Shown: positions 1 to 42,398 of the stretch, piece after piece
Numbering within the stretch: position 1 is the first letter of the stretch
How the letters are laid out: the number at the start of each line of letters is the position of its first letter
DNA from: a virus
DNA: 42,398 bases
Direction: 5' to 3' (one strand)
Virus record (IMG/VR): IMGVR_UViG_3300045988_081729
The notes under the pieces: generated by a model
The model's database searches: none
Seen by the model: only the letters and a program-made list of their open reading frames with translations
What the model was told of the DNA's origin: nothing
Made by a program: the position numbers and the translations under genes

Positions 1-99
1 GGTGGCAGATGGGTGGCAATGCCACCCATTCAAAAAATATATTGCATTGCTTCTATAATATACGTTATCAGAACATTGAAAAATGACCACAAAAAAAAC
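1..99. repeat. Direct terminal repeat, copy 1 (identical to 42300-42398)
   Basis: Read base by base: ggtggcagatgggtggcaatgccaccc...gaccacaaaaaaaac occurs at both ends. The window starts and stops exactly at the repeat limits. Confidence 0.95.
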
Positions 100-108
100 G
101 ATTCTTTT

Positions 109-137
109 CGCCGCGTAGCTGCGGCGTTTCTTTTTTT
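109..137 (+). terminator. Rho-independent terminator, first of a tandem pair
   Basis: CGCCGC / GCGGCG 6-bp stem (109-114, 121-126) followed by TTTCTTTTTTT. Confidence 0.55.
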
Positions 138-170
138 GCCCCGGGAGCTCCCCGGGGCTTTTTTAATTTT
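138..170 (+). terminator. Rho-independent terminator, second of a tandem pair
   Basis: GCCCCGGG / CCCGGGGC 8-bp GC stem (138-145, 151-158) followed by TTTTTTAATTTTT. It faces the 3' end of the minus-strand lysin gene. Confidence 0.6.
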
Positions 171-1253
171 TCACTGGCGATTGCACCATTCCTGCAGAGC
201 CTTGACCATAGCAGAAGGATTGCTGATCACACCGTCAACCATCGTGCCGAGCTTTTTCTGCATCGCTCGGATGGTCTGTGGCCCGATGTAGCCGTCCGCG
301 GTTACTCCTGCCCATCTCTGCATGGCCTTGATCAGATCGGAGCCGCCGGACAGTTTATCAGACCATTCGGCCGCCGCGATGCCAGCGCAGTATTCTTTGT
401 TAGCTGTTGGCTGATCGCTGATCACGCCGTCTACTCCGGTTTTAAAAATCTCCTGCAAGCGTTTGGTCAGCTCCGGTCCCCATACTCCATCAACCGAAAT
501 CGCTTTTACGGTCGATTCTTCTTTCGGAGCTGCTCCGCCGTAAGTGCAATACTTAGTATGGCAGTTAATCCAGCCAGCGCCAGAGAGCAACCGTCCCCAA
601 CTCGTATTCTGGATTTCCGTCACCGTATAGCTGCCCTTATCCCGGATTACTCCGACGATTTTACTGTCTGCATCTGGTGCACTTCTAATATTAAGCGCTG
701 CATCGTTGACTTTATAGATTCCAGGCTCGTATTTCGTATTTTCCGGCTGCTTCGGCGTGTTGGATGCACCGCTGATCAACTTCTTGAAGCGACCCCAGTC
801 ATCCCTTTCCATAATCTGGCTAGGGCAGTGCTTGCTGCAGATATCATAGTGCCGATATACCCTGGATGCCGGGATTCCGGTTTTTCTCATGATCTCCTTG
901 ACCACCGCAACGGTATTACGGAAAGCCTTCTCATAGTCATATCCGCTCTGCACACACATTTCCACGCCGATGCTGCTCCGATTGCCATAGCGTCCAAACA
1001 GGTTAGCACCGCCATAGTTGACTCCGACGTGCCAGCATCCGCGGTTATGCGGCGCGGCCTGGTAGGCAGTGTCGCCATCATCAACGTAATAGTGGGCAGA
1101 CATATTGGACAGCTCACCATTATGCTGCGCTTCTGCGTGTGTGCGGGCATCGGCACCCGCTCTGAAATTATCTGTGTTGTGGACTACAATACACCGCGGA
1201 TCGTTCTCTTCGTAGGTGTTCTGGTTGCTGATAAAAGATCTGTCAATTCTCAT
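171..1253 (-). CDS. Endolysin: N-acetylmuramoyl-L-alanine amidase (Amidase_2/PGRP fold) + SH3-like + peptidoglycan-binding repeats
   Basis: N-terminus IVVHNTDN...HYYVDD...WHVG...SIGVEMC...HYDICSKHCP is typical of Amidase_2. Middle YKVNDAALNIRSAPDADSKIVG is SH3_3-like. C-terminal VDGVWGPELT / ADGYIGPQT are PG_binding-like repeats. It is the last gene of the lysis cassette. Confidence 0.9.
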   Translation of the reverse strand: MRIDRSFISNQNTYEENDPRCIVVHNTDNFRAGADARTHAEAQHNGELSNMSAHYYVDDGDTAYQAAPHNRGCWHVGVNYGGANLFGRYGNRSSIGVEMCVQSGYDYEKAFRNTVAVVKEIMRKTGIPASRVYRHYDICSKHCPSQIMERDDWGRFKKLISGASNTPKQPENTKYEPGIYKVNDAALNIRSAPDADSKIVGVIRDKGSYTVTEIQNTSWGRLLSGAGWINCHTKYCTYGGAAPKEESTVKAISVDGVWGPELTKRLQEIFKTGVDGVISDQPTANKEYCAGIAAAEWSDKLSGGSDLIKAMQRWAGVTADGYIGPQTIRAMQKKLGTMVDGVISNPSAMVKALQEWCNRQ

Positions 1254-1289
1254 GATACTTCCCTTTCTCCGGCAGATTTGCGCCGGCGC

Positions 1290-1314
1290 AAAAAAGGACG
1301 GTTATTGGCCGCCC
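1290..1314 (-). terminator. Possible attenuator hairpin between holin and endolysin
   Basis: Minus strand GGGCGG-ccaataa-CCGTCC (one G-U pair) followed by TTTTTT, directly after the holin stop. Confidence 0.35.
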
Positions 1315-1608
1315 TCACTCTGTTTTCTGTGTCTGCTTGATAATCTGATTCACATAATTGCTCAGCCCCGCCACAAGGATGCCCTGCGTGACCGCTGTAA
1401 AGACTGCCATCGCCGCCTGCTGGCCGGTGCACACCTCACTGGTAGCCAGCACCCAGATGGCGCACAGGACGATGCTCACGCCGCCGAGAATCAGAGGAAT
1501 ATACTTATCCTTTACAGCCTGTGCCTGTTTCAGTCCCATGCCAAGGAAGTACAGGACAATAGCTACAATGATCAGTTCCGGTTTTACATAATTCATAATC
1601 TGTTCCAT
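1315..1608 (-). CDS. Holin (small membrane protein with hydrophobic helices)
   Basis: 97 aa with hydrophobic helices (PELIIVAIVLYFLGMGL, LILGGVSIVLCAIWVLA, AMAVFTAVTQGILVAGL) and a charged C-terminus. Sits immediately upstream of the endolysin. Confidence 0.8.
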   Translation of the reverse strand: MEQIMNYVKPELIIVAIVLYFLGMGLKQAQAVKDKYIPLILGGVSIVLCAIWVLATSEVCTGQQAAMAVFTAVTQGILVAGLSNYVNQIIKQTQKTE

Positions 1609-1609
1609 G

Positions 1610-1897
1610 TCAATCGCCTTTCTTTTTTAAGTGTAATTCATCAATTTCCTGCTTCATCTTTGTGATCATACCGTTTCCACCAAGCACATGATAGGCTTCG
1701 TACATCTCGCAGAAGTTCTGGTATGCATAGGATGGGATATCTCCAAGCTGTGTGTACTTGCTGTGGTACTCAATCAGCTGGACTCTGAGTAGTAACATAG
1801 TTCCCTTACTGTTCGCGTCTCGATCCCTTTTCTGATTTTTTAAGAGCCAGACGATGTAGCCCAGCAGCACTGGAAGTGCTATCGTATATGTCTGCAT
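1610..1897 (-). CDS. Lysis-cassette membrane protein (N-terminal TM helix + coiled C-terminus), function unknown
   Basis: The ORF track starts at a GTG (1933) with no RBS. ATG at 1897 gives MQTYTIALPVLLGYIVWLL..., a single TM helix. The stop overlaps the holin RBS. Start is uncertain. Confidence 0.55.
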   Translation of the reverse strand: MQTYTIALPVLLGYIVWLLKNQKRDRDANSKGTMLLLRVQLIEYHSKYTQLGDIPSYAYQNFCEMYEAYHVLGGNGMITKMKQEIDELHLKKKGD

Positions 1898-1950
1898 TAA
1901 TATTTCATTCACTGCTCTGTCTCTCTTTCCCACTATTGAACGCAGAAGAA

Positions 1951-1966
1951 GGACCGTTTCCGGCCC
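1951..1966 (-). terminator. Hairpin after the 87-aa gene (possible attenuator before the lysis cassette)
   Basis: Minus strand GGGCCG-gaaa-CGGTCC followed by TTCTTCTGCGTT (weak T tract). Confidence 0.3.
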
Positions 1967-2229
1967 TACTCAGTTTTTTCCTTTTCTTCCAGCTCTGCAG
2001 TGTACTTATCATACTCATCCCAGATGTCGTTCTCGAATTTGTCAACAACATCATCGATATCCTTTTTATTGGCACGATACTTTCTACCGTTGTTGATGTA
2101 GCGATTGATGATTGGAACATCCGGATGTTTTGCATCCATATTGGCGTCCATAGACACAACGGTCTCGCCGTCAACTGTGATGATTCCAGAATAATGAATG
2201 TCCTTTGTGTAAGTTGCTGATACTGCCAT
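1966..2229 (-). CDS. Hypothetical phage protein (87 aa) between tail fibre and lysis genes
   Basis: ATG preceded by AGGAGGA. Acidic C-terminus. No motif recognised. Confidence 0.6.
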   Translation of the reverse strand: MAVSATYTKDIHYSGIITVDGETVVSMDANMDAKHPDVPIINRYINNGRKYRANKKDIDDVVDKFENDIWDEYDKYTAELEEKEKTE

Positions 2230-2248
2230 ATTTTTGTCCTCCTAAAAA

Positions 2249-5200
2249 TTAATTTGTATCTCCAGAGATATTATCTCTCATGGATTCAAGTTCACTTCTT
2301 AGATCCGCAACCTCTACTTCAAGGTTCGATCTTCTTTGCTTTTCGAGTTGAAGCTCATGCGTTATTATCGCAATCAAATTGGTATATACCATACTATAAG
2401 TATCAATATAGCCATCCTCAGTGTTCTTCCTGTCGTGGTGTACCAGATCCAGCTCGTCTTCTCGGATTCCTAGTTCTCGCATGGCTTCTACGACATCCTG
2501 TGCGACGAATCCATAACAAATGCGCCCATCACCGTCAATCATCCGATACTGAACTGGTTTTAAGCGATCGAACAGCTCTGAATGAATATCCGTCTTATTG
2601 ATCTTGCTCTCACCGAGTGGAAATATGTTTGTTTTGGCGCGGCGATCGGATGTGACCTGTGGGGAGTTTTTAACGATCAAACGCTCCCATACTCTTCCAC
2701 TATCTCCTAGCATAATCTTTTCGGAGTACGCCTTGGTCGGTGCGAACGCTCCAGTATACACTCCTCCAGACCAGCCACAGCCATAAAATTCGACCTCTGC
2801 CTGATAACCTTTCTTCTTTGATTCAAGAATAATGCTACCGTTACCAATATCGAAGTTTGCTTTGTTGTTGGCATCCGAGTAAGTATTTACAACGAAAGAA
2901 TCGTCAACAGCCCCGGCTATACAGCTTCCAGAAGAACTTGATGTCTCCAATACAGATTCGTGGACACCTTTAATATCTACATATTCGCTCTGGATTGACA
3001 GAGCCGCATTGCCGGATTTTGTTTCAACCAAAATCTTACCGACACCGCCACATAACTCAATAACCGCATCTTTTGCGTTCTTTCCAAGCTGGATCAACTT
3101 ATCACCATAATATGCGAGTGTCGTTCCTGCCCGGTTAAGAATTTCAAATGCTGATGTTGAAATCTTAGTCCGATAGCCAGACCAAGATCCGCTGGTTTTA
3201 TTACCAACTTCCAATCCGGTCCCATCAGTAAACTGCATAAAGTTGGTGGCTGTTTTTGCTGCTTGTAAAGGATTCGCATTAATTGAACCAGATGGTAAAG
3301 AAGCTAATTTGGTTGATGTCCACGTCACTGTATATGGACCAGAACCTTGAGTATAGTTAAATACTCTCAGCTGCCCATACGGTTCATTTAATCTTGTTAT
3401 AAGGCCCCACGTTGAAGTAGTCTTTTTATAAATCCATAACGACCATCCGCCTGAAGATCTTAGGAAATCCAATCCAGGATTTGAGTTATTTGCAGAGATA
3501 AAACTAAACTGGACATCTGTTGTCTCAAAACCTCTGCCACCAAGTTTAAATGTTGTTGGTTGATTTGCATACGAACCTGTGATCTTTATTGTAGCAAATT
3601 CGACATAAAGATTTGACTCACCGTTTCCATTTACCGTATGCACTACCTGATTTGCGTCCTTACCTGCAGCGCCCTGTGGACCTTGAGGACCTGTTGCGCC
3701 GGTTGCACCTTTATCTCCCTGAGGACCTTTATCGCCTTTTACACCTTGAGGACCTTGTGGTCCCTGAGGACCAGTTGCTCCTTTATCCCCTTTATCACCT
3801 TTGGCACCGGTTGCACCTGTGTCGCCTTTGCTTCCCGTGACGCAAACTGCTGTTGTCGTTGAAGTCGTGTTGTCAGTATAGGTAATCACCGATCTCGTCC
3901 AAATATATTTACTGTTCTCCCATCCAGGATAAGTCGTGCTCCACGATCCGCCGGACATGGCTGTTGCTGACGTTGATTTGTAATACTGTTCTACAATAGA
4001 TTTAACGCCTTTACCGGTTGCACCAGTCCCTCCAGTATCTCCTTTGTCACCTTTGGCTCCGGTTGCTCCCTGTGCTCCTGCAATGCAAACTCCATTTTGA
4101 TTTGGCGAATACGTTCTGTTACCAGCTCCGTCCGTTGTTACCGTACGGCTCCACATATACTTTCCATTAACCCATGTTGGCGCTGTCGTCGACCATGATC
4201 CTCCAGAAAGAGAAATCGGCGATGTCGAAAGATAATACTCCACGTCAACAAAAGACACATAATCCTCAGGTGCTGGAGTCCAGTCAGTTGCCGTATTGCC
4301 TTTTTCGATCTTAAGGTTTTTAAACTGATATGAGACCCCAACATTACTGTTCATTCCGGTAAAATATGTATTCTGTGAAGTTCCGCTAGGCAATGTTGCT
4401 GCTGATTTTACAACCCATACCAGTTTTGTCCATACATTCGCAACTGTTTTGTTGTTTACGGCTTTACATGATTGTATCAACATGTTTGAACTGTCACCAT
4501 GTCTAAAGCTTGGATCCATCGATGTAGAAACGCTTGCTTTGACATCTACGGATACGGTATAATTCGTGTCAGCCTCCCATTTTGTGCGTCCAATATAAGA
4601 AAACTGTATTACAGACCATCCGGATTGTTTTACCGAATCTCGTGTAAGTTTACATGTATTAACCCCAGTTTCGGATACAGATTCTTTGGAATAGCCGCCA
4701 GTTTGCATTGACCAACTCCATCCGGTTGTTCCTTTATTGGTATTGGTCGCCAAATTTCGCCCACCAACGACGATTCCCTCTGGAGTGCTACCAACATTAT
4801 AAGCAGTTGAAGTAGTATTGTCTGTGTAGGTAATAATTGTACGAGTCCAGAAATATGGCTTATCTGCACTTGTTGCCGGAGGAGTTGCCGACCATACCCC
4901 CGTAGGAATCGTTGTTCCTGAAGAACTTGCTTGGTACGTAACCGCCGTTGACTTAACACCTTTTCCAGTTGCCCCGGTATCGCCCTTATCTCCCTTACTG
5001 CCGGTAGCTCCTGTTGCACCCCTCGGGATAATTGTATGGCTTATACACAAACCTTTCAGATCTCCAGATGCAGTATTACTCCGATAATAAGCAACATGAG
5101 CATTTTTTGTGTCCGTTGCAGTTCCAACGATTGCAAACATATCACCAATCCGGCAACCATTACGGATACCAGATGTGCTGGACCAAGTTTCTTCGCGATT

Positions 5201-8176
5201 AATCGTTCCATATCTTGTCCACTGAGACTCGGTGAAGGCATCTCTAACCACATTTGCCACAAGACTATATCCCTGTGAACCAGTAGCCCCTGTAGCACCT
5301 TTGTTACCATATACACCGATAACTCGTTTTGTTGTGTCTACAGTTGTCCCATTTGTATAAGTAATTGTCTCGTAGTTCCAGAGATATTTATTGCTCTCTG
5401 TCATTGTCGGAACCGTAGACGACCATGAGGTAGGAACAGTCGAATTTGACGCGGAGACTGCATAATGCTCGGTAATACTCTTAATACCATTTCCGGTTGA
5501 TCCGGTATCACCTTTATCCCCTTTACTTCCCTGATCACCGTATGATCCAATGACGCAAGGCATAGTTGTACTCGCCACGGTTCCGTCGGTATACTTCACA
5601 ACCTCATAATTCCAAAGATACTTCTTAGCCGCAGACACCGACTGGACAGCTGTTGTCCATCCACTCGTCGCCGTTGTAACTCCGCTGGAAGATGCCGTTG
5701 CCAGGTAATAATTGACTACTGATCCAATACTCTTTCCATTGGTGCCATTTGCACCATTGGTTCCCATACGGCCGACACTATATATCGTGGATGTTGTGTT
5801 GTCAGTGTAAGTGATGATTGTACGTGTCCACAGATACTGCCCCGCGGATGCAGATGGCACAGACCCAGACCATGTGCCAGTTGGAACTGTTGTTCCGGAA
5901 GTTGAAACCTGGTATGCAACAGATGTCGATTTAATCCCCTTACCCGTATCACCCTTATCACCTTTGGCTCCAGCCTCGCCTTTGATTTTCGCCCACTTAT
6001 ACATTCCGACACTTGTAGGATCATCTTTTGCATAGTCCACGCATGTTCCGATATAAGCGCCAATATCCTCACCACTGTTCCCGGTGAATGTCTTCCCACC
6101 GTCATTACTATATTTGATGTGCAGATAACTGGTTTTCCCGTCTGCTCCATTGGTACCTGAAATTCCCTGTTTTCCCTGTGGCCCCTGCGAACCTTCCAGC
6201 TGCTGCCAGCTGTACTTCTTCGGATCATCCGAATCCGTCTGTGTAAAATCCACATACGTTCCAATGTATTTTGACGGTGTCTCTGTCATCTGAGACGCAT
6301 AGGTCGGATTCGAAACCGCAGAATATTTGATGTGAAAATACGTCGTTTTTCCATCTTTTCCGTCAGCGCCTTTGGGTCCCTGGATTCCCTGATCACCCTT
6401 ATCGCCCTGCAGGCCGCGCAGTCCTTGCTCGCCCGGATCTCCCTTATCTCCTTTCGGCCCCTGAAATTTGCTCCAATGATACTTCGCCGGATTGGTGCTG
6501 TCAGCCTTGGTAAAATCCACGTATTGGCCTATATACGTTTTATCGACGGCGTTGGTTGTCGAAAAGCCTGTCTTTCCATCCGCGCTTGTTGCATAAGCGA
6601 TATGCAGATAACTGGTTTCACCATTCGCACCGTTTTCTCCAGGGGTTCCATCGGCGCCGTCCTCTCCGTCATCGCCCTGAAATTTTCGCCAGGTGTACTT
6701 GGTCGGATCTGTACTGTCCTCCAATATATAGTCCACGTAGGTACCGATATATTTTCCTGTATCCTTCCGCAACTGATTTGCTGTCGGGTTCGGAACATCA
6801 GCATATCTCACATGGAAGAAACTAGTCAGACCATTCTTTCCGGGCTCTCCCGCAATTCCCTGCTCTCCAACAACCTTTACCCAGGTATAGATGCTCGGGT
6901 CTGTAAGTACCGGCTGTTTTGTCGTCTGATTGTATGCGATACCCATGTATGTCTTTCCAGCTGATTTGAGCGATATTCCGCCGCCCGTTTCCGTATCAGC
7001 AAACACAACCCAAGTGTAAAACGTCCGGTTCTTTGCCAGTTTTTCAAACTGTGCAGCCAGGCTCTCCATCTTTTCTGAAATTCCACTCGATTTCAGCTTG
7101 TATTCGCCCAGCGTTGCCGTGTACTCATCATTGCAAATGGAGGACTCCAGTTTCATGATTCTTGCAGACAAATACAGTTCTCCGGCATCATCTACAATGT
7201 TCACTGTATCGCCGATCTTGATTCCATCCGGCAGATACGCCAGTTCCACTTCGTAGGATACGGCTGCATCATAGATCTTTTTCAGCTTTGATACGGCACG
7301 ATTGCACAACTCTGACTGACTTAACGTATCATAGGTGTAAGTCTGGACAATATGACCGGTTCCATTTCCTTTTTCGGAAAGATACCGGCTCCATTTGGCC
7401 ACTGCGCTCCGGGAATAAATCGTACTGCCGGACAGATATATATCGCCGTCATCATACTTATACCCTTTCAGATTGATCGGCGTTTCACTGTCTTCCGGAT
7501 ATCCGCCGGTAACGGAAAGTGCCGTAGCCAGATCTTCTACTGAACTTTTTACAATGATATTTTTCACTTCCCGGTTGATCCGAAGTTCTCGCCCCTGATC
7601 TACGCCGCGCTTCTTATGCAGGTTGATATATTTGTGCTTGATTTTCAACCGGTCGATTTCAAAAGTATAGGAAACTTCCGCGTCAAACTGCGTGGCAACG
7701 CTCAAAATACGCTCAGAAGCGGTGGTCTCACCCTCCCAGGACAGTTTCCGGTTATAATTGCTGACCTCATTGATTCCAATTTCAAAGCCGGAATCGTCGC
7801 TGAATTTTTCAACATAGTAGCTCGCTGGATATGCCTTGTCTGCTTTGTATTCGCCAACTGTCTCGTTCAGGAGATCCATACCGGCATCCTCGGCATAGAT
7901 TTCTACTTCCTGTTTGAAAATATTTTCTTCGCTGGTAATGATCGTATAAAATTCCTGCTCATCGCCATTCTTCCGAAGAATATAATTGCCAACAGAACCA
8001 TACTGTTTCGCATCATTCCGCGTGCTCGCCGTGTAATTCAGCGTAAATTCTAGTGTAGCAACACCTGCTTCCACCTCTTCTGTTTTCAGATCATCAGAAA
8101 TGTACAATCCCTTCGGTAGCTCTGTGCTTGCCTGCCCAAGGACATTCATATGTCGGTCCGCAAAATATAAAATCAT
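2249..8176 (-). CDS. Giant tail-associated fibre/host-recognition protein (1975 aa): Tal-like N-terminus, repeat modules, collagen-like tracts, CBM-like domain, C-terminal S74 intramolecular chaperone
   Basis: True start is ATG 8176 (GGGAGGTG RBS, ATGA overlap with the Dit stop), not 8281. N-terminus MILYFADRHMNVLG... looks like a siphovirus tail-associated protein. Multiple G-X-Y runs. The C-terminus SDRRAKTNI...YGFVAQDV...coiled coil matches the Peptidase_S74 auto-cleaving chaperone. Confidence 0.85.
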   Translation of the reverse strand: MILYFADRHMNVLGQASTELPKGLYISDDLKTEEVEAGVATLEFTLNYTASTRNDAKQYGSVGNYILRKNGDEQEFYTIITSEENIFKQEVEIYAEDAGMDLLNETVGEYKADKAYPASYYVEKFSDDSGFEIGINEVSNYNRKLSWEGETTASERILSVATQFDAEVSYTFEIDRLKIKHKYINLHKKRGVDQGRELRINREVKNIIVKSSVEDLATALSVTGGYPEDSETPINLKGYKYDDGDIYLSGSTIYSRSAVAKWSRYLSEKGNGTGHIVQTYTYDTLSQSELCNRAVSKLKKIYDAAVSYEVELAYLPDGIKIGDTVNIVDDAGELYLSARIMKLESSICNDEYTATLGEYKLKSSGISEKMESLAAQFEKLAKNRTFYTWVVFADTETGGGISLKSAGKTYMGIAYNQTTKQPVLTDPSIYTWVKVVGEQGIAGEPGKNGLTSFFHVRYADVPNPTANQLRKDTGKYIGTYVDYILEDSTDPTKYTWRKFQGDDGEDGADGTPGENGANGETSYLHIAYATSADGKTGFSTTNAVDKTYIGQYVDFTKADSTNPAKYHWSKFQGPKGDKGDPGEQGLRGLQGDKGDQGIQGPKGADGKDGKTTYFHIKYSAVSNPTYASQMTETPSKYIGTYVDFTQTDSDDPKKYSWQQLEGSQGPQGKQGISGTNGADGKTSYLHIKYSNDGGKTFTGNSGEDIGAYIGTCVDYAKDDPTSVGMYKWAKIKGEAGAKGDKGDTGKGIKSTSVAYQVSTSGTTVPTGTWSGSVPSASAGQYLWTRTIITYTDNTTSTIYSVGRMGTNGANGTNGKSIGSVVNYYLATASSSGVTTATSGWTTAVQSVSAAKKYLWNYEVVKYTDGTVASTTMPCVIGSYGDQGSKGDKGDTGSTGNGIKSITEHYAVSASNSTVPTSWSSTVPTMTESNKYLWNYETITYTNGTTVDTTKRVIGVYGNKGATGATGSQGYSLVANVVRDAFTESQWTRYGTINREETWSSTSGIRNGCRIGDMFAIVGTATDTKNAHVAYYRSNTASGDLKGLCISHTIIPRGATGATGSKGDKGDTGATGKGVKSTAVTYQASSSGTTIPTGVWSATPPATSADKPYFWTRTIITYTDNTTSTAYNVGSTPEGIVVGGRNLATNTNKGTTGWSWSMQTGGYSKESVSETGVNTCKLTRDSVKQSGWSVIQFSYIGRTKWEADTNYTVSVDVKASVSTSMDPSFRHGDSSNMLIQSCKAVNNKTVANVWTKLVWVVKSAATLPSGTSQNTYFTGMNSNVGVSYQFKNLKIEKGNTATDWTPAPEDYVSFVDVEYYLSTSPISLSGGSWSTTAPTWVNGKYMWSRTVTTDGAGNRTYSPNQNGVCIAGAQGATGAKGDKGDTGGTGATGKGVKSIVEQYYKSTSATAMSGGSWSTTYPGWENSKYIWTRSVITYTDNTTSTTTAVCVTGSKGDTGATGAKGDKGDKGATGPQGPQGPQGVKGDKGPQGDKGATGATGPQGPQGAAGKDANQVVHTVNGNGESNLYVEFATIKITGSYANQPTTFKLGGRGFETTDVQFSFISANNSNPGLDFLRSSGGWSLWIYKKTTSTWGLITRLNEPYGQLRVFNYTQGSGPYTVTWTSTKLASLPSGSINANPLQAAKTATNFMQFTDGTGLEVGNKTSGSWSGYRTKISTSAFEILNRAGTTLAYYGDKLIQLGKNAKDAVIELCGGVGKILVETKSGNAALSIQSEYVDIKGVHESVLETSSSSGSCIAGAVDDSFVVNTYSDANNKANFDIGNGSIILESKKKGYQAEVEFYGCGWSGGVYTGAFAPTKAYSEKIMLGDSGRVWERLIVKNSPQVTSDRRAKTNIFPLGESKINKTDIHSELFDRLKPVQYRMIDGDGRICYGFVAQDVVEAMRELGIREDELDLVHHDRKNTEDGYIDTYSMVYTNLIAIITHELQLEKQRRSNLEVEVADLRSELESMRDNISGDTN

Positions 8177-9741
8177 AGAAACACCTCCCTGTATTTCATT
8201 GTGTATGTTGGCTGTGTTGCCCAGTCCGATGCAATGCATTGGATCTGATTCATTCCAGGCTGCAGGCAAAAGTTCTCCCAATCGTTGCCCAACGCACCAA
8301 GATCCTGTCTCGGAAGTCCCTGTAACATGACCTCTCCATTGCTACAGTCAGCTGTCAAAACCTGATTTACCGAAAATTTATTCGGAATATCACGCCATTT
8401 TTCTACATTGTCAATTCTCACGAAGATGCCGCGGAAATAATTTCTGGTGACAAGCTGATTTCCTGTATTTCGACTTCCCCACTGTCCCAAATACAATTTC
8501 ACTGTTGCCACTTTCACATCTTTTAATTCTGGAACTGTAAATTCCGGATAACTGCCCTTCCAGAAAAAACGTATTTTCTCTCCATGTTTCATCATGTCGC
8601 TTGCGCCATACGTTTGGCTGTATGGGTTTGCATCTTTTCGATGGCAAGGTTCAAAAGTATATGTTTTGACGATACGCGGGTTGTTTCCACCTACCCACAT
8701 ATTCATGTGCGCTGTGTTTCCGATCGTATCGGTTTTGTATATCTCCTGGCAGCAGATCATTTTTCCGTTCGCATCGCAGAAAGCAATCGCCTGGCAGCCC
8801 GTCTGCCCCATAAGACCAGTTTCAAACCAGCTGTTCATGTAACAATAGAGGTGCGTCGCTCCCTTTGCTCCATTGGAATCTACCACATCAATAGATTTCA
8901 TAGCTCCATTCCAGCCGTTTGTGTTTGGACTTACATATCCACTGCTGGCCAGATACAGACCTTTGATGCTGTCTACGCTCATGACACCCAGCTTTCCAGC
9001 CGTCTTGCTGTTACTGTATAAGAAGTTGCTCCCTGTATCATCTTTCCACGCCGCATCCTGTGACCAGACATATTGGTCAGCATAGCTTGTTATCAGTTCG
9101 CTTTTTTTGTATGTTTCTCCGTTCAACTCATCCGGATCACCGAACTGAAGAATTTTCTTGGAGTCATTTACAAAACCTACTACTCCATTTTCACTGTGCA
9201 TTACTGCCTGAAGCTTTGGAAAGGCCCGATAAGTGCCGTTGTACGACACAATGAACGTTTTTCCGTCATCCGCAGTCGGATTCACCGTAAATTCTTCCAC
9301 CGAATACTTGAATGGATCCGCGCAGTAAAATTCCAGCTCCGATGTAATCGAGTTCTTTCCTGCAGGCACCTCACCGGCTCCCTGCTTTGTTCCAATATAA
9401 TATTTGTCCGGCTCATCCGCAAAAATAAGAGTCGCCTGTTCTTCATCCAGAAGAGCATTCAGCTTGTTATACGCACTACGAAAAGCCGAATTATCTTCAG
9501 CAATCAGTTGATATCCAACCACAATGGTTCTGGGTTGATAGCGTTTGCGCCGGTATTTCGTACCATCGGATACGCCAGTTTCCAGATCTGTAATCTCCGT
9601 CCCTAAAATTTCCCGGCCAGACACATATAGTGTCCGGTAGCCGGGAATCACATTTTCCAAATAGTTTCCATTAAACATGAGAGCCTCCGAAGGCAGGTTC
9701 TGCCCTGGGTATCGCTCTGTTGTATCTACAAAGTTATACAT
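8173..9741 (-). CDS. Distal tail protein (Dit, Sipho_tail family), enlarged/evolved form (522 aa)
   Basis: N-terminus ...FNGNYLENVIPGYRTLYVSGRE...RTIVVGYQL...LIFADEPDKYYIG is typical of Sipho_tail. Located between TMP and Tal. About twice the usual Dit length. Confidence 0.8.
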   Translation of the reverse strand: MYNFVDTTERYPGQNLPSEALMFNGNYLENVIPGYRTLYVSGREILGTEITDLETGVSDGTKYRRKRYQPRTIVVGYQLIAEDNSAFRSAYNKLNALLDEEQATLIFADEPDKYYIGTKQGAGEVPAGKNSITSELEFYCADPFKYSVEEFTVNPTADDGKTFIVSYNGTYRAFPKLQAVMHSENGVVGFVNDSKKILQFGDPDELNGETYKKSELITSYADQYVWSQDAAWKDDTGSNFLYSNSKTAGKLGVMSVDSIKGLYLASSGYVSPNTNGWNGAMKSIDVVDSNGAKGATHLYCYMNSWFETGLMGQTGCQAIAFCDANGKMICCQEIYKTDTIGNTAHMNMWVGGNNPRIVKTYTFEPCHRKDANPYSQTYGASDMMKHGEKIRFFWKGSYPEFTVPELKDVKVATVKLYLGQWGSRNTGNQLVTRNYFRGIFVRIDNVEKWRDIPNKFSVNQVLTADCSNGEVMLQGLPRQDLGALGNDWENFCLQPGMNQIQCIASDWATQPTYTMKYREVFL

Positions 9742-12700
9742 TCATTCTCCTGCCTTTCTTTCGGTTCTCCCTAGTCTCCTGTTTCTCAATTTCTTCACGT
9801 GTATACGTTGCAGTCGCCTTTCCGATTTCTCTTCCGTCCAGATTAACCGGTACATAGATGGTATATTTTCCATTACTGCTATACTGATAGCTGTCATTCA
9901 GATCTTCAGATCCAGTCCGAAGGCTCATTCCGATTTCCGGTGCAGGTGTAAGCTCCGGAATCTGTATCAGCTCCATGGCTGCCTGCTTTGCTTCCTGAAC
10001 ATGATCCATAATGCCGTTGATCCAACCAATACCGAAATAGTTGCCCAGCTTGTCCGTCACTCGCGCGGGACTGTGAATCTGCGCTTTTGCCCGGATCGCC
10101 GCTTCTGCAGCCGCCGCAAGCTGTGCCGCCACTGCTCTTACATGGCCGACCTGGCTTGCCATACCGTTAGCGAGACCCATGCCGATGTAAGCACCGCTGT
10201 TATAGGCCCCACCTGCCGATGATCGCATGGTAATTACGATTGAATTTGACATTGTTTCTGCTGTAGAAACCGCCCTTGACATTCCAGCTGAAACGCCATT
10301 ATTAAAATTATTTCCAACCGCATTTCCAGAAGTCTTCGCTTTACTTTCTCCTTGGGAAAACTGCTTAATCAATGCACTGATCGCAGATTTCGCCTTGTTT
10401 CCCAATGCATCCAGCCCAGAATTCACAACATTCACGCTGGAGCGCATACCTGTAAGCGATTTTTCAGCGCTTTTCGCATTTCCAGCGATTGACTTCATAC
10501 TGGAATTTACTGATTTCAGAGCAACTACCATAAGACCGGTTCCTGCGGCTCCGGCCACCATTGCCGCTGCAAATACGCCAACTGTTACAGCTGCCGCGCC
10601 AGAAGATCCTGCCAAAATCACAAAAACTGCACTGGCCGCAGTACCAGATCCAAGTAATGCCGTCAATCCAGCCGCACTGGCCTTTGCGCCAGCCGCTACA
10701 AGTGGAAATGCTGCTCCCATAATCGTCAAACCTGCACCTGCCATCACAAGCGAAGCTCCAAGCACCGCTGCTCCGGCAGCCAATGCAATTACTCCTGCGG
10801 CTGCAGCCAGTGCAGTTACGCCGACCAACGCAAGACCAACTCCGAGCACGGTTGCGCCAACTCCTCCAACAGCAGCTCCGGTGCCAAAAACAATCATGCT
10901 TGTGCCAAGCTGAGCAATAGCTACCGCTCCCTGGATTCCATATTGTACAATTGAAGGAAGAACAGCGGACACAACCGCCAATGCCGCGCTGGCAATCAAC
11001 GCACCTGTTGCTACCAAAACAATAGCGGCTCCAAATGCAATAAAGCCAACTGCTCCCGCTGTTAGTGCTGGTCCAAGAGCAGCCGCTCCAACTGCCAACA
11101 AAGCGATTGCCGCAACCATGCCAACCATACATCCAATAGCCAGCGGACCGGCATTTGCAAGATTAATAGCCGCCAAGGATAACAAACTGATTCCGGCTGC
11201 TGCAATTAATACCGCAGCGCCAAACGCAACAAATCCAACCGCTCCGGCCGAAAGCGTTGGCGCTACACTCTTGGCCACCAGCATCAAGCCGCCAAGTGCA
11301 ACCACCATTCCTACCATTACGCCGATAGCCAGCGGACCGGCACTCGCCAACTGAATCGAAGAATATGCCAAAAGTGCCAAACCTGCGCTAATCATTAGCA
11401 CAGCCGCTCCCAACGCCAGAAGCGCCGGTGCCATCGCTGTTAATTTCTTTGAGCCGCCGGACATAGATGAAAACATTTTCGTCATACCAACTGCGAGCCC
11501 TACTACCACGCCAATCAAACCGGCAAAAACAGCTATTGCCCCCGGACCAGCATTGGCTACTGCAATTGCCGACTGTGCAAGCAAGTAGAATCCTGCGCTG
11601 ATCGCCAGCACTCCAACGCCCATCATCATAAAAGCCTTGGCAGACGCTACCATTTTCTTCGCACTACCGCCGCTGGATTTTCCAACTGCCTCCTGGCCTT
11701 TTGAAACACCAAATAGCCCAGGTGCGATTTTCCCGAGTCCAGCCTTTGCCAGCCCTCCAACAGCTCCTGTAAATGCGCCAACAAACGGTGCTACAGCCTT
11801 AACGATTTTAAAGCCTTTATATGCAATCAAGAGTTTCGGAAGTGCCACCGCTACTTTTGCAATCGCGTCTGAATGTTTTTCCAAAAATCCCGAAACTGCT
11901 ACAATTCCATCTTTGACCTCTCCCAAAGTGGTAGAGAAATTTTCAATACTTTCTGTGCTACCAAAAGAACCTGAAAGCTTCTTAATATCTCCTATGATCG
12001 CCCCAGCCGCATCGCCCAGCGCCGTTCCCGCTTCCAATGCGTCCGTTTTGAAAATATCCCAATATGGTTTTGCTTTCTCAACCATTGATTCTATTTTATC
12101 GACAGCCTTTTCGATCCCTTTTCCGCTGGCAAGCTTTTCATCAATTTTTCCAACCGTCTCAGTTGCGATGCCAACCAAACCTCTCATTTTTCCGCCAACC
12201 TGGTTGAATGCAGTAATTCCAAGTCCTTCCATAGCAGACTGCAGTTTCACGACATCGTGCCGAAAATTATCCATTTTGATCTCTGCCATTTCTTTGGCTG
12301 CACCGTCACTGTTATAAATGGCATTGGTTAACTTGTCAAAATCCTCTGGTGCCGCACTCACGATTGAAAGCAGACCTGACATACCCTCTTTTCCAGCTAA
12401 CGTAGCAGCGTATTTGGCCTTTAACGCTCCCTCTGCTCCATAAGCCTTTTCCGTTAAATCTGCTAATGCTTCATTATACTTCTTTTCTGTCAGCTCTCCA
12501 TTGGCATACTTTTCGTCAAGTTTTGCAAGGTTCTCTTGGAACTGATCCATTGGCATTTTGCATTGTCCAAATGCACCGCGCAGATCGGTTACAATGTCCA
12601 TCAGAGACTTCATCGAGCCATCACCATTCTGCAACGATATGCCCAAATAATCCATTGCGTCACTGATATCATCTGTTGGCTTTGCAAGATTCGTCAGAAT

Positions 12701-13447
12701 AGTTCGAAGGCTACTTCCGGCCATGCTGCTTTTCAATCCTGATGAAGCCATGAGACCGAGAGCGATGGCTGTATCTTCTACACTATAGCCTAACGATCCA
12801 GCTACCGGAGCCGCATATTTAAATGATTCACCCAACATGGCAACATTTGTATTGGAATTGGCCGAAGCCGCTGCAAGAACGTCAGCAAAATGTGAAGCGT
12901 TAGAAACTTCTTTCGTAAAACCATCTTTAATAATTTTGGTTGTGCCATCTGCTGATAAGCCGAACGCTGTCATCGCATCTGTTACAATGTCAGAAACGCC
13001 TGCCAAATCTTCTCCCGACGCTGCGGCTAGATCCATTACACCTTCGATTCCATTTAACATATCCTCAGTTTTCCAGCCGGCCATTGCCATATACTCCATC
13101 GCAGAAGCTGTCTCGCTTGCGGTGTACTGCGTGAATTTTCCAAGCTGTTTTGCCTTTTCAGACAGTCTATCAAAGTCGGATCCTGTAGCTCCGGAAATAG
13201 CTGCTACAGACGACATAGCATTCTCAAAATTCGCGCCAGCGTTTATTGCACCAGCAGTCAAGCTTTTCAGTCCGCTTCTGATTGCCGAGACTGCCTTGGA
13301 TCCAATCGCCGCCATAGCACCAAATCCAATTCCACTTGTAAGCGTATTTTTCAGATTATCAGCATAACTGCTACATGATTTCATCATTGACGAGAAGTTT
13401 TTATCTTCCGCGCACAAAACCGCTTTTACGCTATAAGATTCTGCCAT
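9734..13447 (-). CDS. Tail tape measure protein (1237 aa)
   Basis: N-terminal TP901-type TMP core (...NFENAMSSVAAISGATGSDFDRLSEKAKQLG...MEYMAMAGWK...). Position after the G/GT chaperones. Very long Ala/Gly/Val hydrophobic repeat region. Confidence 0.9.
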   Translation of the reverse strand: MAESYSVKAVLCAEDKNFSSMMKSCSSYADNLKNTLTSGIGFGAMAAIGSKAVSAIRSGLKSLTAGAINAGANFENAMSSVAAISGATGSDFDRLSEKAKQLGKFTQYTASETASAMEYMAMAGWKTEDMLNGIEGVMDLAAASGEDLAGVSDIVTDAMTAFGLSADGTTKIIKDGFTKEVSNASHFADVLAAASANSNTNVAMLGESFKYAAPVAGSLGYSVEDTAIALGLMASSGLKSSMAGSSLRTILTNLAKPTDDISDAMDYLGISLQNGDGSMKSLMDIVTDLRGAFGQCKMPMDQFQENLAKLDEKYANGELTEKKYNEALADLTEKAYGAEGALKAKYAATLAGKEGMSGLLSIVSAAPEDFDKLTNAIYNSDGAAKEMAEIKMDNFRHDVVKLQSAMEGLGITAFNQVGGKMRGLVGIATETVGKIDEKLASGKGIEKAVDKIESMVEKAKPYWDIFKTDALEAGTALGDAAGAIIGDIKKLSGSFGSTESIENFSTTLGEVKDGIVAVSGFLEKHSDAIAKVAVALPKLLIAYKGFKIVKAVAPFVGAFTGAVGGLAKAGLGKIAPGLFGVSKGQEAVGKSSGGSAKKMVASAKAFMMMGVGVLAISAGFYLLAQSAIAVANAGPGAIAVFAGLIGVVVGLAVGMTKMFSSMSGGSKKLTAMAPALLALGAAVLMISAGLALLAYSSIQLASAGPLAIGVMVGMVVALGGLMLVAKSVAPTLSAGAVGFVAFGAAVLIAAAGISLLSLAAINLANAGPLAIGCMVGMVAAIALLAVGAAALGPALTAGAVGFIAFGAAIVLVATGALIASAALAVVSAVLPSIVQYGIQGAVAIAQLGTSMIVFGTGAAVGGVGATVLGVGLALVGVTALAAAAGVIALAAGAAVLGASLVMAGAGLTIMGAAFPLVAAGAKASAAGLTALLGSGTAASAVFVILAGSSGAAAVTVGVFAAAMVAGAAGTGLMVVALKSVNSSMKSIAGNAKSAEKSLTGMRSSVNVVNSGLDALGNKAKSAISALIKQFSQGESKAKTSGNAVGNNFNNGVSAGMSRAVSTAETMSNSIVITMRSSAGGAYNSGAYIGMGLANGMASQVGHVRAVAAQLAAAAEAAIRAKAQIHSPARVTDKLGNYFGIGWINGIMDHVQEAKQAAMELIQIPELTPAPEIGMSLRTGSEDLNDSYQYSSNGKYTIYVPVNLDGREIGKATATYTREEIEKQETRENRKKGRRMNV

Positions 13448-13871
13448 CTGTTCGCCCTCCTTTCTTTAACAACTTGGATATTCCAACGAAACGCGGATCG
13501 CTCTTCTTACGTTTCTTTTCCTTCACATTTTTTAATTCTTTTTCATAGTCGAAGAAATTTCGGAATCTTTTGTATACTGGCACTGTTTTCTTCCCAGATT
13601 TTTTCTGCGCCTGGGCAGCAAAATTCAGAAAGGCTTGCCGATGTGCCCTGTATTCGTCGTCTACTATCCGATATCTCAGCGCTTCCATCATAATTTCGTA
13701 CTGTGCTATCGTCAGACGATCAACCTGCTCAAACGATGTGAATCCCAAATACCGGAAGCAGCTGATTGCAGCTTCCCGGTATTGTTCTTCGAAGCTCGCC
13801 TCTTCATGAGTTATATCGCCTACTTCTTCGCTTTTTCTTCCTCGATCGTCTTCTCGAGATTCTGGACGCAT
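13431..13871 (-). CDS. Tail assembly chaperone, T segment (expressed as a G-T fusion by -1 frameshift, 13431-14191)
   Basis: ORF in the -1 frame relative to G, overlapping the G 3' end. No convincing independent RBS. Canonical position upstream of TMP. Confidence 0.7.
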   Translation of the reverse strand: MRPESREDDRGRKSEEVGDITHEEASFEEQYREAAISCFRYLGFTSFEQVDRLTIAQYEIMMEALRYRIVDDEYRAHRQAFLNFAAQAQKKSGKKTVPVYKRFRNFFDYEKELKNVKEKKRKKSDPRFVGISKLLKKGGRTDGRIL

Positions 13872-14191
13872 TTCTTCGTAGCATTTGCACTCTTTAAGAA
13901 ACCCATCGTATCTTCGAAGAGCTGATTGATATCGGTATCCGGATCATCAATATATTCATCCAGAATTTCTGTAGTTGCTCTCGGATTCTGCCCTTTATTC
14001 GCTACGAGTAACAGATCCTCAAGAGACTCTACATCTCCGTCCATGATCCCTGCCACAGCGTATCTCAGGCCAATATTCTTCTTAGCATCTTTTACTCCGT
14101 CTACCGGCATAGTTACTTTTTTATTCATTTCTCTCATGAATCCCATGCCAAAATTAAACTGATACACCTGTCCATTGATTGTAAGTTCCAT
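13820..14191 (-). CDS. Tail assembly chaperone G
   Basis: 123 aa, acidic, between major tail protein and TMP. AAGGAGA RBS. Followed by the overlapping -1 ORF. Confidence 0.75.
   Translation of the reverse strand: MELTINGQVYQFNFGMGFMREMNKKVTMPVDGVKDAKKNIGLRYAVAGIMDGDVESLEDLLLVANKGQNPRATTEILDEYIDDPDTDINQLFEDTMGFLKSANATKKCVQNLEKTIEEEKAKK
13829..13840 (-). other. Candidate -1 programmed ribosomal frameshift site of the G/GT chaperone pair
   Basis: Minus strand GAA GAA AAA GCG in the G frame. The A5 run (13833-13837) allows a -1 slip of tRNA-Lys. The -1 frame continues ...K SEEVGDITHEE... into the T ORF, 3 codons before the G stop. Confidence 0.6.
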
Positions 14192-14214
14192 ATCTTTTTT
14201 CTCCTTTACTGTTC

Positions 14215-14240
14215 AAAAAAGAGGACGATTGCTCGCCCTC
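14215..14240 (-). terminator. Rho-independent terminator/attenuator after the major tail gene
   Basis: Minus strand GAGGGCGA-GCAA-TCGTCCTC (8-bp stem, GNRA loop) followed by TTTTTT. Confidence 0.7.
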
Positions 14241-14247
14241 TGCATTT

Positions 14248-14778
14248 TTACGCTCCTGTTTTAGTTGTATCTGTAAATACGTATGCCGCTACTTCCTGCT
14301 GTGCGGCTGTCACTGTCACATCGCCTTTCTCGCCGGTTCCGTTTACGCCAAAGGTAAGGGATACTTCTACCATATCCTCGGCATTCGAAGTCTTTTCCAG
14401 CTCCGTTACGTAACCCTGGAAATATTTTCCCTTGAATTTATTGCTTCCGCTGGATGCTGGTTCATCCAGATTTGCTTCCCAGATCTCGACCAGTTCATCA
14501 TTGATCATGGCATCTTCAAGAGAGTCGATCAGTGTGTCGCCCTTGGCAAGAATACTGGTTGCCGTAATCTCAACCTCGGCTGCTCCCGGGGTTCGAATCG
14601 TGCCGTCCTTGGTCTCTGTGGTATCTGCATCCTTGCTTGTCGTTCTTCCGTTTTCTGTCGTAAAGGCTAATGCTGTAGCTGCATTTTTAGCCGCGTCTTT
14701 TTTAAGGCGGTACAGATAAACGATCTTTTTACCACGTACCGCATCTGCGAATAACTGTAAATCAATTGTTTTTCTCAT
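14248..14778 (-). CDS. Major tail (tube) protein, phi13/TP901-1-like
   Basis: 176 aa in the position before the chaperones. ...KIVYLYRL...LAFTTENGRTTSKDADTTETKDG...EVEITA... pattern typical of siphovirus tube proteins. Carries an N-terminal IDLQLFA motif. Confidence 0.8.
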   Translation of the reverse strand: MRKTIDLQLFADAVRGKKIVYLYRLKKDAAKNAATALAFTTENGRTTSKDADTTETKDGTIRTPGAAEVEITATSILAKGDTLIDSLEDAMINDELVEIWEANLDEPASSGSNKFKGKYFQGYVTELEKTSNAEDMVEVSLTFGVNGTGEKGDVTVTAAQQEVAAYVFTDTTKTGA

Positions 14779-14787
14779 GCTGTTCTC

Positions 14788-15174
14788 CTAACTGAATAAA
14801 AAAGTCACTTCCACGATGCCGTGAAGGAGTGGCTGGTTGGTAGTTGTGTCCGGCAATATTCTCTGATTCAAGTCCTGCACGGACCAGGAGAAGCTGCCGG
14901 TATGTTCCAGTTGTCTGCAAATCTGCTTGATCTGCAGAATCATCTGTGAAACTGTGCCTCGCTGCCGCGGATTGTCGTGCCAGACGTGGATTGTCTGGCT
15001 TACAATGCCGAACACGGCTGTTTTATTGGCTCTGTCATTCAAATCACTGTCTGCCAGATAGACAAACGGATATGGTGTGCCTTCCGACGGTAAAAACGTG
15101 TCATACACACTGCCTGGATACTGTTTTTTCAATTCCAGAAGCAATGCACTGAATAATTCCTGCTGTGGATCCAT
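14788..15174 (-). CDS. Tail terminator / tail completion protein (DUF3168-like)
   Basis: 128 aa directly upstream of the major tail gene. Call is based on position and size, with weak motif recognition. Confidence 0.55.
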   Translation of the reverse strand: MDPQQELFSALLLELKKQYPGSVYDTFLPSEGTPYPFVYLADSDLNDRANKTAVFGIVSQTIHVWHDNPRQRGTVSQMILQIKQICRQLEHTGSFSWSVQDLNQRILPDTTTNQPLLHGIVEVTFLFS

Positions 15175-15178
15175 CGTG

Positions 15179-15514
15179 TCACCTCGTAAGCTTTTTCAGA
15201 TCAGATTTGAATTTCTCTTTCTGTGCTGTATAGGAAGGGCGCATATACGGCTGTGCGTTCATATATCGGGTTCCATACTCCACGTATGCCGCATACTCTG
15301 CTGTAGGCTCCACTTCCGCTGTAAGACCGCTATCCCGGATCTCAAGTCCAATGCTTCGTTTCAAGTTACCAGTATCCACCGGTACCTTTCTCTGCGCCGA
15401 CTCCTGCAGGGCTGCCCCATTACTTTTCACAATCCGCTTAACATCGTTCATTTGCACATTTTTCTTCAATTTGACCTGCAGCTTCTCCATTCCTTCCAGC
15501 TTGATTTTCGGCAT
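15179..15514 (-). CDS. HK97 gp10-family neck protein
   Basis: ...VPVDTGNLKRSI...EYAAYVEYGT... is the hallmark of the HK97 gp10 family. The first codon in the track is TTG. ATG at 15514 overlaps the upstream stop (TGATG). Confidence 0.8.
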   Translation of the reverse strand: MPKIKLEGMEKLQVKLKKNVQMNDVKRIVKSNGAALQESAQRKVPVDTGNLKRSIGLEIRDSGLTAEVEPTAEYAAYVEYGTRYMNAQPYMRPSYTAQKEKFKSDLKKLTR

Positions 15515-15816
15515 CAAACCACCTCCGATAAAATAAAAGTCTGTTTCACACGTAATTTCCGCGTATAGTCCACTTTGTAGGTCGTGTTTCCAATCCGGAT
15601 CCTGTCAAACGGCTTCTGATAATGGTTCTGGAGCTGCACTGTCACGCTGCCCTGACGGATCCCGCCGTATACGATCCGCATGATTTCCGCCCGCGTATCC
15701 ATCACAGATGCCATTTTCCGCACCTCTGTTACCTGATCGTCGGCATAGTTTCCAGTCGTTGGATCATACTCACCCGGCAGGACTCGCCGGAAGAAAATTG
15801 GCGTATCGTATCTCAC
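15514..15816 (-). CDS. Head closure / head-tail adaptor protein (SPP1 gp16-like)
   Basis: 100 aa with GTG start in a GTGA overlap with the upstream stop. Call is by position and size. Confidence 0.55.
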   Translation of the reverse strand: MRYDTPIFFRRVLPGEYDPTTGNYADDQVTEVRKMASVMDTRAEIMRIVYGGIRQGSVTVQLQNHYQKPFDRIRIGNTTYKVDYTRKLRVKQTFILSEVV

Positions 15817-16139
15817 AGAAACTTCACCTTTCCCTTCCTTGCCTCCCGCTGGCTGTCCAGATAAGACTGAATATCATCCATGTACTCGGCAAAATCATTT
15901 TCAGACCAGGAAAGGCTCTCGCCCTCAACACTGTGAGAGGAGAGCCCTTCTGATCCGATTCGGTTGAATCGAATGACTGAAACATCCAATATGATGTATT
16001 CCATTTCTTCCGGCGGCTCCAGACCGCCAAGAAGAAATTTCAACCGCTGTTTCGTGGCATTCAGAATCAGCTGTAGCTGCTGTTCTGTCTTTTTATCTGT
16101 GTCTTCCAGTCCAAGAAGCAGTTTCAGATCTTCGAGCAT
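15813..16139 (-). CDS. Head-tail connector protein (gp6-like)
   Basis: 108 aa. N-terminus MLEDLKLLLGLEDTDKKTEQQLQLIL... is typical of gp6-like connector proteins. AGGAGG RBS. Confidence 0.65.
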   Translation of the reverse strand: MLEDLKLLLGLEDTDKKTEQQLQLILNATKQRLKFLLGGLEPPEEMEYIILDVSVIRFNRIGSEGLSSHSVEGESLSWSENDFAEYMDDIQSYLDSQREARKGKVKFL

Positions 16140-16149
16140 CGACTGCCTC

Positions 16150-16329
16150 CTACTTCTCTGGTTCTTTTACCAGTTCGATCACCGGGGTTCCACGCAGGTT
16201 TTTATCCGAAGCAAGCTCTTCCAGACGCTCTTTCGAGACCTTGATTCCCTCGCGCGGGAAAACATCACCCTCTCGGTACTCATGGTCATCGTCATGAAGA
16301 TCCGTAAAGTATTCAATCACCCTGTACAT
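16150..16329 (-). CDS. Small conserved head-module protein (59 aa), missing from the ORF track (below its length cutoff)
   Basis: AGGAGGAACCT-ATG. Translated by hand: MYRVIEYFTDLHDDDHEYREGDVFPREGIKVSKERLEELASDKNLRGTPVIELVKEPEK. It fills the gap between the capsid and connector genes exactly. Confidence 0.65.
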   Translation of the reverse strand: MYRVIEYFTDLHDDDHEYREGDVFPREGIKVSKERLEELASDKNLRGTPVIELVKEPEK

Positions 16330-16342
16330 AGGTTCCTCCTTC

Positions 16343-17545
16343 TCAGCTCTTCACAGCTACTGTTACATCGCCGGAACGGACTGCTTTATAGTTCTGATCA
16401 CACTCAACCAGCGTGATGTGATGGGTTGCTGTAGATGCGATTTCGGATTCTCCATCCCATTTGCTCCAGTTTTTCACGTCATCGCCGTATTTCACGGTAG
16501 TCGCGGATGCCGCATCTTTGTACTTCCAGCAGTTTTTCATAGACATCAGCTGCTCTTTTACGGAGATCTTTGTTTTTCCTGTTTCAGATCCTTCTGCCGC
16601 CGTTACGGTCAGTTTTCCAAGAGTCTGTGTATCCGCTCCACCAACGGAGATGTAGGCGATGGCATCCAGGTACTCACAGAATAAGCGCAGACCCATAATA
16701 GCGTACAGATCCGAAATTGCTCTCTCGTAGGTACCCTGTGCATGGAAACCGATAAAATGAGTAGTCGGGTCCGTTGTATAGCTGAGGCCAGCTTTTACGA
16801 ACTCAGAGTCGCCCGGATCGATGTAATATCCGATGATGTTGTTGAGTGGAGTAGCAATGACGACGTTTTCCGGGATTTCAGAGCTTACGAAGACAACATC
16901 AGCGCCAAGGAATTTCTTCATGTACTCAAAGCCGAACGCTGTCTGCAGGGAGATATCCGCGGCACCGACATATTTATACACATCCAGTGTATTTACCCAT
17001 ACTGCTACGCCGGTAGCCGTTCTTCTCATCTTTTTGAACTTATCTTTAACCTTTCCGATTGCCATAGCAACCGCCATCTGCCAAGTGCTTTCATGGTCAG
17101 TCAGAGAACCTGCTTTCAGCTGTGCGTACAGCTTATCCATGACAACGTTCTGCAGATCGGTTTTGAACTCTTCGTCGGTATCCTGTACTGCGGCATCATA
17201 TCCCTTTTCCGCGATTGCCTCCAGGGTTACTCCCTTACGATACTTGCTGATTTTAATAGTATCAAACGGAATTTCTTCCACAGCGTACTGGGAGTACGGG
17301 ATCTCTTCGCCCTCTGCGACCTCACCGGACTGCAGGTTTCCTGTCACCTTTTTTGTCTTTAAAACGGTGTTGTTATCTTTCTTGATCATTCGGATAATGC
17401 CCAGGACGTCAAGCAGTGCCTGAATGTTTTTGCCGAAAGATGTTACGAAATCAATCTCACGGGCTTTTACCTGGATCTGTGCCTGACCTGTCATGTTATC
17501 CGGTGCCGCAAATACCTGCAGCCCTAATTTTCCAATTCTATGCAT
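16343..17545 (-). CDS. Major capsid protein with an extra C-terminal domain
   Basis: 400 aa directly after the scaffold gene, AGGAGGA RBS. N-terminal propeptide MHRIGKLGLQVFA. The last ~90 aa (TLGKLTVTAAEG...VTVAVKS) look like an Ig-like decoration domain. Confidence 0.85.
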   Translation of the reverse strand: MHRIGKLGLQVFAAPDNMTGQAQIQVKAREIDFVTSFGKNIQALLDVLGIIRMIKKDNNTVLKTKKVTGNLQSGEVAEGEEIPYSQYAVEEIPFDTIKISKYRKGVTLEAIAEKGYDAAVQDTDEEFKTDLQNVVMDKLYAQLKAGSLTDHESTWQMAVAMAIGKVKDKFKKMRRTATGVAVWVNTLDVYKYVGAADISLQTAFGFEYMKKFLGADVVFVSSEIPENVVIATPLNNIIGYYIDPGDSEFVKAGLSYTTDPTTHFIGFHAQGTYERAISDLYAIMGLRLFCEYLDAIAYISVGGADTQTLGKLTVTAAEGSETGKTKISVKEQLMSMKNCWKYKDAASATTVKYGDDVKNWSKWDGESEIASTATHHITLVECDQNYKAVRSGDVTVAVKS

Positions 17546-17557
17546 GCTGTTTTCCTC

Positions 17558-18193
17558 CTACTGAAATAATGCAATATTTTCCGCAATCAGCCGCTGCCGT
17601 TCAATTGGGTTGCTGACTGCAAGAATCTGTTCTTTTGTCACAGCACCTTTTCCGCCGGATCCGCCCTTTGGGGCATTTCCTTTCAGGGCATCTTTTACGG
17701 CAGCCTGTACTGCATCCTTGTACATCTTTGTGAAAGCTTCGACTGCCGTCTTGGTATCCTCAGCGCTTTCCGATACCAGATGTGCCAGAAGTTCATCCGG
17801 GATGTTGATTTCTTCATCTGCCAGCATCTTTCTGGCCGTCTTTGACATTTCCGAGAGCGAATTCTGCCGTTTCAGATCTGCCAGTTCCTTTTCCAACTTC
17901 CGGTTTTTATACTCCGCTTTCTCTTCCTTTGTCATCTTCGCCAGCTTTTCCGCCTCTGAAAGCTTATCATCAGTCAGTGCCTGCCACTTTTCCTGCGCTT
18001 TGGTCACTGCTGTATTTACCGCTTTCTGCACTCTGCGGTCGAACTCCGCGCGATTCTCTGCCTGCCCCAGAAAATCATCAAACGACATCTCATTGCCGCT
18101 ATCTCCAGAACCTGCTCCAGCTCCGTCCTCGTTTCCGTCTCCGGCTCCGCTGCCGTCTCCTTCGCCGTCTGCAAATACCTGCAGGTTGATCAT
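17558..18193 (-). CDS. Capsid scaffolding protein
   Basis: Start moved to ATG 18193 (GGAGAA RBS), giving MINLQVFADGEGDGSGAG... Highly charged, helical, Ala/Lys/Glu-rich. Upstream of the capsid gene. Confidence 0.8.
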   Translation of the reverse strand: MINLQVFADGEGDGSGAGDGNEDGAGAGSGDSGNEMSFDDFLGQAENRAEFDRRVQKAVNTAVTKAQEKWQALTDDKLSEAEKLAKMTKEEKAEYKNRKLEKELADLKRQNSLSEMSKTARKMLADEEINIPDELLAHLVSESAEDTKTAVEAFTKMYKDAVQAAVKDALKGNAPKGGSGGKGAVTKEQILAVSNPIERQRLIAENIALFQ

Positions 18194-18324
18194 CGGGATT
18201 CTCCAATGATAATGGTTGTTTTTGCGCTTCATTATTTTTCTGTCCTTTCTGCCCCGTCCCGTTCTGTAATAGCCCCGTGCCGTTGCTCCGGAATCATAGT
18301 TTAACGACATTTCGGTCACATCGG

Positions 18325-18612
18325 TTACACGATCCGGACATGCTCCGGAAATTCATCGACCATCAGACAGATGCCGACAAAAAAGGAATCCACCAGAGTT
18401 CTTGCTCTCTCTGATAGATTCCCATACTGTATATCAACCCATCCGGGCGATACTTCGTATTCTATTTCATCCCCTGTCAGATCCTCAATCGAGTGGATCA
18501 GCGTCCGCACAAGGCTGGAAACGCCCGCGCAGACAATATCCTGCCCATGTGGTGCGTACATTGCATGACCGGACACAGTCAATCGGTCTTTTCTTACCGT
18601 TACATCAATCAA
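18325..18612 (-). CDS. prp: Prp-family cysteine protease (ribosomal-processing protease homologue, DUF464)
   Basis: 95 aa: MIDVTVRKD...SGHAMYAPHGQDIVCAGVSSL..., the His/Cys dyad context of Prp. TTG start. Confidence 0.75.
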   Translation of the reverse strand: MIDVTVRKDRLTVSGHAMYAPHGQDIVCAGVSSLVRTLIHSIEDLTGDEIEYEVSPGWVDIQYGNLSERARTLVDSFFVGICLMVDEFPEHVRIV

Positions 18613-18677
18613 CAGTCATCACATCCTTTCATTCCGGCTGTTCCCTGCCGGTGGGAGATGTATGGATCACCGCTTTT

Positions 18678-18989
18678 CTACTCTGCTGTGTAATCTTCAA
18701 TGACCGGAATACCGTACTCAATAGCACATGTATTTTCGATCTTGCACCCTCTGGCATCCTGCCAGCCTTTCGCAAAGTAGGCAATGTCAGCACCAGCCAG
18801 AAGTTCCAGGGATTTTCCAAGGAACCAGAGTGGCTTTGCATCCACCGGAGCTTCCTGGAAGAAAGAATCAATAACCTCTACTTGCTCTCCAATCACGTCT
18901 TCTGCACTCTTGATTGCTTTCTTACGTTCTGCAAGGATATCTTCATCAGACTTTCCTTTCATTGGCTGTGAAATAAACAATTTCTTCAT
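18678..18989 (-). CDS. DUF4406-like protein (nucleoside 2-deoxyribosyltransferase-like fold)
   Basis: Start at ATG 18989 (AGGAGGATTAATC). MKKLFISQPMKGKSDEDI...LLAGADIAYFAKGWQDARGCKIENTCAIEYGIPVI matches my memory of the DUF4406 pattern (YISGPM...GWE.S.G...E). Confidence 0.5.
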   Translation of the reverse strand: MKKLFISQPMKGKSDEDILAERKKAIKSAEDVIGEQVEVIDSFFQEAPVDAKPLWFLGKSLELLAGADIAYFAKGWQDARGCKIENTCAIEYGIPVIEDYTAE

Positions 18990-19000
18990 GATTAATCCTC

Positions 19001-19516
19001 CTAATCTGCAAACACCCAATCATCTGCAAGCATATCTGCCTGACTTGCGAGCCATCCCATCTGTACTCCTGATGTTCCGACAAATGCGATAGCCATGTTT
19101 CCGATAGCATCATGCTCGCAATTCACGATCTCCCCATCCGGCGTCTTATAAGAAATCCCAGTGGCGAGCTGAATGTACTGCTTTTTGCCGTTCCATCCTT
19201 TACGAGCCACCTTAAGTCCTCTTTTCAGATAACGGATAGCATCTCCAAAGCAAAATGTTGACTGACCGCCAAGAACACCACAATTCTTTTCATCAGCAAT
19301 CATCCAATCATCCCTCTGTGTGTGCATGAAAGTATATTCCACCCTCTGTGTTTCACGGATATCAAGAACTTCTCCCTGTCCTTTGTCGGAATCTTTTGAT
19401 CTGCAATGAATCATAATTGTCTGCTTATCAATGTCCCAACACCAGTAACCATTCCAACCAGGAAGTTTCACCTTTTCTCCATGTTTCATTGCTTCAAATG
19501 CTTCTTTGAAATTCAT
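19001..19516 (-). CDS. Tandem DUF2829 (Tad2-like) domain protein
   Basis: Two copies of the DUF2829 signature. Copy 1: MNFKEAFEAMKHGEKVKLPGWNGYW...DDWMIAD. Copy 2: FGDAIRYLKRGLKVARKGWNGKKQYIQL...MLADDWVFAD. AGGAGG RBS. Confidence 0.7.
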   Translation of the reverse strand: MNFKEAFEAMKHGEKVKLPGWNGYWCWDIDKQTIMIHCRSKDSDKGQGEVLDIRETQRVEYTFMHTQRDDWMIADEKNCGVLGGQSTFCFGDAIRYLKRGLKVARKGWNGKKQYIQLATGISYKTPDGEIVNCEHDAIGNMAIAFVGTSGVQMGWLASQADMLADDWVFAD

Positions 19517-19529
19517 GATTTACTACCTC

Positions 19530-19799
19530 CTATTCTTCTGTATGACATGTATTTGTTATTTTACCATATACATCCTCATAAAGTTCCTGCTTGTCACCGT
19601 TGTAGGTGTATTCGGCATAGATACCATCTCCGCTGATAGTGGTTGATGCAAGGCACTTATAATTCTGAAGTGTTTTGCATGACCATACCACGAATACATT
19701 TCCAAGGTCGATCTGAACTTCCGGTCTGTTCTTGTGGTACCATTCAACGAGTTTCTTCTGTGCTACACTCTCGAAATGTGCCATTCCTGTGATAATCAT
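19530..19799 (-). CDS. Hypothetical phage protein (89 aa)
   Basis: ATG with AAGGTGA-type RBS. ...FVVWSCKTLQNYKCLASTTISGDGIYAEYTYNGDKQELY... resembles a conserved small phage family whose function is unknown to me. Confidence 0.6.
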   Translation of the reverse strand: MIITGMAHFESVAQKKLVEWYHKNRPEVQIDLGNVFVVWSCKTLQNYKCLASTTISGDGIYAEYTYNGDKQELYEDVYGKITNTCHTEE

Positions 19800-19819
19800 A
19801 TTTCACCTTGTCCTTTCTT

Positions 19820-19862
19820 AAAAATGTGTATAAAAATACCACCGGCCTCTCGACTGGTGGTA
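19820..19862 (-). terminator. Rho-independent terminator closing the Zn-ribbon/YjcQ cassette
   Basis: Minus strand TACCACC-(12 nt)-GGTGGTA followed by TTTTTATACACATTTTT, starting 2 nt after the stop at 19864. Confidence 0.6.
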
Positions 19863-19863
19863 A

Positions 19864-20226
19864 CTATGAAATAATTGCGCCAAGTAATGCAGACAAGATC
19901 ACGTTGAATGTTTCGGCACAATATTCTTTTGCTTTCTGCATACGGCTGTTTTCTTCCAGGAACTGTACGCCCTCAAACGTAATCTCAAATGGTCTGTCTG
20001 TTTGGGGCATTGGCGCGTCTTTTGTTTTGTCAATGACTGCAAACCCTGTAATATATCCCTTCCTTACAAGTGTTACAATGATCTTGCACCAATAGCTTTG
20101 CGGAATATCAAATAATTTTGAATTCCAGGCAAACTGTTCGAGTTCCGGTTCTACGCCGAGTTTCATGCATTCGTACAGATATCTCAGTATTTTATACATG
20201 ATTACTTCCATGTCATTCTTTGCCAT
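19864..20226 (-). CDS. YjcQ-family winged-helix protein, paralogue 2 (120 aa, hydrophobic C-terminal tail)
   Basis: MAKNDMEVIMYKILRYLYECMKLG...IPQSYWCKIIVTLVRKGYITGFAV...FLEENSRMQKAK. Clear paralogue of the upstream gene. AAGGAG RBS. Confidence 0.7.
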   Translation of the reverse strand: MAKNDMEVIMYKILRYLYECMKLGVEPELEQFAWNSKLFDIPQSYWCKIIVTLVRKGYITGFAVIDKTKDAPMPQTDRPFEITFEGVQFLEENSRMQKAKEYCAETFNVILSALLGAIIS

Positions 20227-20251
20227 TATCGTTTTTGCTCCTTAAACAGTT

Positions 20252-20584
20252 TTATACGAACGGGACCATCTCTTTTACGTCCTTCAACGTCCTTTTTGCC
20301 TTTTCAAGCAACGAATTTTCGAACAGATAGGAAATACCTTTCGGCGTGATAATGGTATCGGGCAGATCGCCTAAAAGAACGCCATCTTTCGTATGATTGA
20401 CGGCAATACCTTTTACATACCCTTCTGTAATCAAGCTTAAAATGATATACTGCCAATAATTTTCGGGAATATTATAGGCTGATGCCGTAAGGTAACACGC
20501 TTCTGGTTTTTCACCCTTTTTCAAACATTCATACAGATATTTCAGTACCTGATATACGATCACAAAGTAATCATTCTGAGCCAT
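20252..20584 (-). CDS. YjcQ-family winged-helix protein, paralogue 1 (110 aa)
   Basis: The track start is GTG. ATG 20584 has an AAGGAGA RBS at 8 nt. MAQNDYFVIVYQVLKYLYECLKKG...IPENYWQYIILSLITEGYVKGIAV...LFENSLLEKAK. Confidence 0.7.
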   Translation of the reverse strand: MAQNDYFVIVYQVLKYLYECLKKGEKPEACYLTASAYNIPENYWQYIILSLITEGYVKGIAVNHTKDGVLLGDLPDTIITPKGISYLFENSLLEKAKRTLKDVKEMVPFV

Positions 20585-20603
20585 TTGCACCGTCTCCTTA
20601 TCA

Positions 20604-20774
20604 TCAGTTGATAATTAACTGATTCTTGCAAGAATCACAGTAAAAAGTATTGGTTTTTTCACGGTCGCCAACAGGAATCATGATTCCTGTTTTACATTTT
20701 TTGCACAAAACTTTTTCGCCTTTCCTCAAGAGCTTTACTCTCTCATGAGGCGGAATATTCAGAGTATTCGTCAT
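20604..20774 (-). CDS. Small zinc-ribbon protein (56 aa), missing from the ORF track
   Basis: Hand translation: MTNTLNIPPHERVKLLRKGEKVLCKKCKTGIMIPVGDREKTNTFYCDSCKNQLIIN (CxxC...CxxC). GGGAGTG RBS. The stop lies 17 nt before the next start. Confidence 0.6.
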   Translation of the reverse strand: MTNTLNIPPHERVKLLRKGEKVLCKKCKTGIMIPVGDREKTNTFYCDSCKNQLIIN

Positions 20775-20780
20775 AAACAA

Positions 20781-22187
20781 TCACTCCCATTTCAGATTCG
20801 GATATTTATCATTTATATGATTAATTATATCCTGGAGCACTTTCTCTGTCAATTCAATGTTTTGATGCCTGTACTCGTTCACATAGCATTGCAGTTCTTG
20901 ACTTTTGGTATTTGGCTTGTTGATTTTGGCATGCGTGGCCTCGTGAATCACCGTAATAGCCGTTTCACGAACCGTTTTGGTATTATCAGCATAAATGTTG
21001 ATTTCTCCATCTTCGAAAAGTCCGTCCAGTCCTTCATCAACATCAACTCCGTACCATACCTTTATTTGAATATCATTTTCCTGAAGATATTCCAACATTT
21101 CCGTTCCGATGCTGGACTTTTTCATTTCTTTCATGATATTTCGAGGTTTGATAACGTCTCGCCCCTTTGATCTGCCATCCAATGTTTGGAATATTCCTTC
21201 GTTGTCTTTATATCTTGCCTTTCTGTTTTTCGATGCTTCCCGTTCTTCTGTGGTACCACCCTGTTCCAGAAAGTCCAACCATTTCTCATATTCTGCACTG
21301 TCTTCATAGGCTGCCGTGGAGCAGTGACACCGCGGATGCATCGGCGGCGCGTTCGTCCCCGGCATCATATCCTGCACTTTGAAATGCTTACCATCCAACG
21401 CCTGGCACCGCTCGCAGACATCTGCATTCCCGCAGGCAACGTATGTATATTCTTCGAATCCATTTCGAATATAGGACTGCTTCTGCGCTTCTGTCTGGAC
21501 TCTGGCAAGCTCCGTGACCATGAGCCGCTCTGCATCCTCCCGGCTTGCACCGAAGCGTTTCTGCAGGTGCACCGCAAGCTCCCGCGGGTTCTTGCCCTGG
21601 ATTAGCCCTGTTTTCAGCAGCTTGTCCAGCTCTGCTTTCAGCATATCCTGATACATCCAGATTCGATCGGAATAAGTGGCGTTATGGAATGACGCATCGA
21701 CAATTGCCCGCGCCATTTTTCCATTTTCCTGCACGGAATTGCCAAGAATACCCGCCTGCCTGCGAAATTCTTCTATTGTCTGCTGTGTCAGCGTCTTGTC
21801 AAAATATTTCTGCAGTTCATCGAAACCGGATACCATTTCCAGCCCGATATTGGCTTTCAGCAGTTCCAGACGGTTGATCTTCATGGTTGCATTGTACAGC
21901 CGCATCTCTTCATTCGCCTGGTCGGAAAAATCTTTTTCTTTGACGTATTTCGCCGCTTTCCTGCCATACTCTTCGATATCGAGCTTGGAAACCCTTCTCT
22001 TTGCTTCTGCCAGCGAAATCTTCTCAGCATTGGCGTATTTTGCGTAAAATCCATCGATTTCCTTCTGAATCTGATCCGCCATATACGCATAGGTCTTCCG
22101 GATCTCTTCTGCATAGGTCTGCTCAGACATCTTATTCTTCTTGGCATGTTCCGTCTCACGTTTCTGCCAGTATTCCTTACTCGTCAT
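20781..22187 (-). CDS. Head morphogenesis protein (SPP1 gp7 / Mu F family) with a C-terminal HExxH extension
   Basis: MuF core ...LMVTELARVQTEAQKQSY...CERCQALDGKHF...PPMHPRCHCS... Start taken at ATG 22187 (the track start is TTG 22205). The last ~140 aa are extra and contain VIHEATHA (20931-20945). Confidence 0.85.
   Translation of the reverse strand: MTSKEYWQKRETEHAKKNKMSEQTYAEEIRKTYAYMADQIQKEIDGFYAKYANAEKISLAEAKRRVSKLDIEEYGRKAAKYVKEKDFSDQANEEMRLYNATMKINRLELLKANIGLEMVSGFDELQKYFDKTLTQQTIEEFRRQAGILGNSVQENGKMARAIVDASFHNATYSDRIWMYQDMLKAELDKLLKTGLIQGKNPRELAVHLQKRFGASREDAERLMVTELARVQTEAQKQSYIRNGFEEYTYVACGNADVCERCQALDGKHFKVQDMMPGTNAPPMHPRCHCSTAAYEDSAEYEKWLDFLEQGGTTEEREASKNRKARYKDNEGIFQTLDGRSKGRDVIKPRNIMKEMKKSSIGTEMLEYLQENDIQIKVWYGVDVDEGLDGLFEDGEINIYADNTKTVRETAITVIHEATHAKINKPNTKSQELQCYVNEYRHQNIELTEKVLQDIINHINDKYPNLKWE
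20824..20852 (-). promoter_or_regulatory. Perfect sigma-A consensus promoter embedded in the 3' end of the MuF gene
   Basis: Minus strand TTGACA (20852-20847), 17 nt, TATAAT (20829-24), about 45 nt upstream of the Zn-ribbon ATG. Confidence 0.65.
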
Positions 22188-23511
22188 CCTGTCCACCGCC
22201 GCCAAACATCTGCTTCATCACTGGATCCGCTCTCACCTTGTTCTGATCGGTATCAATTTTCTTGATTTCATCCTGTACATTGTCCACAATAGACAGCACC
22301 CCGAGCTGTGTTTCCTGGCTGACCACACCTTCCAGATTCTTCGCGATCTCTGCCTCTTCCTGCAGGTTTGCCGGGAAATTTGGTGTAAAATGTGGATGGA
22401 TCTTCACCCAGTCATCTTTTTTCATTCCTGAGACCGGATTTGAGAAAATCAGACGATACCTCCGGTTCATTCCGCTGGTAAATTTCCGCTCTTTCGTTTT
22501 TTCCAAGTTACTCATTGCCTGCAGCTTATATTTCATGGCGATGCCGGAACTGGTGCCAAAATTCTCATCCGAGATATTGGCCACCATGCTGATATGGAAA
22601 ATGAGCTTTTCCAGACGATCGATCAGATGCTCCTGCGTGGTATCACCATCCGGTTTCTGAAGAAATTCGACAATCAACCGTTCGGTGTCCCCGTCGAAAT
22701 TAATGATTCTGTCATCCCGGATATGCGCCACATCGTCTTCTTCCAGCTTGGAACCAAGAACCTTGAGATAGGCATCCGCGAAATAGTCAACATCATTGGC
22801 TTTCTCGCTGATCGCCTTGTTGTATGCATTAATCATCGTAAGGACCGGCTCGAAGATTCCCATACGCTCCTTGTTTTCTACGTACTCCGATGCCGGAACG
22901 CCGTCGAAGCCGTGTATCTTCTCGTCTGCATCCCAGAGTAATTTTCCTTTGATTGTAAACCAGCGGACCTTCGTCTCGTCCGATACGCTTCCATGAAGGA
23001 TCTGATTCGAATCGTAATACAGCCGCACGAAATATCGTTCCCTTTCCAGCACGGAATCGTCGTAGATCATGAATGCATCCAGCGGGCTCAGATAGGTGAT
23101 ACCGATATTTCCGTTCTCATCTACGTAATACATTTCATAGCCTTTGCCGAAGATACTGCAGATCTTGGACAGTTCGGCATTGTTATCGTCCTGATCATTA
23201 TACTGATCCAGAAAATCAACATATTTCTCAACCGCTTCGTTTCCATCGTCTACCTGCAGTTTGATCGGATGCCCGATGAAGAAGCCGTTCATCGTATCCA
23301 CGATGTATTTCGCAAAGTTGACCATGATCCGGTTGTCCGGCTTCCACTTGGGCTTTAACGGCTCATGCAGGATCGGGTAATCCGTCTCGTAGGCCTCCTG
23401 CAGCATGCTGTATCTAAATGCGCACTCTCCGGAATGCCGCATGATAAATTCGTTCAATTTGGCATCTGTCAGCGTCTCTTCCGACGGTAGCCTATACAAA
23501 TTCGTTCGCAC
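22177..23511 (-). CDS. Portal protein (SPP1 gp6-like)
   Basis: 444 aa immediately after terL. GTG start with an AAGGAGGG RBS 8 nt upstream. Sequence pattern fits the SPP1-type portal family. Confidence 0.85.
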   Translation of the reverse strand: MRTNLYRLPSEETLTDAKLNEFIMRHSGECAFRYSMLQEAYETDYPILHEPLKPKWKPDNRIMVNFAKYIVDTMNGFFIGHPIKLQVDDGNEAVEKYVDFLDQYNDQDDNNAELSKICSIFGKGYEMYYVDENGNIGITYLSPLDAFMIYDDSVLERERYFVRLYYDSNQILHGSVSDETKVRWFTIKGKLLWDADEKIHGFDGVPASEYVENKERMGIFEPVLTMINAYNKAISEKANDVDYFADAYLKVLGSKLEEDDVAHIRDDRIINFDGDTERLIVEFLQKPDGDTTQEHLIDRLEKLIFHISMVANISDENFGTSSGIAMKYKLQAMSNLEKTKERKFTSGMNRRYRLIFSNPVSGMKKDDWVKIHPHFTPNFPANLQEEAEIAKNLEGVVSQETQLGVLSIVDNVQDEIKKIDTDQNKVRADPVMKQMFGGGGQDDE

Positions 23512-23513
23512 TT

Positions 23514-24758
23514 CTATATCCCTCCTTTCACCTTTCTGTTCAGCCGTGGTTTCGCCTTGCGTTCTTCCTCAATGGAGTATCGAAGCATCGCCATGGCATC
23601 ATCAAAAAATGGAACTGGCTCTTCGAGATAAGTGTTGGTACGCTCATCCTTCTTCCACTTCCATTGCTGAATTTCTTTTATTGTATTGACGCAGGACGGG
23701 TAAATATGGATTCTGTGCTGTTTCAGGTAATCTATCTGGGCATGCACGCTGTTCGGCTCCTTCTGCACGCCTTTTGCGCGGTATCCCGCCTTCTGCCACA
23801 TCTTGATACGGTCCGGCTCCGCAGAATCGCACCACATGCGCAGGCGCTTGTTGAACTGCCCCTCCGCCAGCCGGATGATCTCGTCCGTGTCCATCTCATA
23901 CACGTACAGTTCCCGGCATAGATACAACTCACCATCCTTAAAGCCAACCTCACCGATGCAATTGGCGTGATTGAATCCGAAATCCTGTGCATTGACCATG
24001 TAATCGAATCGTTCCGGTGAACAGTCAAATTCTTCGACAACATAGTTTTTGAGGATCAGTCCGGCGACCTCGCCCCATTCCCCCAGGCCATATACCCGAT
24101 ACCCCTCTGGATCCACTTCCTTACGCCGCATCATACGTCTTCGGTAGGCATCATCGATAAAGCGGTTCTGCTCGTAGGTTGACTGATGTGTCAGAACATC
24201 CGGATCTGACCGGTCAAAAAACACACGCTTAATCCAGTGGTACGCCGATACCGGGTTGAACGTCATCCGTATCTGATAGAACTGTCCATCCGGCAGTTCA
24301 CCACGGAGACGGTCATCAATGATCTCGAAGTCCGCCTGCGTAATTTCCGTGGCTTCTTCAATCCACACATCGGTCAACTTTCCACGCTTGAAAGTAATGG
24401 ATTTCAGCTTTTCACGCTGTTTCTCATCATTGACTCCACGGAAAATGATCTGATTCCTGTTGATCTTACACTCCATAATCATGTTGGAGCTGTTGATGTG
24501 CCAATATCTCTTATACTGCTCCCCAAACATACGAAAAATAGCACCCTGCAATTCTGCAAAAGTGCTATCCCTGTTTGTCACGTCCGCCTTTCGAACGCAT
24601 AGAAGATTTCTTCCCGGATCCTGCATCAGCCGCAGGATATAATTCTGCGCCGTATCAACGCTCTTCCCCGATCCGGCAGAGCCTTTCATAACAATATACC
24701 GTTTTCGGTTGCGGTCAACTTCTTTGAAGCCTGGGTTCATCTGGACGTTTATGTTCAT
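23514..24758 (-). CDS. terL: Terminase large subunit (PBSX/Terminase_3-like)
   Basis: Walker A KGSAGSGKS near the N-terminus. Nuclease-half acidic motifs. ATGA overlap with terS. Confidence 0.9.
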   Translation of the reverse strand: MNINVQMNPGFKEVDRNRKRYIVMKGSAGSGKSVDTAQNYILRLMQDPGRNLLCVRKADVTNRDSTFAELQGAIFRMFGEQYKRYWHINSSNMIMECKINRNQIIFRGVNDEKQREKLKSITFKRGKLTDVWIEEATEITQADFEIIDDRLRGELPDGQFYQIRMTFNPVSAYHWIKRVFFDRSDPDVLTHQSTYEQNRFIDDAYRRRMMRRKEVDPEGYRVYGLGEWGEVAGLILKNYVVEEFDCSPERFDYMVNAQDFGFNHANCIGEVGFKDGELYLCRELYVYEMDTDEIIRLAEGQFNKRLRMWCDSAEPDRIKMWQKAGYRAKGVQKEPNSVHAQIDYLKQHRIHIYPSCVNTIKEIQQWKWKKDERTNTYLEEPVPFFDDAMAMLRYSIEEERKAKPRLNRKVKGGI

Positions 24759-25270
24759 CCGGAATCGTCCTCTCCGTAATTAATTGTGATGTTGAGATCC
24801 ATATCTGTATCCAGCTCAACTTTATCCTTGAACATACCAAGGTGTTTTCCAAGAAGCTCCAGTGCTCTCATCTTATCATTTAATCGGACTTCCCTTTCAA
24901 CTGACGATCCTTTTTCACCATCCATAGTTTTAACTTTTACTGACTGAATACATGCCAAATCATCTTCTGTGGCATCTGCTCGAATAGAAGCATCTTCAGA
25001 ATTGATTACTTTTTGCGGATTCACAAAAGCTATTCGCGCCAGTTCTTGGATTACTCTGTCTTGGTTGATACCTGTCCTTTTTGACCTTTCGGCCATTGCC
25101 TGCTGAATCGCTTCTGAAACTGGAGTTTTCTGGAGTAATTCATTTCCTATTTCGCTGGCTCTTTGTGAGTTTCCTGCTTTATAGCCAGCTCTGATCGCGG
25201 CCTGCGTTGCATTCAGGTCGATCAGATACTCCTCAACAAATCTCTGCTGCTTTGCAGTCAATTTTGCCAT
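24755..25270 (-). CDS. terS: Terminase small subunit (Terminase_2/P27 family)
   Basis: Start moved to ATG 25270: MAKLTAKQQRFVEEYLIDLNATQAAIRAGY... is the canonical Terminase_2 N-terminus. Confidence 0.85.
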   Translation of the reverse strand: MAKLTAKQQRFVEEYLIDLNATQAAIRAGYKAGNSQRASEIGNELLQKTPVSEAIQQAMAERSKRTGINQDRVIQELARIAFVNPQKVINSEDASIRADATEDDLACIQSVKVKTMDGEKGSSVEREVRLNDKMRALELLGKHLGMFKDKVELDTDMDLNITINYGEDDSG

Positions 25271-25299
25271 CCTGCAACACCGCCTTTCTGTTTCTGCAC

Positions 25300-25326
25300 G
25301 CAAAAATTCCCCGCATCTCTGCGAGG
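25300..25326 (-). terminator. Rho-independent terminator between the tRNA-like element and terS
   Basis: Minus strand CCTCGCA-GAGA-TGCGGGG (7 bp, one G-U pair) followed by AATTTTTG. Lies 30 nt upstream of the terS ATG. Confidence 0.6.
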
Positions 25327-25373
25327 AATCCTTATAAGAGTAACAAATCGGAGAATCTCCAGTCAATGGAGAG

Positions 25374-25441
25374 TTGGAACGGCAGGATTCGAACCTGCGC
25401 CTCGTGCCGGCGTCTCTGCGCTCTCCTTGAGCTACGTTCCA
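25374..25441 (-). ncRNA. tRNA-like element (intact acceptor stem, T-arm and D-arm-like hairpin; no canonical anticodon arm found by hand)
   Basis: Minus strand TGGAACG-TA-GCTCAAGGAGAGC-...-GCAGGTTCGAATCCTGC-CGTTCCA-A. 7-bp acceptor, perfect T-arm/T-loop, only 68 nt. The 21 nt where the anticodon arm should be (GCAGAGACGCCGGCACGAGGC) do not form a 5-bp stem. Confidence 0.5.
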
Positions 25442-25482
25442 ATAGCACTTCCTACCGTTTTTTGTAGTTATGGCACTACATA

Positions 25483-25510
25483 ACTATAAAATTCAAGCAG
25501 GCCTTGTCAA
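25483..25510 (-). promoter_or_regulatory. Near-consensus sigma-A promoter upstream of the tRNA-like element
   Basis: Minus strand TTGACA (25510-25505), 16 nt, TATAGT (25488-25483). Predicted start about 35 nt before the tRNA-like 5' end. Confidence 0.55.
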
Positions 25511-25723
25511 TCTCTCTAAGGCGGTGCATCGCTCTCAGTTCAGATGTCTGGGGGCTTCGTTCAACATCGTACATCATTCGGACTTTTTCCACGGGCTGAT
25601 GCCGCCCAATCAGCGGTCAAGCTGTAACACCTGACCGCCGCTCAAAATACATTCACAAGGAGGTAAAGAAAAGATGAAACCCTTCCTGCCGTTCTTCCAT
25701 GATACACTATAACATTTTGAATC

Positions 25724-25747
25724 GTAACATATGTAACAAACGTAACA
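25724..25747 (-). promoter_or_regulatory. Three direct GTAACA (TGTTAC on minus) boxes with exact 9-bp spacing: candidate late-activator site / late promoter
   Basis: GTAACA at 25724, 25733 and 25742, immediately downstream of the late-activator stop. On the minus strand they are followed 12 nt later by TATAGT (25711-25706), with no -35. Confidence 0.4.
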
Positions 25748-25751
25748 AAGT

Positions 25752-26174
25752 TTACTCTTTCTCGAAAAATCTTTGAAATTCCATTTTCACACTGCCCTCC
25801 GTAGCTTTCCGCCCCAGTTTACTTGCCACCTGGCTCCAGCTCATCTCCTCGAAGACTCTGTACTTGATGATCCGCTGCATCCTCTGCGGAATGTGGTTCA
25901 TCCACTGCTCCACTTCTACCTTCAACCGCTGGGCGTTTTCCCGGCGCTCTTCCAGGATTTTCTCCTCGTACCGCAGGCGCGAGTCCTCCTCATACGTAAA
26001 CGCCGTCCCAGCGATCTTAAAGTGCTGCGGATTGTACGGAAATTCCGGATTGCTCCCGGACACGTTCGTCTGCACGATGGTCTGCCGCTTCTTTTTCAGC
26101 CGTCTAATGTCCTTTTCCGTCTCTTTGATCAGCTCGCATGCGTCTATGTACTGCTCCAGAACCTTTTTCTCCAT
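25752..26174 (-). CDS. Late-gene transcriptional activator candidate (RinA/ArpU-like, sigma-70 region-4-type HTH)
   Basis: Start at ATG 26174 (GAGGAGGTG RBS). C-terminus ...RMQRIIKYRVFEEMSWSQVASKLGRKATEGSVKMEFQRF is a region-4-like HTH. Size (140 aa) and position just upstream of terS match RinA/ArpU-type regulators. Confidence 0.6.
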   Translation of the reverse strand: MEKKVLEQYIDACELIKETEKDIRRLKKKRQTIVQTNVSGSNPEFPYNPQHFKIAGTAFTYEEDSRLRYEEKILEERRENAQRLKVEVEQWMNHIPQRMQRIIKYRVFEEMSWSQVASKLGRKATEGSVKMEFQRFFEKE

Positions 26175-26187
26175 TGGTATCACCTCC

Positions 26188-27663
26188 TCACGCAAATCTC
26201 AACTGCTCCTGGCTGTCATTGATGTTAAGGTTCGGCACCCGCTCCCCTACTTTTAAGTACGAGCAGTTGGCTTCTACTAACTTTTCCGCCATAATCGGCA
26301 CCACACTGTTCCCGATCCGCGCCACCTGCTTTGCAATCGGGTACGGTTTCCAGTTGTAATCCCGATCAATGATATAATCTTTCGGGAATCCTTGCATCAG
26401 CTTCAGTTCTTCCGGTTTCAGCATTCGCAGGAAGATATCCTTCAGAATGTATTTTTCTCCCTGAATATCCAGCACCACATTAACCAAACCAAAACGATCC
26501 TTCGTGGTGATCGTATCCAGTGGCCTGTCAATGCCTTGGCAGCTTCCGCCGGATCCGTAATATTTAATCAGGAATGCGGATATCAGCCCGAAGTGCCCCG
26601 GCGATGTTGTAATCGTATGCAATGGCTCATCGCAACCCTGTCCGATACCAGTCTTGTAATATTTGGTAATAAACGCTGTCACCAGCCCGTACCGGTTACT
26701 GGTATCAATGGTCTTGATCGGCTCCGTTAGAAACTGGCCCCGGGAATCTCCGGCTTTCGTCTCGCCGTGATACTGGATGAGAAAAGCAGTCACCAGACGA
26801 TTGTGATCTACGGTGGTAATTGTGCTGCAAGGAGAATGCAGGTCACTTCCACAACCTTTATAGTTTCCACCATATGCTTTATCCAGATACGACAAAAACA
26901 GCTTTTCTCCATCTTTTACGATATATGGATTCGGATTTTCCACGATATATTTCCGGATTCCATTCGCGATACGCTTCATAGTCGCGTCCGCCAGAGGCTT
27001 TGGCCTATCAAATATGGATCGTCCAAAATCTGACCAGTCTATGTAGTCGCCACAGGCTTTCCACCGTGGCTCTCGATCCTTGAAGTGAGTCGGTGCCGGC
27101 CATACAATCTCACGTCCGTCTCTCCGGAAGATTGCGTACCAGCGTTTCCGTGTCGTGGGTGCTCCGTAGTCTGCTGCTATCAGTTCTCTGCACTCAAACA
27201 TATATCCAAGAGATTTCATTGCCATAATAAATTTTCGATAGTCCTCTCCACGACGTTCCTTAATCGGATGACCATTACTGTCAAGCGGCCCCCACTGTTG
27301 TATTTCCTCTACGTTTTCCATCAGGATCACGTCCGGCAGAATTGCTTTAGCGTGTTTGTAAACAGCCCACGGAAGAATTCTCAATCCTTTCTCCCGTGGT
27401 TTACCGCCTTTTGCCTTGCTATGGCTTGTACAGTCCGGCGACGCCCACATCAGAGCCACGTGCCGGCCTTTTACATATTTCTTCAAGTCAACCTTAAAAA
27501 TATCTTCTGTTAGATGCAGCGTGTTCGGATGATTCGTTTTGTGCATCAGGATGGCATCCGGATCGTGATTAATCGCAATATCTACCGGTCTCCCCAGTGC
27601 CATCTCGATGCCGACGGAGGCGCCGCCCCCGCCAGCAAAGCAGTCAATAATCAGATCCTTCAT
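26188..27663 (-). CDS. DNA (cytosine-5) methyltransferase, orphan
   Basis: Motif I DCFAGGGG, motif IV SPDC, motif VI ENV, motif VIII TTRKRWY, QGFP and motif X IGNSVVP. No restriction endonuclease gene nearby. Confidence 0.85.
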   Translation of the reverse strand: MKDLIIDCFAGGGGASVGIEMALGRPVDIAINHDPDAILMHKTNHPNTLHLTEDIFKVDLKKYVKGRHVALMWASPDCTSHSKAKGGKPREKGLRILPWAVYKHAKAILPDVILMENVEEIQQWGPLDSNGHPIKERRGEDYRKFIMAMKSLGYMFECRELIAADYGAPTTRKRWYAIFRRDGREIVWPAPTHFKDREPRWKACGDYIDWSDFGRSIFDRPKPLADATMKRIANGIRKYIVENPNPYIVKDGEKLFLSYLDKAYGGNYKGCGSDLHSPCSTITTVDHNRLVTAFLIQYHGETKAGDSRGQFLTEPIKTIDTSNRYGLVTAFITKYYKTGIGQGCDEPLHTITTSPGHFGLISAFLIKYYGSGGSCQGIDRPLDTITTKDRFGLVNVVLDIQGEKYILKDIFLRMLKPEELKLMQGFPKDYIIDRDYNWKPYPIAKQVARIGNSVVPIMAEKLVEANCSYLKVGERVPNLNINDSQEQLRFA

Positions 27664-27754
27664 TGTTTGACCCTCTTTTCGAGAAATTGTTTTCTTTGAT
27701 ATTTTTCATTTTTTTCTTTTGCCCCGGCCGGAGGCTGGCTCCTTTCTGCATTTG

Positions 27755-27904
27755 TTATTTTTTATGTTTCTGGTTCCACTCGTTCAGATATTCCATCTGT
27801 TCCTCGTCCTCCCGCGGATCCTTCGGCCGCTCTGGCCGGTTCAGCAGCAACGCCGCCGCACCAACGACTACTCCACAGAACACGATGATTCCAATCACTG
27901 CCAT
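27755..27904 (-). CDS. Small membrane protein (49 aa), missing from the ORF track
   Basis: GGAGGAGTAG-ATG. Hand translation: MAVIGIIVFCGVVVGAAALLLNRPERPKDPREDEEQMEYLNEWNQKHKK (one TM helix). The track ORF 27762-28013 is in another frame. Confidence 0.55.
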   Translation of the reverse strand: MAVIGIIVFCGVVVGAAALLLNRPERPKDPREDEEQMEYLNEWNQKHKK

Positions 27905-28114
27905 CTACTCCTCCTCTCTGCCCTTCCAGCAGCGTTCCAGTTCTTCCAGGACTGCCATGCATACCTGGTTTACAAACTCTCCATTTCCGAACGTTTTCGC
28001 AAGCTGAGAGCATTCCCGAACACTCTCCTCATAATCCTGTTCTTTTCCTGGCCGATCATAATACTTCTTGAAGAATCGCCAGACCTCTGTAAAGAATTTA
28101 AAATAATTCATCAT
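27905..28114 (-). CDS. Hypothetical phage protein (69 aa)
   Basis: ATGA overlap with the RusA stop. No motif recognised. Confidence 0.55.
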   Translation of the reverse strand: MMNYFKFFTEVWRFFKKYYDRPGKEQDYEESVRECSQLAKTFGNGEFVNQVCMAVLEELERCWKGREEE

Positions 28115-28512
28115 GGCAGCTCCTCAATCTTGATGTAAATGCCTGGGATGCGCGCCCAGAACTTTTCCACGATCTCTGACGCAACCAGTGCATCATCTTT
28201 CCAGAATCCTACCGTCGTCATGCAATCTTTCAGCAGCTTCTGCAGGTTATCGGTGTCAGGCTTTGTAGTCCGGTATTCTCCGTCCTTATGTTTCTCTCCC
28301 TGCGGGAAGCACCACTTTGTAACCAGGCGTACACCTTTCTGGTACGGTTCCATGTCTTCTGGCTTATATTTACACAGATGCCCAATCAGTTTCTGCCGGG
28401 CTCTTTTTAATTCTGGTGTTTCGTAAAATACCGGTTTCCCATTTACGATTGCAACTTTATGTTCCTGATGTGTTATCGTCGGCGGGTTCATCGCCATAAA
28501 AAAATCAATCAT
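28111..28512 (-). CDS. rusA: RusA-family Holliday junction resolvase
   Basis: TKPDTDNLQKLLKDCMT...WKDDALV is the RusA catalytic-region signature. Start at ATG 28512 overlaps the upstream stop. Confidence 0.8.
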   Translation of the reverse strand: MIDFFMAMNPPTITHQEHKVAIVNGKPVFYETPELKRARQKLIGHLCKYKPEDMEPYQKGVRLVTKWCFPQGEKHKDGEYRTTKPDTDNLQKLLKDCMTTVGFWKDDALVASEIVEKFWARIPGIYIKIEELP

Positions 28513-28723
28513 GATAATCAGCCCCTCTCCAAGTACCAGATTTTTTATCAAATGTGATGCAACCCCAAGATCTTAATTTGTCAGCAAACAAATTCAAAAG
28601 CTCCGGCTGTTCTTTCAGCCACAGAAGAACTTCGTCTTTCGATGCGTCATAAATTTCTCCAAAGGGGATTCTTCTAAGCGGAGGCATCTGTCCCGCAATT
28701 TTGAGTCGTTTGTCGTGTGACAT
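28505..28723 (-). CDS. Hypothetical phage protein (72 aa)
   Basis: ATG with GGAAAGGAA RBS. First gene after the iteron region. No motif recognised. Confidence 0.55.
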   Translation of the reverse strand: MSHDKRLKIAGQMPPLRRIPFGEIYDASKDEVLLWLKEQPELLNLFADKLRSWGCITFDKKSGTWRGADYHD

Positions 28724-28755
28724 GTTTTATCATTCCTTTCCTGCGCGTCTGTGCT

Positions 28756-29022
28756 GGGTGGGTATGCTCCTAACCCGTTGTGGGGGCGTACTCAATCGCC
28801 CCACACTTAGGGTGGGCATGCCCGCACATTCCCGCCCGATTAGGGTATATATTTATATACAGGTGCCGGGCGGGCATTCCTGCCACCTAAAAAACAAGGT
28901 GTCGGGCAACTTTCTGCCCGATGCCCGTTACCATGATCGCGGGCATTCCCGTTACCTATGTTGTTTTAGGTGTCGGGCATTTGCCCATAACCTAAAATGT
29001 TTCAGGTATCGGGCAAATACAA
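28756..29022. repeat. Iteron-rich, palindrome-rich non-coding region with an AT-rich core: putative origin of replication
   Basis: GGTG(T/C)CGGGCA-type boxes at about 28862, 28898, 28969 and 29005. GGGCAT(G/T)CC boxes at about 28813, 28872 and 28942. Palindromes TCGGGCA-n6-TGCCCGA (28901-28920) and TTAGGT...ACCTAA (about 28966-28995). AT core gggtatatatttatatac (about 28843-28860). Confidence 0.55.
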
Positions 29023-31259
29023 CGCGTATCTTTATTTACCATAAATCCGATTTCTTTTAATGAATTTCGAACCGTTTTTTCCTCCGGATATTTCTCGCCG
29101 GTTGCTTCTGCATCCGATTTCAGGACTTCATACAGCTCCTTTACAGTCGGATATTTGTCCTCATGCGTAAACCGGAAATTTTCTATCGCCATCTTATATT
29201 TTTCCTTTTTGGCTTTACGCGCTTGCTCTCCTTGTTTCTTTCTGGCTTCTCTACCTTTCTGCCATGCCGGTTTGTCTGCTTCCAGCTCAAGATCTTTCAG
29301 CACACCGATCTGATCCAGACAGTGAACCGGATACTCAAACCACATGTTGACCGGTTCGAACTTTGGAAATTCTCGAAGTGTCCCTTCGATTCTCCATGCC
29401 GTATGGGCCTGTACTGCCGCTTTTGCCTCGGTGATCTGCTTGTCCAGGGCTATCTTCTGCCACCGGTCCAGATGCGCCTCGCAGTAGCTCATCATCTGCG
29501 CACTGCTTAGTAAATCGTCCTGCGAAAGATCATCCTCCCACTTGAAATGCGCATCCAGATAATCCGTACACGCCTTGCAGATCGCTTTATTTTCTTCCTG
29601 CTTCATCAGCGCTTCCGTAGGTTCCAGCTCGATCAGATCCAGCAGAGCATCCGGATCACGGGCAAATACACCGGAACCAGAAGCACGATCCATGGACTTC
29701 TTTCCGCCCTGGTTTCCTTTACTGTGATGATGGCAATAAATCACCGCGCATCCAAGCTCTGTGCAGACTTTATCAAATTGGTTACAGAAATTCGCCATCT
29801 GATCCGCGCTGTTCTCATCTCCTGTAATGACCTTATAAATCGGGTCAATGATGATCGCCACATAGTTCTTCTTCGCAGCACGCCGGATCAGCTTTGGTGC
29901 CAGCTTATCCATAGGGACTGATTTACCACGCAGGTTCCAGATATCAATATTCTGCAGATTATCCGGTGTAAAGCCCATTGCTTCGTATACATCCTTAAAA
30001 CGGTGCAGACAGCTCGCCCGGTCAAGCTCCAGGTTGACGTACATGACCCGTCCCTGCGCACAGTGCCACTGCAGCCACTTCTTTCCTTCTGCTATGGCTA
30101 TACACAGCTCGATCTGCAGGAATGACTTACCTGCCTTAGACGGACCGGAAATAAGCATTTTATGCCCTTTTCTTAAGATTCCATCAATCAGACACGGTGA
30201 CAGCTCCGGCAGATTATCCCATACACTTTCCAGCCCTTCCGGCTCCGGCAGATCATCGTTGACACCCTCAATCCATTCGTACCATTCATTCCAGGACTGT
30301 TTTCCGATGTTAGTATCTACGATGAACTGTTTCTTTTCACCACGCTGCACTCCTGGCATTCTGGAAAGTCTCGATGGATTCCGGTTCTGTGTATCCACGT
30401 CGATTCCGTTTTTCTGGCAGACTTCATACAGATAATCAACCCGTTTTCGATACTCGTTGTAATCTGCCGCATCTACCCGCACAATAGCATGCAGGCTCTT
30501 TTTTCCGGAATATACCAGGCAGGCGATCGGAAGTTCTAGCTCCCGCAGGATAGCATTCTGCTGTTCCAGCTCCATATGATCTGACTCTACTAAAGCATAC
30601 CGGTATTCTGTTACATTTTCATTTTTACAGCCGTTTCCGTCCAACGGATTGAAGCGGATCCACGCCCCGGCTTCCGGATTGTAGTCACCAAGTACTGCGC
30701 CAATGTCCCCTTTACAGTCGTTCAGCAATTCAATCAACTGTCCGGCAGTACGGTCCCAGCTGCCTTTTTGTGGCAGCCAGCGCGTACCTTTTTCATCTGT
30801 CTTTTCCCAGCTTCCAGTGACGTATCCTACGTTTTCTCCTGCTTCAAACAGTGTTTCCAGATACGTGATCAGCTGCTCCGCCGGATTCCAGTTGGAAGGC
30901 TCCTGTATCTCTTTCCCTTCCAGCCAGTTTTTATCCACAACAACACGATCACTGTCCACCGCGATACTGTCGTTCCAATCCAGTTCATGGCCCTTCTCCG
31001 GAACCCATCCATGATCCAGGGCAAGCTGTACGATCGTGCCGCCGGTTACCGGTGAGGATGAGCCGGAAAAGGTTCTCCATTTTTTCTCACATTCATTTGT
31101 ATGATATCTGCCGTAATCTTTCTGGCTCCAGGCATCCCACACAGAAACCGGATACCCTTCCTGTTTCAGAGCCATTCCAACAGAACACCATTCCTGATAA
31201 GTAAGCTCGGATGGATTGATATGTTCTATAATTTCTGTAAGGCTCGTCCTCTGTTCCAT
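28992..31259 (-). CDS. Bifunctional replication protein: PriCT-2 + archaeo-eukaryotic-type primase-polymerase + RecA-like (AAA_25/RepA-type) helicase domain
   Basis: N-terminus YQEWCSVGMALKQEG...WDAWSQKD...CEKKW (PriCT-2-like). AEP motifs YALVESD, KKSLHAIVRV, NPSRLSRMPG. Walker A ISGPSKAGKS and Walker B VAIIIDP. Confidence 0.8.
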   Translation of the reverse strand: MEQRTSLTEIIEHINPSELTYQEWCSVGMALKQEGYPVSVWDAWSQKDYGRYHTNECEKKWRTFSGSSSPVTGGTIVQLALDHGWVPEKGHELDWNDSIAVDSDRVVVDKNWLEGKEIQEPSNWNPAEQLITYLETLFEAGENVGYVTGSWEKTDEKGTRWLPQKGSWDRTAGQLIELLNDCKGDIGAVLGDYNPEAGAWIRFNPLDGNGCKNENVTEYRYALVESDHMELEQQNAILRELELPIACLVYSGKKSLHAIVRVDAADYNEYRKRVDYLYEVCQKNGIDVDTQNRNPSRLSRMPGVQRGEKKQFIVDTNIGKQSWNEWYEWIEGVNDDLPEPEGLESVWDNLPELSPCLIDGILRKGHKMLISGPSKAGKSFLQIELCIAIAEGKKWLQWHCAQGRVMYVNLELDRASCLHRFKDVYEAMGFTPDNLQNIDIWNLRGKSVPMDKLAPKLIRRAAKKNYVAIIIDPIYKVITGDENSADQMANFCNQFDKVCTELGCAVIYCHHHSKGNQGGKKSMDRASGSGVFARDPDALLDLIELEPTEALMKQEENKAICKACTDYLDAHFKWEDDLSQDDLLSSAQMMSYCEAHLDRWQKIALDKQITEAKAAVQAHTAWRIEGTLREFPKFEPVNMWFEYPVHCLDQIGVLKDLELEADKPAWQKGREARKKQGEQARKAKKEKYKMAIENFRFTHEDKYPTVKELYEVLKSDAEATGEKYPEEKTVRNSLKEIGFMVNKDTRCICPIPETF

Positions 31260-31264
31260 ACTCT

Positions 31265-32854
31265 TTAAGCTCCTTTATATTCTCTCGGGTTGATATCCAT
31301 TGGAATCCGCCAGCCATTCGCTGCGATCCTGTCGATCAGATTCTTTGCTGTTTCAAACTGCCAGGTTCCTACATGCTCAAATCCCCTGCTTTCCAGAAAA
31401 CGGATCTGTTTTGGTGTCGTCAGCCCCTCCGTGCGTCTTTTACTCAATCGATCCAAGATCTTTTCTGCTTTTCCTGCATTCTCGATTTCATCCGGCATAA
31501 TGCCCAGCTTTTCCAGTGTCTTTTTCTGCTTCTCAGATGGCGGTCCCATTTCCCACCCAAAAGAGGGAACATAGCTGGACAGGTCTTCCGCCTGGATGGA
31601 CATCTCAAACTGCAGCGGATCCACCAGTTTCTTTTTGCGCTTCTTCATTTCTGCAAGCTGCTTTGCTAAAGCTTCTTCTCTTTGTGCTACGACATCCTCA
31701 GATGCTTTCTGTTCTGCTTCTTCTAAGTCAACCGGCATGCCTGCTTCTTTTTCCAGATTTTCTGTCATCTGCTGGGCTACTTCTTCATTTTCGCAGATCA
31801 GGCTCGCCGGATGGCACAGCTCATGCCGCTCTGTGTGCCACAAAAAATCAAGCAACAGTAGATGGTCTTTTCCTGTTTCCGGGGACAATCGGGTACCGCG
31901 CCCCACCATCTGACAATACAGGCTCCGCACCTTGGTTGGTCTGAGAACCACAATACAATTCACAGACGGGCAATCCCAGCCCTCTGTCAGGAGCATCGAA
32001 TTGCACAGCACGTTATACTTCCCGGCATCAAAATCTTTCAGAATTTCAGCTCTGTCCTGGCTGTCTCCATTTACTTCTGCCGCCCTAAATCCATACTGAT
32101 TCAGCAAGTCACGGAATTTCTGGCTGGTCTTTACCAGCGGAAGGAATACCACTGTTTTCTTATCCATGCAGTATTTCTGCATTTCTTCTGCGATCCCCTG
32201 CAGATATGGATCCAGTGCGGTGCCGATTTCGCTTGCTTTAAAGTCTCCAGCCTGCACTGATACACTACTCATATCAATTTTGAGCGGAATAGTCAGTGCC
32301 TTGATTGGGGACAGATACCCTTCTTTGATTGCTTTTGGAAGCGTATATTCATAGGCCAGCGATTCAAAATAAACTCCAAGATTCCGCATATCGCCGCGGT
32401 CCGGTGTCGCTGTTACTCCCAATACATGCGCATGCGGGAAATGCTGCAGCACTCTCTGGTAGCTGTCCGAAATACAGTGATGGGCTTCGTCGATGATGAT
32501 TGTATTAAAATAAAAAGGATCAAAGCTGTTCAGGCGTTTTTCTCTCATCAGTGTCTGCACAGAGCCAACTACCACGCGGAACCAGCTCCCCTGACAGGAA
32601 CTCTCTGCCTTTTCAAGCGCACAGCCAAGACCGGTTGTCTTCATCAGCTTATCTGCCGCCTGTTCCAGCAGTTCCCCTCTGTGTGCCAGGATCAGGACAC
32701 GATCACCCTGCCGGACACACTCTTCTGTTACTTTAGCAAAAACTACTGTCTTTCCACATCCAGTAGGAAGGACCAGCAGGGTTTTTAACACCCCGCTGTC
32801 CCACTGTTCAAAAATAGCTTCTTTTGCTTCTTTCTGATACGGTCTCAGTTCCAT
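31265..32854 (-). CDS. SF2 DEAD/DEAH-box (DEAH-type) helicase
   Basis: LRPYQ, PTGCGKT (motif I), IIIDEAHH (motif II), GVTATP (motif III), later helicase-C motifs VGRGTR. Confidence 0.9.
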   Translation of the reverse strand: MELRPYQKEAKEAIFEQWDSGVLKTLLVLPTGCGKTVVFAKVTEECVRQGDRVLILAHRGELLEQAADKLMKTTGLGCALEKAESSCQGSWFRVVVGSVQTLMREKRLNSFDPFYFNTIIIDEAHHCISDSYQRVLQHFPHAHVLGVTATPDRGDMRNLGVYFESLAYEYTLPKAIKEGYLSPIKALTIPLKIDMSSVSVQAGDFKASEIGTALDPYLQGIAEEMQKYCMDKKTVVFLPLVKTSQKFRDLLNQYGFRAAEVNGDSQDRAEILKDFDAGKYNVLCNSMLLTEGWDCPSVNCIVVLRPTKVRSLYCQMVGRGTRLSPETGKDHLLLLDFLWHTERHELCHPASLICENEEVAQQMTENLEKEAGMPVDLEEAEQKASEDVVAQREEALAKQLAEMKKRKKKLVDPLQFEMSIQAEDLSSYVPSFGWEMGPPSEKQKKTLEKLGIMPDEIENAGKAEKILDRLSKRRTEGLTTPKQIRFLESRGFEHVGTWQFETAKNLIDRIAANGWRIPMDINPREYKGA

Positions 32855-33301
32855 TTAAAATCTCCCTGGCGTAAATGCTGGCTTATCCGAGTCTTTCGGA
32901 TACAGCTTTTCGATGTAATTGAACTTCTTATTTGGATCTTTGATTCCCGGCTTCACGCCGATTTTTGCTCTTGCCGTTTTTCCCGGAAGTGAATTCCAGT
33001 CCATTCTGAGCTCTTCGCCCTCTTTTTTCAGGCCAACACCACGGAACAACTCCGACAGCTTCCATTCCAGACTGCTATGTAAGATATAGTTCTCGCGAAT
33101 TGTAATCTCACGGTCTTGTCCGTGTACAATAAAGTACACGACTGCCATATTGCATGGCGGGAGCTTTCCTTCTCCTTTGGATCTGCTGCGGTCATATTTC
33201 TCGATGGTTACGTTGTAATCCCCCTCCGGGATTGGATCAAAGTTCTGGGAATCCTGTTTAATAGAATCATCCCATCCAAGTTCTCTTCCTTCTACTGACA
33301 T
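32855..33301 (-). CDS. DUF669-family protein (ssDNA-binding partner of Sak4-type recombinases)
   Basis: LGWDDSI...FDPIPEGDYNVTI... N-terminal signature, and the conserved position between the AAA_24 ATPase and the helicase. Confidence 0.7.
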   Translation of the reverse strand: MSVEGRELGWDDSIKQDSQNFDPIPEGDYNVTIEKYDRSRSKGEGKLPPCNMAVVYFIVHGQDREITIRENYILHSSLEWKLSELFRGVGLKKEGEELRMDWNSLPGKTARAKIGVKPGIKDPNKKFNYIEKLYPKDSDKPAFTPGRF

Positions 33302-33315
33302 AATCGTTTTCCTCC

Positions 33316-34455
33316 TTAATTAAATGGAATTTCCTGTTTTTCTTTCATTTCTTTGATTGCAGCATAGACCTGGTCCCAGCAGGCTACCAGAAGCCCCTCG
33401 ATAATGCCAGGATTTACGACATCGTAATCTTTGATCTTTGTGCCGACCGGAACATACCCTTTCGCTTCTACGACGTTCTCCACGTCCCATTCATCTACGT
33501 GATAAGTTTCCATCAGGTCTCGCAGTGCCTTCGGGATTTCCGGATCCAGACTGTTCTCCCCTGCAGGATCCGGCGTTTTAGGCGGCTCATCCAGTGGAAG
33601 ATTCATCTGTTCCCCAGTTACTTCTTCTGGCGTTGTCGGCTTCGGAGCTTCCGGAACGGGCTCAGGAGCTGACGCCGTTTTAGGTACTTCTGCAGCTTTG
33701 TACGGTTTCATATCTGCGGAAGCTTTTCCCTGTTCTATAATGCTCTGAATGACTTTGTAGTCAAACGGAACCTCATCCGGCAGACCGAAACGGTTCTTTG
33801 CATCCCAGCAGGCGTTATGTGACGTGTACATGACACGCTCACCGCCCTGCGCTTTCCTCTTCTTTCCCTTGTCATCAACTGCAATGGAAAACGTTTTGTA
33901 GTTGGCAAACAGCAGCATGTCCGCCCATTCCTTGATCAGCGGCGATGTCTGGGATGTTGTTTTCTTTCCAAGCTTCAGTTCCCATCGGTCATAAGCTCCC
34001 AGCTCATCCGGCTGTTCAAATTTTTTAATCTGCGCATGTGCTGTAAGAACCACGTTGACGCCCGCTTCCACAACTTCTGAAAGCCGATTCAGGAACCGGC
34101 CAATCTCCTCTTTTACATAGGTATAGCCGTTTCCATACCCGAAATCCTCGATTCCAAACTTCCGATGCTTATCGCAGATAAACTGGATGCACATAGACTC
34201 CGCCCAGTCGATCGTGTCAACCACAAGCGTTTTACACACGTCCGGATGCGTCCGGATGTAGTCCACCTGGTCAAGAAGGTTCTGCCAGCTTGTAGCTTTT
34301 GGCAACCGGGCAACATTCATTGAGTTCGTGCTACCCTCAGTATCAATGAACACCGGATCCGGGAATTTACTGGCAAACGTAGATTTTCCAATTCCTTCCG
34401 GACCATAAACCACAACTTTTTTTGCACAGGGAATCACACCTTTGATAATTTCCAT
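33316..34455 (-). CDS. AAA_24 (Sak4-like) RecA-fold ATPase with a Pro-rich linker and extra C-terminal domain
   Basis: Start ATG 34455 (TAATG overlap). KVVVYGPEGIGKSTFAS Walker A, LVVDTID Walker B. C-terminal ~110 aa after a PEPVPEAPKPTTPEE linker. Confidence 0.8.
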   Translation of the reverse strand: MEIIKGVIPCAKKVVVYGPEGIGKSTFASKFPDPVFIDTEGSTNSMNVARLPKATSWQNLLDQVDYIRTHPDVCKTLVVDTIDWAESMCIQFICDKHRKFGIEDFGYGNGYTYVKEEIGRFLNRLSEVVEAGVNVVLTAHAQIKKFEQPDELGAYDRWELKLGKKTTSQTSPLIKEWADMLLFANYKTFSIAVDDKGKKRKAQGGERVMYTSHNACWDAKNRFGLPDEVPFDYKVIQSIIEQGKASADMKPYKAAEVPKTASAPEPVPEAPKPTTPEEVTGEQMNLPLDEPPKTPDPAGENSLDPEIPKALRDLMETYHVDEWDVENVVEAKGYVPVGTKIKDYDVVNPGIIEGLLVACWDQVYAAIKEMKEKQEIPFN

Positions 34456-35747
34456 TAAAATACACCTGCCTTCCATGATTTCTGCTGTGGCTGTTCAGCC
34501 TGCGCCTGTCCAACCACATAACCGTCTTCGATAATGATGCTGCATTCATCACCGGTACTTACCCTAGTAGCGATCGCCTGCAGCCCCTCGCCTTCCAGCC
34601 AGGAACCAAACTCCTGCAGTGTCTGCAGATCCATCTGTTCCAGTTTATCCAGGAGAACAAAGCCACACTCCGGATTCAATTTCCGGACAATGGCAGTTGA
34701 TACCATCAGCCGTTCAGAACCGGACATGTTGTCCCATTTCTGCCCTTTATACACCAGCTCACCTTCCTTTACAGACAGATCTGGAAGAGGCAGCTCTGCA
34801 GAAGAAAGCAGGTTTGCTTTCTTTTCCCGGACAGAAGTAATTTTCTCTGAAAGTTGATCATACTGACGACGGTATTCTTTTGCATCATCCTCCGCCTTCT
34901 CCTTGTCCAGATTTGCGCGTACCATTCGATTGATTTCCTCAATATTGGAAATGCTGTCTTCCAGCTCCTTGGTAGACTGATCGACCAGATCAGCGGCCGA
35001 CTTTTCAGCAGTTTCCAGATCTTTTACCAGCTGCAGATGATGCTGCTTTGCCGCCTCCAGCTGTTCCGACAACCGTTTCACTTCGTCGTAGGCGCGTTTG
35101 GTCTCTTCCCGGATCTTTCCGGCCTGTTCTCTTTTCCGTTGATTCTCGCCGTTCTGAGCGAGGATGTCCTGCTGCTGCCGAATCAGTGCAGATGGGGAAA
35201 CCAGATCCTTTGGAGCATCCGGATAATACGGCTGTTCTTTGGCGAACTTTTCTTTCTGATCCGCAGTCCGGCCGATGTACAGCCGATCCTGATACAGCTC
35301 TTTTTCTTCTTTCTCTAACTCCGCCAGCTGGTTACCAACGCCGATGATCTGCAGCAACGTCTGTGCTTTTTCCTTCCCGGAGCTCTCCATGAACTTCGGA
35401 AGATTCAATGCCAGAGACTCGACAAAAGTGTTTAACAACGACTGTCCGGCCTTCTGACCGCTTGGATCCGTTACCTTCAACGCACTGTTCTTGCCTTTAC
35501 GTTCAACGATCAGACCGTTGTTCAATACTATTTTTAAGTTTGGCGGGATGATGGATCCATCACGCGTTGCATCTGATGGTCTGAAATTTTCGCCACCCAA
35601 TGCCCACGCAATGGAATCCAGCACCGACGTCTTACCCTGGTTGTTTCTGCCACCAATGACGGTCAGGCCGTTTGCCGTCGGTTCCAGTTTCACTGCTTTG
35701 ATTCGCTTGACATTTTCAATTTCAAGCTTATTGATTTTCACTGACAT
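34455..35747 (-). CDS. SMC/Rad50-like (AAA_23) ATPase with a central coiled coil
   Basis: Start ATG 35747 (AAGGAGGA RBS). MSVKINKLEIENVKRIK...GGRNNQGKTSVLD Walker A, long coiled coil, signature-like SGSERLM, Walker B FVLLDKLEQMD. Confidence 0.8.
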   Translation of the reverse strand: MSVKINKLEIENVKRIKAVKLEPTANGLTVIGGRNNQGKTSVLDSIAWALGGENFRPSDATRDGSIIPPNLKIVLNNGLIVERKGKNSALKVTDPSGQKAGQSLLNTFVESLALNLPKFMESSGKEKAQTLLQIIGVGNQLAELEKEEKELYQDRLYIGRTADQKEKFAKEQPYYPDAPKDLVSPSALIRQQQDILAQNGENQRKREQAGKIREETKRAYDEVKRLSEQLEAAKQHHLQLVKDLETAEKSAADLVDQSTKELEDSISNIEEINRMVRANLDKEKAEDDAKEYRRQYDQLSEKITSVREKKANLLSSAELPLPDLSVKEGELVYKGQKWDNMSGSERLMVSTAIVRKLNPECGFVLLDKLEQMDLQTLQEFGSWLEGEGLQAIATRVSTGDECSIIIEDGYVVGQAQAEQPQQKSWKAGVF

Positions 35748-36117
35748 CTTTCTTATCCTCCTTGTCTTTGTTAAAGTAATTCCAAACCGTCCCCGCACTG
35801 CAGCCCATTTCGTCTGCAATCTTTTCATAGGACCATCCTGCGTTTCGAAGCGCCGTCATCTTTCCAGTGTCCAGCTTCCTTTTCCTGCCCTGTCCAGCAG
35901 GGCTTTTCGGGGGGGGCGTTGGTTTTACCTCTTCTTTCGTTTCCGGCTCTTTCTGTGGCTGTTTCATGACCGCAAACACAGCCCCGGCTTCTGCGGCCGC
36001 CCGCACATCCTGCATGGTCATACTGCTGATGGCAACCGGATGCATGACGTAGATATCATCATGCATGCCGTGCATTGTCAGATCCACGGCCTCCGTATAT
36101 TCAACAATCTGCATCAT
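35728..36117 (-). CDS. HTH-domain protein (129 aa)
   Basis: Start at ATG 36117/36114, right after the stop of the upstream 82-aa gene. The Arg-rich upstream extension in the track was rejected. C-terminal HTH ...MTALRNAGWSYEKIADEMGCSAGTVWNYF. Confidence 0.6.
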   Translation of the reverse strand: MMQIVEYTEAVDLTMHGMHDDIYVMHPVAISSMTMQDVRAAAEAGAVFAVMKQPQKEPETKEEVKPTPPPKSPAGQGRKRKLDTGKMTALRNAGWSYEKIADEMGCSAGTVWNYFNKDKEDKKDVSENQ

Positions 36118-36119
36118 TC

Positions 36120-36368
36120 TCACCCTTCTTTCAACGACCCTGAGCGGATCCACGCCGCAAACACCTCGTCCCGGCGCTCTTCTTCCCGCTCTTCCTGCTC
36201 CTCGCGGCACTCTTCGACGTAATCGCCGATCTTCTTTGCCACGAGCGCCAGAAGGAACATTCCAGCTCCCAGGGCGGCGCGTCCCCACAGGTCGGAATCC
36301 ACGCCGCCGATGTAAATCCATGTACCAACCGCGCCGAGCGCCAGCGCTACTTTATCCGATGCTTTCAT
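36120..36368 (-). CDS. Small membrane protein (82 aa, two hydrophobic helices, acidic tail)
   Basis: GGAAGGAG RBS. KVALALGAVGTWIYIGG and AALGAGMFLLALVA helices. The stop abuts the next start. Confidence 0.6.
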   Translation of the reverse strand: MKASDKVALALGAVGTWIYIGGVDSDLWGRAALGAGMFLLALVAKKIGDYVEECREEQEEREEERRDEVFAAWIRSGSLKEG

Positions 36369-36798
36369 TTGCTGTTACTCCTTCCACGTTGATGCCCTCG
36401 ATCTCCGAGAAACGTTTTGCGTTAATGAAATATACCCAGTGGTCCGATGTTTTGATTCCATAGCCCCATGGGAATACCCCCTGCTGGAGCCCTTTGCGCA
36501 CGGTCTGATGATTAATTCCCATCATCCGCGCGGCATCCATGACACTCAGACGCGGGATAATGCAATCTTTCGCTTTCTGTGTCGAAAGCGCCGGCATTCG
36601 GTCATCCGCCTTGGAAAAGTAGTCCTCTTTCAATCCCAGTGCAACGGCGATATCACGCTGCTGCTCCTCAGGCGGAATCTGCTTTCCGGCAAGGTACTGG
36701 CTGATTGATGCTTTGCTTTTTCCGGTCATTCCTGCCATCTGCACCTGCGTAAGATTCAATTCTTTTGCAGCTTTTTTCAATTTTTCTGAAAAATTCAT
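36352..36798 (-). CDS. XRE-family HTH protein with a second C-terminal DNA-binding-like domain
   Basis: FSEKLKKAAKELNLTQVQMAGMTGKSKASISQYLAGKQIP is a classic XRE HTH. C-terminal ...LSVMDAARMMGINHQTVRKGLQQG looks like a second HTH. Start uncertain (ATG 36798 or GTG 36813), with weak RBSs. Confidence 0.65.
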   Translation of the reverse strand: MNFSEKLKKAAKELNLTQVQMAGMTGKSKASISQYLAGKQIPPEEQQRDIAVALGLKEDYFSKADDRMPALSTQKAKDCIIPRLSVMDAARMMGINHQTVRKGLQQGVFPWGYGIKTSDHWVYFINAKRFSEIEGINVEGVTANESIG

Positions 36799-36885
36799 TG
36801 CCTTATTACTCACTTTCTGCTACGATGTAGCTGGTTTGTTTGTGTGTCCCATGGGAACTGGTCCTTCCTGTGGGACTTTTTCTTT

Positions 36886-37617
36886 TTATACCGCTTCTTC
36901 TTTTTTAAGGTACTTATTCAGAAAATACTGCTGGCCTTTCCCAGTTACCTTTGTAGTTTTGGTCATCCGCACGCTGCCGTCCGGATTGGAAATCACGGTT
37001 TCTTTGATCTGAAATAGACCGTCCGCTACATATCGCTGCGTCGGCATGTTCCGACTGGATCCAGTCTTCATGAGGTACCCTTCGTTGCGGAGCTGTTCGA
37101 ACAATCTTTTCTGTCCGGTATCTACGCCATTCTGACGCAGGAGCTTCGCGAGGTCGCCGATCAGGATGGAGCTGGTGCTTGCGCTCACCGCGTCCGCGAA
37201 GATTTCCTTCGGCTTCATGCGCTCGTTCTCCTCAATCAGTTTCTTGTTATCTTCTTTCAGAGTGTCGATGGTTCTGTCTGCGAGCTTCAGCGCCCTTGCC
37301 ATCACCTGCTCCGGAGTGTTCCAGGCCTTCTCCAAGTCGACGAAGTACTGACGATACAGTTTACCTTTCTCGGAGCGCTGAATCATGCAGATCTGTTTGG
37401 CCATATCTACGGAAATGTTATGATCTATAGTTCTTCCACCGTTTTCTAAATTTTTAGAAAACGTGAAATAGTCCATATTTTCAACAAATCCATATGCTGA
37501 CATGTTTTTAAACCAATCAGCATACTTGCTTTTAATTTCCAGTGCTTCATGCAGGTCTCTCGCCGATACTGTCGGCTGTTCTCCTTCGTAATTAATAGGA
37601 ATCAACATCTTTTCCAT
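36886..37617 (-). CDS. Antirepressor (Rha/AntA-like N-terminal domain + KilAC C-terminal domain)
   Basis: Start ATG 37617 (GAAGGTGAG RBS). VSARDLHEALEIKSKYADWFKNM...FVENMDYF (Rha-like) and ...FADAVSASTSSILIGDLAKLLRQNGVDTGQKRLFEQLRNEGYL (KilAC). Confidence 0.8.
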   Translation of the reverse strand: MEKMLIPINYEGEQPTVSARDLHEALEIKSKYADWFKNMSAYGFVENMDYFTFSKNLENGGRTIDHNISVDMAKQICMIQRSEKGKLYRQYFVDLEKAWNTPEQVMARALKLADRTIDTLKEDNKKLIEENERMKPKEIFADAVSASTSSILIGDLAKLLRQNGVDTGQKRLFEQLRNEGYLMKTGSSRNMPTQRYVADGLFQIKETVISNPDGSVRMTKTTKVTGKGQQYFLNKYLKKEEAV

Positions 37618-37765
37618 GTAACTCACCTTCTTTCTTTTTTCTGTCATCCTGTTTCTGGCTTACCATGGCTTCTCCCATCCCCAAGAGATAGCCCTTGTCA
37701 AAATCAGACATTTTAGGAATTGCCGTTGCGATGGTTTCCAGAATCTGTTTTTCTCTTTCTGACAT
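37592..37765 (-). CDS. First early gene: small protein (57 aa), missing from the ORF track
   Basis: AAAGGAAGTGA RBS. Hand translation: MSEREKQILETIATAIPKMSDFDKGYLLGMGEAMVSQKQDDRKKKEGELHGKDVDSY. Not an obvious HTH. Confidence 0.5.
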   Translation of the reverse strand: MSEREKQILETIATAIPKMSDFDKGYLLGMGEAMVSQKQDDRKKKEGELHGKDVDSY

Positions 37766-37824
37766 CTCATTTCACTTCCTTTCTTTGATTTACCAGCAAC
37801 GCAATACTTTGTTGCTATGCGTCT

Positions 37825-37853
37825 ATTATATGTGGCTTATGGTCATTTGTCAA
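37825..37853 (-). promoter_or_regulatory. Early (lytic) promoter, perfect sigma-A consensus
   Basis: Minus strand TTGACA (37853-48), 17 nt, TATAAT (37830-25). A TGTGGC operator box sits in the spacer. Confidence 0.75.
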
Positions 37854-37894
37854 TATTTTTTTGTGGCTTTTCGACTTTTTGTTCTTATGCCACA
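37831..37894. promoter_or_regulatory. Candidate operator boxes (T)TGTGGC(W)T: two direct, one inverted
   Basis: TGTGGC at 37831-36 and 37862-67. GCCACA at 37889-94. All lie in the divergent promoter region between the repressor and the early operon. Confidence 0.5.
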
Positions 37895-37902
37895 ATTTTA
37901 TA

Positions 37903-37931
37903 TTGATTTTTTTTCTATCATGGGTTACAAT
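37903..37931 (+). promoter_or_regulatory. Repressor (lysogenic) promoter
   Basis: TTGATT (37903-08), 17 nt, TACAAT (37926-31), 25 nt upstream of the repressor ATG. Confidence 0.6.
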
Positions 37932-37956
37932 ACATTCAAGGGAAAGAGGTGAGAAA

Positions 37957-38337
37957 ATGAATGAACGTCTCAAGAAATTAAGAAAAGAATTAGATATAAC
38001 TCAGCAAGAATTTGCTGATAAACTTGGAACCGCAAGAAATAATATCGCCGGTTACGAAACTGGCAAACGCCAGCCAAGCGATGCTGTTATCTCTCTTATA
38101 TGTAAGACAGACTTCCCAAAAGGAAGAGTCAATGAGACCTGGCTGCGCACCGGTGAAGGGGAAATGTTTATCGAAGCGTCTCGTGATGAACAGATCGCCG
38201 CTTTCGTCGGCGGCATTTTAAAAGATGAAGAAGACACTTTTAAGAAAAAGTTCATATCAATGCTGGCCGCATTGGATGAATCAGACTGGGAAGTCCTGCA
38301 GAAAATGGTTGAATTATTGCAAGAAAAAAAGGGCTGA
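37957..38337 (+). CDS. CI-like repressor (XRE HTH, no S24 peptidase domain)
   Basis: Start ATG 37957. MNERLKKLRKELDITQQEFADKLGTARNNIAGYETGKRQPS is a classic HTH_3. Divergent from the early operon. Only 126 aa. Confidence 0.8.
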   Translation: MNERLKKLRKELDITQQEFADKLGTARNNIAGYETGKRQPSDAVISLICKTDFPKGRVNETWLRTGEGEMFIEASRDEQIAAFVGGILKDEEDTFKKKFISMLAALDESDWEVLQKMVELLQEKKG

Positions 38338-38349
38338 TTACCTCAGCCC
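38324..38349 (-). terminator. Strong minus-strand terminator overlapping the 3' end of the repressor gene
   Basis: Minus strand GGGCTGA-ggtaa-TCAGCCC followed by TTTTTTT. The stop codons of both convergent genes lie inside the hairpin. Confidence 0.7.
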
Positions 38350-38442
38350 CAAGATCGCTTTGACATACGTATAGATCAGGAATAATCTCCTATCATCGGC
38401 ATGATCGAGCATTTCAATTATAAGTTTCTTGTAATCATCCAT
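38338..38442 (-). CDS. Candidate 34-aa peptide with its own promoter, RBS and terminator
   Basis: GGAGGG 8 nt before ATG 38442. MDDYKKLIIEMLDHADDRRLFLIYTYVKAILGLR. The same frame is open back to 38622/38706 (94 or 122 aa), but those starts lack an RBS and the frame runs through the promoter. Confidence 0.4.
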   Translation of the reverse strand: MDDYKKLIIEMLDHADDRRLFLIYTYVKAILGLR

Positions 38443-38467
38443 AATATGTACCCTCCGATCTGGTATT

Positions 38468-38496
38468 ATTATACTAGAACATTCGTTCGATTTCAA
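38468..38496 (-). promoter_or_regulatory. Near-consensus promoter for the 34-aa peptide gene
   Basis: Minus strand TTGAAA (38496-91), 17 nt, TATAAT (38473-68). Confidence 0.55.
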
Positions 38497-38602
38497 CATT
38501 TTTTTACCGACCACATTGTTCCGTATATCAGTAATACGCCTCGGTGGGTCGCAAATTAGCAGATTTTGGAAATCGTCCGAAAACTCGGACACTTTCTGAA
38601 AA

Positions 38603-38797
38603 TCACTTATAAGGGCTGTCATATAAATCGTGCATCCGCACTTGCAAGCCCTTAGCAATCTGCTCCAGTGTATCCAATCGCGGTATGCTTCCATTGCACA
38701 GATCATTGAGCGTGGACTTCGGGATTCCGGTCAGAATTGATACCTGCCGGAGAGAGAGGTTTTTCTTATAGATGACTTCTGCAATTAATATCTTCAT
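38603..38797 (-). CDS. Small XRE-family HTH protein (64 aa), divergent from the 311-aa orphan gene
   Basis: KKNLSLRQVSILTGIPKSTLNDLCNGSIPRLDTLEQIAKGL is an HTH_3-type motif. No Shine-Dalgarno. A TACTAT box 4 nt before the ATG suggests a leaderless mRNA. Confidence 0.6.
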   Translation of the reverse strand: MKILIAEVIYKKNLSLRQVSILTGIPKSTLNDLCNGSIPRLDTLEQIAKGLQVRMHDLYDSPYK

Positions 38798-38872
38798 GCA
38801 GATAGTATCTGTAAAATATAAAAAAACATTCTGAAAAAATAATAAAAAATGTACAGAAGGTAAAAATCTATT

Positions 38873-39808
38873 ATGGGAATTTTAGACTTTCTTTTTGGTA
38901 AAAGCAAAGCAGTTGAAAAGCTTGACAAAAATACCATTTACCAAAAATATTATACGGACTATCCTGAAAAACCATATATTTCTAACGAAAGAAATATACG
39001 AGAATGGTTGGAGCGTGCAGAAATGTTTCCAAGTCAATCTTTAGTTTCGAGAAATATGATGGTTCGTTATAATGATGGCTTATTACCTGGTCACATTTAC
39101 ATGTTATACTGGTTAAAAAAATACAGTAATAAAAAAACACCTGCATATTTTGAATATGAATATGGAATTGACTTCGTAGCAGAAAAAACATTTTTAAAAA
39201 GAAATGGCTATCTTGACGAATTAGATAAGCCAACCCCGAAAGGGAATTTAGCAATACAACGTCACTCATCCGTTATCGAAGAAAGACATCCTTCACCAAG
39301 GTATTCTGGAGTTCCTGATGCTTCTTCTCCTGTTATACTGCCTGTCGGCAGAAATATACCGAGTAGCTTAAAACATGGAATTATAACAGTTCCTTCGTCT
39401 GATAAAGTCCTAATTGAAAAAGAATTTAAACAACTAAATAAGCTCATTTCATTTGCTCTTAAACAAGCTCATTTGAGCAATCGTCTATCCATAGATACGA
39501 ATAAATTTCTGTATTCTACAGATTTTACTTTTTATGAAGCATGTCCTTACACGCAAACGGGTAAATTGTCTAAATATCCTTTGTCCCTCCATTACGCATA
39601 TGCTTCTCATAAAGATCTCAATCCTCCGCAAGATTATTTCGGGGAAATTCATTATATGCAAAACGGAAGCATCGGCAAAGCTCGTTTAATTTTTTGGCAA
39701 AAAAAACATGGTTTCATGATACATCTAGCTAAATCAGGTGGAAAATTATCTGTAAAAAAAGTAGAAAAAATCACAGATGCTAAGTGGGAAACCATATATA
39801 AACTTTAA
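38873..39808 (+). CDS. Orphan 311-aa protein, AT-rich, in the lysogeny orientation. Function unknown.
   Basis: Long uninterrupted ORF, visibly more AT-rich than the structural genes. N-terminus MGILDFLFGKSK. No catalytic motif recognised. Weak RBS (GAAGG, 11 nt). Confidence 0.65.
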   Translation: MGILDFLFGKSKAVEKLDKNTIYQKYYTDYPEKPYISNERNIREWLERAEMFPSQSLVSRNMMVRYNDGLLPGHIYMLYWLKKYSNKKTPAYFEYEYGIDFVAEKTFLKRNGYLDELDKPTPKGNLAIQRHSSVIEERHPSPRYSGVPDASSPVILPVGRNIPSSLKHGIITVPSSDKVLIEKEFKQLNKLISFALKQAHLSNRLSIDTNKFLYSTDFTFYEACPYTQTGKLSKYPLSLHYAYASHKDLNPPQDYFGEIHYMQNGSIGKARLIFWQKKHGFMIHLAKSGGKLSVKKVEKITDAKWETIYKL

Positions 39809-39894
39809 TTAATCCGTAATTTTTTGAATTGTTAAACGTATGTACATGGGATATTGTATCCCGCACAAAATACATTTCAAAAAGGAGAATGTCT

Positions 39895-40575
39895 ATGAAA
39901 AAGAAAATCGTAACCCTCATTCTGGCAACTGCCCTCACCGCATCCGCTCTGACTGCCTGCGGATCGTCAACCGCTTCCAGCTCCTCGAGTTCCTCAAGCT
40001 CTTCGTCTACTGCTTCCAGCAGCATCAGCGAGACCGAAACTCCAACGCCTACGGAAGAGGCAACACCGACTCCAACCGAAGAAGCCACAAGTACACAGTC
40101 CGAATCCGAAGACTCCAGCGTTCCGTGGGACTATACATCGGCTCTTAATTCAGCTGAAAGCTACAGTGAAATAATGCACATGTCAAAAGCCGGAATCTAC
40201 GATCAGTTGACCTCCGAGTATGGAGACCAATTCTCTGCCGAGGCTGCCCAGTATGCAGTTGACAATATGACCGCCGACTGGAATGCAAATGCCCTTGCAA
40301 CAGCAGAAAACTACAACGAAACGATGCATATGTCGAAAGCCGGACTCTATGACCAGCTTACATCTGAAAGTGGGGAAAAATTTACCGCTGAAGAGGCGCA
40401 GTACGCTGTCGATAATATAAATGCTGATTGGAACGCAAACGCCCTCGAGACCGCAAAAGACTACCGTGATAACATGGATATGTCGCCAGAAGCGATCCGT
40501 GATCAGCTCACCTCTGAATATGGTGAACAGTTTACCGCCGAGGAAGCCGATTACGCTATACAGAATTTAAACTAA
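39895..40575 (+). CDS. ltp: Ltp-type surface lipoprotein (superinfection exclusion) with three Ltp repeats
   Basis: Start ATG 39895 (AAGGAGA RBS). Signal peptide plus lipobox MKKKIVTLILATALTASALTAC. Ser/Thr/Pro linker. Three repeats: AL.(S/T)A..Y...M.MS...(I/L).DQLTSE.G..F(S/T)AE.A.YA(V/I).N. Confidence 0.8.
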   Translation: MKKKIVTLILATALTASALTACGSSTASSSSSSSSSSSTASSSISETETPTPTEEATPTPTEEATSTQSESEDSSVPWDYTSALNSAESYSEIMHMSKAGIYDQLTSEYGDQFSAEAAQYAVDNMTADWNANALATAENYNETMHMSKAGLYDQLTSESGEKFTAEEAQYAVDNINADWNANALETAKDYRDNMDMSPEAIRDQLTSEYGEQFTAEEADYAIQNLN

Positions 40576-40584
40576 AATAAAAAA

Positions 40585-40612
40585 CCGCCCCGGTGCGCCA
40601 ACACCAGGACGG
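40585..40612. terminator. Hairpin after ltp, with an A tract upstream only
   Basis: CCGCCCCGGTG-cgccaa-CACCAGGACGG (two mismatches), preceded by AAAATAAAAAA and with no T tract downstream. It would be a better terminator for minus-strand read-in than for ltp. Confidence 0.4.
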
Positions 40613-40628
40613 CAGTTGAAATTGATCA

Positions 40629-40674
40629 TCCAGAAAATGGACAATCACCCGGATACATAATACCATTTTCTGGA
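40629..40674. repeat. Perfect 12-bp inverted repeat upstream of the integrase gene
   Basis: TCCAGAAAATGG (40629-40640) and CCATTTTCTGGA (40663-40674), separated by a 22-nt spacer. Confidence 0.8.
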
Positions 40675-40763
40675 CACCAGAACAAGCGAAAAGTTTGTTT
40701 GGTGTTATTTTTGTACCTTTTTTTAGGCGAAACTATCAAAAAACACAAAGGAGGATGGCTATT

Positions 40764-41993
40764 ATGGCTGAAGGAGTTAGAAAAAGAGGAAAAACATGGT
40801 CGTACTATTTTGATACTGCAAAGATAAACGGCGAGAGAAAGAAAATTGAGAAAGGTGGTTTCCGGACGCAAAAAGAGGCTTTAGATGCCCGCGCGGCCGC
40901 GATCGCGCAGTATAATAATGTTGGTCGAACATTCTCACCAAAAGAAATCAGTGTTTCCGATTATCTTGACTATTGGTTAGAGACTGCAATCAAAAAGAAT
41001 ATTGATCACGGATACAGCTATAATACATACCGCGACTACGAATCCAAAATACGTTTACATTTAAAGCCAGCGTTCGGCATGTACAAATTAAGCAGCTTTC
41101 AATATGCTCCGGACAAAGTTCAGGAATGGGTTGACAACATGAAATTAAAAGGATTGTCAAAGCGTATGATTCAAAATACTTTGACCTGCCTGCAGGGCGC
41201 ATTGAACTATGCGATTATACCGCTGAAATACATTCAGGCAAATCCATGCATTCCTGTTAGGGTAGGCAAAATGCCAATAGATCCAGATGCCAAAGCTCAC
41301 GCAGAATATGTATGCCCTGTTGAAGAATTCGAACGAATCCTGCAGCGTTTTCCACCCGAAAACTATTTTCATCTTTCCCTGGTAGTTCCATACAACTGCG
41401 GAACCCGAATAAGCGAAACATTTGCAATTGACCTAAACGAAGACGTAGATTTCCAGAAACATGAACTGCATATCAGAGGACAGTGGCAAAAAAGGAATAA
41501 GACCTGGTACATAAAGCCACCAAAATATGACTCCTATCGTACAATCAAAATGGGAGAAACTCTGGAGCAGGCATTGAAGTACGGCATACATCAAAGAAAA
41601 TTAAACAAATTGAAATATGGCGGCGCGTATTTGAACACTTATGTCATGCCGGATAATTCCATAACTCAAATCAGGGCAGATATCCAGGTTGCTTATAAGG
41701 AAATCACCCCTCTGTGTGTCAAGGATACTGGCGAACTACTTACGCCGGACTCTTTCAAGTATTGTGCCCGGGTTGTTCATTACGAGCTTGGCAATGTATT
41801 GTTTCACTCGCACTGTCTGCGGCATACGCATGGCACTATTCTGGCCGAGGCCGGTGTGAACCCCAAAACAGTTATGGAACGGCTGGGACATAAAGATATC
41901 ACAACGACATTGCAGACATACACATTCAACACAGAGCTGATGCAGCAAACGGCAGTTGATGTATTCGAGAATGCGATTCACAAAAAAGCATAG
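40764..41993 (+). CDS. int: Tyrosine integrase (phage integrase family with an N-terminal arm-binding domain)
   Basis: Start ATG 40764 (GGAGG at 9 nt). MAEGVRKRGKTWSYYFD... arm-type N-terminus. Catalytic ...GTRISE...HCLRHTHGT...LGHKDITTTLQTYTF (R..HxxR..Y). Confidence 0.9.
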   Translation: MAEGVRKRGKTWSYYFDTAKINGERKKIEKGGFRTQKEALDARAAAIAQYNNVGRTFSPKEISVSDYLDYWLETAIKKNIDHGYSYNTYRDYESKIRLHLKPAFGMYKLSSFQYAPDKVQEWVDNMKLKGLSKRMIQNTLTCLQGALNYAIIPLKYIQANPCIPVRVGKMPIDPDAKAHAEYVCPVEEFERILQRFPPENYFHLSLVVPYNCGTRISETFAIDLNEDVDFQKHELHIRGQWQKRNKTWYIKPPKYDSYRTIKMGETLEQALKYGIHQRKLNKLKYGGAYLNTYVMPDNSITQIRADIQVAYKEITPLCVKDTGELLTPDSFKYCARVVHYELGNVLFHSHCLRHTHGTILAEAGVNPKTVMERLGHKDITTTLQTYTFNTELMQQTAVDVFENAIHKKA

Positions 41994-42000
41994 TAAAAAA

Positions 42001-42047
42001 GCGGTTGAACATCTCATTTTAGTTCAGAGTGTTCAGCCGCTTTTCTT
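42001..42047 (+). terminator. Rho-independent terminator of the integrase gene
   Basis: GCGGTTGAACA-(18 nt)-TGTTCAGCCGC (one G-U pair) followed by TTTTCTTG. Confidence 0.65.
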
Positions 42048-42072
42048 GAAAATCGGTCTATTTTATTTTTGC

Positions 42073-42094
42073 GGGTGGCAAATGGGTGGCAAAT
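42073..42094 (+). repeat. Tandem GGGTGGCAAAT x2: candidate integrase arm-type sites
   Basis: Two exact 11-bp copies. Related copies GGTGGCAGAT, GGGTGGCAAT and inverted GCCACCC occur at 42300-42326 (= 1-27). Confidence 0.5.
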
Positions 42095-42299
42095 CGACTG
42101 AACTTCCGCATTTCAAGTCAGCAAACCAGCTTATTTCCTAGAAAGTAGACACACAGTTTCAACGTGCACCGTATATCACCATCATATCATAAGCGTTCTT
42201 TTTTTATCTATCTAGTTCTATGATGATACCACAATCTGCACTTTCTTTCAATGTTTTGCATTTTAGTTATATTCGCTTCTATACCCGTACGCAAAAAGC

Positions 42300-42398
42300 G
42301 GTGGCAGATGGGTGGCAATGCCACCCATTCAAAAAATATATTGCATTGCTTCTATAATATACGTTATCAGAACATTGAAAAATGACCACAAAAAAAAC
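42300..42398. repeat. Direct terminal repeat, copy 2 (identical to 1-99)
   Basis: Same 99 bp as positions 1-99. Confidence 0.95.

Follow-up and report, generated by a model that had tools for sequence, protein, structure and literature searches.

A Prp-family cysteine protease gene and pro-L27-like leaders on the scaffold, capsid and tail-tube proteins of a temperate siphovirus of gut Lachnospiraceae

We analyzed the IMG/VR virus record IMGVR_UViG_3300045988_081729 over its full length of 42,398 nucleotides (hereafter, the window). The virus, a temperate siphovirus infecting gut Lachnospiraceae, has a head module in the style of SPP1 and 80alpha (portal, MuF minor head protein, scaffold and capsid). 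It encodes a Prp-family cysteine protease, and its scaffold, major capsid and tail-tube proteins each begin with a short leader resembling that of the precursor of ribosomal protein L27. We consider it probable (about 0.72) that the phage Prp cuts after the Phe in all three leaders and thereby matures the scaffold, capsid and tail tube. This combination of phage-encoded Prp and leaders is a variant of a known mechanism, represented by host Prp acting on phage 80alpha and by the phage Cp-1 protease in MEROPS C108. The features are collected in Table 1; the genes for Prp, scaffold, capsid and tail tube all lie on the minus strand.

Table 1. Head and tail features of the window, with predicted leaders (a slash marks the predicted cut).
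Feature	Position	Strand	Evidence
SPP1-type portal protein, where the head module begins	22177..23511	-	phrog_64 at 3.4e-123
MuF-type minor head protein, variable C-terminal HExxH (HEATH) domain	20781..22205	-	PF04233, 72.9 bits; phrog_115
Accessory cassette separating MuF from Prp, six genes: Zn-ribbon, two YjcQ, DUF6275, Tad2-like, DUF4406	18678..20780	-	
Prp-family cysteine protease, 95 aa, TTG start, catalytic His16/Cys28	18325..18612	-	PF04327, phrog_4478, fold
Head scaffolding protein, 211 aa (DUF4355)	17558..18193	-	PF14265, 102.6 bits; phrog_172 at 3.8e-49
Scaffold leader M-I-N-L-Q-V-F, predicted cut F7/A8	18173..18193	-	sequence
Major capsid protein, 400 aa, C-terminal Ig-like domain at residues 318-398	16343..17545	-	phrog_544 major head protein, 6.7e-34; PF18316, 43 bits (318-398)
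Capsid leader MHRIGKLGLQVF, predicted cut F12/A13	17510..17545	-	sequence
Major tail (tube) protein, 176 aa	14248..14778	-	PF06199, 65.9 bits; phrog_238 at 3.7e-53
Tail-tube leader MRKTIDLQLF, predicted cut F10/A11, then ADAV	14749..14778	-	sequence

The initial annotation had assigned the 95-aa ORF to the Prp type, and the profile search and the alignment to characterized Prp structures agreed with it. PF04327 matched the ORF with 72.3 bits (cut-off 27), residues 1-92 covering profile positions 1-89 of 90, and phrog_4478 ('peptidase') matched it at 5.5e-25. Residues 14-32 read SGHAMYAPHGQDIVCAGVS, in which His16 and Cys28, in a GH...C context, align with H22 and C34 of Staphylococcus aureus Prp (4PEO/7KLD). 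G15, H16, G23, D25, C28 and A29 were invariant in an alignment of 20 sequences from relatives and hosts, and His16 and Cys28 were also invariant in a second alignment. Further, the AF2 model (pLDDT 88.2) showed the secondary-structure order E-E-H-E-E-H-E of the Prp fold (beta-beta-alpha-beta-beta-alpha-beta). When this model was compared with the PDB using Foldseek, the top 14 matches were all Prp structures (TMq 0.72-0.87), and the next matches had E values above 0.04. An in-frame TGA lies two codons upstream of the TTG start. Profile, catalytic dyad and fold agree, and the ORF at 18325-18612 is a true Prp-family (MEROPS C108) protease.

The ribosomal Prps of Bacillota (S. aureus SAV1646, PDB 4PEO/7KLD/7JVS; S. 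mutans, 2G0I; S. pneumoniae, 2IDL) share with the phage enzyme the Pfam family, the fold and a His/Cys dyad in the same context (GH...GxDIVCA). In contrast, the phage enzyme is about 10-15 residues shorter than the host copies, its presumed substrates are virion proteins, and its gene lies outside the rplU-prp-rpmA operon. Whereas true host copies adjoin L27, the phage gene is located between the accessory genes and the scaffold gene, and not between rplU (L21) and rpmA (L27) as in a ribosomal Prp orthologue. The protease gene had been described as directly upstream of the scaffold gene; it is upstream, with a gap of 131 nt. A site matching the sigma-70 consensus at 12 of 12 positions was observed at 20852-20824, just upstream of the accessory cassette. 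With this strong promoter-like site and with Prp just downstream of the cassette, a role of Prp outside morphogenesis may be conceivable from its position.

To compare the enzymes, host Prp and L27 sequences were drawn from genomes carrying related prophages. In the resulting tree, the phage Prps split from the host Prps on one branch (support 85/86), and the phage enzyme was 27% identical to a host Prp. Recent capture of a host prp gene was rejected on both counts, and phage and host Prps are of separate descent. Prophage members of the clade nevertheless appear in public records (NCBI) as 'ribosomal-processing cysteine protease Prp'. This name is an annotation error, as the genomic context does not support it, and apparent Prp copy numbers are therefore inflated.

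The initial annotation had also noted that the scaffold and the capsid start with LQVFA leaders, and this held. A GTG at 18319 would also open the scaffold reading frame, but the real start is the ATG at 18193-18191, which gives MINLQVFADGEG. This ATG is preceded by GGAGA, and the resulting start and length are those found in relatives, including phage DO134P1 and the called genes of relatives. The capsid protein starts at 17545 with MHRIGKLGLQVFAAPDN. The third leader, on the major tail-tube protein, had been overlooked. Among the 41 proteins of the phage (12,678 aa), LQ[LVIFMY]FA occurred three times, each time within the first 13 residues, and in no protein other than these three. By an analytic estimate, chance alone would place about 0.0018 such motifs within the first 20 residues across all genes (Poisson P about 1e-9). 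The cut, which had been placed after the Ala, is predicted to fall between F and A by analogy with L27 and 80alpha (PMC5744158). The predicted tryptic capsid peptide with an intact leader is LGLQVFAAPDNMTGQAQIQVK, and the predicted semi-tryptic mature capsid start is AAPDNMTGQAQIQVK; the other predicted leader-spanning peptide is TIDLQLFADAVR.

The scaffold and capsid genes encode their motifs with one shared DNA string, CTGCAGGTATTTGC, as had been pointed out, although its lower coordinates needed correction by one base (18171-18184 and 17508-17521). The significance attached to it did not hold up. Given identical residues, the chance of identical codons is about 0.026 under the codon usage of this phage, and the 14-mer is not conserved, relatives often having LQLF in the scaffold; taken by itself, the shared string thus carries no evidential weight.

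These features resemble those of Staphylococcus phage 80alpha (scaffold gp46, capsid gp47), a system reported by Wall et al. in 2015. There the host Prp (YsxB, MEROPS C108) cuts scaffold and capsid between F and A; assembly requires the scaffold leader, whereas the phage stays viable if the leader is not cleaved (PMC5744158). In both phages an L27-like leader ending at the Phe/Ala junction (a predicted cut here) is found at the N-termini of scaffold and capsid, and the head module is SPP1-like and lacks a serine prohead protease. On a major tail protein, the motif has likewise been noted in phi13. Unlike 80alpha, the present phage encodes a Prp, of a lineage distinct from the host Prps, and has three candidate substrates in one genome. 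Its predicted leaders are 7-12 residues long, compared with the 13-14 residues removed in 80alpha.

The maturation protease of Streptococcus phage Cp-1 is said to have been described by Martin et al. in 1998. Like the phage Prp, it is a cysteine protease of small size that is encoded by a phage and assigned to the same MEROPS family. It is essential for head maturation, in which it trims the N-terminus of the major head protein. Cp-1 orf13 (104 aa), which we take to be the protease gene, matched PF04327 over its full length below the threshold, with GH...C conserved. However, sequence similarity between the phage Prp and orf13 was negligible (hhalign probability 2.9% over 24 columns), and no LQxF/A or L27-like motif was found in the Cp-1 head protein. 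Further, Cp-1 belongs to the podoviruses, and its enzyme is not known to act on tail proteins. The Cp-1 protease (MEROPS C108, clan CR) removes 48 residues from the head protein (PMC12445089), compared with the 7-12 here; thus, neither a detectable relationship to orf13 nor a long propeptide of this kind was found in the present phage.

Phage Prps in databases (phrog_4478 'peptidase', phiFL3A gp45, BL3 gp6 and the Fontainebleau 'peptidase') belong to the same family, occupy the same place in the head module and are annotated by homology only; scaffold and capsid leaders were present in all three named phages. In our literature search, we found no paper that links a phage-encoded Prp to leaders or tests it, though Wall et al. 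may mention phage homologues, and the Brochothrix NF5 structure paper contains nothing on cleavage.

We examined how far protease and leaders occur together. All near relatives in IMG/VR with readable genes encoded Prp and all three leaders. In every relative that could be read, the scaffold leader had the form xNLQ[VL]F/[AT], and the capsid leader of relatives read KLGLQ[VA]F/[AT]. At 62-72% Prp identity, leaders persisted even where scaffold or capsid was only 27-45% identical, and an LQLF/A leader also occurred on unrelated capsid types (27-33% identity) adjoining related Prps. The tail-tube leader was likewise kept in relatives, and in four related loci the tail tubes were leaderless and started at the predicted mature end. 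Of the 40 phage records listed for the tail tube, 38 had alignments beginning at query residue 7-13, in most cases at 13; Lactococcus phage CAP, the exception, began at residue 3. The leaderless orthologues and these alignment starts appear to mark the cut boundary naturally.

Prp together with scaffold and capsid leaders was found in four cultured phages of four host genera, namely Dorea phage DO134P1, Enterococcus phage phiFL3A, Brochothrix phage BL3 and Acutalibacter phage Fontainebleau. In the first three, the major tail protein has a leader too; in Fontainebleau, the third leader belongs to an unannotated protein of 188 aa that occupies the position of the tail tube. The Fontainebleau leader is LQLF/D on all three proteins. 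Further, a sister clade with DRAC in place of DIVC at the catalytic Cys has NLRLF/E or NLRLF/D on scaffold and capsid, while the L27 of its host keeps NLQVF/A. Enzyme and leaders thus seem to change together, an anecdotal pattern seen in two or three lineages. At least 546 IMG/VR contigs encode a relative of the phage Prp, and a scan of a genome collection for related loci yielded four, of which one lies in a Bacteroidota MAG, probably through mis-binning. In one relative (L070), a fusion of the capsid gene with a 59-aa ORF was considered as a programmed frameshift and rejected, since a deletion of one base, in a single metagenome contig, abolishes the stop codon. The association of Prp with three leaders is real, common in related phages and already catalogued in databases. 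The package is conserved across diverged and mosaic phages.

The phage encodes the His/Cys protease in place of a serine prohead protease. The absence of an HK97/ClpP/S78-type prohead protease, asserted previously, was borne out by PHROG scans of the larger ORFs, including all portal-to-capsid genes, in which no serine prohead protease of the HK97, ClpP, S78 or T4 type was detected, though the MuF protein has an HExxH domain. In the mechanism that we propose, the scaffold, major capsid and tail-tube proteins, which are very abundant and self-assembling, are made with leaders of 7, 12 and 10 residues, each ending L-Q-[V/L]-F followed by Ala in apparent copy of the pro-L27 leader. The phage Prp would bind the leader and cut on the C-terminal side of Phe, in the manner of the host enzyme acting on L27, and the released N-termini are predicted to be ADGEG (scaffold), AAPDN (capsid) and ADAVRG (tail tube). 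At late stages of infection, each cell would have thousands of leader-bearing subunits to process. A matched protease may then spare the structural module any dependence on host Prp, both on its amount and on its specificity, presumably the reason for the gene. Prps have been reported to be specific for the leader of their own species (PMC9405229). The phage gene may give only a small advantage, because cleavage in 80alpha is dispensable for viability. We infer that cleavage takes place at all, that it occurs between F and A and that the phage enzyme, rather than or together with host Prp, is its agent.

The last of these points bears on the initial annotation, which was sound, apart from small corrections, as to the protease and the leaders. 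Its statement that the phage carries its own maturation enzyme rather than relying on the host is not supported as worded. Among the 121 Lachnospiraceae genomes searched (the likely host family), 113 encode their own Prp adjoining L27. Further, L27 leaders of this family read M[LM][KN][LM]NLQ[FLIVY]F/AHKKG and include the exact cores LQVF/A and LQLF/A. Since host L27 and phage leaders share this core, host Prp could plausibly cut the phage leaders and may account for part or all of the processing. The host ribosomal Prp might thus process the phage proteins as in 80alpha, with the phage Prp being redundant or serving another purpose, and 80alpha and reportedly phi13 (on its tail protein) do use the motif without a phage protease (PMC5744158). 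In variants of this explanation, the phage Prp sustains pro-L27 processing while phage proteins flood the host enzyme, or acts on L27 in lysogens. In S. pneumoniae TIGR4, a mobile-element protease backs up bL27 processing, though it belongs to another family (10.64898/2026.08.10.744006). We regard sole action of the host enzyme as unlikely. The phage Prp lies inside the head module in phages of four unrelated host genera, in some flanked by the portal gene on one side and the MuF gene on the other, away from any accessory genes, and it has been retained with the leaders through mosaic exchanges. Moreover, in two lineages the leaders have diverged from the L27 motif of the host in step with the phage enzyme, which a host-only model does not predict.

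Alternatively, the motifs could be retained signals for assembly or chaperone binding and not cleavage sites, with an unrelated substrate for the phage Prp. The behavior of the 80alpha scaffold, whose leader is needed for assembly and whose cleavage is not required for viability, is consistent with this (PMC5744158). We nonetheless hold it to be very improbable: the motif is a documented recognition and cut site of Prp, mature L27 and the mature 80alpha proteins lack the leader, the motif is in no other protein of the phage, and leaderless tail-tube orthologues start at the predicted mature end.

Finally, the C-terminal HExxH domain of the MuF protein was rejected as the maturation protease, a role that is barely credible: despite the HEATH motif, a weak match of the C-terminal 150 aa to the putative metallopeptidase DUF6782 (E 0.0021; 17.8 bits, cut-off 27) and a match of the protein to phrog_595 'head maturation protease', the phrog_595 match covers the MuF part and not the tail, and the domain is variable, 45 of 77 related MuF proteins having no HExxH in the last 170 residues in loci that keep Prp and leaders. 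The C-termini of MuF proteins are known to be polymorphic cargo domains.

A cultured phage with the same module, Dorea phage DO134P1, provides a testable model. A second, prophage-type Prp copy was present in 10 of the 121 Lachnospiraceae genomes searched (about 1 in 12 species genomes). Protease and tag may form a portable, self-contained system that matures both head and tail parts, and, the tags being indistinguishable from the host pro-L27 leader, a prophage Prp might also process host bL27 and serve in lysogens as a back-up for this essential step of ribosome maturation; this extension is speculative and we consider it unlikely. If it is correct, lysogens would be less dependent on their own Prp and less sensitive to its inhibition. 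For efforts to target Prp with antibiotics, it matters that mobile copies sharing the tag specificity might, in principle, stand in for the host enzyme. If the phage enzyme works as proposed, one enzyme would act on the tail tube as well as on the head proteins and time the assembly of two structures, and tailed phages of Bacillota would have, beside the serine prohead proteases, a Prp-type maturation protease of about 95 aa with a 5-residue tag.

The window contains a nearly complete temperate siphovirus (42.4 kb), in which almost all genes lie on the minus strand. Its close relatives were human-gut viral contigs and prophages of Blautia, Faecalicatena and Dorea, which places its host in the Lachnospiraceae. 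Directly after the major tail protein gene is a strong terminator-like hairpin of 9 pairs with a following T run; such hairpins often follow highly expressed tail-tube genes. Capsid residues 318-398 match the C-terminal domain of the S-layer protein SbsC (43 bits) and form a C-terminal Ig-like domain, probably a built-in decoration domain. In a metagenome relative (L070), loss of a single base at 7255-7262 abolishes the stop codon of the capsid gene, giving a 464-aa fusion with the next ORF (59 aa). We take this for a probable variant of the strain or the assembly and disfavour programmed frameshifting.

Positions of the features discussed, in the 42,398-nt record
Feature	Position	Strand
Endolysin	171-1253	
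Tail fibre	2249-8281	
Tape measure	9734-13447	
Tail chaperone pair	13431-14191	
Terminator-like hairpin	14220-14241	-
Major tail (tube) protein	14248-14778	-
Tail terminator, neck and connector proteins	14788-16139	
Capsid	16343-17545	-
Capsid Ig-like domain	16343-16600	-
Shared 14-mer, capsid	17508-17521	
Scaffold	17558-18193	-
Shared 14-mer, scaffold	18171-18184	
Scaffold ATG	18193-18191	-
Prp	18325-18612	-
Six small accessory genes	18678-20780	-
Two-domain Tad2-like protein	19001-19516	-
MuF minor head protein	20781-22205	-
MuF C-terminal ~150 aa	20781-21230	-
Sigma-70 consensus	20852-20824	-
Portal	22177-23511	-
Terminase	23514-25366	
Replication, regulation and lysogeny module, last gene integrase	40695-41993 (integrase)	

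The head module is interrupted between the MuF and Prp genes by the accessory genes, which encode a Zn-ribbon protein, two YjcQ paralogues, DUF6275, a Tad2-like (Thoeris anti-defence 2) protein and a DUF4406/nucleoside 2-deoxyribosyltransferase-like protein. A sigma-70 consensus (TTGACA-17-TATAAT, 12/12 match) lies within the end of the MuF gene, and the region 18678-20852 resembles a moron or anti-defence cassette with expression of its own.

The initial annotation had identified the 95-aa ORF as a phage-encoded protease of the Prp type, the small His/Cys enzymes that trim ribosomal protein L27. This identification was right and the feature is real; the reported His/Cys context is present, including the SGHAMYAPHGQDIVCAGVS stretch. 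In a profile search, the ORF matched Pfam Peptidase_Prp with 72 bits (cut-off, 27) over the whole profile, as well as phrog_4478, a phage family named 'peptidase'. It aligned with the solved Prp structures of S. aureus, S. mutans and S. pneumoniae, with its His16 and Cys28 at the positions of the S. aureus catalytic residues H22 and C34, and both residues were invariant across alignments with phage and host homologues. The AlphaFold2 model (pLDDT 88) had the strand and helix order of Prp, and the 14 PDB structures closest to it in fold were all Prps, at TMq 0.72-0.87, with a clear gap before the next match. Because profile, dyad and fold agree, as did everything else that could be tested, we assign the ORF to the Prp family; its enzymatic activity is predicted. 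A ribosomal Prp orthologue was rejected, since true host copies, from Dorea sp. 5-2 and further Lachnospiraceae, adjoin L27 and have 105-114 aa. The Dorea host Prp was only 27% identical to that of the window, and one branch (support 85/86) parted 23 phage or prophage Prps from 12 host Prps in a tree built from short sequences, with hosts from the Lachnospiraceae only.

The N-terminal motifs described on the scaffold and capsid, which are short L27-like leaders ending in LQxF, are present as given. The scaffold starts at an ATG behind GGAGA; an upstream GTG, taken from a mechanical ORF call, was rejected because both the annotation of the cultured Dorea phage DO134P1 and the gene calls in relatives (211 aa) begin at the ATG. 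The DNA string said to be shared by the two motifs exists as a 14-mer, to which we give no weight as evidence, because the chance of the same codons for the same residues was about 0.026 and the scaffold motif is often LQLF in relatives. Further, scaffold and capsid proved to be an incomplete set of predicted substrates. A motif scan of all six frames of the window yielded four matches, namely the N-termini of the scaffold, capsid and major tail-tube protein (MRKTIDLQLF/ADAV; the slash marks the predicted cut) and one in a non-coding frame. Among the 41 proteins of the window, LQ[LVIFMY]FA occurred only at these three N-termini, where about 0.0018 occurrences were expected (P about 1e-9).

No serine prohead protease emerged when the larger ORFs were scanned against PHROGs, in agreement with the earlier statement that a classical prohead protease is lacking. 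The MuF C-terminus possesses an HExxH motif (HEATH) and weakly matches, below threshold, the putative metallopeptidase family DUF6782. We rejected this domain as the leader protease because the tail is replaced in most relatives that retain Prp and leaders: 45 of 77 related MuF proteins, from loci keeping both, had no HExxH within the last 170 residues. MuF C-termini are polymorphic cargo domains, and their swapping is expected.

The three leaders were kept in all 64 IMG/VR near relatives with readable genes. A profile scan detected a Prp relative in at least 546 viral contigs; among the best 80 of these, which reach down to 62% Prp identity, leaders persisted even where the scaffold or capsid was swapped for a type 27-45% identical. 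Prp together with leaders on scaffold, capsid and a third protein was found in four cultured phages of four host genera: DO134P1 (NLQLF/A, LGLQVF/T and, on a putative tail protein, GLQVF/S), phiFL3A (NLQFF/A, NLQIF/A and, on the major tail protein, DLQLL/A), BL3 (NLQLF/A, NLQKF/A and, on the major tail protein, DLQKF/A) and Fontainebleau (NLQLF/D, NLQLF/D and, on an unannotated 188-aa protein in the tail-tube position, DLQLF/D). Among 121 Lachnospiraceae genomes searched, 113 possessed Prp and 10 a second match. Prp lay beside leader-bearing ORFs in six of nine second-copy stretches examined, with two or three leaders in five and one in the sixth (L161); in the L166 stretch, Prp had a single leader upstream, and two of the nine are truncated where their contig ends. 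P0083, a 95-aa protein that NCBI names 'ribosomal-processing cysteine protease Prp [Blautia sp.]', occurs in 3,738 blocks of the assembly collection, but its NCBI name is misleading: with portal, MuF, scaffold and capsid genes around it (loci L069-L072), it is a prophage copy. An 18.9-kb contig (L073, CAVLAW010000029.1) whose Prp match is 82% identical had been placed in a Bacteroidota MAG ('Tidjanibacter massiliensis'); as all other hosts are Lachnospiraceae, it was most likely mis-binned.

At four loci (L106, L107, L113 and L157), the tail-tube orthologue has no leader and begins at the predicted mature N-terminus (M-GAIKGNKIVYLYRL versus A-DAVRGKKIVYLYRL). These phages possess Prp and leaders on scaffold and capsid, and the tail leader was therefore gained or lost independently. 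Tail-tube homologues were found in 158 deposited phage records, including Tuc2009, ul36, phiEf11, NF5 and many staphylococcal and streptococcal phages; among the matches listed, the alignment began at query residue 7-13, mostly 13, in 38 of 40 records. Thus, the tail-tube leader looks like an add-on, the end of which coincides with the predicted cut.

Host Prp is known to cut the scaffold and capsid of the staphylococcal phage 80alpha between F and A, and the same authors noted the motif on a phi13 tail protein (PMC5744158). MEROPS family C108 includes S. aureus Prp and the protease of Streptococcus phage Cp-1, which removes 48 residues from the Cp-1 head protein (PMC12445089). Experiments have thus long shown that a phage-encoded enzyme of this family can mature a capsid. 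Cp-1 orf13, which we take to be the protease gene (L197, 8805-9119; 104 aa, annotated 'hypothetical'), gave a full-length but sub-threshold Peptidase_Prp (PF04327) match of 18.5 bits with GH...C conserved, consistent with that MEROPS placement. However, it has no real similarity to the window Prp, and the Cp-1 head protein, unlike the scaffold, capsid and tail tube of the window, has no L27-like tag. Phage Prp homologues carry the label 'peptidase' in PHROGs and RefSeq. A search of the available literature found nothing linking phage-encoded Prps to L27-like leaders or testing them; the original Prp papers (2015 and 2017) might mention phage homologues, and two recent preprints by the group behind the discovery of Prp treat phages only as leader carriers. 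The package is a variant of a known mechanism, common in gut phages and recognised in annotation, with cleavage predicted here.

The initial annotation had further suggested that maturation does not rely on the host, which is unproven. L27 leaders of Lachnospiraceae hosts (M[LM][KN][LM]NLQ[FLIVY]F/AHKKG) include LQVF/A and LQLF/A exactly; thus, cutting of the phage proteins by host Prp is plausible, as for the scaffold and capsid of 80alpha (PMC5744158). However, the phage Prp and the leaders remain together despite gene exchange and in different host genera, and the phiFL3A and BL3 copies have the portal and MuF genes on either side, distant from accessory genes. Further, Asp rather than Ala follows the cut in all three Fontainebleau leaders. 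A sister clade of phage Prps (L160 and L183-L196) has DRAC for DIVC before the catalytic Cys and the scaffold and capsid leaders NLRLF/E and NLRLF/D, whereas the host L27 of one such prophage has NLQVF/A; this enzyme and its altered leaders may reflect co-evolved specificity. From these comparisons, we favour the phage Prp as the cognate protease of the leaders. The Fontainebleau and DRAC cases are few and concern other phages, so the general model is supported but not proven for the window. According to published work, the Prp of C. difficile fails to cut the S. aureus peptide, and Prps can be specific for the leader of their own species (PMC9405229). Such specificity would be a reason for a mobile module to bring a matched enzyme.

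Follow-up and report, generated by a model that had tools for sequence, protein, structure and literature searches.

The gene at 19001..19516 of the window, as the whole stretch of 42,398 nucleotides analysed in this work is called, encodes a protein with two different domains of the Tad2 sponge family in one chain, a divergent one in the N-terminal half and a canonical one in the C-terminal half. We propose that this 19-kDa protein is a covalent hetero-pair Tad2 sponge, which would dimerise into a pseudo-tetramer with non-equivalent pockets for TIR-derived signals, and we give this reading a probability of about 0.6. The gene and its parts are as follows.

19001..19516, minus strand: tandem Tad2-like gene of 171 aa, with ATG start and stop codon at 19001-19003, from the list of open reading frames
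19526..19531, minus strand: ribosome-binding site AGGAGG, 9 nt 5' of the ATG and overlapping the DUF6275 stop codon, read from the sequence
19292..19516, minus strand: N-type divergent Tad2-like domain, residues 1-75, with the motifs KVKLPGWNGYWCW, LDIRET, and YTFMHTQRDDW, from Pfam, hhalign, and AF2
19256..19291, minus strand: inter-domain linker, residues 76-87 (EKNCGVLGGQST), 12 residues with the family consensus N-x-P-x-L-G-G
19004..19255, minus strand: C-type canonical Tad2 domain, residues 88-171 (KGWNGK ... GWLASQADMLADDW), from Pfam, PDB, Foldseek, alignment, and dN/dS

The protein quoted in the sequence-only reading is the exact translation of this open reading frame, and the two DUF2829 domains claimed there, with Pfam named as the check to be made, were recovered. 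PF11195 (Tad2-like, formerly DUF2829; gathering cut-off of 25 bits) matched the 171-aa protein in two stretches, one in each half (E 3.9e-26, 91.8 bits). In the PDB sequence search with the whole protein, the weighty matches were solely Tad2/AcrIIA7 (E 7e-12 to 3.5e-8), and the next match had an E value of 0.66. The Foldseek search with the full-length AF2 model (pLDDT 86.9, pTM 0.64) returned 24 matches at E<=1e-3, all of them Tad2/AcrIIA7 with TMt up to 0.81, followed by a next best match at E 0.58. The Tad2 fold, to which these matches assign the protein, is defined by an N-terminal helix, an antiparallel sheet, and a short C-terminal helix that precedes the last strand with its Trp. Sequence (PF11195) and predicted fold (Foldseek) agree on the membership in the Tad2 sponge family that had been suggested. 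Since the pTM of the full-length model is just 0.64, the relative orientation of the N and C domains is unsettled in it. The two halves are old and diverged, as the BLASTP alignment between them covers the first 21 residues alone (helix 1 and GWNG; 48% identity, E 6e-5); a recent internal duplication was thus ruled out, the halves being different subtypes.

The Tad2 proteins characterised so far assemble as homotetramers, in which the pockets are found where protomers meet around a two-fold axis. ADPR-type signals are bound on one class of these two-fold interfaces and CDNs or cUMP on another, and the ligands of the family, which vary by member, comprise gcADPR, His-ADPR, N7-cADPR, cCMP/cUMP, and CDNs. 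In SPO1 Tad2, the 3'cADPR pocket is built by W25, N26, W73, and D79 from both protomers, together with S76 and T78; in HgmTad2, the gcADPR pocket includes W21/N22/G23 and W87/L88/S90/T92/D93. The CDN-binding members (HgmTad2/SptTad2) present an insertion of 35-41 residues (beta2-beta5) and contacts of the R31/S47/F70/N85 type.

The C half has every sequence and fold feature of a gcADPR-type Tad2. Taken alone (residues 83-171), it matched PF11195 with 72 bits (E 6e-20), its PDB sequence matches were AcrIIA7/HgmTad2, SPO1 Tad2, ModTad2, and SptTad2, and in the alignment it is collinear with SPO1 Tad2 and ModTad2. The four core pocket residues are present (W108, N109, W155, and D161), as are G110, L156, and S158. 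The single change is A160, an Ala at the position of the Thr that hydrogen-bonds the adenine in SPO1 Tad2 and ModTad2. These pocket residues are invariant or nearly so across 56 distinct close relatives, with W108, N109, W155, S158, and D161 invariant in all of them, and the dN/dS of the C half among close relatives is 0.07 (434 pairs).

The closest pocket-helix motif, GWLASQ-DML-DW, is that of HgmTad2/AcrIIA7 (8KBI-8KBM, 9KZR), but the insertion of 35-41 residues that forms the cGG/cGAMP pocket of HgmTad2 is absent from the window protein. The segment from GWNG to the pocket Trp spans 44 residues in the C half, as in SPO1 Tad2, against 63 in HgmTad2, and the cGG contact N85 of HgmTad2 corresponds to M153. 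The binding of cyclic oligonucleotides in the manner of HgmTad2, which the sequence-only reading had entertained, is therefore unlikely, and a CDN pocket of that type in the C half was ruled out by the short insert. Judged by its residues, the C half is a canonical short-insert Tad2 without sign of the known CDN site, and the same residues argue for a TIR-derived ADPR-type ligand. The candidates would be gcADPR of the 3'cADPR/2'cADPR type and possibly His-ADPR or N7-cADPR. Elsewhere in the tandem family, some C halves have lost GWNG or the Trp, so that gcADPR may not be the target of the tandem family in general.

The best PDB sequence match of the protein is AcrIIA7 (9KZR, E 7e-12), which raises the question of a nucleic-acid binder, that is, a Tad2-fold oligomer that binds structured RNA (e.g. 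tracrRNA) and blocks CRISPR-Cas9. A 2026 paper reports the binding of tracrRNA in vitro by head-less AcrIIA7, and DUF2829 genes are labelled 'anti-CRISPR protein' in some phage records. On the other hand, another group saw no anti-Cas9 activity of AcrIIA7, either in vitro or in vivo, and the reported RNA groove is positively charged, while the window protein is acidic to neutral (computed bulk pI of 5.8 for the whole protein, 5.5 for the N half, and 6.8 for the C half). As the C half also retains the full small-molecule pocket, we consider RNA binding highly improbable.

The N half follows another motif pattern, KLPxWxGYWxW...LDIRET...YT..W. When searched alone (residues 1-78), it scored 26.6 bits against PF11195 (E 8.6e-6), which is marginal in relation to the cut-off of 25. 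Profile comparison by hhalign, with 19 N halves on one side and the C halves plus SPO1 Tad2 and ModTad2 on the other, aligned the whole domain at 94.3% (E 1e-7). The AF2 model of the N half alone (pLDDT 91.6, pTM 0.80) had SPO1 Tad2 as its top PDB match (TM 0.60-0.61, rmsd 3.4 Å, with a Foldseek E of just 0.04), which was also the sole PDB match with TM above 0.5.

In the profile alignment, the N-half pocket keeps W21 and N22, while the second Trp is replaced by Y61 and the Asp by H65; further changes are T62 for Ser and M64 for Thr. The consensus of the tandem family at these positions is G22, Y61, T62, and N65, most relatives being without Asn at position 22. Conservation of the ligand-contacting residues in each half, which the sequence-only reading had named as a check, is thus found in the C half (4/4 core residues) and not in the N half, which has two of the four residues of the Trp-Asn, Trp, and Asp set; for this reason the whole protein is not to be filed simply as 'a Tad2'. 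The strong divergence of the halves, also claimed from sequence, is borne out by the same count: with two of the four residues missing from the N half, any pocket that involves it must differ from the canonical one. Such pockets may, to judge from these replacements, not bind ADPR-type ligands at all.

The N half retains the Trp-x-Gly loop and the fold, and it is well conserved. W21, G23, and W71 are invariant across the family, P19, W25, and R54 are conserved in at least 90%, and the conserved residues that are its own comprise K17, P19, W25, W27, D52, I53, R54, Y61, and T62. Among close relatives, its dN/dS is 0.11 (434 pairs), and the mean pairwise identity across the family is 50% for the N half and 31% for the C half, as calculated half by half in alignment A1, whose 19 members share 37-64% identity with the window protein. 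On these substitution rates, the N half is under strong purifying selection and functional rather than decaying; an origin as chance or decaying sequence was ruled out by the dN/dS together with the conservation across the family. A covariation of N22 with H65/R68, considered as evidence of a shared pocket, was discarded, because it comes from a single lineage (22 sequences, 91% identical) and represents one event.

Between the two domains, the linker is also conserved. In alignment A1, N78 is found in 16/19 members, L82 in 16/18, and G83 and G84 in 14/18 each, and N78 and G83 are invariant among the 56 close relatives. This conservation suggests a fixed geometry between the N and C domains. 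It also bears on a simpler explanation, in which ligand is bound by the C half only, and the N half, as a degenerate copy of Tad2, has a structural part, in place of the second protomer or as a cap or regulator of the assembly, in the way that the 'head' of P. dorei AcrIIA7 modulates its core. The tandem would then fix the stoichiometry and halve the number of canonical pockets, and would add no new specificity. Fixed intramolecular packing of N on C, as the linker suggests, would fit such a role, as would the loss of the second pocket Trp and the Asp, the marginal Pfam score, and the documented precedent of AcrIIA7, in which an N-terminal add-on modulates a Tad2 core. Nevertheless, conservation across the family is higher in the N half than in the C half, the N half has invariant polar and aromatic residues of its own (R54, W25, W27, Y61, and T62), and an N-type domain stands alone in phage CP51, which is unexpected for a mere adaptor. 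We thus take a purely structural N half to be rather unlikely. The 'head' of P. dorei AcrIIA7 is a two-helix domain and not a Tad2 copy, unlike the N half.

The hetero-pair sponge that we favour can be compared with the known systems. SPO1 Tad2 (gp34.65; 8SME/8SMF/8SMG) and ModTad2 (9EIB) are single-domain homotetrameric sponges for gcADPR and His-ADPR, with which the C half shares the fold (TMt up to 0.81), the 44-residue insert, and the W/N/W/D pocket. Unlike them, the chain of the window protein includes another Tad2-type domain, which is divergent, and the protein cannot build a fully symmetric homotetramer of the SPO1 type with two identical pockets. The statement of the sequence-only reading that known Tad2 proteins are single-domain holds for the characterised ones, but fusions of Tad2 with other sponge domains have been published. 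Chains in which Tad2 is joined to another sponge are frequent, and they block two systems (bioRxiv 2025.07.12.664507). The Acb4-Tad2 and Sequestin(PF21825)-Tad2 fusions described there likewise carry Tad2 and a second small oligomerising module in each chain, and close relatives of the C half (65-76% identity) are Acb4-Tad2 fusions in Clostridia prophages. Whereas those fusions are two separate homo-oligomeric sponges, the partner in the window protein is itself a Tad2-fold domain, so that shared interfaces and mixed pockets would be possible.

A second comparison is given by phages of Bacillus, among them phi4J1 (XO28_0062/0063), SpaA1 (P60/P61), BceA1, and Waukesha92, which present adjacent and overlapping pairs of DUF2829 genes. 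The order is the same as in the tandem, a WGGYW-type variant with Tyr for the pocket Trp being followed by a canonical GWNG/GWLASQTD Tad2, and the overlap of the genes suggests coupled translation. Unlike the tandem, these pairs are two separate polypeptides, and the upstream protein keeps the Asp and an ADMLAEDW helix. The match of this upstream protein to the N-type profile is limited to its first 28 residues, so that it is a cousin and not an orthologue of the N-type domain. No tandem member is among the Tad2 homologues screened in bioRxiv 2025.08.24.671296; the Tad2 screens to date have covered proteins of 80-100 aa and include no N-type sequence. No description of a Tad2-Tad2 tandem was found in the literature searched (key Tad2 papers and a library search).

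The tandem architecture itself is not rare, and existing catalogues list it under phrog_1048 and under the name 'DUF2829 domain-containing protein'. The phrog_1048 profile matches the whole protein end to end (E 9e-57), and 6,528 relatives were found in the protein database; the best 120 of these 6,528 all fall within roughly 150-280 aa, with about 170 aa as the usual length, and their identity is at least 74%. The exact protein sequence was counted on 237 contigs, and at least 1,000 contigs carry a near-identical one. Full-length tandems form about two dozen clusters among 50%-identity representatives and occur in at least 579 IMG/VR loci. With the window protein as query, about 35 species-representative genomes presented the tandem, nearly all of them from Lachnospiraceae or related Clostridia; the host taxa include Blautia, Dorea, Coprococcus, Eubacterium ramulus, Faecalimonas, and Oribacterium. 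Among cultured phages, it is encoded by R. gnavus phage phiRg507T2_3 (gp19, 74% identity) and Dorea phage DO134P1 (67%).

The domains of the tandem are also found apart. The scan of species-representative genomes showed the C-type domain in other architectures at 65-81% identity. It stands alone as a protein of about 84 aa in five loci (L121, L127, L130, L132, and L152), the protein of L121 having 84 aa and a PF11195 match at E 2e-24, and it is part of an Acb4(PF13876)-Tad2 fusion in L129. At many loci it is preceded by a short 'MKQYIGTK...GYESWSPK..FEEAYR' domain, in L133 and L142 by an unrelated domain of about 75 aa, and in a Butyribacter intestini prophage (L123) it is fused to DUF4406. 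In three proteins (P0188, P0241, and P0177), the 75-aa domain or a third DUF2829-like unit lies ahead of the N and C pair. The N-type domain stands alone, with its full motif set, as the 68-aa gp006 of C. perfringens phage CP51, which lies in the MuF-to-scaffold gap and whose end overlaps the start of an Acb4-like gene. Both sponge-type domains of the chain thus occur alone in phages as well (L121 and CP51 gp006). By this distribution, the C-type domain is a shuffled sponge module and the N-type domain an autonomous module, with a putative sponge role.

The window is a temperate prophage, siphovirus-type, of a gut bacterium. In addition to the integrase, it carries genes for an Ltp lipoprotein, an antirepressor, a replication module, and a C5 methylase, and the structural genes for terminase, SPP1-type portal, MuF, scaffold, major capsid protein, and tail. 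Between MuF and Prp/scaffold lies an accessory island of six small genes, which encode a Zn-ribbon protein, two YjcQ paralogues, DUF6275, the tandem Tad2, and DUF4406, with intergenic gaps of 11-65 nt. The features referred to are listed here.

40695-41993: integrase, window gene
20781-22205: MuF gene, 5' boundary of the accessory island
20824..20852, minus strand: sigma-70 consensus TTGACA-17-TATAAT, perfect (12/12), at the head of the island and inside the MuF 3' end
19530..19799, minus strand: DUF6275 gene, immediately upstream of the tandem gene (Pfam PF19791, E 1.4e-27)
18678..18989, minus strand: DUF4406 (nucleoside 2-deoxyribosyltransferase-like) gene of 103 aa, ATG at 18989, immediately downstream with an 11-nt gap

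The DUF4406 gene scored 21.0 bits against Pfam PF14359, slightly below the cut-off of 22, and matched phrog_355 with E 1.4e-18. DUF6275 and DUF4406 recur beside the tandem gene in varying order, DUF6275 in unrelated phage backbones, and the literature search for either of them in defence returned no report.

Two perfect sigma-70 sites were observed in the window, against 0.03 expected. The one at 20824-20852 is a possible independent promoter of the island by its sequence; it falls within coding sequence, however, and a conserved MuF C-terminus may account for a similar site in L097/L106. An enrichment of strong promoters 5' of the gene in other loci was unconvincing after the removal of duplicates. 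As a separate observation, the genes of the island look co-transcribed with the late head genes, whereas sponges are thought to act early.

The position of the gene within the head module had been called atypical, and this reading was given up. The gene and others related to it are found repeatedly in the MuF-to-scaffold gap, and the gene also has at least four further contexts. The tandem gene is 73-93% identical between loci whose surrounding genes are unrelated, and its sites in these loci are after capsid/connector genes, in a small-gene region with a resolvase, in the holin-endolysin gap, and in the portal/MuF-scaffold gap; in L060/L077, an Acb4 gene adjoins it. Since the gene moves among unrelated backbones and sites, its position is that of a typical moron or accessory hotspot.

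This mobility weighs on another explanation, that of a binder of nucleotide-like small molecules outside counter-defence, which could buffer a second messenger or metabolite in lysogeny or late infection, or serve in head assembly, as its position would allow. Such a role would suit a gene that lies within a late morphogenesis operon with short intergenic gaps, the alteration of canonical pocket residues in many family members, and the very tight binding of the housekeeping signal c-di-GMP by HgmTad2. Yet the gene is tied to no particular set of head genes, shifts between backbones, and is also found in lysis and small-gene regions, and what it is fused or adjacent to are sponge domains (Acb4) and not structural proteins. 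A function outside counter-defence is, on balance, improbable.

For the hetero-pair sponge itself, a mechanism can be outlined from the domains and from the architecture of characterised relatives. The C domain would be a standard Tad2 unit, with pocket residues that fit ADP-ribose signals made by TIR domains, and the N domain a separate, conserved Tad2 subtype. As characterised Tad2 proteins are homotetramers with pockets at the interfaces, two copies of the protein would most likely associate in a pseudo-tetramer, to which each copy would contribute one N and one C domain. Its pockets could be arranged as one C:C' pocket of the canonical kind and one altered N:N' pocket, or as two identical hybrid N:C pockets, and the location of the true two-fold axis would decide between these layouts; with both, the pockets would be non-equivalent or asymmetric. 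In the course of an infection, or on induction of the prophage, an immune second messenger of the host would be bound by the protein, and Thoeris-like effectors would stay off. The literature search for Thoeris in Lachnospiraceae gave nothing decisive. A further step, that the N-type domain is a distinct sponge subtype with a ligand of its own, which builds with the canonical Tad2 a heteromeric pseudo-tetramer with asymmetric pockets, is put forward only tentatively.

Each of the characterised phage sponges (Tad1, Tad2, Acb2, Acb4, and Sequestin) is a homo-oligomer in which identical pockets lie on symmetry axes. Here, a common family of gut phages pairs a canonical Tad2 with an altered and conserved one, either covalently or as an overlapping gene pair. 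A hetero-pair Tad2 would be an extension of a well-studied sponge theme. If the N-type domain has its own ligand, one 19-kDa protein could neutralise two signals, or grip one asymmetric signal tighter; it would be the first hetero-oligomeric, pseudo-symmetric phage sponge, and DUF4406 and DUF6275 would be marked as further counter-defence partners. If the family forms mixed assemblies, it would show that sponge specificity diversifies by duplication and asymmetry, and there would be more Tad2-type proteins for anti-defence annotation to recognise. Cultured systems are at hand in R. gnavus phage phiRg507T2_3 and Dorea phage DO134P1. The family is also a pointer to immune-signalling defences in Lachnospiraceae, abundant commensals of the human gut in which the conflicts between phage and host are little studied.

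The accessory island that holds the tandem Tad2 gene lies between genes for the minor head protein and for head assembly, and comprises the following features together with its flanks:

16343-17545, minus strand: major capsid protein
17558-18319, minus strand: scaffold protein
18325-18612, minus strand: Prp cysteine protease (PF04327)
18678-18989, minus strand: DUF4406 protein, nucleoside 2-deoxyribosyltransferase-like, directly downstream of the tandem gene
19530-19799, minus strand: DUF6275 protein (PF19791, function unknown), neighbour of the tandem gene
19864-20226, minus strand: YjcQ-family protein
20252-20590, minus strand: YjcQ-family paralogue, 42% identical to the former
20604-20780, minus strand: Zn-ribbon protein, 58 aa
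20781-22205, minus strand: MuF-like minor head protein

The phage-encoded Prp gene immediately precedes the genes for the scaffold and major capsid proteins, whose N-termini contain MINLQVFA|DGEG and KLGLQVFA|APDN, respectively. These N-termini are similar to the L27 propeptide site that is cleaved by Prp; a cleavage site of this type has reportedly been found in capsid proteins of S. aureus phage 80alpha. Head maturation in the window phage is probably Prp-dependent. Beyond the Pfam domain, the MuF-like protein continues for another 140 or so residues at its C-terminus. This part includes an HExxH motif (HEATH) and may represent a metallopeptidase-like or effector domain. The two YjcQ paralogues and the Zn-ribbon protein form the remainder of the island, and some sibling phages (loci L006 and L009) have only a single YjcQ copy.

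A search for perfect TTGACA-17-TATAAT promoter-like sites returned two in the window, against 0.03 expected by chance:

20824-20852, minus strand: at the upstream end of the accessory island, within the 3′ end of the MuF gene
37825-37853, minus strand: some 180 nt 5′ of the antirepressor gene (36886-37647)

The second site lies between the antirepressor gene and a divergent set of genes whose last member is the integrase, and is probably the early lytic promoter. In addition, the prophage carries two other functions, the first of which may protect against restriction:

26188-27663, minus strand: C5 cytosine DNA methylase
39829-40575, plus strand: Ltp-type surface lipoprotein with three repeats, of the superinfection-exclusion type, adjoining the integrase

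DUF6275 repeatedly adjoins the tandem gene across otherwise unrelated phage backbones (e.g., relatives' loci L010-L012, L037, L049, L095, L105, and L122), upstream in some loci and downstream in others. For DUF4406, a single 194-aa ORF of a Butyribacter intestini prophage (L123:3671-4255) fuses this domain to a Tad2 domain that shares 77% identity with the C half of the window protein. This fusion is a Rosetta-stone link, which suggests that DUF4406 is a counter-defence or nucleotide-handling module in its own right.

Other domains are also fused to Tad2. In loci L133 and L142 and in the related proteins P0188, P0241, and P0177, a domain without annotation, about 75 aa long (..IHMPGGE..NPxVAxKMxYIxxTYDxDL..), stands N-terminal to Tad2 or to the N+C tandem, and P0177 presents three DUF2829-like units in one protein. 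In many Oscillospiraceae prophages, Tad2 follows a separate short domain, 'MKQYIGTK...GYESWSPK..FEEAYR', which had no match in Pfam. The two domains are candidates for new sponge modules.

Related domains also occur as separate genes:

L165:2501-2707: Clostridium phage vB_CpeS-CP51 gp006, N-type domain alone, 68 aa, motifs KVKLPEWEGYWIW...LDIRET...W
L165:2707-3171: CP51 gp007, Acb4-like (PF13876-type)
L166:1277-1519 and 1519-1782: Bacillus phage phi4J1 XO28_0062/0063, overlapping DUF2829 pair

CP51 gp006 is located in the MuF-to-scaffold gap, and its 3′ end overlaps the start of gp007. The same Bacillus pair is present in SpaA1, BceA1, Waukesha92, phiS58, TP21T, and BMBtp3; its upstream gene has the motifs IWGGYW and AYQADMLAEDW, and its downstream gene is canonical (GWNG and GWLASQTDMLANDW). 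The pair looks like a two-gene equivalent of the tandem protein, and hints at heteromeric Tad2 complexes.

Within the N half, four residues distinguish the window lineage (N22/H65/T66/R68) from most of the tandem family (G22/N65/(I,M)66/S68):

19451-19453: residue 22
19322-19324: residue 65
19319-19321: residue 66
19313-19315: residue 68

The change is confined to a single clade and thus counts as one evolutionary event. Since positions 22 and 65 are the equivalents of the Tad2 pocket Asn and Asp, the N-type site may exist as two specificity variants.

Follow-up and report, generated by a model that had tools for sequence, protein, structure and literature searches.

A promoter-to-terminator cassette in the MuF-scaffold slot of a temperate gut phage: a candidate MuF effector/zinc-ribbon pair with optional YjcQ genes

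The cassette described here belongs to a temperate siphophage of gut Bacillota, known from IMG/VR virus record IMGVR_UViG_3300045988_081729, and occupies the accessory slot that separates MuF from the scaffold gene (Table 1). The whole stretch of DNA analysed, 42,398 nucleotides, is called the window throughout. From a sigma-A-type promoter within the final 70 nt of the MuF gene, the cassette runs through a zinc-ribbon gene and two YjcQ genes (YjcQ-A and YjcQ-B) to an intrinsic terminator. Packing is tight, with 19 nt between the zinc-ribbon gene and YjcQ-A and 25 nt between YjcQ-A and YjcQ-B, and each of these two gaps contains a ribosome-binding site. An initial annotation had named the promoter, the three close-packed reading frames and the hairpin, and all are present where it placed them. 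It had also counted two perfect promoter copies in the window, which is correct (the other is at 37853-37825), and had put the chance expectation at about 0.005; dinucleotide shuffles gave 0.01, and none contained two copies. The assignment of both genes to YjcQ holds, with PF09639 full-domain scores of 74.8 bits (YjcQ-A) and 61.3 bits (YjcQ-B) against a cut-off of 23.3, and so does their description as paralogues (42% identical, E 5e-25).

Table 1. Features of the cassette and of the neighbouring head operon in the window.
Feature	Position	Strand	Evidence or remark
Portal gene	22177-23511	-	directly upstream of MuF, overlaps MuF start
MuF (SPP1 gp7-type) minor head protein, 474 aa	20781-22205	-	PF04233 E 4e-20; phrog_115 "minor head protein" E 4e-112
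Polymorphic C-terminal domain of MuF, ~145 aa	20784-21218	-	HEAxH...E...C...E...H invariant (seven-lineage alignment)
Module 1 (HExxH domain, promoter, zinc ribbon)	20602-21236	-	lineage comparison
Cassette, promoter to terminator	promoter 20852-20824, U-tract end 19828	minus, all genes	
Sigma-A-type promoter TTGACA-17-TATAAT	20824-20852	-	perfect match, expectation 0.01 per window
Zinc-ribbon protein, 56 aa	20604-20774, ATG at 20774	-	CxxC...CxxC
YjcQ-A, 110 aa, winged helix with long C-terminal helix	20252-20584	-	PF09639 E 6e-21; phrog_3675
YjcQ-B, 120 aa, hydrophobic C-terminal tail (TFNVILSALLGAIIS)	19864-20226	-	PF09639 E 1e-16
Intrinsic terminator	19828-19862: hairpin 19837-19862, U-tract 19828-19836 (UAUUUUUAU)	-	common to cassette
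Second accessory module, 3' of terminator	18577-19812	-	Pfam and PHROG matches
DUF6275	19530-19799	-	Pfam/PHROG
Tandem Tad2-like anti-Thoeris protein	19001-19516	-	Pfam/PHROG
DUF4406 / nucleoside 2-deoxyribosyltransferase-like protein	18678-18989	-	Pfam/PHROG
Prp-type cysteine protease gene, island end just before scaffold	18325-18612	-	PF04327 E 4e-20
Scaffold gene	17558-18319	-	head operon, next after Prp gene

According to published work, proteins of the SPP1 gp7 type pass through the portal into the procapsid and are expelled along with the DNA. In the phages compared here, at least five types of MuF tail stand behind homologous N-termini, and comparison with relatives places the boundary of the window's C-terminal module at about 21236. 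Relative L031 has an unrelated domain in exchange for the HExxH domain, behind an N-terminus that is 98.7% identical, and in L189 the HExxH domain is encoded by a separate 177-aa gene, with the zinc ribbon still next to it. Pooled zinc-ribbon and HExxH-domain searches yielded 13 HExxH lineages, with 31-66% identity between domains. All seven members that were compared give weak matches to DUF6782, a "putative metallopeptidase" family (best E 1.5e-5, below the Pfam cut-off), and no relative of the domain with a solved structure was found. The domain can reasonably be regarded as metallopeptidase-like, and as a candidate for an effector or toxin that the phage ejects.

A CxxC...CxxC gene of 55-69 aa is next after the HExxH domain in 12 of the 13 lineages, L339 being without it, and both knuckles are kept across the family in two alignments. 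Homologues found by a word-index search were close relatives only; the distant members emerged only from an alignment-based locus search. The AlphaFold2 model of the window's protein (mean pLDDT 86) has one helix and a three-stranded ribbon, for which Foldseek placed ribosomal and RNA-polymerase zinc ribbons nearest, none of them significantly, and Pfam zinc-ribbon matches were sub-threshold only. With a pI of 9.5 against 5.3 for the HExxH domain, the two would carry complementary charge. Because of the strict co-occurrence, and by analogy with the known arrangement of MuF toxins and their immunity genes, the zinc ribbon is most likely the cognate partner of the HExxH domain, either an inhibitor or an immunity protein. 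The idea of an immunity function tied exclusively to the HExxH tail was softened in view of orphan zinc-ribbon genes behind other MuF tail types (L087, L250 and L251). Some relatives have a TGA-to-GGA change that fuses MuF and the zinc ribbon in frame, which is unusual for a toxin/immunity pair and compatible with an inhibitor. Two perfect palindromes of 22 and 18 bp within the gene were rejected as functional sites, given their uncompensated substitutions in relatives. Downstream, a hairpin follows the zinc ribbon in five of the six lineages checked, in most with a T-tract, and no YjcQ gene was seen 3' of a zinc ribbon outside the window's own lineage.

The promoter, from which transcription is predicted to start near 20817, falls on corresponding codons of the domain in 12 of the 13 diverged HExxH lineages (8 perfect, 4 matching at 11/12), L345-347 being without it, and the spacers are unrelated between lineages. 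A codon-by-codon alignment of seven lineages allowed us to weigh the possibility that the motif simply reflects a conserved Leu-Thr...Asp-Ile-Ile peptide and plays no part in transcription. Protein constraint does account for part of the motif, since the domain family conserves Leu-Thr and Asp-Ile-Ile/Met as residues. However, Leu-Thr is always written TTG-ACA, and the codon pair across the start of the -10 box is xxT-ATA, with ATA as the Ile codon in 6 of the 7 lineages and ACA in one; TTG and ATA are minority codons in this genome (17% of Leu and 11% of Ile usage; ACA is 37% of Thr). Neighbouring synonymous sites and the spacer vary while these codons stay fixed, and the third-position T is kept even where Asp gives way to Arg or Ser (CGT, TCT). 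Moreover, unrelated JAB-like MuF tails have TTGATA-17-TATAAT in another codon phase, ahead of a different small gene. We therefore give very little credence to the peptide explanation, and the promoter is under selection at the DNA level. A scan of 118 kb of sense strand, taken from diverse loci, gave matches of at least 11/12 nowhere but in the 3' end of MuF. Comparison with related phages rules out chance much more strongly than the rough base-frequency estimate of the initial annotation. That annotation also overlooked that the promoter and the zinc-ribbon gene form a module with the polymorphic HExxH tail of MuF. The late operon has a separate control region upstream of terS, beside a gene for a sigma-70 region-4-like protein. 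A search for an operator (k-mers and inverted repeats around the promoter, nine architectures) returned only the -10 context as common to all. An ATCAT-N4-ATGAT repeat past the -10 box was rejected as a YjcQ operator, being coding sequence that also occurs in lineages without YjcQ.

The terminator had been described as a hairpin plus T tract starting 2 nt after the last stop, and it begins 1-2 nt past the YjcQ-B stop codon. Its hairpin folds at -14.9 kcal/mol (z -3.3), which none of 200 shuffles equalled; a simple terminator scan missed it because of an internal loop. Ten variants keep it, with two compensatory pairs and an invariant T-tract, and it follows the last gene of the cassette whatever the cassette contains. 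An intrinsic terminator stands 3' of the last YjcQ gene in 27 of 46 non-redundant loci; for other late genes the figure is 5 of 115 (p 1e-13). The element is thus conserved and specifically associated with the MuF-scaffold slot, and an efficient terminator within a late operon needs a read-through mechanism.

YjcQ-A has an AlphaFold2 model (pLDDT 86) whose top PDB match is 2HGC, the B. subtilis YjcQ protein (prob 1.0, E 5e-3), followed by the winged-helix proteins AspA, MarR and PadR; BFVD models of YjcQ match it at E 1e-5. The predicted fold is a generic winged helix like that of 2HGC, and the fold searches returned nothing beyond 2HGC and generic winged-helix regulators. The YjcQ proteins are acidic (pI 5.2-5.8), without basic residues in the putative recognition helix. 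Searching 1.84 billion representative proteins with YjcQ-A gave 679 clusters at 50% identity; the best 150 are all stand-alone proteins of at most ~145 aa, so domain fusions offer no clue to function. We found no function for YjcQ or PF09639 in the literature, and no lysogen transcription data for Lj928 or Tuc2009. ORF35 of Tuc2009 ("MCP2") shares the family and fold of 2HGC and of the window's proteins, and its gene lies in the same slot and is likewise followed by a terminator. The window differs from both in having two diverged tandem copies, one with a hydrophobic tail.

Across phages, YjcQ genes always lie between MuF and the scaffold gene. YjcQ-A and YjcQ-B are independent presence/absence modules: either occurs singly in other phages behind other small proteins, YjcQ-B is found without YjcQ-A in L128-L144 and is absent from roughly half of the near-identical relatives, and unrelated small proteins take the place of the zinc ribbon ahead of the same YjcQ-A. 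The edges of the cassette are mosaic breakpoints between near-identical phages. Homology between L031 and the window stands at 98.7% up to 21237, is lost from 21236 to 20602 and returns at the ribosome-binding site of YjcQ-A, which therefore acts as a separate mosaic module. Relatives of the L027 type are 99% identical to the window as far as the YjcQ-A stop, and L027 is without exactly 19862-20251, i.e., YjcQ-B. In L252 the zinc ribbon is followed directly by the terminator. Presence or absence of the cassette is thus polymorphic among closely related phages, and its make-up is that of a composite of three separable modules and not of a three-protein system. Also overlooked in the initial annotation was a larger accessory island, of which the cassette is just the opening part and whose second module, with a Tad2-like anti-Thoeris gene, comes and goes as a block among relatives; the Prp-type protease gene at the end of the island is kept in nearly all of them.

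We hypothesize that the cassette is a moron in the MuF-scaffold slot combined with a MuF toxin/immunity module, under its own promoter and its own terminator. The best explanation, which we consider reasonably probable, is a composite unit made of a MuF HExxH effector and zinc-ribbon immunity pair with an embedded promoter, to which YjcQ genes are optionally added. MuF carries the polymorphic metallopeptidase-like domain as its putative effector, and the basic 56-aa zinc ribbon would act as inhibitor or immunity protein against that domain. The consensus promoter at the 3' end of the effector gene (last 70 nt), an element shown by its conservation, would transcribe the zinc ribbon; since this promoter is distinct from the late control region, the zinc ribbon could be made while late genes are silent. 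It may be produced in the lysogen and early after infection, and may protect cells against incoming or newly made effector. The two YjcQ genes would have been inserted between zinc ribbon and terminator and be co-transcribed; their family, whose members are small winged-helix proteins that stand alone, occupies this slot in many Bacillota phages. Their role is a matter of speculation, perhaps that of a dimeric regulator of the unit or of a factor acting in the lysogen. The terminator would halt the constitutive transcript ahead of the head genes, and late transcription would have to read through it. A wider proposal, to us an unlikely one, is exclusion between phages: the zinc ribbon of the prophage, perhaps with YjcQ, would neutralise effectors from the capsids of incoming related phages, MuF tails and inhibitors would be in an arms race, and YjcQ would be a widespread partner, expressed in lysogens, of the MuF-type ejection proteins of Bacillota phages.

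The initial annotation had suggested that the zinc ribbon and the two YjcQ proteins act jointly as one prophage-expressed defence or regulatory system. Co-transcription of the three genes from one promoter to one terminator and the moron-like layout are consistent with this, and the two YjcQ paralogues, both of them winged-helix proteins, might pair as a heterodimer. The same prophage also has an Ltp-type exclusion gene, an indication that it invests in lysogen functions. However, a census of phages found the zinc ribbon-YjcQ-YjcQ trio only in the window's own close lineage, while relatives separate the three genes in every combination, and the one-system idea fails on these grounds. In addition, the zinc ribbon tracks the MuF tail and not YjcQ, and the three proteins drew no match from the PADLOC defence models (E up to 0.1); an NCBIfam search of these proteins returned no informative match either. 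An autonomous moron-like unit in the late head operon is the part of that interpretation that stands, and to a single conserved three-part system we give little credence.

The cassette could alternatively be an anti-defence operon of the Acr-Aca type, in which variable small proteins are the effectors and the 3' YjcQ is the autorepressor of a very strong promoter. Mu-like Pseudomonas phages have an anti-CRISPR locus between head genes, and their Acr-Aca operons share with the cassette a strong promoter (here near-consensus), variable small genes and a 3' helix-turn-helix gene. At least three unrelated, mostly acidic small families (the zinc ribbon, an acidic "FDTED" family and a "MWYGK" family) alternate upstream of the same YjcQ, a Tad2-like anti-Thoeris gene adjoins, and, as in PadR and AspA, the winged-helix fold of YjcQ is joined to a C-terminal helix. 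We nevertheless regard this reading as rather unlikely. Other lineages have promoter, zinc ribbon and terminator as a unit but no YjcQ, and therefore the promoter does not depend on YjcQ; no conserved operator was found, the repeats being coding or broken in relatives; YjcQ proteins are acidic, with a recognition helix devoid of basic residues; and the co-variation of the zinc ribbon with the HExxH domain fits immunity better. To our knowledge, YjcQ is in no described Aca family. Another possibility is that the zinc ribbon and YjcQ function in head assembly or form part of the virion, with promoter and terminator incidental. Their genes do lie between MuF and scaffold, YjcQ is found 3' of MuF-superfamily genes from three different families, and homologues are annotated as "head protein" or "minor capsid protein 2" in some records, MCP2 of Tuc2009 being one such name. 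But these names derive from position only, and the authors themselves call presence in the virion unconfirmed (PMC4493119). Near-identical phages differ in whether they have these genes, and YjcQ is missing from Dorea DO134P1, the closest isolated phage. In TP901-1 the gene at the corresponding position is non-essential, and the promoter is selected at the DNA level. A structural role thus seems to us decidedly improbable.

The composite unit of effector, zinc ribbon and optional YjcQ is closest to the polymorphic MuF toxins, which have small immunity ORFs downstream that are proposed to protect lysogens (PMC5576092, Jamet et al. 2017; PMC11699363). Metallopeptidase tails are a known class among them, 20% of MuF toxins. 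The likeness of these toxins (PMC5576092; Apk2 and Bxa, PMC11699363) to our locus extends to an N-terminal MuF domain after the portal gene, a variable C-terminal domain (enzymatic in the toxins, putatively so here) that is exchanged among phages identical in other respects, a small and presumably cognate ORF directly 3' and occurrence in temperate phages of gut Firmicutes. Unlike the characterised toxins, the window has an HExxH domain, weakly DUF6782-like and a putative toxin, paired with a zinc ribbon. It also differs from the toxins of PMC5576092, a paper with no mention of "promoter", in the deeply conserved promoter inside the toxin coding sequence and in the YjcQ genes added to the cassette's transcript. 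In SPP1, genes 8-10 lie as morons between gp7 (MuF) and gp11 (scaffold), bracketed by transcription signals (PMC6316719). They are small genes interrupting the conserved head-gene order in the same slot, but their content is unrelated, the segment also contains oriR, and SPP1 is lytic, so that expression in a lysogen is no issue there. Lambdoid morons are reportedly promoter-gene-terminator units within late operons, and the cassette shares with them its own promoter and terminator, its variable presence and its location in a late operon. [quoted passage not shown]

MuF toxins are abundant in prophages of gut Firmicutes, yet just two types (Apk2 and Bxa) have been studied, and how a MuF immunity gene is expressed in a lysogen, under a silent late operon, is a question hitherto unaddressed. 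The locus offers a testable answer, a consensus sigma-A promoter within the toxin's codons that selection has kept in place across very diverged lineages, and the HExxH domain with its 56-aa zinc ribbon would be a clean new pair for study. The map of the accessory island between MuF and scaffold, where Tad2 is also found, may help to find new small effectors by association. YjcQ, with about 680 clusters at 50% identity, can be flagged as a moron-type gene consistently linked to MuF, a link that narrows where its function should be sought.

We lean, with moderate confidence, towards reading the cassette between MuF (an SPP1 gp7-type minor head protein) and the scaffold gene as a MuF effector/immunity pair with the immunity promoter inside the effector coding sequence, accompanied by two optional YjcQ passengers and a shared terminator. 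Our confidence in the link between this promoter, the 56-aa CxxC...CxxC zinc ribbon and the C-terminal HExxH metallopeptidase-like domain of MuF is higher than in the explanation as a whole. The parts described in the initial annotation are all present: a perfect TTGACA-17-TATAAT promoter within the last 70 nt of MuF, three ORFs after it, and a terminator hairpin with a U-tract right behind the last stop codon (-14.9 kcal/mol, z -3.3). The two YjcQ proteins share 42% identity and both match PF09639. The perfect promoter occurs only twice in the window (expectation 0.01), and the five sites scoring at least 11/12 are all on the coding strand, none opposite. A near-consensus site, TTGACA-17-TATAAC (11/12), is found at 12339 (-), on the coding strand of a 1237-aa late-gene ORF (9734-13447).

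Coordinates of the cassette, its neighbours and lysogeny-related features in the window
Feature	Coordinates	Strand	Remarks
Integrase	40695-41993		lysogeny end
Ltp-type surface exclusion lipoprotein	39829-40575	+	three PF07553 repeats; adjoins integrase
Antirepressor gene	36886-37647
Sigma-70 region-4-like protein	25752-26195	-	147 aa; weak match; directly upstream of tRNA-like element and terS
MuF	20781-22205	-	HExxH tail
Embedded promoter	20852-20824	-	TTGACA-17-TATAAT
Zinc ribbon	20604-20774	-	56 aa
YjcQ-A	20252-20584	-	110 aa
YjcQ-B	19864-20226	-	120 aa
DUF6275 gene	19530-19799		flanks Tad2-like gene
Tad2-like protein	19001-19516	-	tandem-domain; Thoeris anti-defence 2, PF11195
DUF4406/nucleoside 2-deoxyribosyltransferase-like gene	18678-18989		flanks Tad2-like gene

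A search from the zinc ribbon and a reciprocal search from the HExxH domain together recovered 13 diverged lineages (domain identity 31-66%). A 55-69-aa CxxC...CxxC gene follows the domain in 12 of them, and a sigma-A consensus stands at the same place in 12 (8 perfect, 4 at 11/12), the exceptions being one lineage without the zinc ribbon and one without the promoter. In L189, a short MuF is followed by the HExxH domain as its own 177-aa gene, and the zinc ribbon still comes next. Promoter spacers are unrelated between lineages. When seven lineages were aligned codon by codon (usage percentages are those of the window genome), the promoter Leu codon was TTG in 7/7 (17% usage), the Thr codon ACA in 7/7 (37%) and the Ile codon ATA in 6/7 (11%), and the codon before Ile ended in T in all seven, also where Arg or Ser stands for Asp. 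For a given amino-acid sequence, this codon choice has a chance probability of about 0.004 per lineage, so selection acts on the DNA motif itself. Matches of at least 11/12 in 118 kb of sense strand from diverse loci all fall within the MuF 3′ end. In tails of the JAB type, TTGATA-17-TATAAT is found in a different codon phase, ahead of the gene for a small acidic "FDTED" protein. A hairpin lies 3′ of the zinc ribbon in 5 of the 6 lineages whose downstream sequence was examined, with a clear T-tract in most. Only in the window's own lineage was the zinc ribbon seen to be followed by a YjcQ gene.

The initial annotation had also suggested that the zinc ribbon and the two YjcQ proteins could form one three-protein system with a defensive or regulatory role. 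The relatives argue against it, as the modules come apart. Among 80 IMG/VR loci retrieved with YjcQ-A, plus ENA contigs, the MuF-scaffold interval is mosaic and runs in this order: a first position held by the zinc ribbon, by one or two "FDTED" copies, by an "MWYGK" protein or by nothing, then YjcQ-A, YjcQ-B (found in about half of the census loci), the terminator, DUF6275/Tad2/DUF4406 (each optional), Prp and the scaffold gene. In locus L031, identity to the window is 98.7% up to 21237; the stretch 21236-20602 (MuF tail, promoter and zinc ribbon) is unrelated, and homology returns at the YjcQ-A ribosome-binding site. Another, L027, matches the window at 99% identity through YjcQ-A and picks up again at the terminator, with exactly 19862-20251 (YjcQ-B) missing, and a third, L252, keeps the MuF tail and zinc ribbon and passes directly to the terminator. 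No YjcQ gene is present in Dorea DO134P1, the closest isolated phage, and lone YjcQ-B-type genes, all with a hydrophobic C-terminal tail, occupy the same slot in other phage lineages. The breakpoints define three separable modules, and the trio is thus not a conserved system. The terminator is a conserved junction for module exchange, and ten sequence variants retain its hairpin, showing wobble changes and two compensatory pairs, with the T-tract invariant.

The moron reading of the cassette, on the other hand, gains support from the comparative evidence. Of 46 non-redundant YjcQ loci, 27 have a terminator behind the last YjcQ gene, compared with 5/115 for other late genes pooled (p 1e-13; portal 0/21, MuF 1/26, scaffold 0/15, major head protein 0/12, Prp 0/10, TerL 3/20), and 10 have a promoter of at least 11/12 in the 600 nt upstream of YjcQ, versus 15/511 control windows (p 7e-6). 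In the MuF-scaffold slot, YjcQ thus usually closes a moron-type unit. This resembles SPP1, where morons gp8-10 in the same slot are bracketed by transcription signals (PMC6316719). TP901-1 can do without its gene in this slot (MCP2, which is not related to YjcQ), and the Tuc2009 YjcQ was named MCP2 on position alone (PMC4493119). The YjcQ family is of modest size, comprising 679 clusters at 50% identity, and the best 150 matches are all stand-alone proteins of up to about 145 aa. Hosts of the YjcQ-carrying phages include Lachnospiraceae, other Clostridia, Peptoniphilaceae, Aerococcus, Lactobacillus, Lactococcus (Tuc2009 orf35), Streptococcus and Faecalibacterium. MuF-superfamily genes of three families (PF04233, PF06152, VG15) lie a short way upstream, usually separated from YjcQ by one or two small ORFs, and several encode ADP-ribosyltransferase or CdiA_C toxin tails. 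The predicted structure (pLDDT 86) combines a winged helix and a long C-terminal helix, and is closest to 2HGC (B. subtilis YjcQ) and next, with weak scores, to AspA, MarR, PadR and Sso10a-type DNA binders. YjcQ proteins are acidic, and no basic residues occur in the putative recognition helix. A search around the promoter and in the zinc-ribbon gene found no YjcQ operator, and our confidence in any specific YjcQ role is low.

In temperate Firmicutes phages, MuF polymorphic toxins vary in their C-terminal toxin domain, which is a metallopeptidase in 20% of cases, and the small ORFs behind them are putative immunity genes; protection of lysogens by prophage-encoded immunity has been proposed (PMC5576092). 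Apk2 and Bxa are the experimentally studied cases (PMC11699363). Here, too, homologous MuF N-termini carry variable C-termini: an HExxH tail in the window, and in relatives JAB-like (HNHP...S..D) tails, HELxE tails or other HExxH tails. Invariant positions of the HExxH domain are HEAxH, E, C, E and H; each of the seven members tested matches DUF6782 "putative metallopeptidase" weakly, below the Pfam cut-off, and none of the domain's relatives has a solved structure. The domain is acidic (pI 5.3) and the zinc ribbon basic (pI 9.5). A few observations sit less easily with this arrangement, besides the two exceptional HExxH lineages. Orphan zinc ribbons behind other tail types (L087, L250, L251) resemble orphan immunity genes of other polymorphic toxin loci. 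In L059, L063, L066 and L113, the MuF stop codon TGA became GGA at the position equivalent to window 20781-20783, creating an in-frame 529-aa MuF::zinc-ribbon fusion.

Small acidic proteins accompany the JAB/MPN-like tails (HNHP...S..D): "FDTED" in L007, L031 and L080, and a 46-aa ORF (EDSYWED) in L001. These combinations are candidates for additional effector/immunity pairs; "MWYGK" is a third small family alternating at this position. Remnants of the HExxH domain, its promoter, zinc ribbon and terminator occur in bacterial contigs (L188 4400-5240, L093 4100-5500), adjoining an integrase or among chromosomal genes with no head genes left, which suggests that the immunity unit is retained in decayed prophages. 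The 171-nt zinc-ribbon gene contains two perfect palindromes that are improbable by chance, one of 22 bp (AACAGGAATCATGATTCCTGTT, 20670-20691) and one of 18 bp (TGATTCTTGCAAGAATCA, 20620-20637); since uncompensated substitutions break both in close relatives, a function is unlikely.

The window is a temperate siphophage or prophage with all lytic genes on the minus strand, ordered after terS as TerL, portal, MuF, small-gene island, Prp protease, scaffold and major head protein. Four further genes lie between the terminator and the scaffold gene (DUF6275, tandem Tad2-like, DUF4406/nucleoside deoxyribosyltransferase-like and Prp protease), and the first three are a separate presence/absence module (18577-19812) just past the cassette terminator; the interval looks like an anti-defence and accessory hotspot. 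Just upstream of terS, Rfam calls a tRNA at 25374-25441 (-) (RF00005, 49 bits, E 1e-7) and ARAGORN calls zero tRNAs anywhere in the window; the Rfam call may mark a tRNA-like element, degenerate or unusual, close to where the late operon begins. At 25510 there is a promoter-like TTGACA-16-TATAGT. The sigma-70 region-4-like protein is probably an ArpU/RinA-type late-gene activator, in which case the late promoter would be distinct from the sigma-A consensus inside MuF. Ltp-type lipoproteins are a known superinfection-exclusion family, and the one predicted here is likely a second function expressed in the lysogen.

What is new is a deeply conserved promoter inside a coding sequence, while the rest fits known kinds (moron, MuF effector/immunity). 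Promoters are not discussed in the MuF-toxin paper (PMC5576092). The embedded promoter would offer a route to immunity expression while the late operon is off, and so would supply the missing means of immunity expression in the MuF toxin model.

Follow-up and report, generated by a model that had tools for sequence, protein, structure and literature searches.

Phage lambda cI-rexAB is a prophage-encoded precedent for the kind of locus described here. In phage BTP1, bstA is a prophage-encoded precedent for abortive infection, and its anti-phage phenotype has been shown experimentally (Owen et al. 2021, PMC8585504). Other described systems that bear on the locus are the Ltp/Sie exclusion genes of Firmicutes phages (PF07553, as in TP-J34 Ltp), the ImmA/IrrE proteins (Peptidase_M78, as in ICEBs1 immR-immA-int), and SPP1 gp7 and the MuF polymorphic toxins (PF04233; Jamet et al. 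2017, PMC5576092). Temperate phages are plentiful in the Lachnospiraceae and the other Clostridia of the gut and have received almost no experimental study; the gene family described below is common there.

The window analyzed here, a stretch of 42,398 nucleotides from IMG/VR virus record IMGVR_UViG_3300045988_081729, carries a 311-aa gene, X, in its lysogeny module (Table 1). The positions given by the initial annotation for X, for a small divergent gene, and for the 75-bp spacer between them were borne out. X had also been described as AT-rich, and a windowed GC profile confirmed this: the GC content is 33.2% in X and 20% in the spacer, compared with 46.4% in the whole window (standard deviation of 3.8% among 936-bp windows), and an equally low value occurs in just 3 of 830 such windows, each over X. 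X is the GC minimum of the genome and is compositionally foreign. Each of its domains is under purifying selection (dN/dS of 0.13 to 0.28), and judged by its substitutions, X is a real gene. It lies on the same strand as the repressor, ltp, and int genes, in the lysogenic orientation and cargo slot assigned to it before.

Table 1. Features of the lysogeny module and related features of the window
Feature	Coordinates	Strand	Basis or remark
CI-type XRE repressor, 126 aa, without S24 cleavage domain	37957..38337	+	Pfam HTH_3 2e-12
34-aa ORF downstream of the HTH gene, partner in the HTH cassette	38338..38442	-	Motif recurs after HTH homologs elsewhere
64-aa XRE/Cro-type HTH gene, without Shine-Dalgarno sequence	38603..38797	-	Pfam HTH_26 3e-9, HTH_3 7e-9
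Spacer between the divergent genes, 75 bp, 20% GC	38798..38872	.	Putative operator/promoter roles
X, 311-aa gene	38873..39808	+	ORF; AF2 model; dN/dS; 609 related clusters
N-domain of X (aa 19-140)	38927..39292	+	Alignment A1; Foldseek; shared hub module of the X family
C-domain of X (aa 165-311)	39365..39805	+	One long helix and 7 antiparallel strands; independently mobile
Ltp-type superinfection-exclusion lipoprotein, 3 Ltp repeats	39895..40575	+	Pfam PF07553 4e-74; phrog_4980
Tyrosine integrase, end of the lysogeny module	40764..41993	+	Pfam Phage_integrase, Arm-DNA-bind_4, SAM_3
MuF minor head protein of the window's phage	20781..22205		MuF-C profile

The statement that X has no recognizable motif held up: searches of Pfam, NCBIfam, PHROGs, PADLOC, and PDB sequences, together with a PDB profile search, gave no match, and the family has no name. 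Among the defense models of PADLOC-DB v2, including BstA and the Abi families, none matched X at an E value of ≤1, and the sole PADLOC match among relatives of the N-domain or C-domain was that of the TerB_N part of P0194 to SngA. Neither the profile libraries nor Foldseek revealed a catalytic motif or an enzyme fold, and no paper found in a literature search describes the family. The label "orphan," on the other hand, was refuted by 127 homologs in 90% clusters and by a profile search that reached 609 clusters at 50% identity. A count of contigs with exactly this X protein reached 377, and the index of public assemblies lists it in 602 blocks; the family was found on 47 IMG/VR contigs.

AF2 modeled the whole of X with a pLDDT of 87.9 and the C-domain alone with a pLDDT of 93.7 and a pTM of 0.88, and X is thereby predicted to consist of two confidently modeled domains. 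A disordered MGILDFLFGKSK peptide (residues 1 to 14) is followed by the N-domain (residues ~19 to 140), a linker (141 to 164), and the C-domain (165 to 311). Alignment A1 (33 sequences, 36 to 88% identity) has 28 invariant columns, and the invariant residues of the N-domain include R40, W45, D68, LLPGH (70 to 74), W80, P90, YFE (92 to 94), E104, and H131. X carries the family motifs DGLLPGH.Y and P.YFEY.YG in the N-domain and SKYP...FG.I.Y...G.IGKA.L..W in the C-domain. The N-domain is helical, and its final ~50 residues are modeled as a MarR-like helix-turn-helix with a β-hairpin wing. Its best Foldseek match, a weak one, is the MarR regulator HcaR (4rgr_B; probability 0.95, E value of 0.13, TM score of 0.44), and BFVD returned only uncharacterized gut siphovirus proteins, with one relative labeled MarR. 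In alignment A1, the presumed recognition helix keeps a Glu in every sequence and no basic residue, which makes DNA binding by the winged helix doubtful. For the C-domain, Foldseek searches with the full and separate models found no structural relative in the PDB (best E values of 0.03 to 0.05, TM score of ≤0.36). The amphipathic membrane-targeting peptide proposed for the N terminus survived in part: a peptide of MG followed by hydrophobic residues is kept in 151 of 256 related proteins, but it is short, disordered in the AF2 model, and only moderately amphipathic (hydrophobic moment of 0.23 to 0.54). No hydrophobic run in the X sequence exceeds about 7 residues, and AF2 shows soluble globular domains.

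These domains are shuffled within the family. The N-domain also occurs alone or joined to the C-half of MuF, a TPR-like module, or the X1 helical module, while the C-domain occurs without the N-domain in 39 proteins. The sole match in a cultured phage, a hypothetical protein encoded next to int in Blautia phage Montmirail (WAK79202.1), is a relative of the C-domain only (33% identity over aa 179 to 276). X itself is mosaic, with a recombination crossover near the domain linker: positions 37036 to 39195 of the window are ~81% identical to Fusicatenibacter prophage L009, positions 38947 to 42172 are 97% identical to prophage L001, and compared with L061, dS is 0.63 in the N-domain and 0 in the C-domain. 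As far as its sequences tell, the X family is large, unnamed, domain-shuffling, and common in gut Firmicutes prophages. The nearest virus record, G001, ends before the lysogeny module and is therefore uninformative on the presence or absence of X.

We compared the gene contexts of 69 distinct family genes, using for each count those with enough flanking sequence. Of 61 distinct loci, 47 have a same-strand XRE repressor no more than 1.5 kb upstream of X; an integrase or recombinase on the same strand follows within 3 kb downstream in 40 of 58 loci, and 34 of 50 have both. Hosts of repressor-linked X genes include Lachnospiraceae, Acutalibacteraceae, Streptococcus, and Bacillaceae. Repeated PADLOC or Pfam matches for the 61 distinct genes directly downstream of X include AbiD/Abi_2 (7), PD-Lambda-1/T5orf172-MUG113 (3), Ltp (3), Uma2 (3), PDC-S03 (3), PDC-S57 (3), and PDC-S13 (2), and SoFic, SIR2_2, SLATT_1, PD-Lambda-5_B, and RhuM are among those matched once. 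Going by these neighbors, X heads a slot rich in known or candidate defense genes, which agrees with the initial annotation in placing X next to the exclusion gene ltp in a defense-cargo slot. The Ltp gene directly follows X in the window and its closest relatives; in the window the gap is 86 bp, and a terminator scan predicted no plus-strand terminator in it. In metagenome contigs, the prophage adjoins a TRAM/tRNA-U5 methyltransferase gene. At the nonprophage loci L020, L022, L024, and L025, DUF4428/SHOCT proteins are encoded beside X, accompanied by a McrB-like AAA_5 gene in L022 and by SLFN_AlbA_2 genes in L020 and L022.

Genomic context leads us, tentatively and with somewhat less than even confidence, to read X as a nonenzymatic factor, expressed in lysogens, that would act against phages by superinfection exclusion or abortive infection. 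Because the family heads a postrepressor slot full of anti-phage genes, X is a reasonable candidate for a new exclusion or defense factor, and the absence of catalytic motifs and of an enzyme fold is in keeping with a protein that binds or senses. The GC minimum at X, the neighbors at the nonprophage loci, the occurrence of the module layout without X, and the exchange of C-terminal modules between near-identical phages (G025 and G026 versus the window) also speak for this reading. X would be transcribed in the prophage state, in the direction of the repressor, ltp, and int genes. In the window's phage, its promoter would lie within the spacer and be controlled by the divergent XRE protein, and in most relatives X would be cotranscribed with the repressor. 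The constant N-domain, with its helical part and winged helix, may serve as a hub for docking onto DNA or onto some conserved partner, and the N-terminal MG-hydrophobic peptide may bring X to the membrane. The swappable C-terminal module would then decide which component of an invading phage is recognized, the options being the β-rich C-domain in the window, a TPR-like module in near-identical phages, and a MuF fragment in others. A more specific version, which we consider rather improbable, is that the family forms a modular prophage-encoded anti-phage system in which interchangeable target-recognition modules are joined to the winged-helix hub. MuF-derived modules might then serve as decoys against the portal/head-assembly machinery of superinfecting relatives or against the incoming DNA-end complex, with the C-domain of the window being another specificity module. 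The anti-phage reading relies on guilt by association, and no known defense model matches X; both points count against it, as do the doubtful DNA binding of the winged helix and the shortness, modeled disorder, and moderate amphipathicity of the N-terminal peptide.

X could instead be an accessory part of the lysis-lysogeny switch, namely, a repressor-linked sensor or coregulator acting as an analog of ImmA-type anti-repressors or as a winged-helix regulator of the cargo/integrase operon, with the C-module sensing a signal. We regard this as unlikely, although the position of X speaks for it. X directly follows a CI-type repressor over a wide taxonomic range, with junctions that are often tiny or overlapping (in 14 of 51 loci the gap is between -20 and +65 bp), and such junctions fit a regulatory switch partner equally well. 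X is the sole gene between the repressor and the integrase or recombinase in several phages (L007, L015, L019, L021, L033, and L035). The winged helix is MarR-like, a cleavage domain is missing from the window's repressor, and a scan of lysogeny-module proteins turned up no ImmA domain. An X-family gene is present in 11 of the 11 closest phages, and in L002 to L006 the same X precedes differing cargo; X is thus more constant than the cargo behind it, a steadiness that also counts against an anti-phage role. However, the repressor types beside X differ (short XRE proteins without S24, an XRE-S24 protein by Pfam in L002, and others of ~210 to 270 aa), and one common anti-repressor mechanism is therefore unlikely. 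X has neither an HExxH motif nor a peptidase fold. As a substitute for ImmA it is an unlikely candidate, since L014 carries X together with a separate, adjoining, true ImmA gene (Peptidase_M78, PF06114) and L002 combines X with a self-cleaving S24 repressor. Profiles for XRE proteins and recombinases detected no repressor or integrase near X at some loci, and the module layout also works without X, as in L112, where an HTH cassette faces Ltp and a recombinase follows. On this gene order, X is an accessory gene of the lysogeny module.

The divergent 64-aa protein belongs to the XRE/Cro-C1 HTH family, scoring above the curated cutoffs of PF13443 (37.4 bits; cutoff, 22) and PF01381 (36.1 bits; cutoff, 23). 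Its gene is under purifying selection (dN/dS of 0.06 against L009) and, by that measure, is real; the homologous positions in public records (L009 to L012 and L106 to L111) carry no gene call. Homologs with 51 to 98% identity occupy the same module position in other prophages. The initial annotation had seen no Shine-Dalgarno sequence, and indeed none is found in the 15 nt before the start codon. The gene may be leaderless, as proposed before, or may have a short leader lacking a Shine-Dalgarno sequence, as would result from a -10-like TATATT whose end lies 17 nt before the ATG. The accompanying 34-aa ORF has the motif acidic-x-x-L-x-x-IY-x-h-h-x-x-h-L, and a promoter (TTGAAA-17-TATAAT, 38496..38468) and a terminator (38350..38330) are predicted near it. 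In the spacer, a palindrome (CAGATA-G-TATCTG, 38799-38811) abuts the HTH start codon; the spacer also contains a 23-nt tandem repeat at 38813-38858 together with X's ribosome-binding site, AGAAGG. A promoter scan found only weak candidates and no consensus sigma-70 promoter for X. The spacer is nearly identical to that of Fusicatenibacter prophages L009/L010, and is conserved above the flanking coding DNA; conservation covers what lies upstream of X together with its first ~20 codons. The divergent pairing described before is real but not specific to X. In the three other phages checked, the cassette faces different cargo ahead of an integrase or recombinase: Ltp in one, and proteins with a hydrophobic segment in the others, at the C terminus in one case and at the N terminus, resembling a signal sequence, in the other. 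Because the cassette faces such unrelated genes elsewhere, the HTH protein is probably a module-level regulator, and a role dedicated to X was rejected on these three contexts.

This cassette also bears on a third explanation, in which X would serve lysogenic conversion or selfish addiction and play no part against phages, for example, as a growth-modulating or toxic protein checked by the 64-aa XRE protein in the manner of a C-protein or antitoxin, or a host-physiology factor. The divergent small controller, the strongly conserved spacer with its palindrome, a weak PADLOC match of the HTH protein to HTH_VI, the AT-rich foreign composition of X, and the toxin-antitoxin-like neighbors at some loci (RelE/YafQ-like and antitoxin-like ORFs near X in L025, judged by eye) would all fit. 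Nevertheless, we consider it quite unlikely: most relatives of X have no HTH gene of their own and lie directly behind the gene of a CI-type repressor, in its orientation, the cassette faces unrelated cargo elsewhere, and X contains no toxin-like domain.

A link to the virion was suggested by ~50 relatives in which the N-domain is joined to the MuF domain's C-terminal half (PF04233 positions ~41 to 111; P0067 and P0119 match these positions of 112), with the motif EYExWLxFLxxGGT after the MuF part in 16 of them. This module and the corresponding part of the window phage's own MuF share 54% identity, P0056 additionally bears the BECR RNase toxin domain DUF6883, and the C-terminal regions of MuF are polymorphic among these phages. 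X might thus make lysogens immune to a C-terminal effector borne by the MuF of sibling virions or might act on portal/MuF assembly. However, X of the window has no MuF module, the N-domain is absent from canonical MuF proteins, and the MuF-bearing relatives are mostly encoded in the lysogeny module, not next to the portal gene. We compared MuF C termini with X types in 30 IMG/VR records: G026 and G025, whose minor head proteins are 98% and 85% identical to the window's, share its MuF C terminus and yet carry N-domain-TPR in place of N-domain-C-domain, whereas G013 has the same X (92%) and a different MuF C terminus. As such discordant pairs occur among near-identical phages, cognate immunity was rejected as the main reading, and we consider this explanation, in either form, very improbable.

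The place of the X family is fixed, at the front of a hotspot with AbiD, Ltp, T5orf172 nuclease, and other defense genes. Should X prove to be anti-phage, it would represent a new nonenzymatic, domain-swapping family in the prophage-encoded defense of Gram-positive gut bacteria and would mark a predictable hotspot for further defense genes; should it modulate the switch, it would be a widespread, hitherto unrecognized part of induction control in gut prophages. Both outcomes can be tested directly because Blautia coccoides and phage Montmirail form a cultured system with a C-domain relative in the same slot.

Compared with the known systems, X shares with MarR regulators the predicted helix-turn-helix and β-hairpin wing of its N-domain, but it differs in the low TM score of 0.44, in giving no MarR Pfam match, in its extra conserved helical subdomain, and in having no conserved basic recognition residues. 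With MuF proteins it is connected through the many relatives bearing the MuF C-half and following motif and through P0056, whose BECR domain is like that of MuF toxins, whereas X of the window gives no PF04233 match and the MuF-C profile matches only the true MuF. ImmA/IrrE genes have the same order of repressor, gene, and integrase, often with tight coupling to the repressor, but X has no PF06114 match in addition to the differences given above. The Ltp/Sie genes occupy the same slot in the same orientation; since signal peptide, lipobox, and transmembrane segments are all lacking in X, it should be unable to act from the membrane's outer face as Ltp does. BstA is, like X, a single prophage protein of ~300 aa with two predicted domains, no known enzymatic motif, and an N-terminal helix-turn-helix-type fold, which is KilA-N-like in BstA and MarR-like in X. 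The two have no sequence or profile similarity in PADLOC, X gives no KilA-N match in Pfam, and BstA belongs to Gram-negative hosts whereas X belongs to a gut Firmicutes phage. The aba self-immunity DNA element of bstA overlaps the start of the gene, and the conservation of X's upstream region and initial ~20 codons is at most a loose parallel to it.

The 311-aa gene X lies between a repressor gene and the genes for the Ltp lipoprotein and the integrase, divergent from a small HTH gene; the other large genes of the window are all on the minus strand. ORF calling and a windowed GC scan bore out the divergent pair, the spacer, and the AT-richness described in the initial annotation. The GC content is 33.2% in X, 20% in the spacer, and 46.4% in the window (standard deviation of 3.8% among windows of the same length), and X is the lowest-GC stretch, its value being reached in 3 of 830 same-length windows, all overlying X. 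As had also been claimed, no Shine-Dalgarno-like sequence was found before the HTH gene ATG. Purifying selection acts on both genes, with dN/dS of 0.13 to 0.28 for the X domains and 0.06 for the HTH gene. Because all of these features, together with the HTH identity, are confirmed, the sequence-level observation holds. No terminator was predicted on the plus strand from X through ltp to int, and this position on the lysogenic strand, after the repressor and before ltp and int, argues that X would be made in the lysogen.

Features in the window and in compared loci (L numbers; L047 is phage Montmirail)
Feature	Location	Strand	Remarks
X, 311 aa	38873..39808	+	ORF call
HTH gene, 64 aa	38603..38797	-	ORF call; clear XRE/Cro-type HTH
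Spacer, 75 bp	between both ORFs
XRE repressor, 126 aa	37957..38337	+	upstream of X
34-aa ORF	38338..38442	-	after HTH gene
Ltp lipoprotein, three repeats	39895..40575	+	PF07553, E 4e-74; downstream of X
Tyrosine integrase	40764..41993	+	downstream of X
MuF, minor head protein, 474 aa	20781..22205	-	after portal gene
Counterparts of 34-aa ORF	L112:4409-4537, L113:4337-4429, L116:4445-4762		after HTH homologs
Tad2-like (anti-Thoeris) gene	L112:5935-6165		early region of prophage with HTH cassette
T5orf172/MUG113 protein, 532 aa	L009-L012:6920-8518		Fusicatenibacter prophage; after X relative
DUF4428/SHOCT proteins, 258-318 aa	L014:6703-7479, L020:6943-7767, L022:4996-5817, L024/L025:6948-7904		Pfam
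P0056, X-related protein	L013:910-2235		zinc ribbon (by eye), N-domain, MuF C-half, DUF6883
WAK79202.1, hypothetical, 343 aa	L047 (ON453898.1), 4335-5366		has C-domain; directly upstream of integrase

The description of X as an orphan did not survive. X has no match in Pfam, NCBIfam, PHROGs, PADLOC, or PDB sequences. Nucleotide-binding and nuclease motifs are absent, as the initial annotation had noted, and so are peptidase motifs and HExxH. The protein is common though named by no library: there are 127 homologs among 90% clusters, and when 1.84 billion representatives were searched with a profile, 609 X-related clusters came up at E ≤ 1e-3. A count put the identical protein on 377 contigs, and the index of public assemblies lists it in 602 blocks; on long human gut contigs, the whole phage is a prophage adjoining a TRAM/tRNA-U5 methyltransferase gene. 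Relatives occur in 47 IMG/VR viral contigs, one at 100% identity. Hosts named in the records are Lachnospiraceae (Fusicatenibacter, Dorea, Hespellia, and Merdimonas), Acutalibacteraceae, Oscillospiraceae, Erysipelotrichaceae, Streptococcus, Lactobacillaceae, and Bacillaceae. Montmirail, a cultured temperate phage of Blautia coccoides, encodes a protein with the C-domain and offers a laboratory system in which the family could be tested.

An alignment of 33 full-length homologs (36 to 88% identity, 28 invariant columns) was the basis of an AlphaFold2 model with a pLDDT of 87.9. Residues 1 to 14 are disordered, residues ~19 to 140 form a helical domain (N-domain) whose final part resembles a winged helix, and residues 141 to 164 are a linker. 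The best PDB match of the N-domain is the MarR-type regulator HcaR (probability of 0.95, TM of only 0.44). The conserved N-domain residues (R40, W45, D68, H74, W80, YFE 92-94, E104, and H131) are mostly aromatic or acidic, with two histidines, and would fit a pocket for binding better than a helix that reads DNA in the classical way. The C-domain is a single long helix packed against seven antiparallel strands; modeled alone, it reached a pLDDT of 93.7 and a pTM of 0.88, and a structure search of the PDB gave no neighbor better than E 0.05 and TM 0.36. Matches of X in BFVD are all uncharacterized gut siphovirus proteins.

We called ORFs in all compared loci and scored them with custom XRE, tyrosine integrase, and serine recombinase profiles. 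Among 69 distinct X-family genes, counting loci with enough flanking sequence, a same-strand XRE gene lies within 1.5 kb upstream in 47 of 61 (overlapping or with a gap of ≤65 bp in 14 of 51), a same-strand integrase or recombinase lies within 3 kb downstream in 40 of 58, and both are present in 34 of 50; these fractions are lower bounds, given simple ORF calling and custom profiles that overlook divergent XRE genes. The repressors vary (some short XRE, XRE-S24 in L002, others of ~210 to 270 aa), and the recombinases include tyrosine and serine types. Cargo between X and the recombinase differs even behind identical X, with Abi_2 or RhuM in L002 to L006. Recurrent among 61 distinct downstream neighbors are AbiD/Abi_2 (7), PD-Lambda-1/T5orf172-MUG113, Ltp, Uma2, PDC-S03, and PDC-S57 (3 each), and PDC-S13, PDC-S05, and type I specificity subunits (2 each), and single matches include SoFic, SIR2_2, SLATT_1, PD-Lambda-5_B, PBECR3, DUF4258, and RhuM. 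X thus sits at the edge, on the repressor side, of a hotspot for defense cargo.

Three census neighbors match T5orf172/MUG113 and three match PD-Lambda-1 (PADLOC); the 532-aa T5orf172/MUG113 protein of the Fusicatenibacter prophage is possibly related to the membrane nuclease SNIPE (bioRxiv 10.1101/2025.11.03.685801). Several X loci have no repressor or integrase nearby by the XRE and recombinase profiles. X adjoins a DUF4428/SHOCT-type protein in four of these loci (L020, L022, L024, and L025) and in L014, a Bacillaceae prophage. The two genes, found in either order in these five loci of Bacillaceae and Clostridia, may represent a two-gene linkage. Three of the five proteins start with MGLFDF or MFGFF, and that of L014 additionally matches PH_gly_zipper (Pfam). 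L022 also has a McrB-like AAA_5 gene, and SLFN_AlbA_2 genes are present in L020 and L022. DUF4428 and PH domains are reported at the N termini of SNIPE homologs without a predicted transmembrane segment (2025 preprint on SNIPE).

A census of 256 X-related proteins found each domain also alone or with other partners: N-domain plus C-domain in 61, N-domain only in 41, C-domain only in 39, and N-domain plus the C-terminal half of the MuF domain (PF04233 positions ~41 to 111) in 52, of which 14 also carry the motif EYExWLxFLxxGGT. Further partners are a TPR-like module, a helical "X1" module (phrog_7974/17596), TerB_N, and a transmembrane segment; the domain order is reversed, with the C-domain preceding the N-domain, in two census proteins and likewise in L037. 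MG plus a hydrophobic residue starts 151 of the 256, and the window's X starts MGILDFLF. The MuF-derived module of the relatives is 54% identical to the matching part of the window's own MuF, whose gene adjoins the portal gene. P0056 carries an added DUF6883 BECR RNase domain, a toxin family named BECR-Tox3 (2026 preprint). Its gene follows an XRE gene and precedes a 73-aa ORF, a possible immunity gene, and then Prp peptidase, scaffold, capsid, and connector genes. The arrangement may reflect a satellite or an atypical phage, since the contig covers only 5.4 kb.

The window's X is itself mosaic. Positions 37036-39195, the 5' end of X and everything upstream, are ~81% identical to the Fusicatenibacter prophage L009, whose X relative ends in a TPR-like module, and positions 38947-42172, from X codon ~25, are 97% identical to prophage L001. 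Against L061, dS is 0 in the C-domain and 0.63 in the N-domain, and the C-terminal module is exchanged between phages with 98%-identical head genes.

The initial annotation had proposed the HTH gene as a local regulator of X; its distribution speaks against a regulator dedicated to X. The X/HTH pairing was found again only within the window's lineage and among Fusicatenibacter-type prophages (L009-L012, L059, and L077-L080), where the spacer and the first ~20 X codons are nearly identical and better conserved than flanking coding DNA. HTH homologs (51 to 67% identity) occupy the same place in three other prophage contexts, L112, L113, and L116, in a shared layout of repressor, 30- to 42-aa ORF and HTH gene on the opposite strand, divergent gene, and integrase or recombinase. 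In none of the three is the divergent gene an X relative: its product is Ltp in L112, a protein of 221 aa with a hydrophobic segment at the C terminus in L113, and a protein of 418 aa whose N-terminal segment is hydrophobic and signal-like in L116. The 34-aa ORF and its counterparts share the motif acidic-x-x-L-x-x-IY-x-h-h-x-x-h-L, and the three short products lack a signal sequence. Since the HTH homologs face non-X genes elsewhere, the HTH gene and peptide ORF form a conserved cassette of such lysogeny modules between repressor and cargo, most likely controlling a promoter that serves cargo and integrase as one unit rather than X specifically. A palindrome, CAGATA-G-TATCTG, abuts the HTH gene start codon, the spacer also contains a 23-nt tandem repeat, and a -10-like TATATT ends 17 nt upstream of the HTH gene ATG; a promoter scan of the spacer gave no persuasive candidate for X or the HTH gene. 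Public records of this prophage and of its Fusicatenibacter relative (L009-L012 and L106-L111) lack a gene call where the HTH gene would lie, probably because a ribosome-binding site is missing, despite the strong purifying selection.

The foreign composition of X, the exchange of its C-module, the same module layout without X in L112, the defense-rich neighborhood, and the occurrence of X outside recognizable prophage modules beside defense-type genes argue for an accessory conflict function. Within this, we tentatively favor X as a candidate antiphage factor, of exclusion or abortive type, that would act by binding rather than catalysis. A role linked to the lysis-lysogeny switch would fit the close linkage of X with the repressor gene, which holds across many hosts, and the fact that X varies less than the cargo that follows, but the varied repressor types, the coexistence of X with a true ImmA in L014, and the loci without detected switch genes make it unlikely. 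A toxin-controller or host-conversion function has little specific support and is more doubtful still. A link to MuF is very improbable: in 30 IMG/VR genomes, the same MuF C terminus occurs with different X C-modules and one phage combines the same X with another MuF C terminus, so cognate immunity is not supported, and decoy-type interference remains only for MuF-bearing X relatives.

The window's MuF is conserved over residues 1 to ~320, ending EYEKWLDFLEQGGTTEE, and its C-terminal domain bears a HEATH (HExxH) metallopeptidase motif. Conservation of these ~320 residues extends across 30 related IMG/VR phages, among which the C-terminal part is swapped, as is the pattern for polymorphic effectors. 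Just downstream of this gene, at ~20000-20400, GC falls to 37.7%, the second lowest value in the window.

For X as an antiphage factor, a comparison is offered by BstA of prophage BTP1, a protein of ~300 aa with two predicted domains, an HTH-containing N-terminal domain, and an unknown mechanism (PMC8585504). BstA would be the closest functional analog, with no homology to X.
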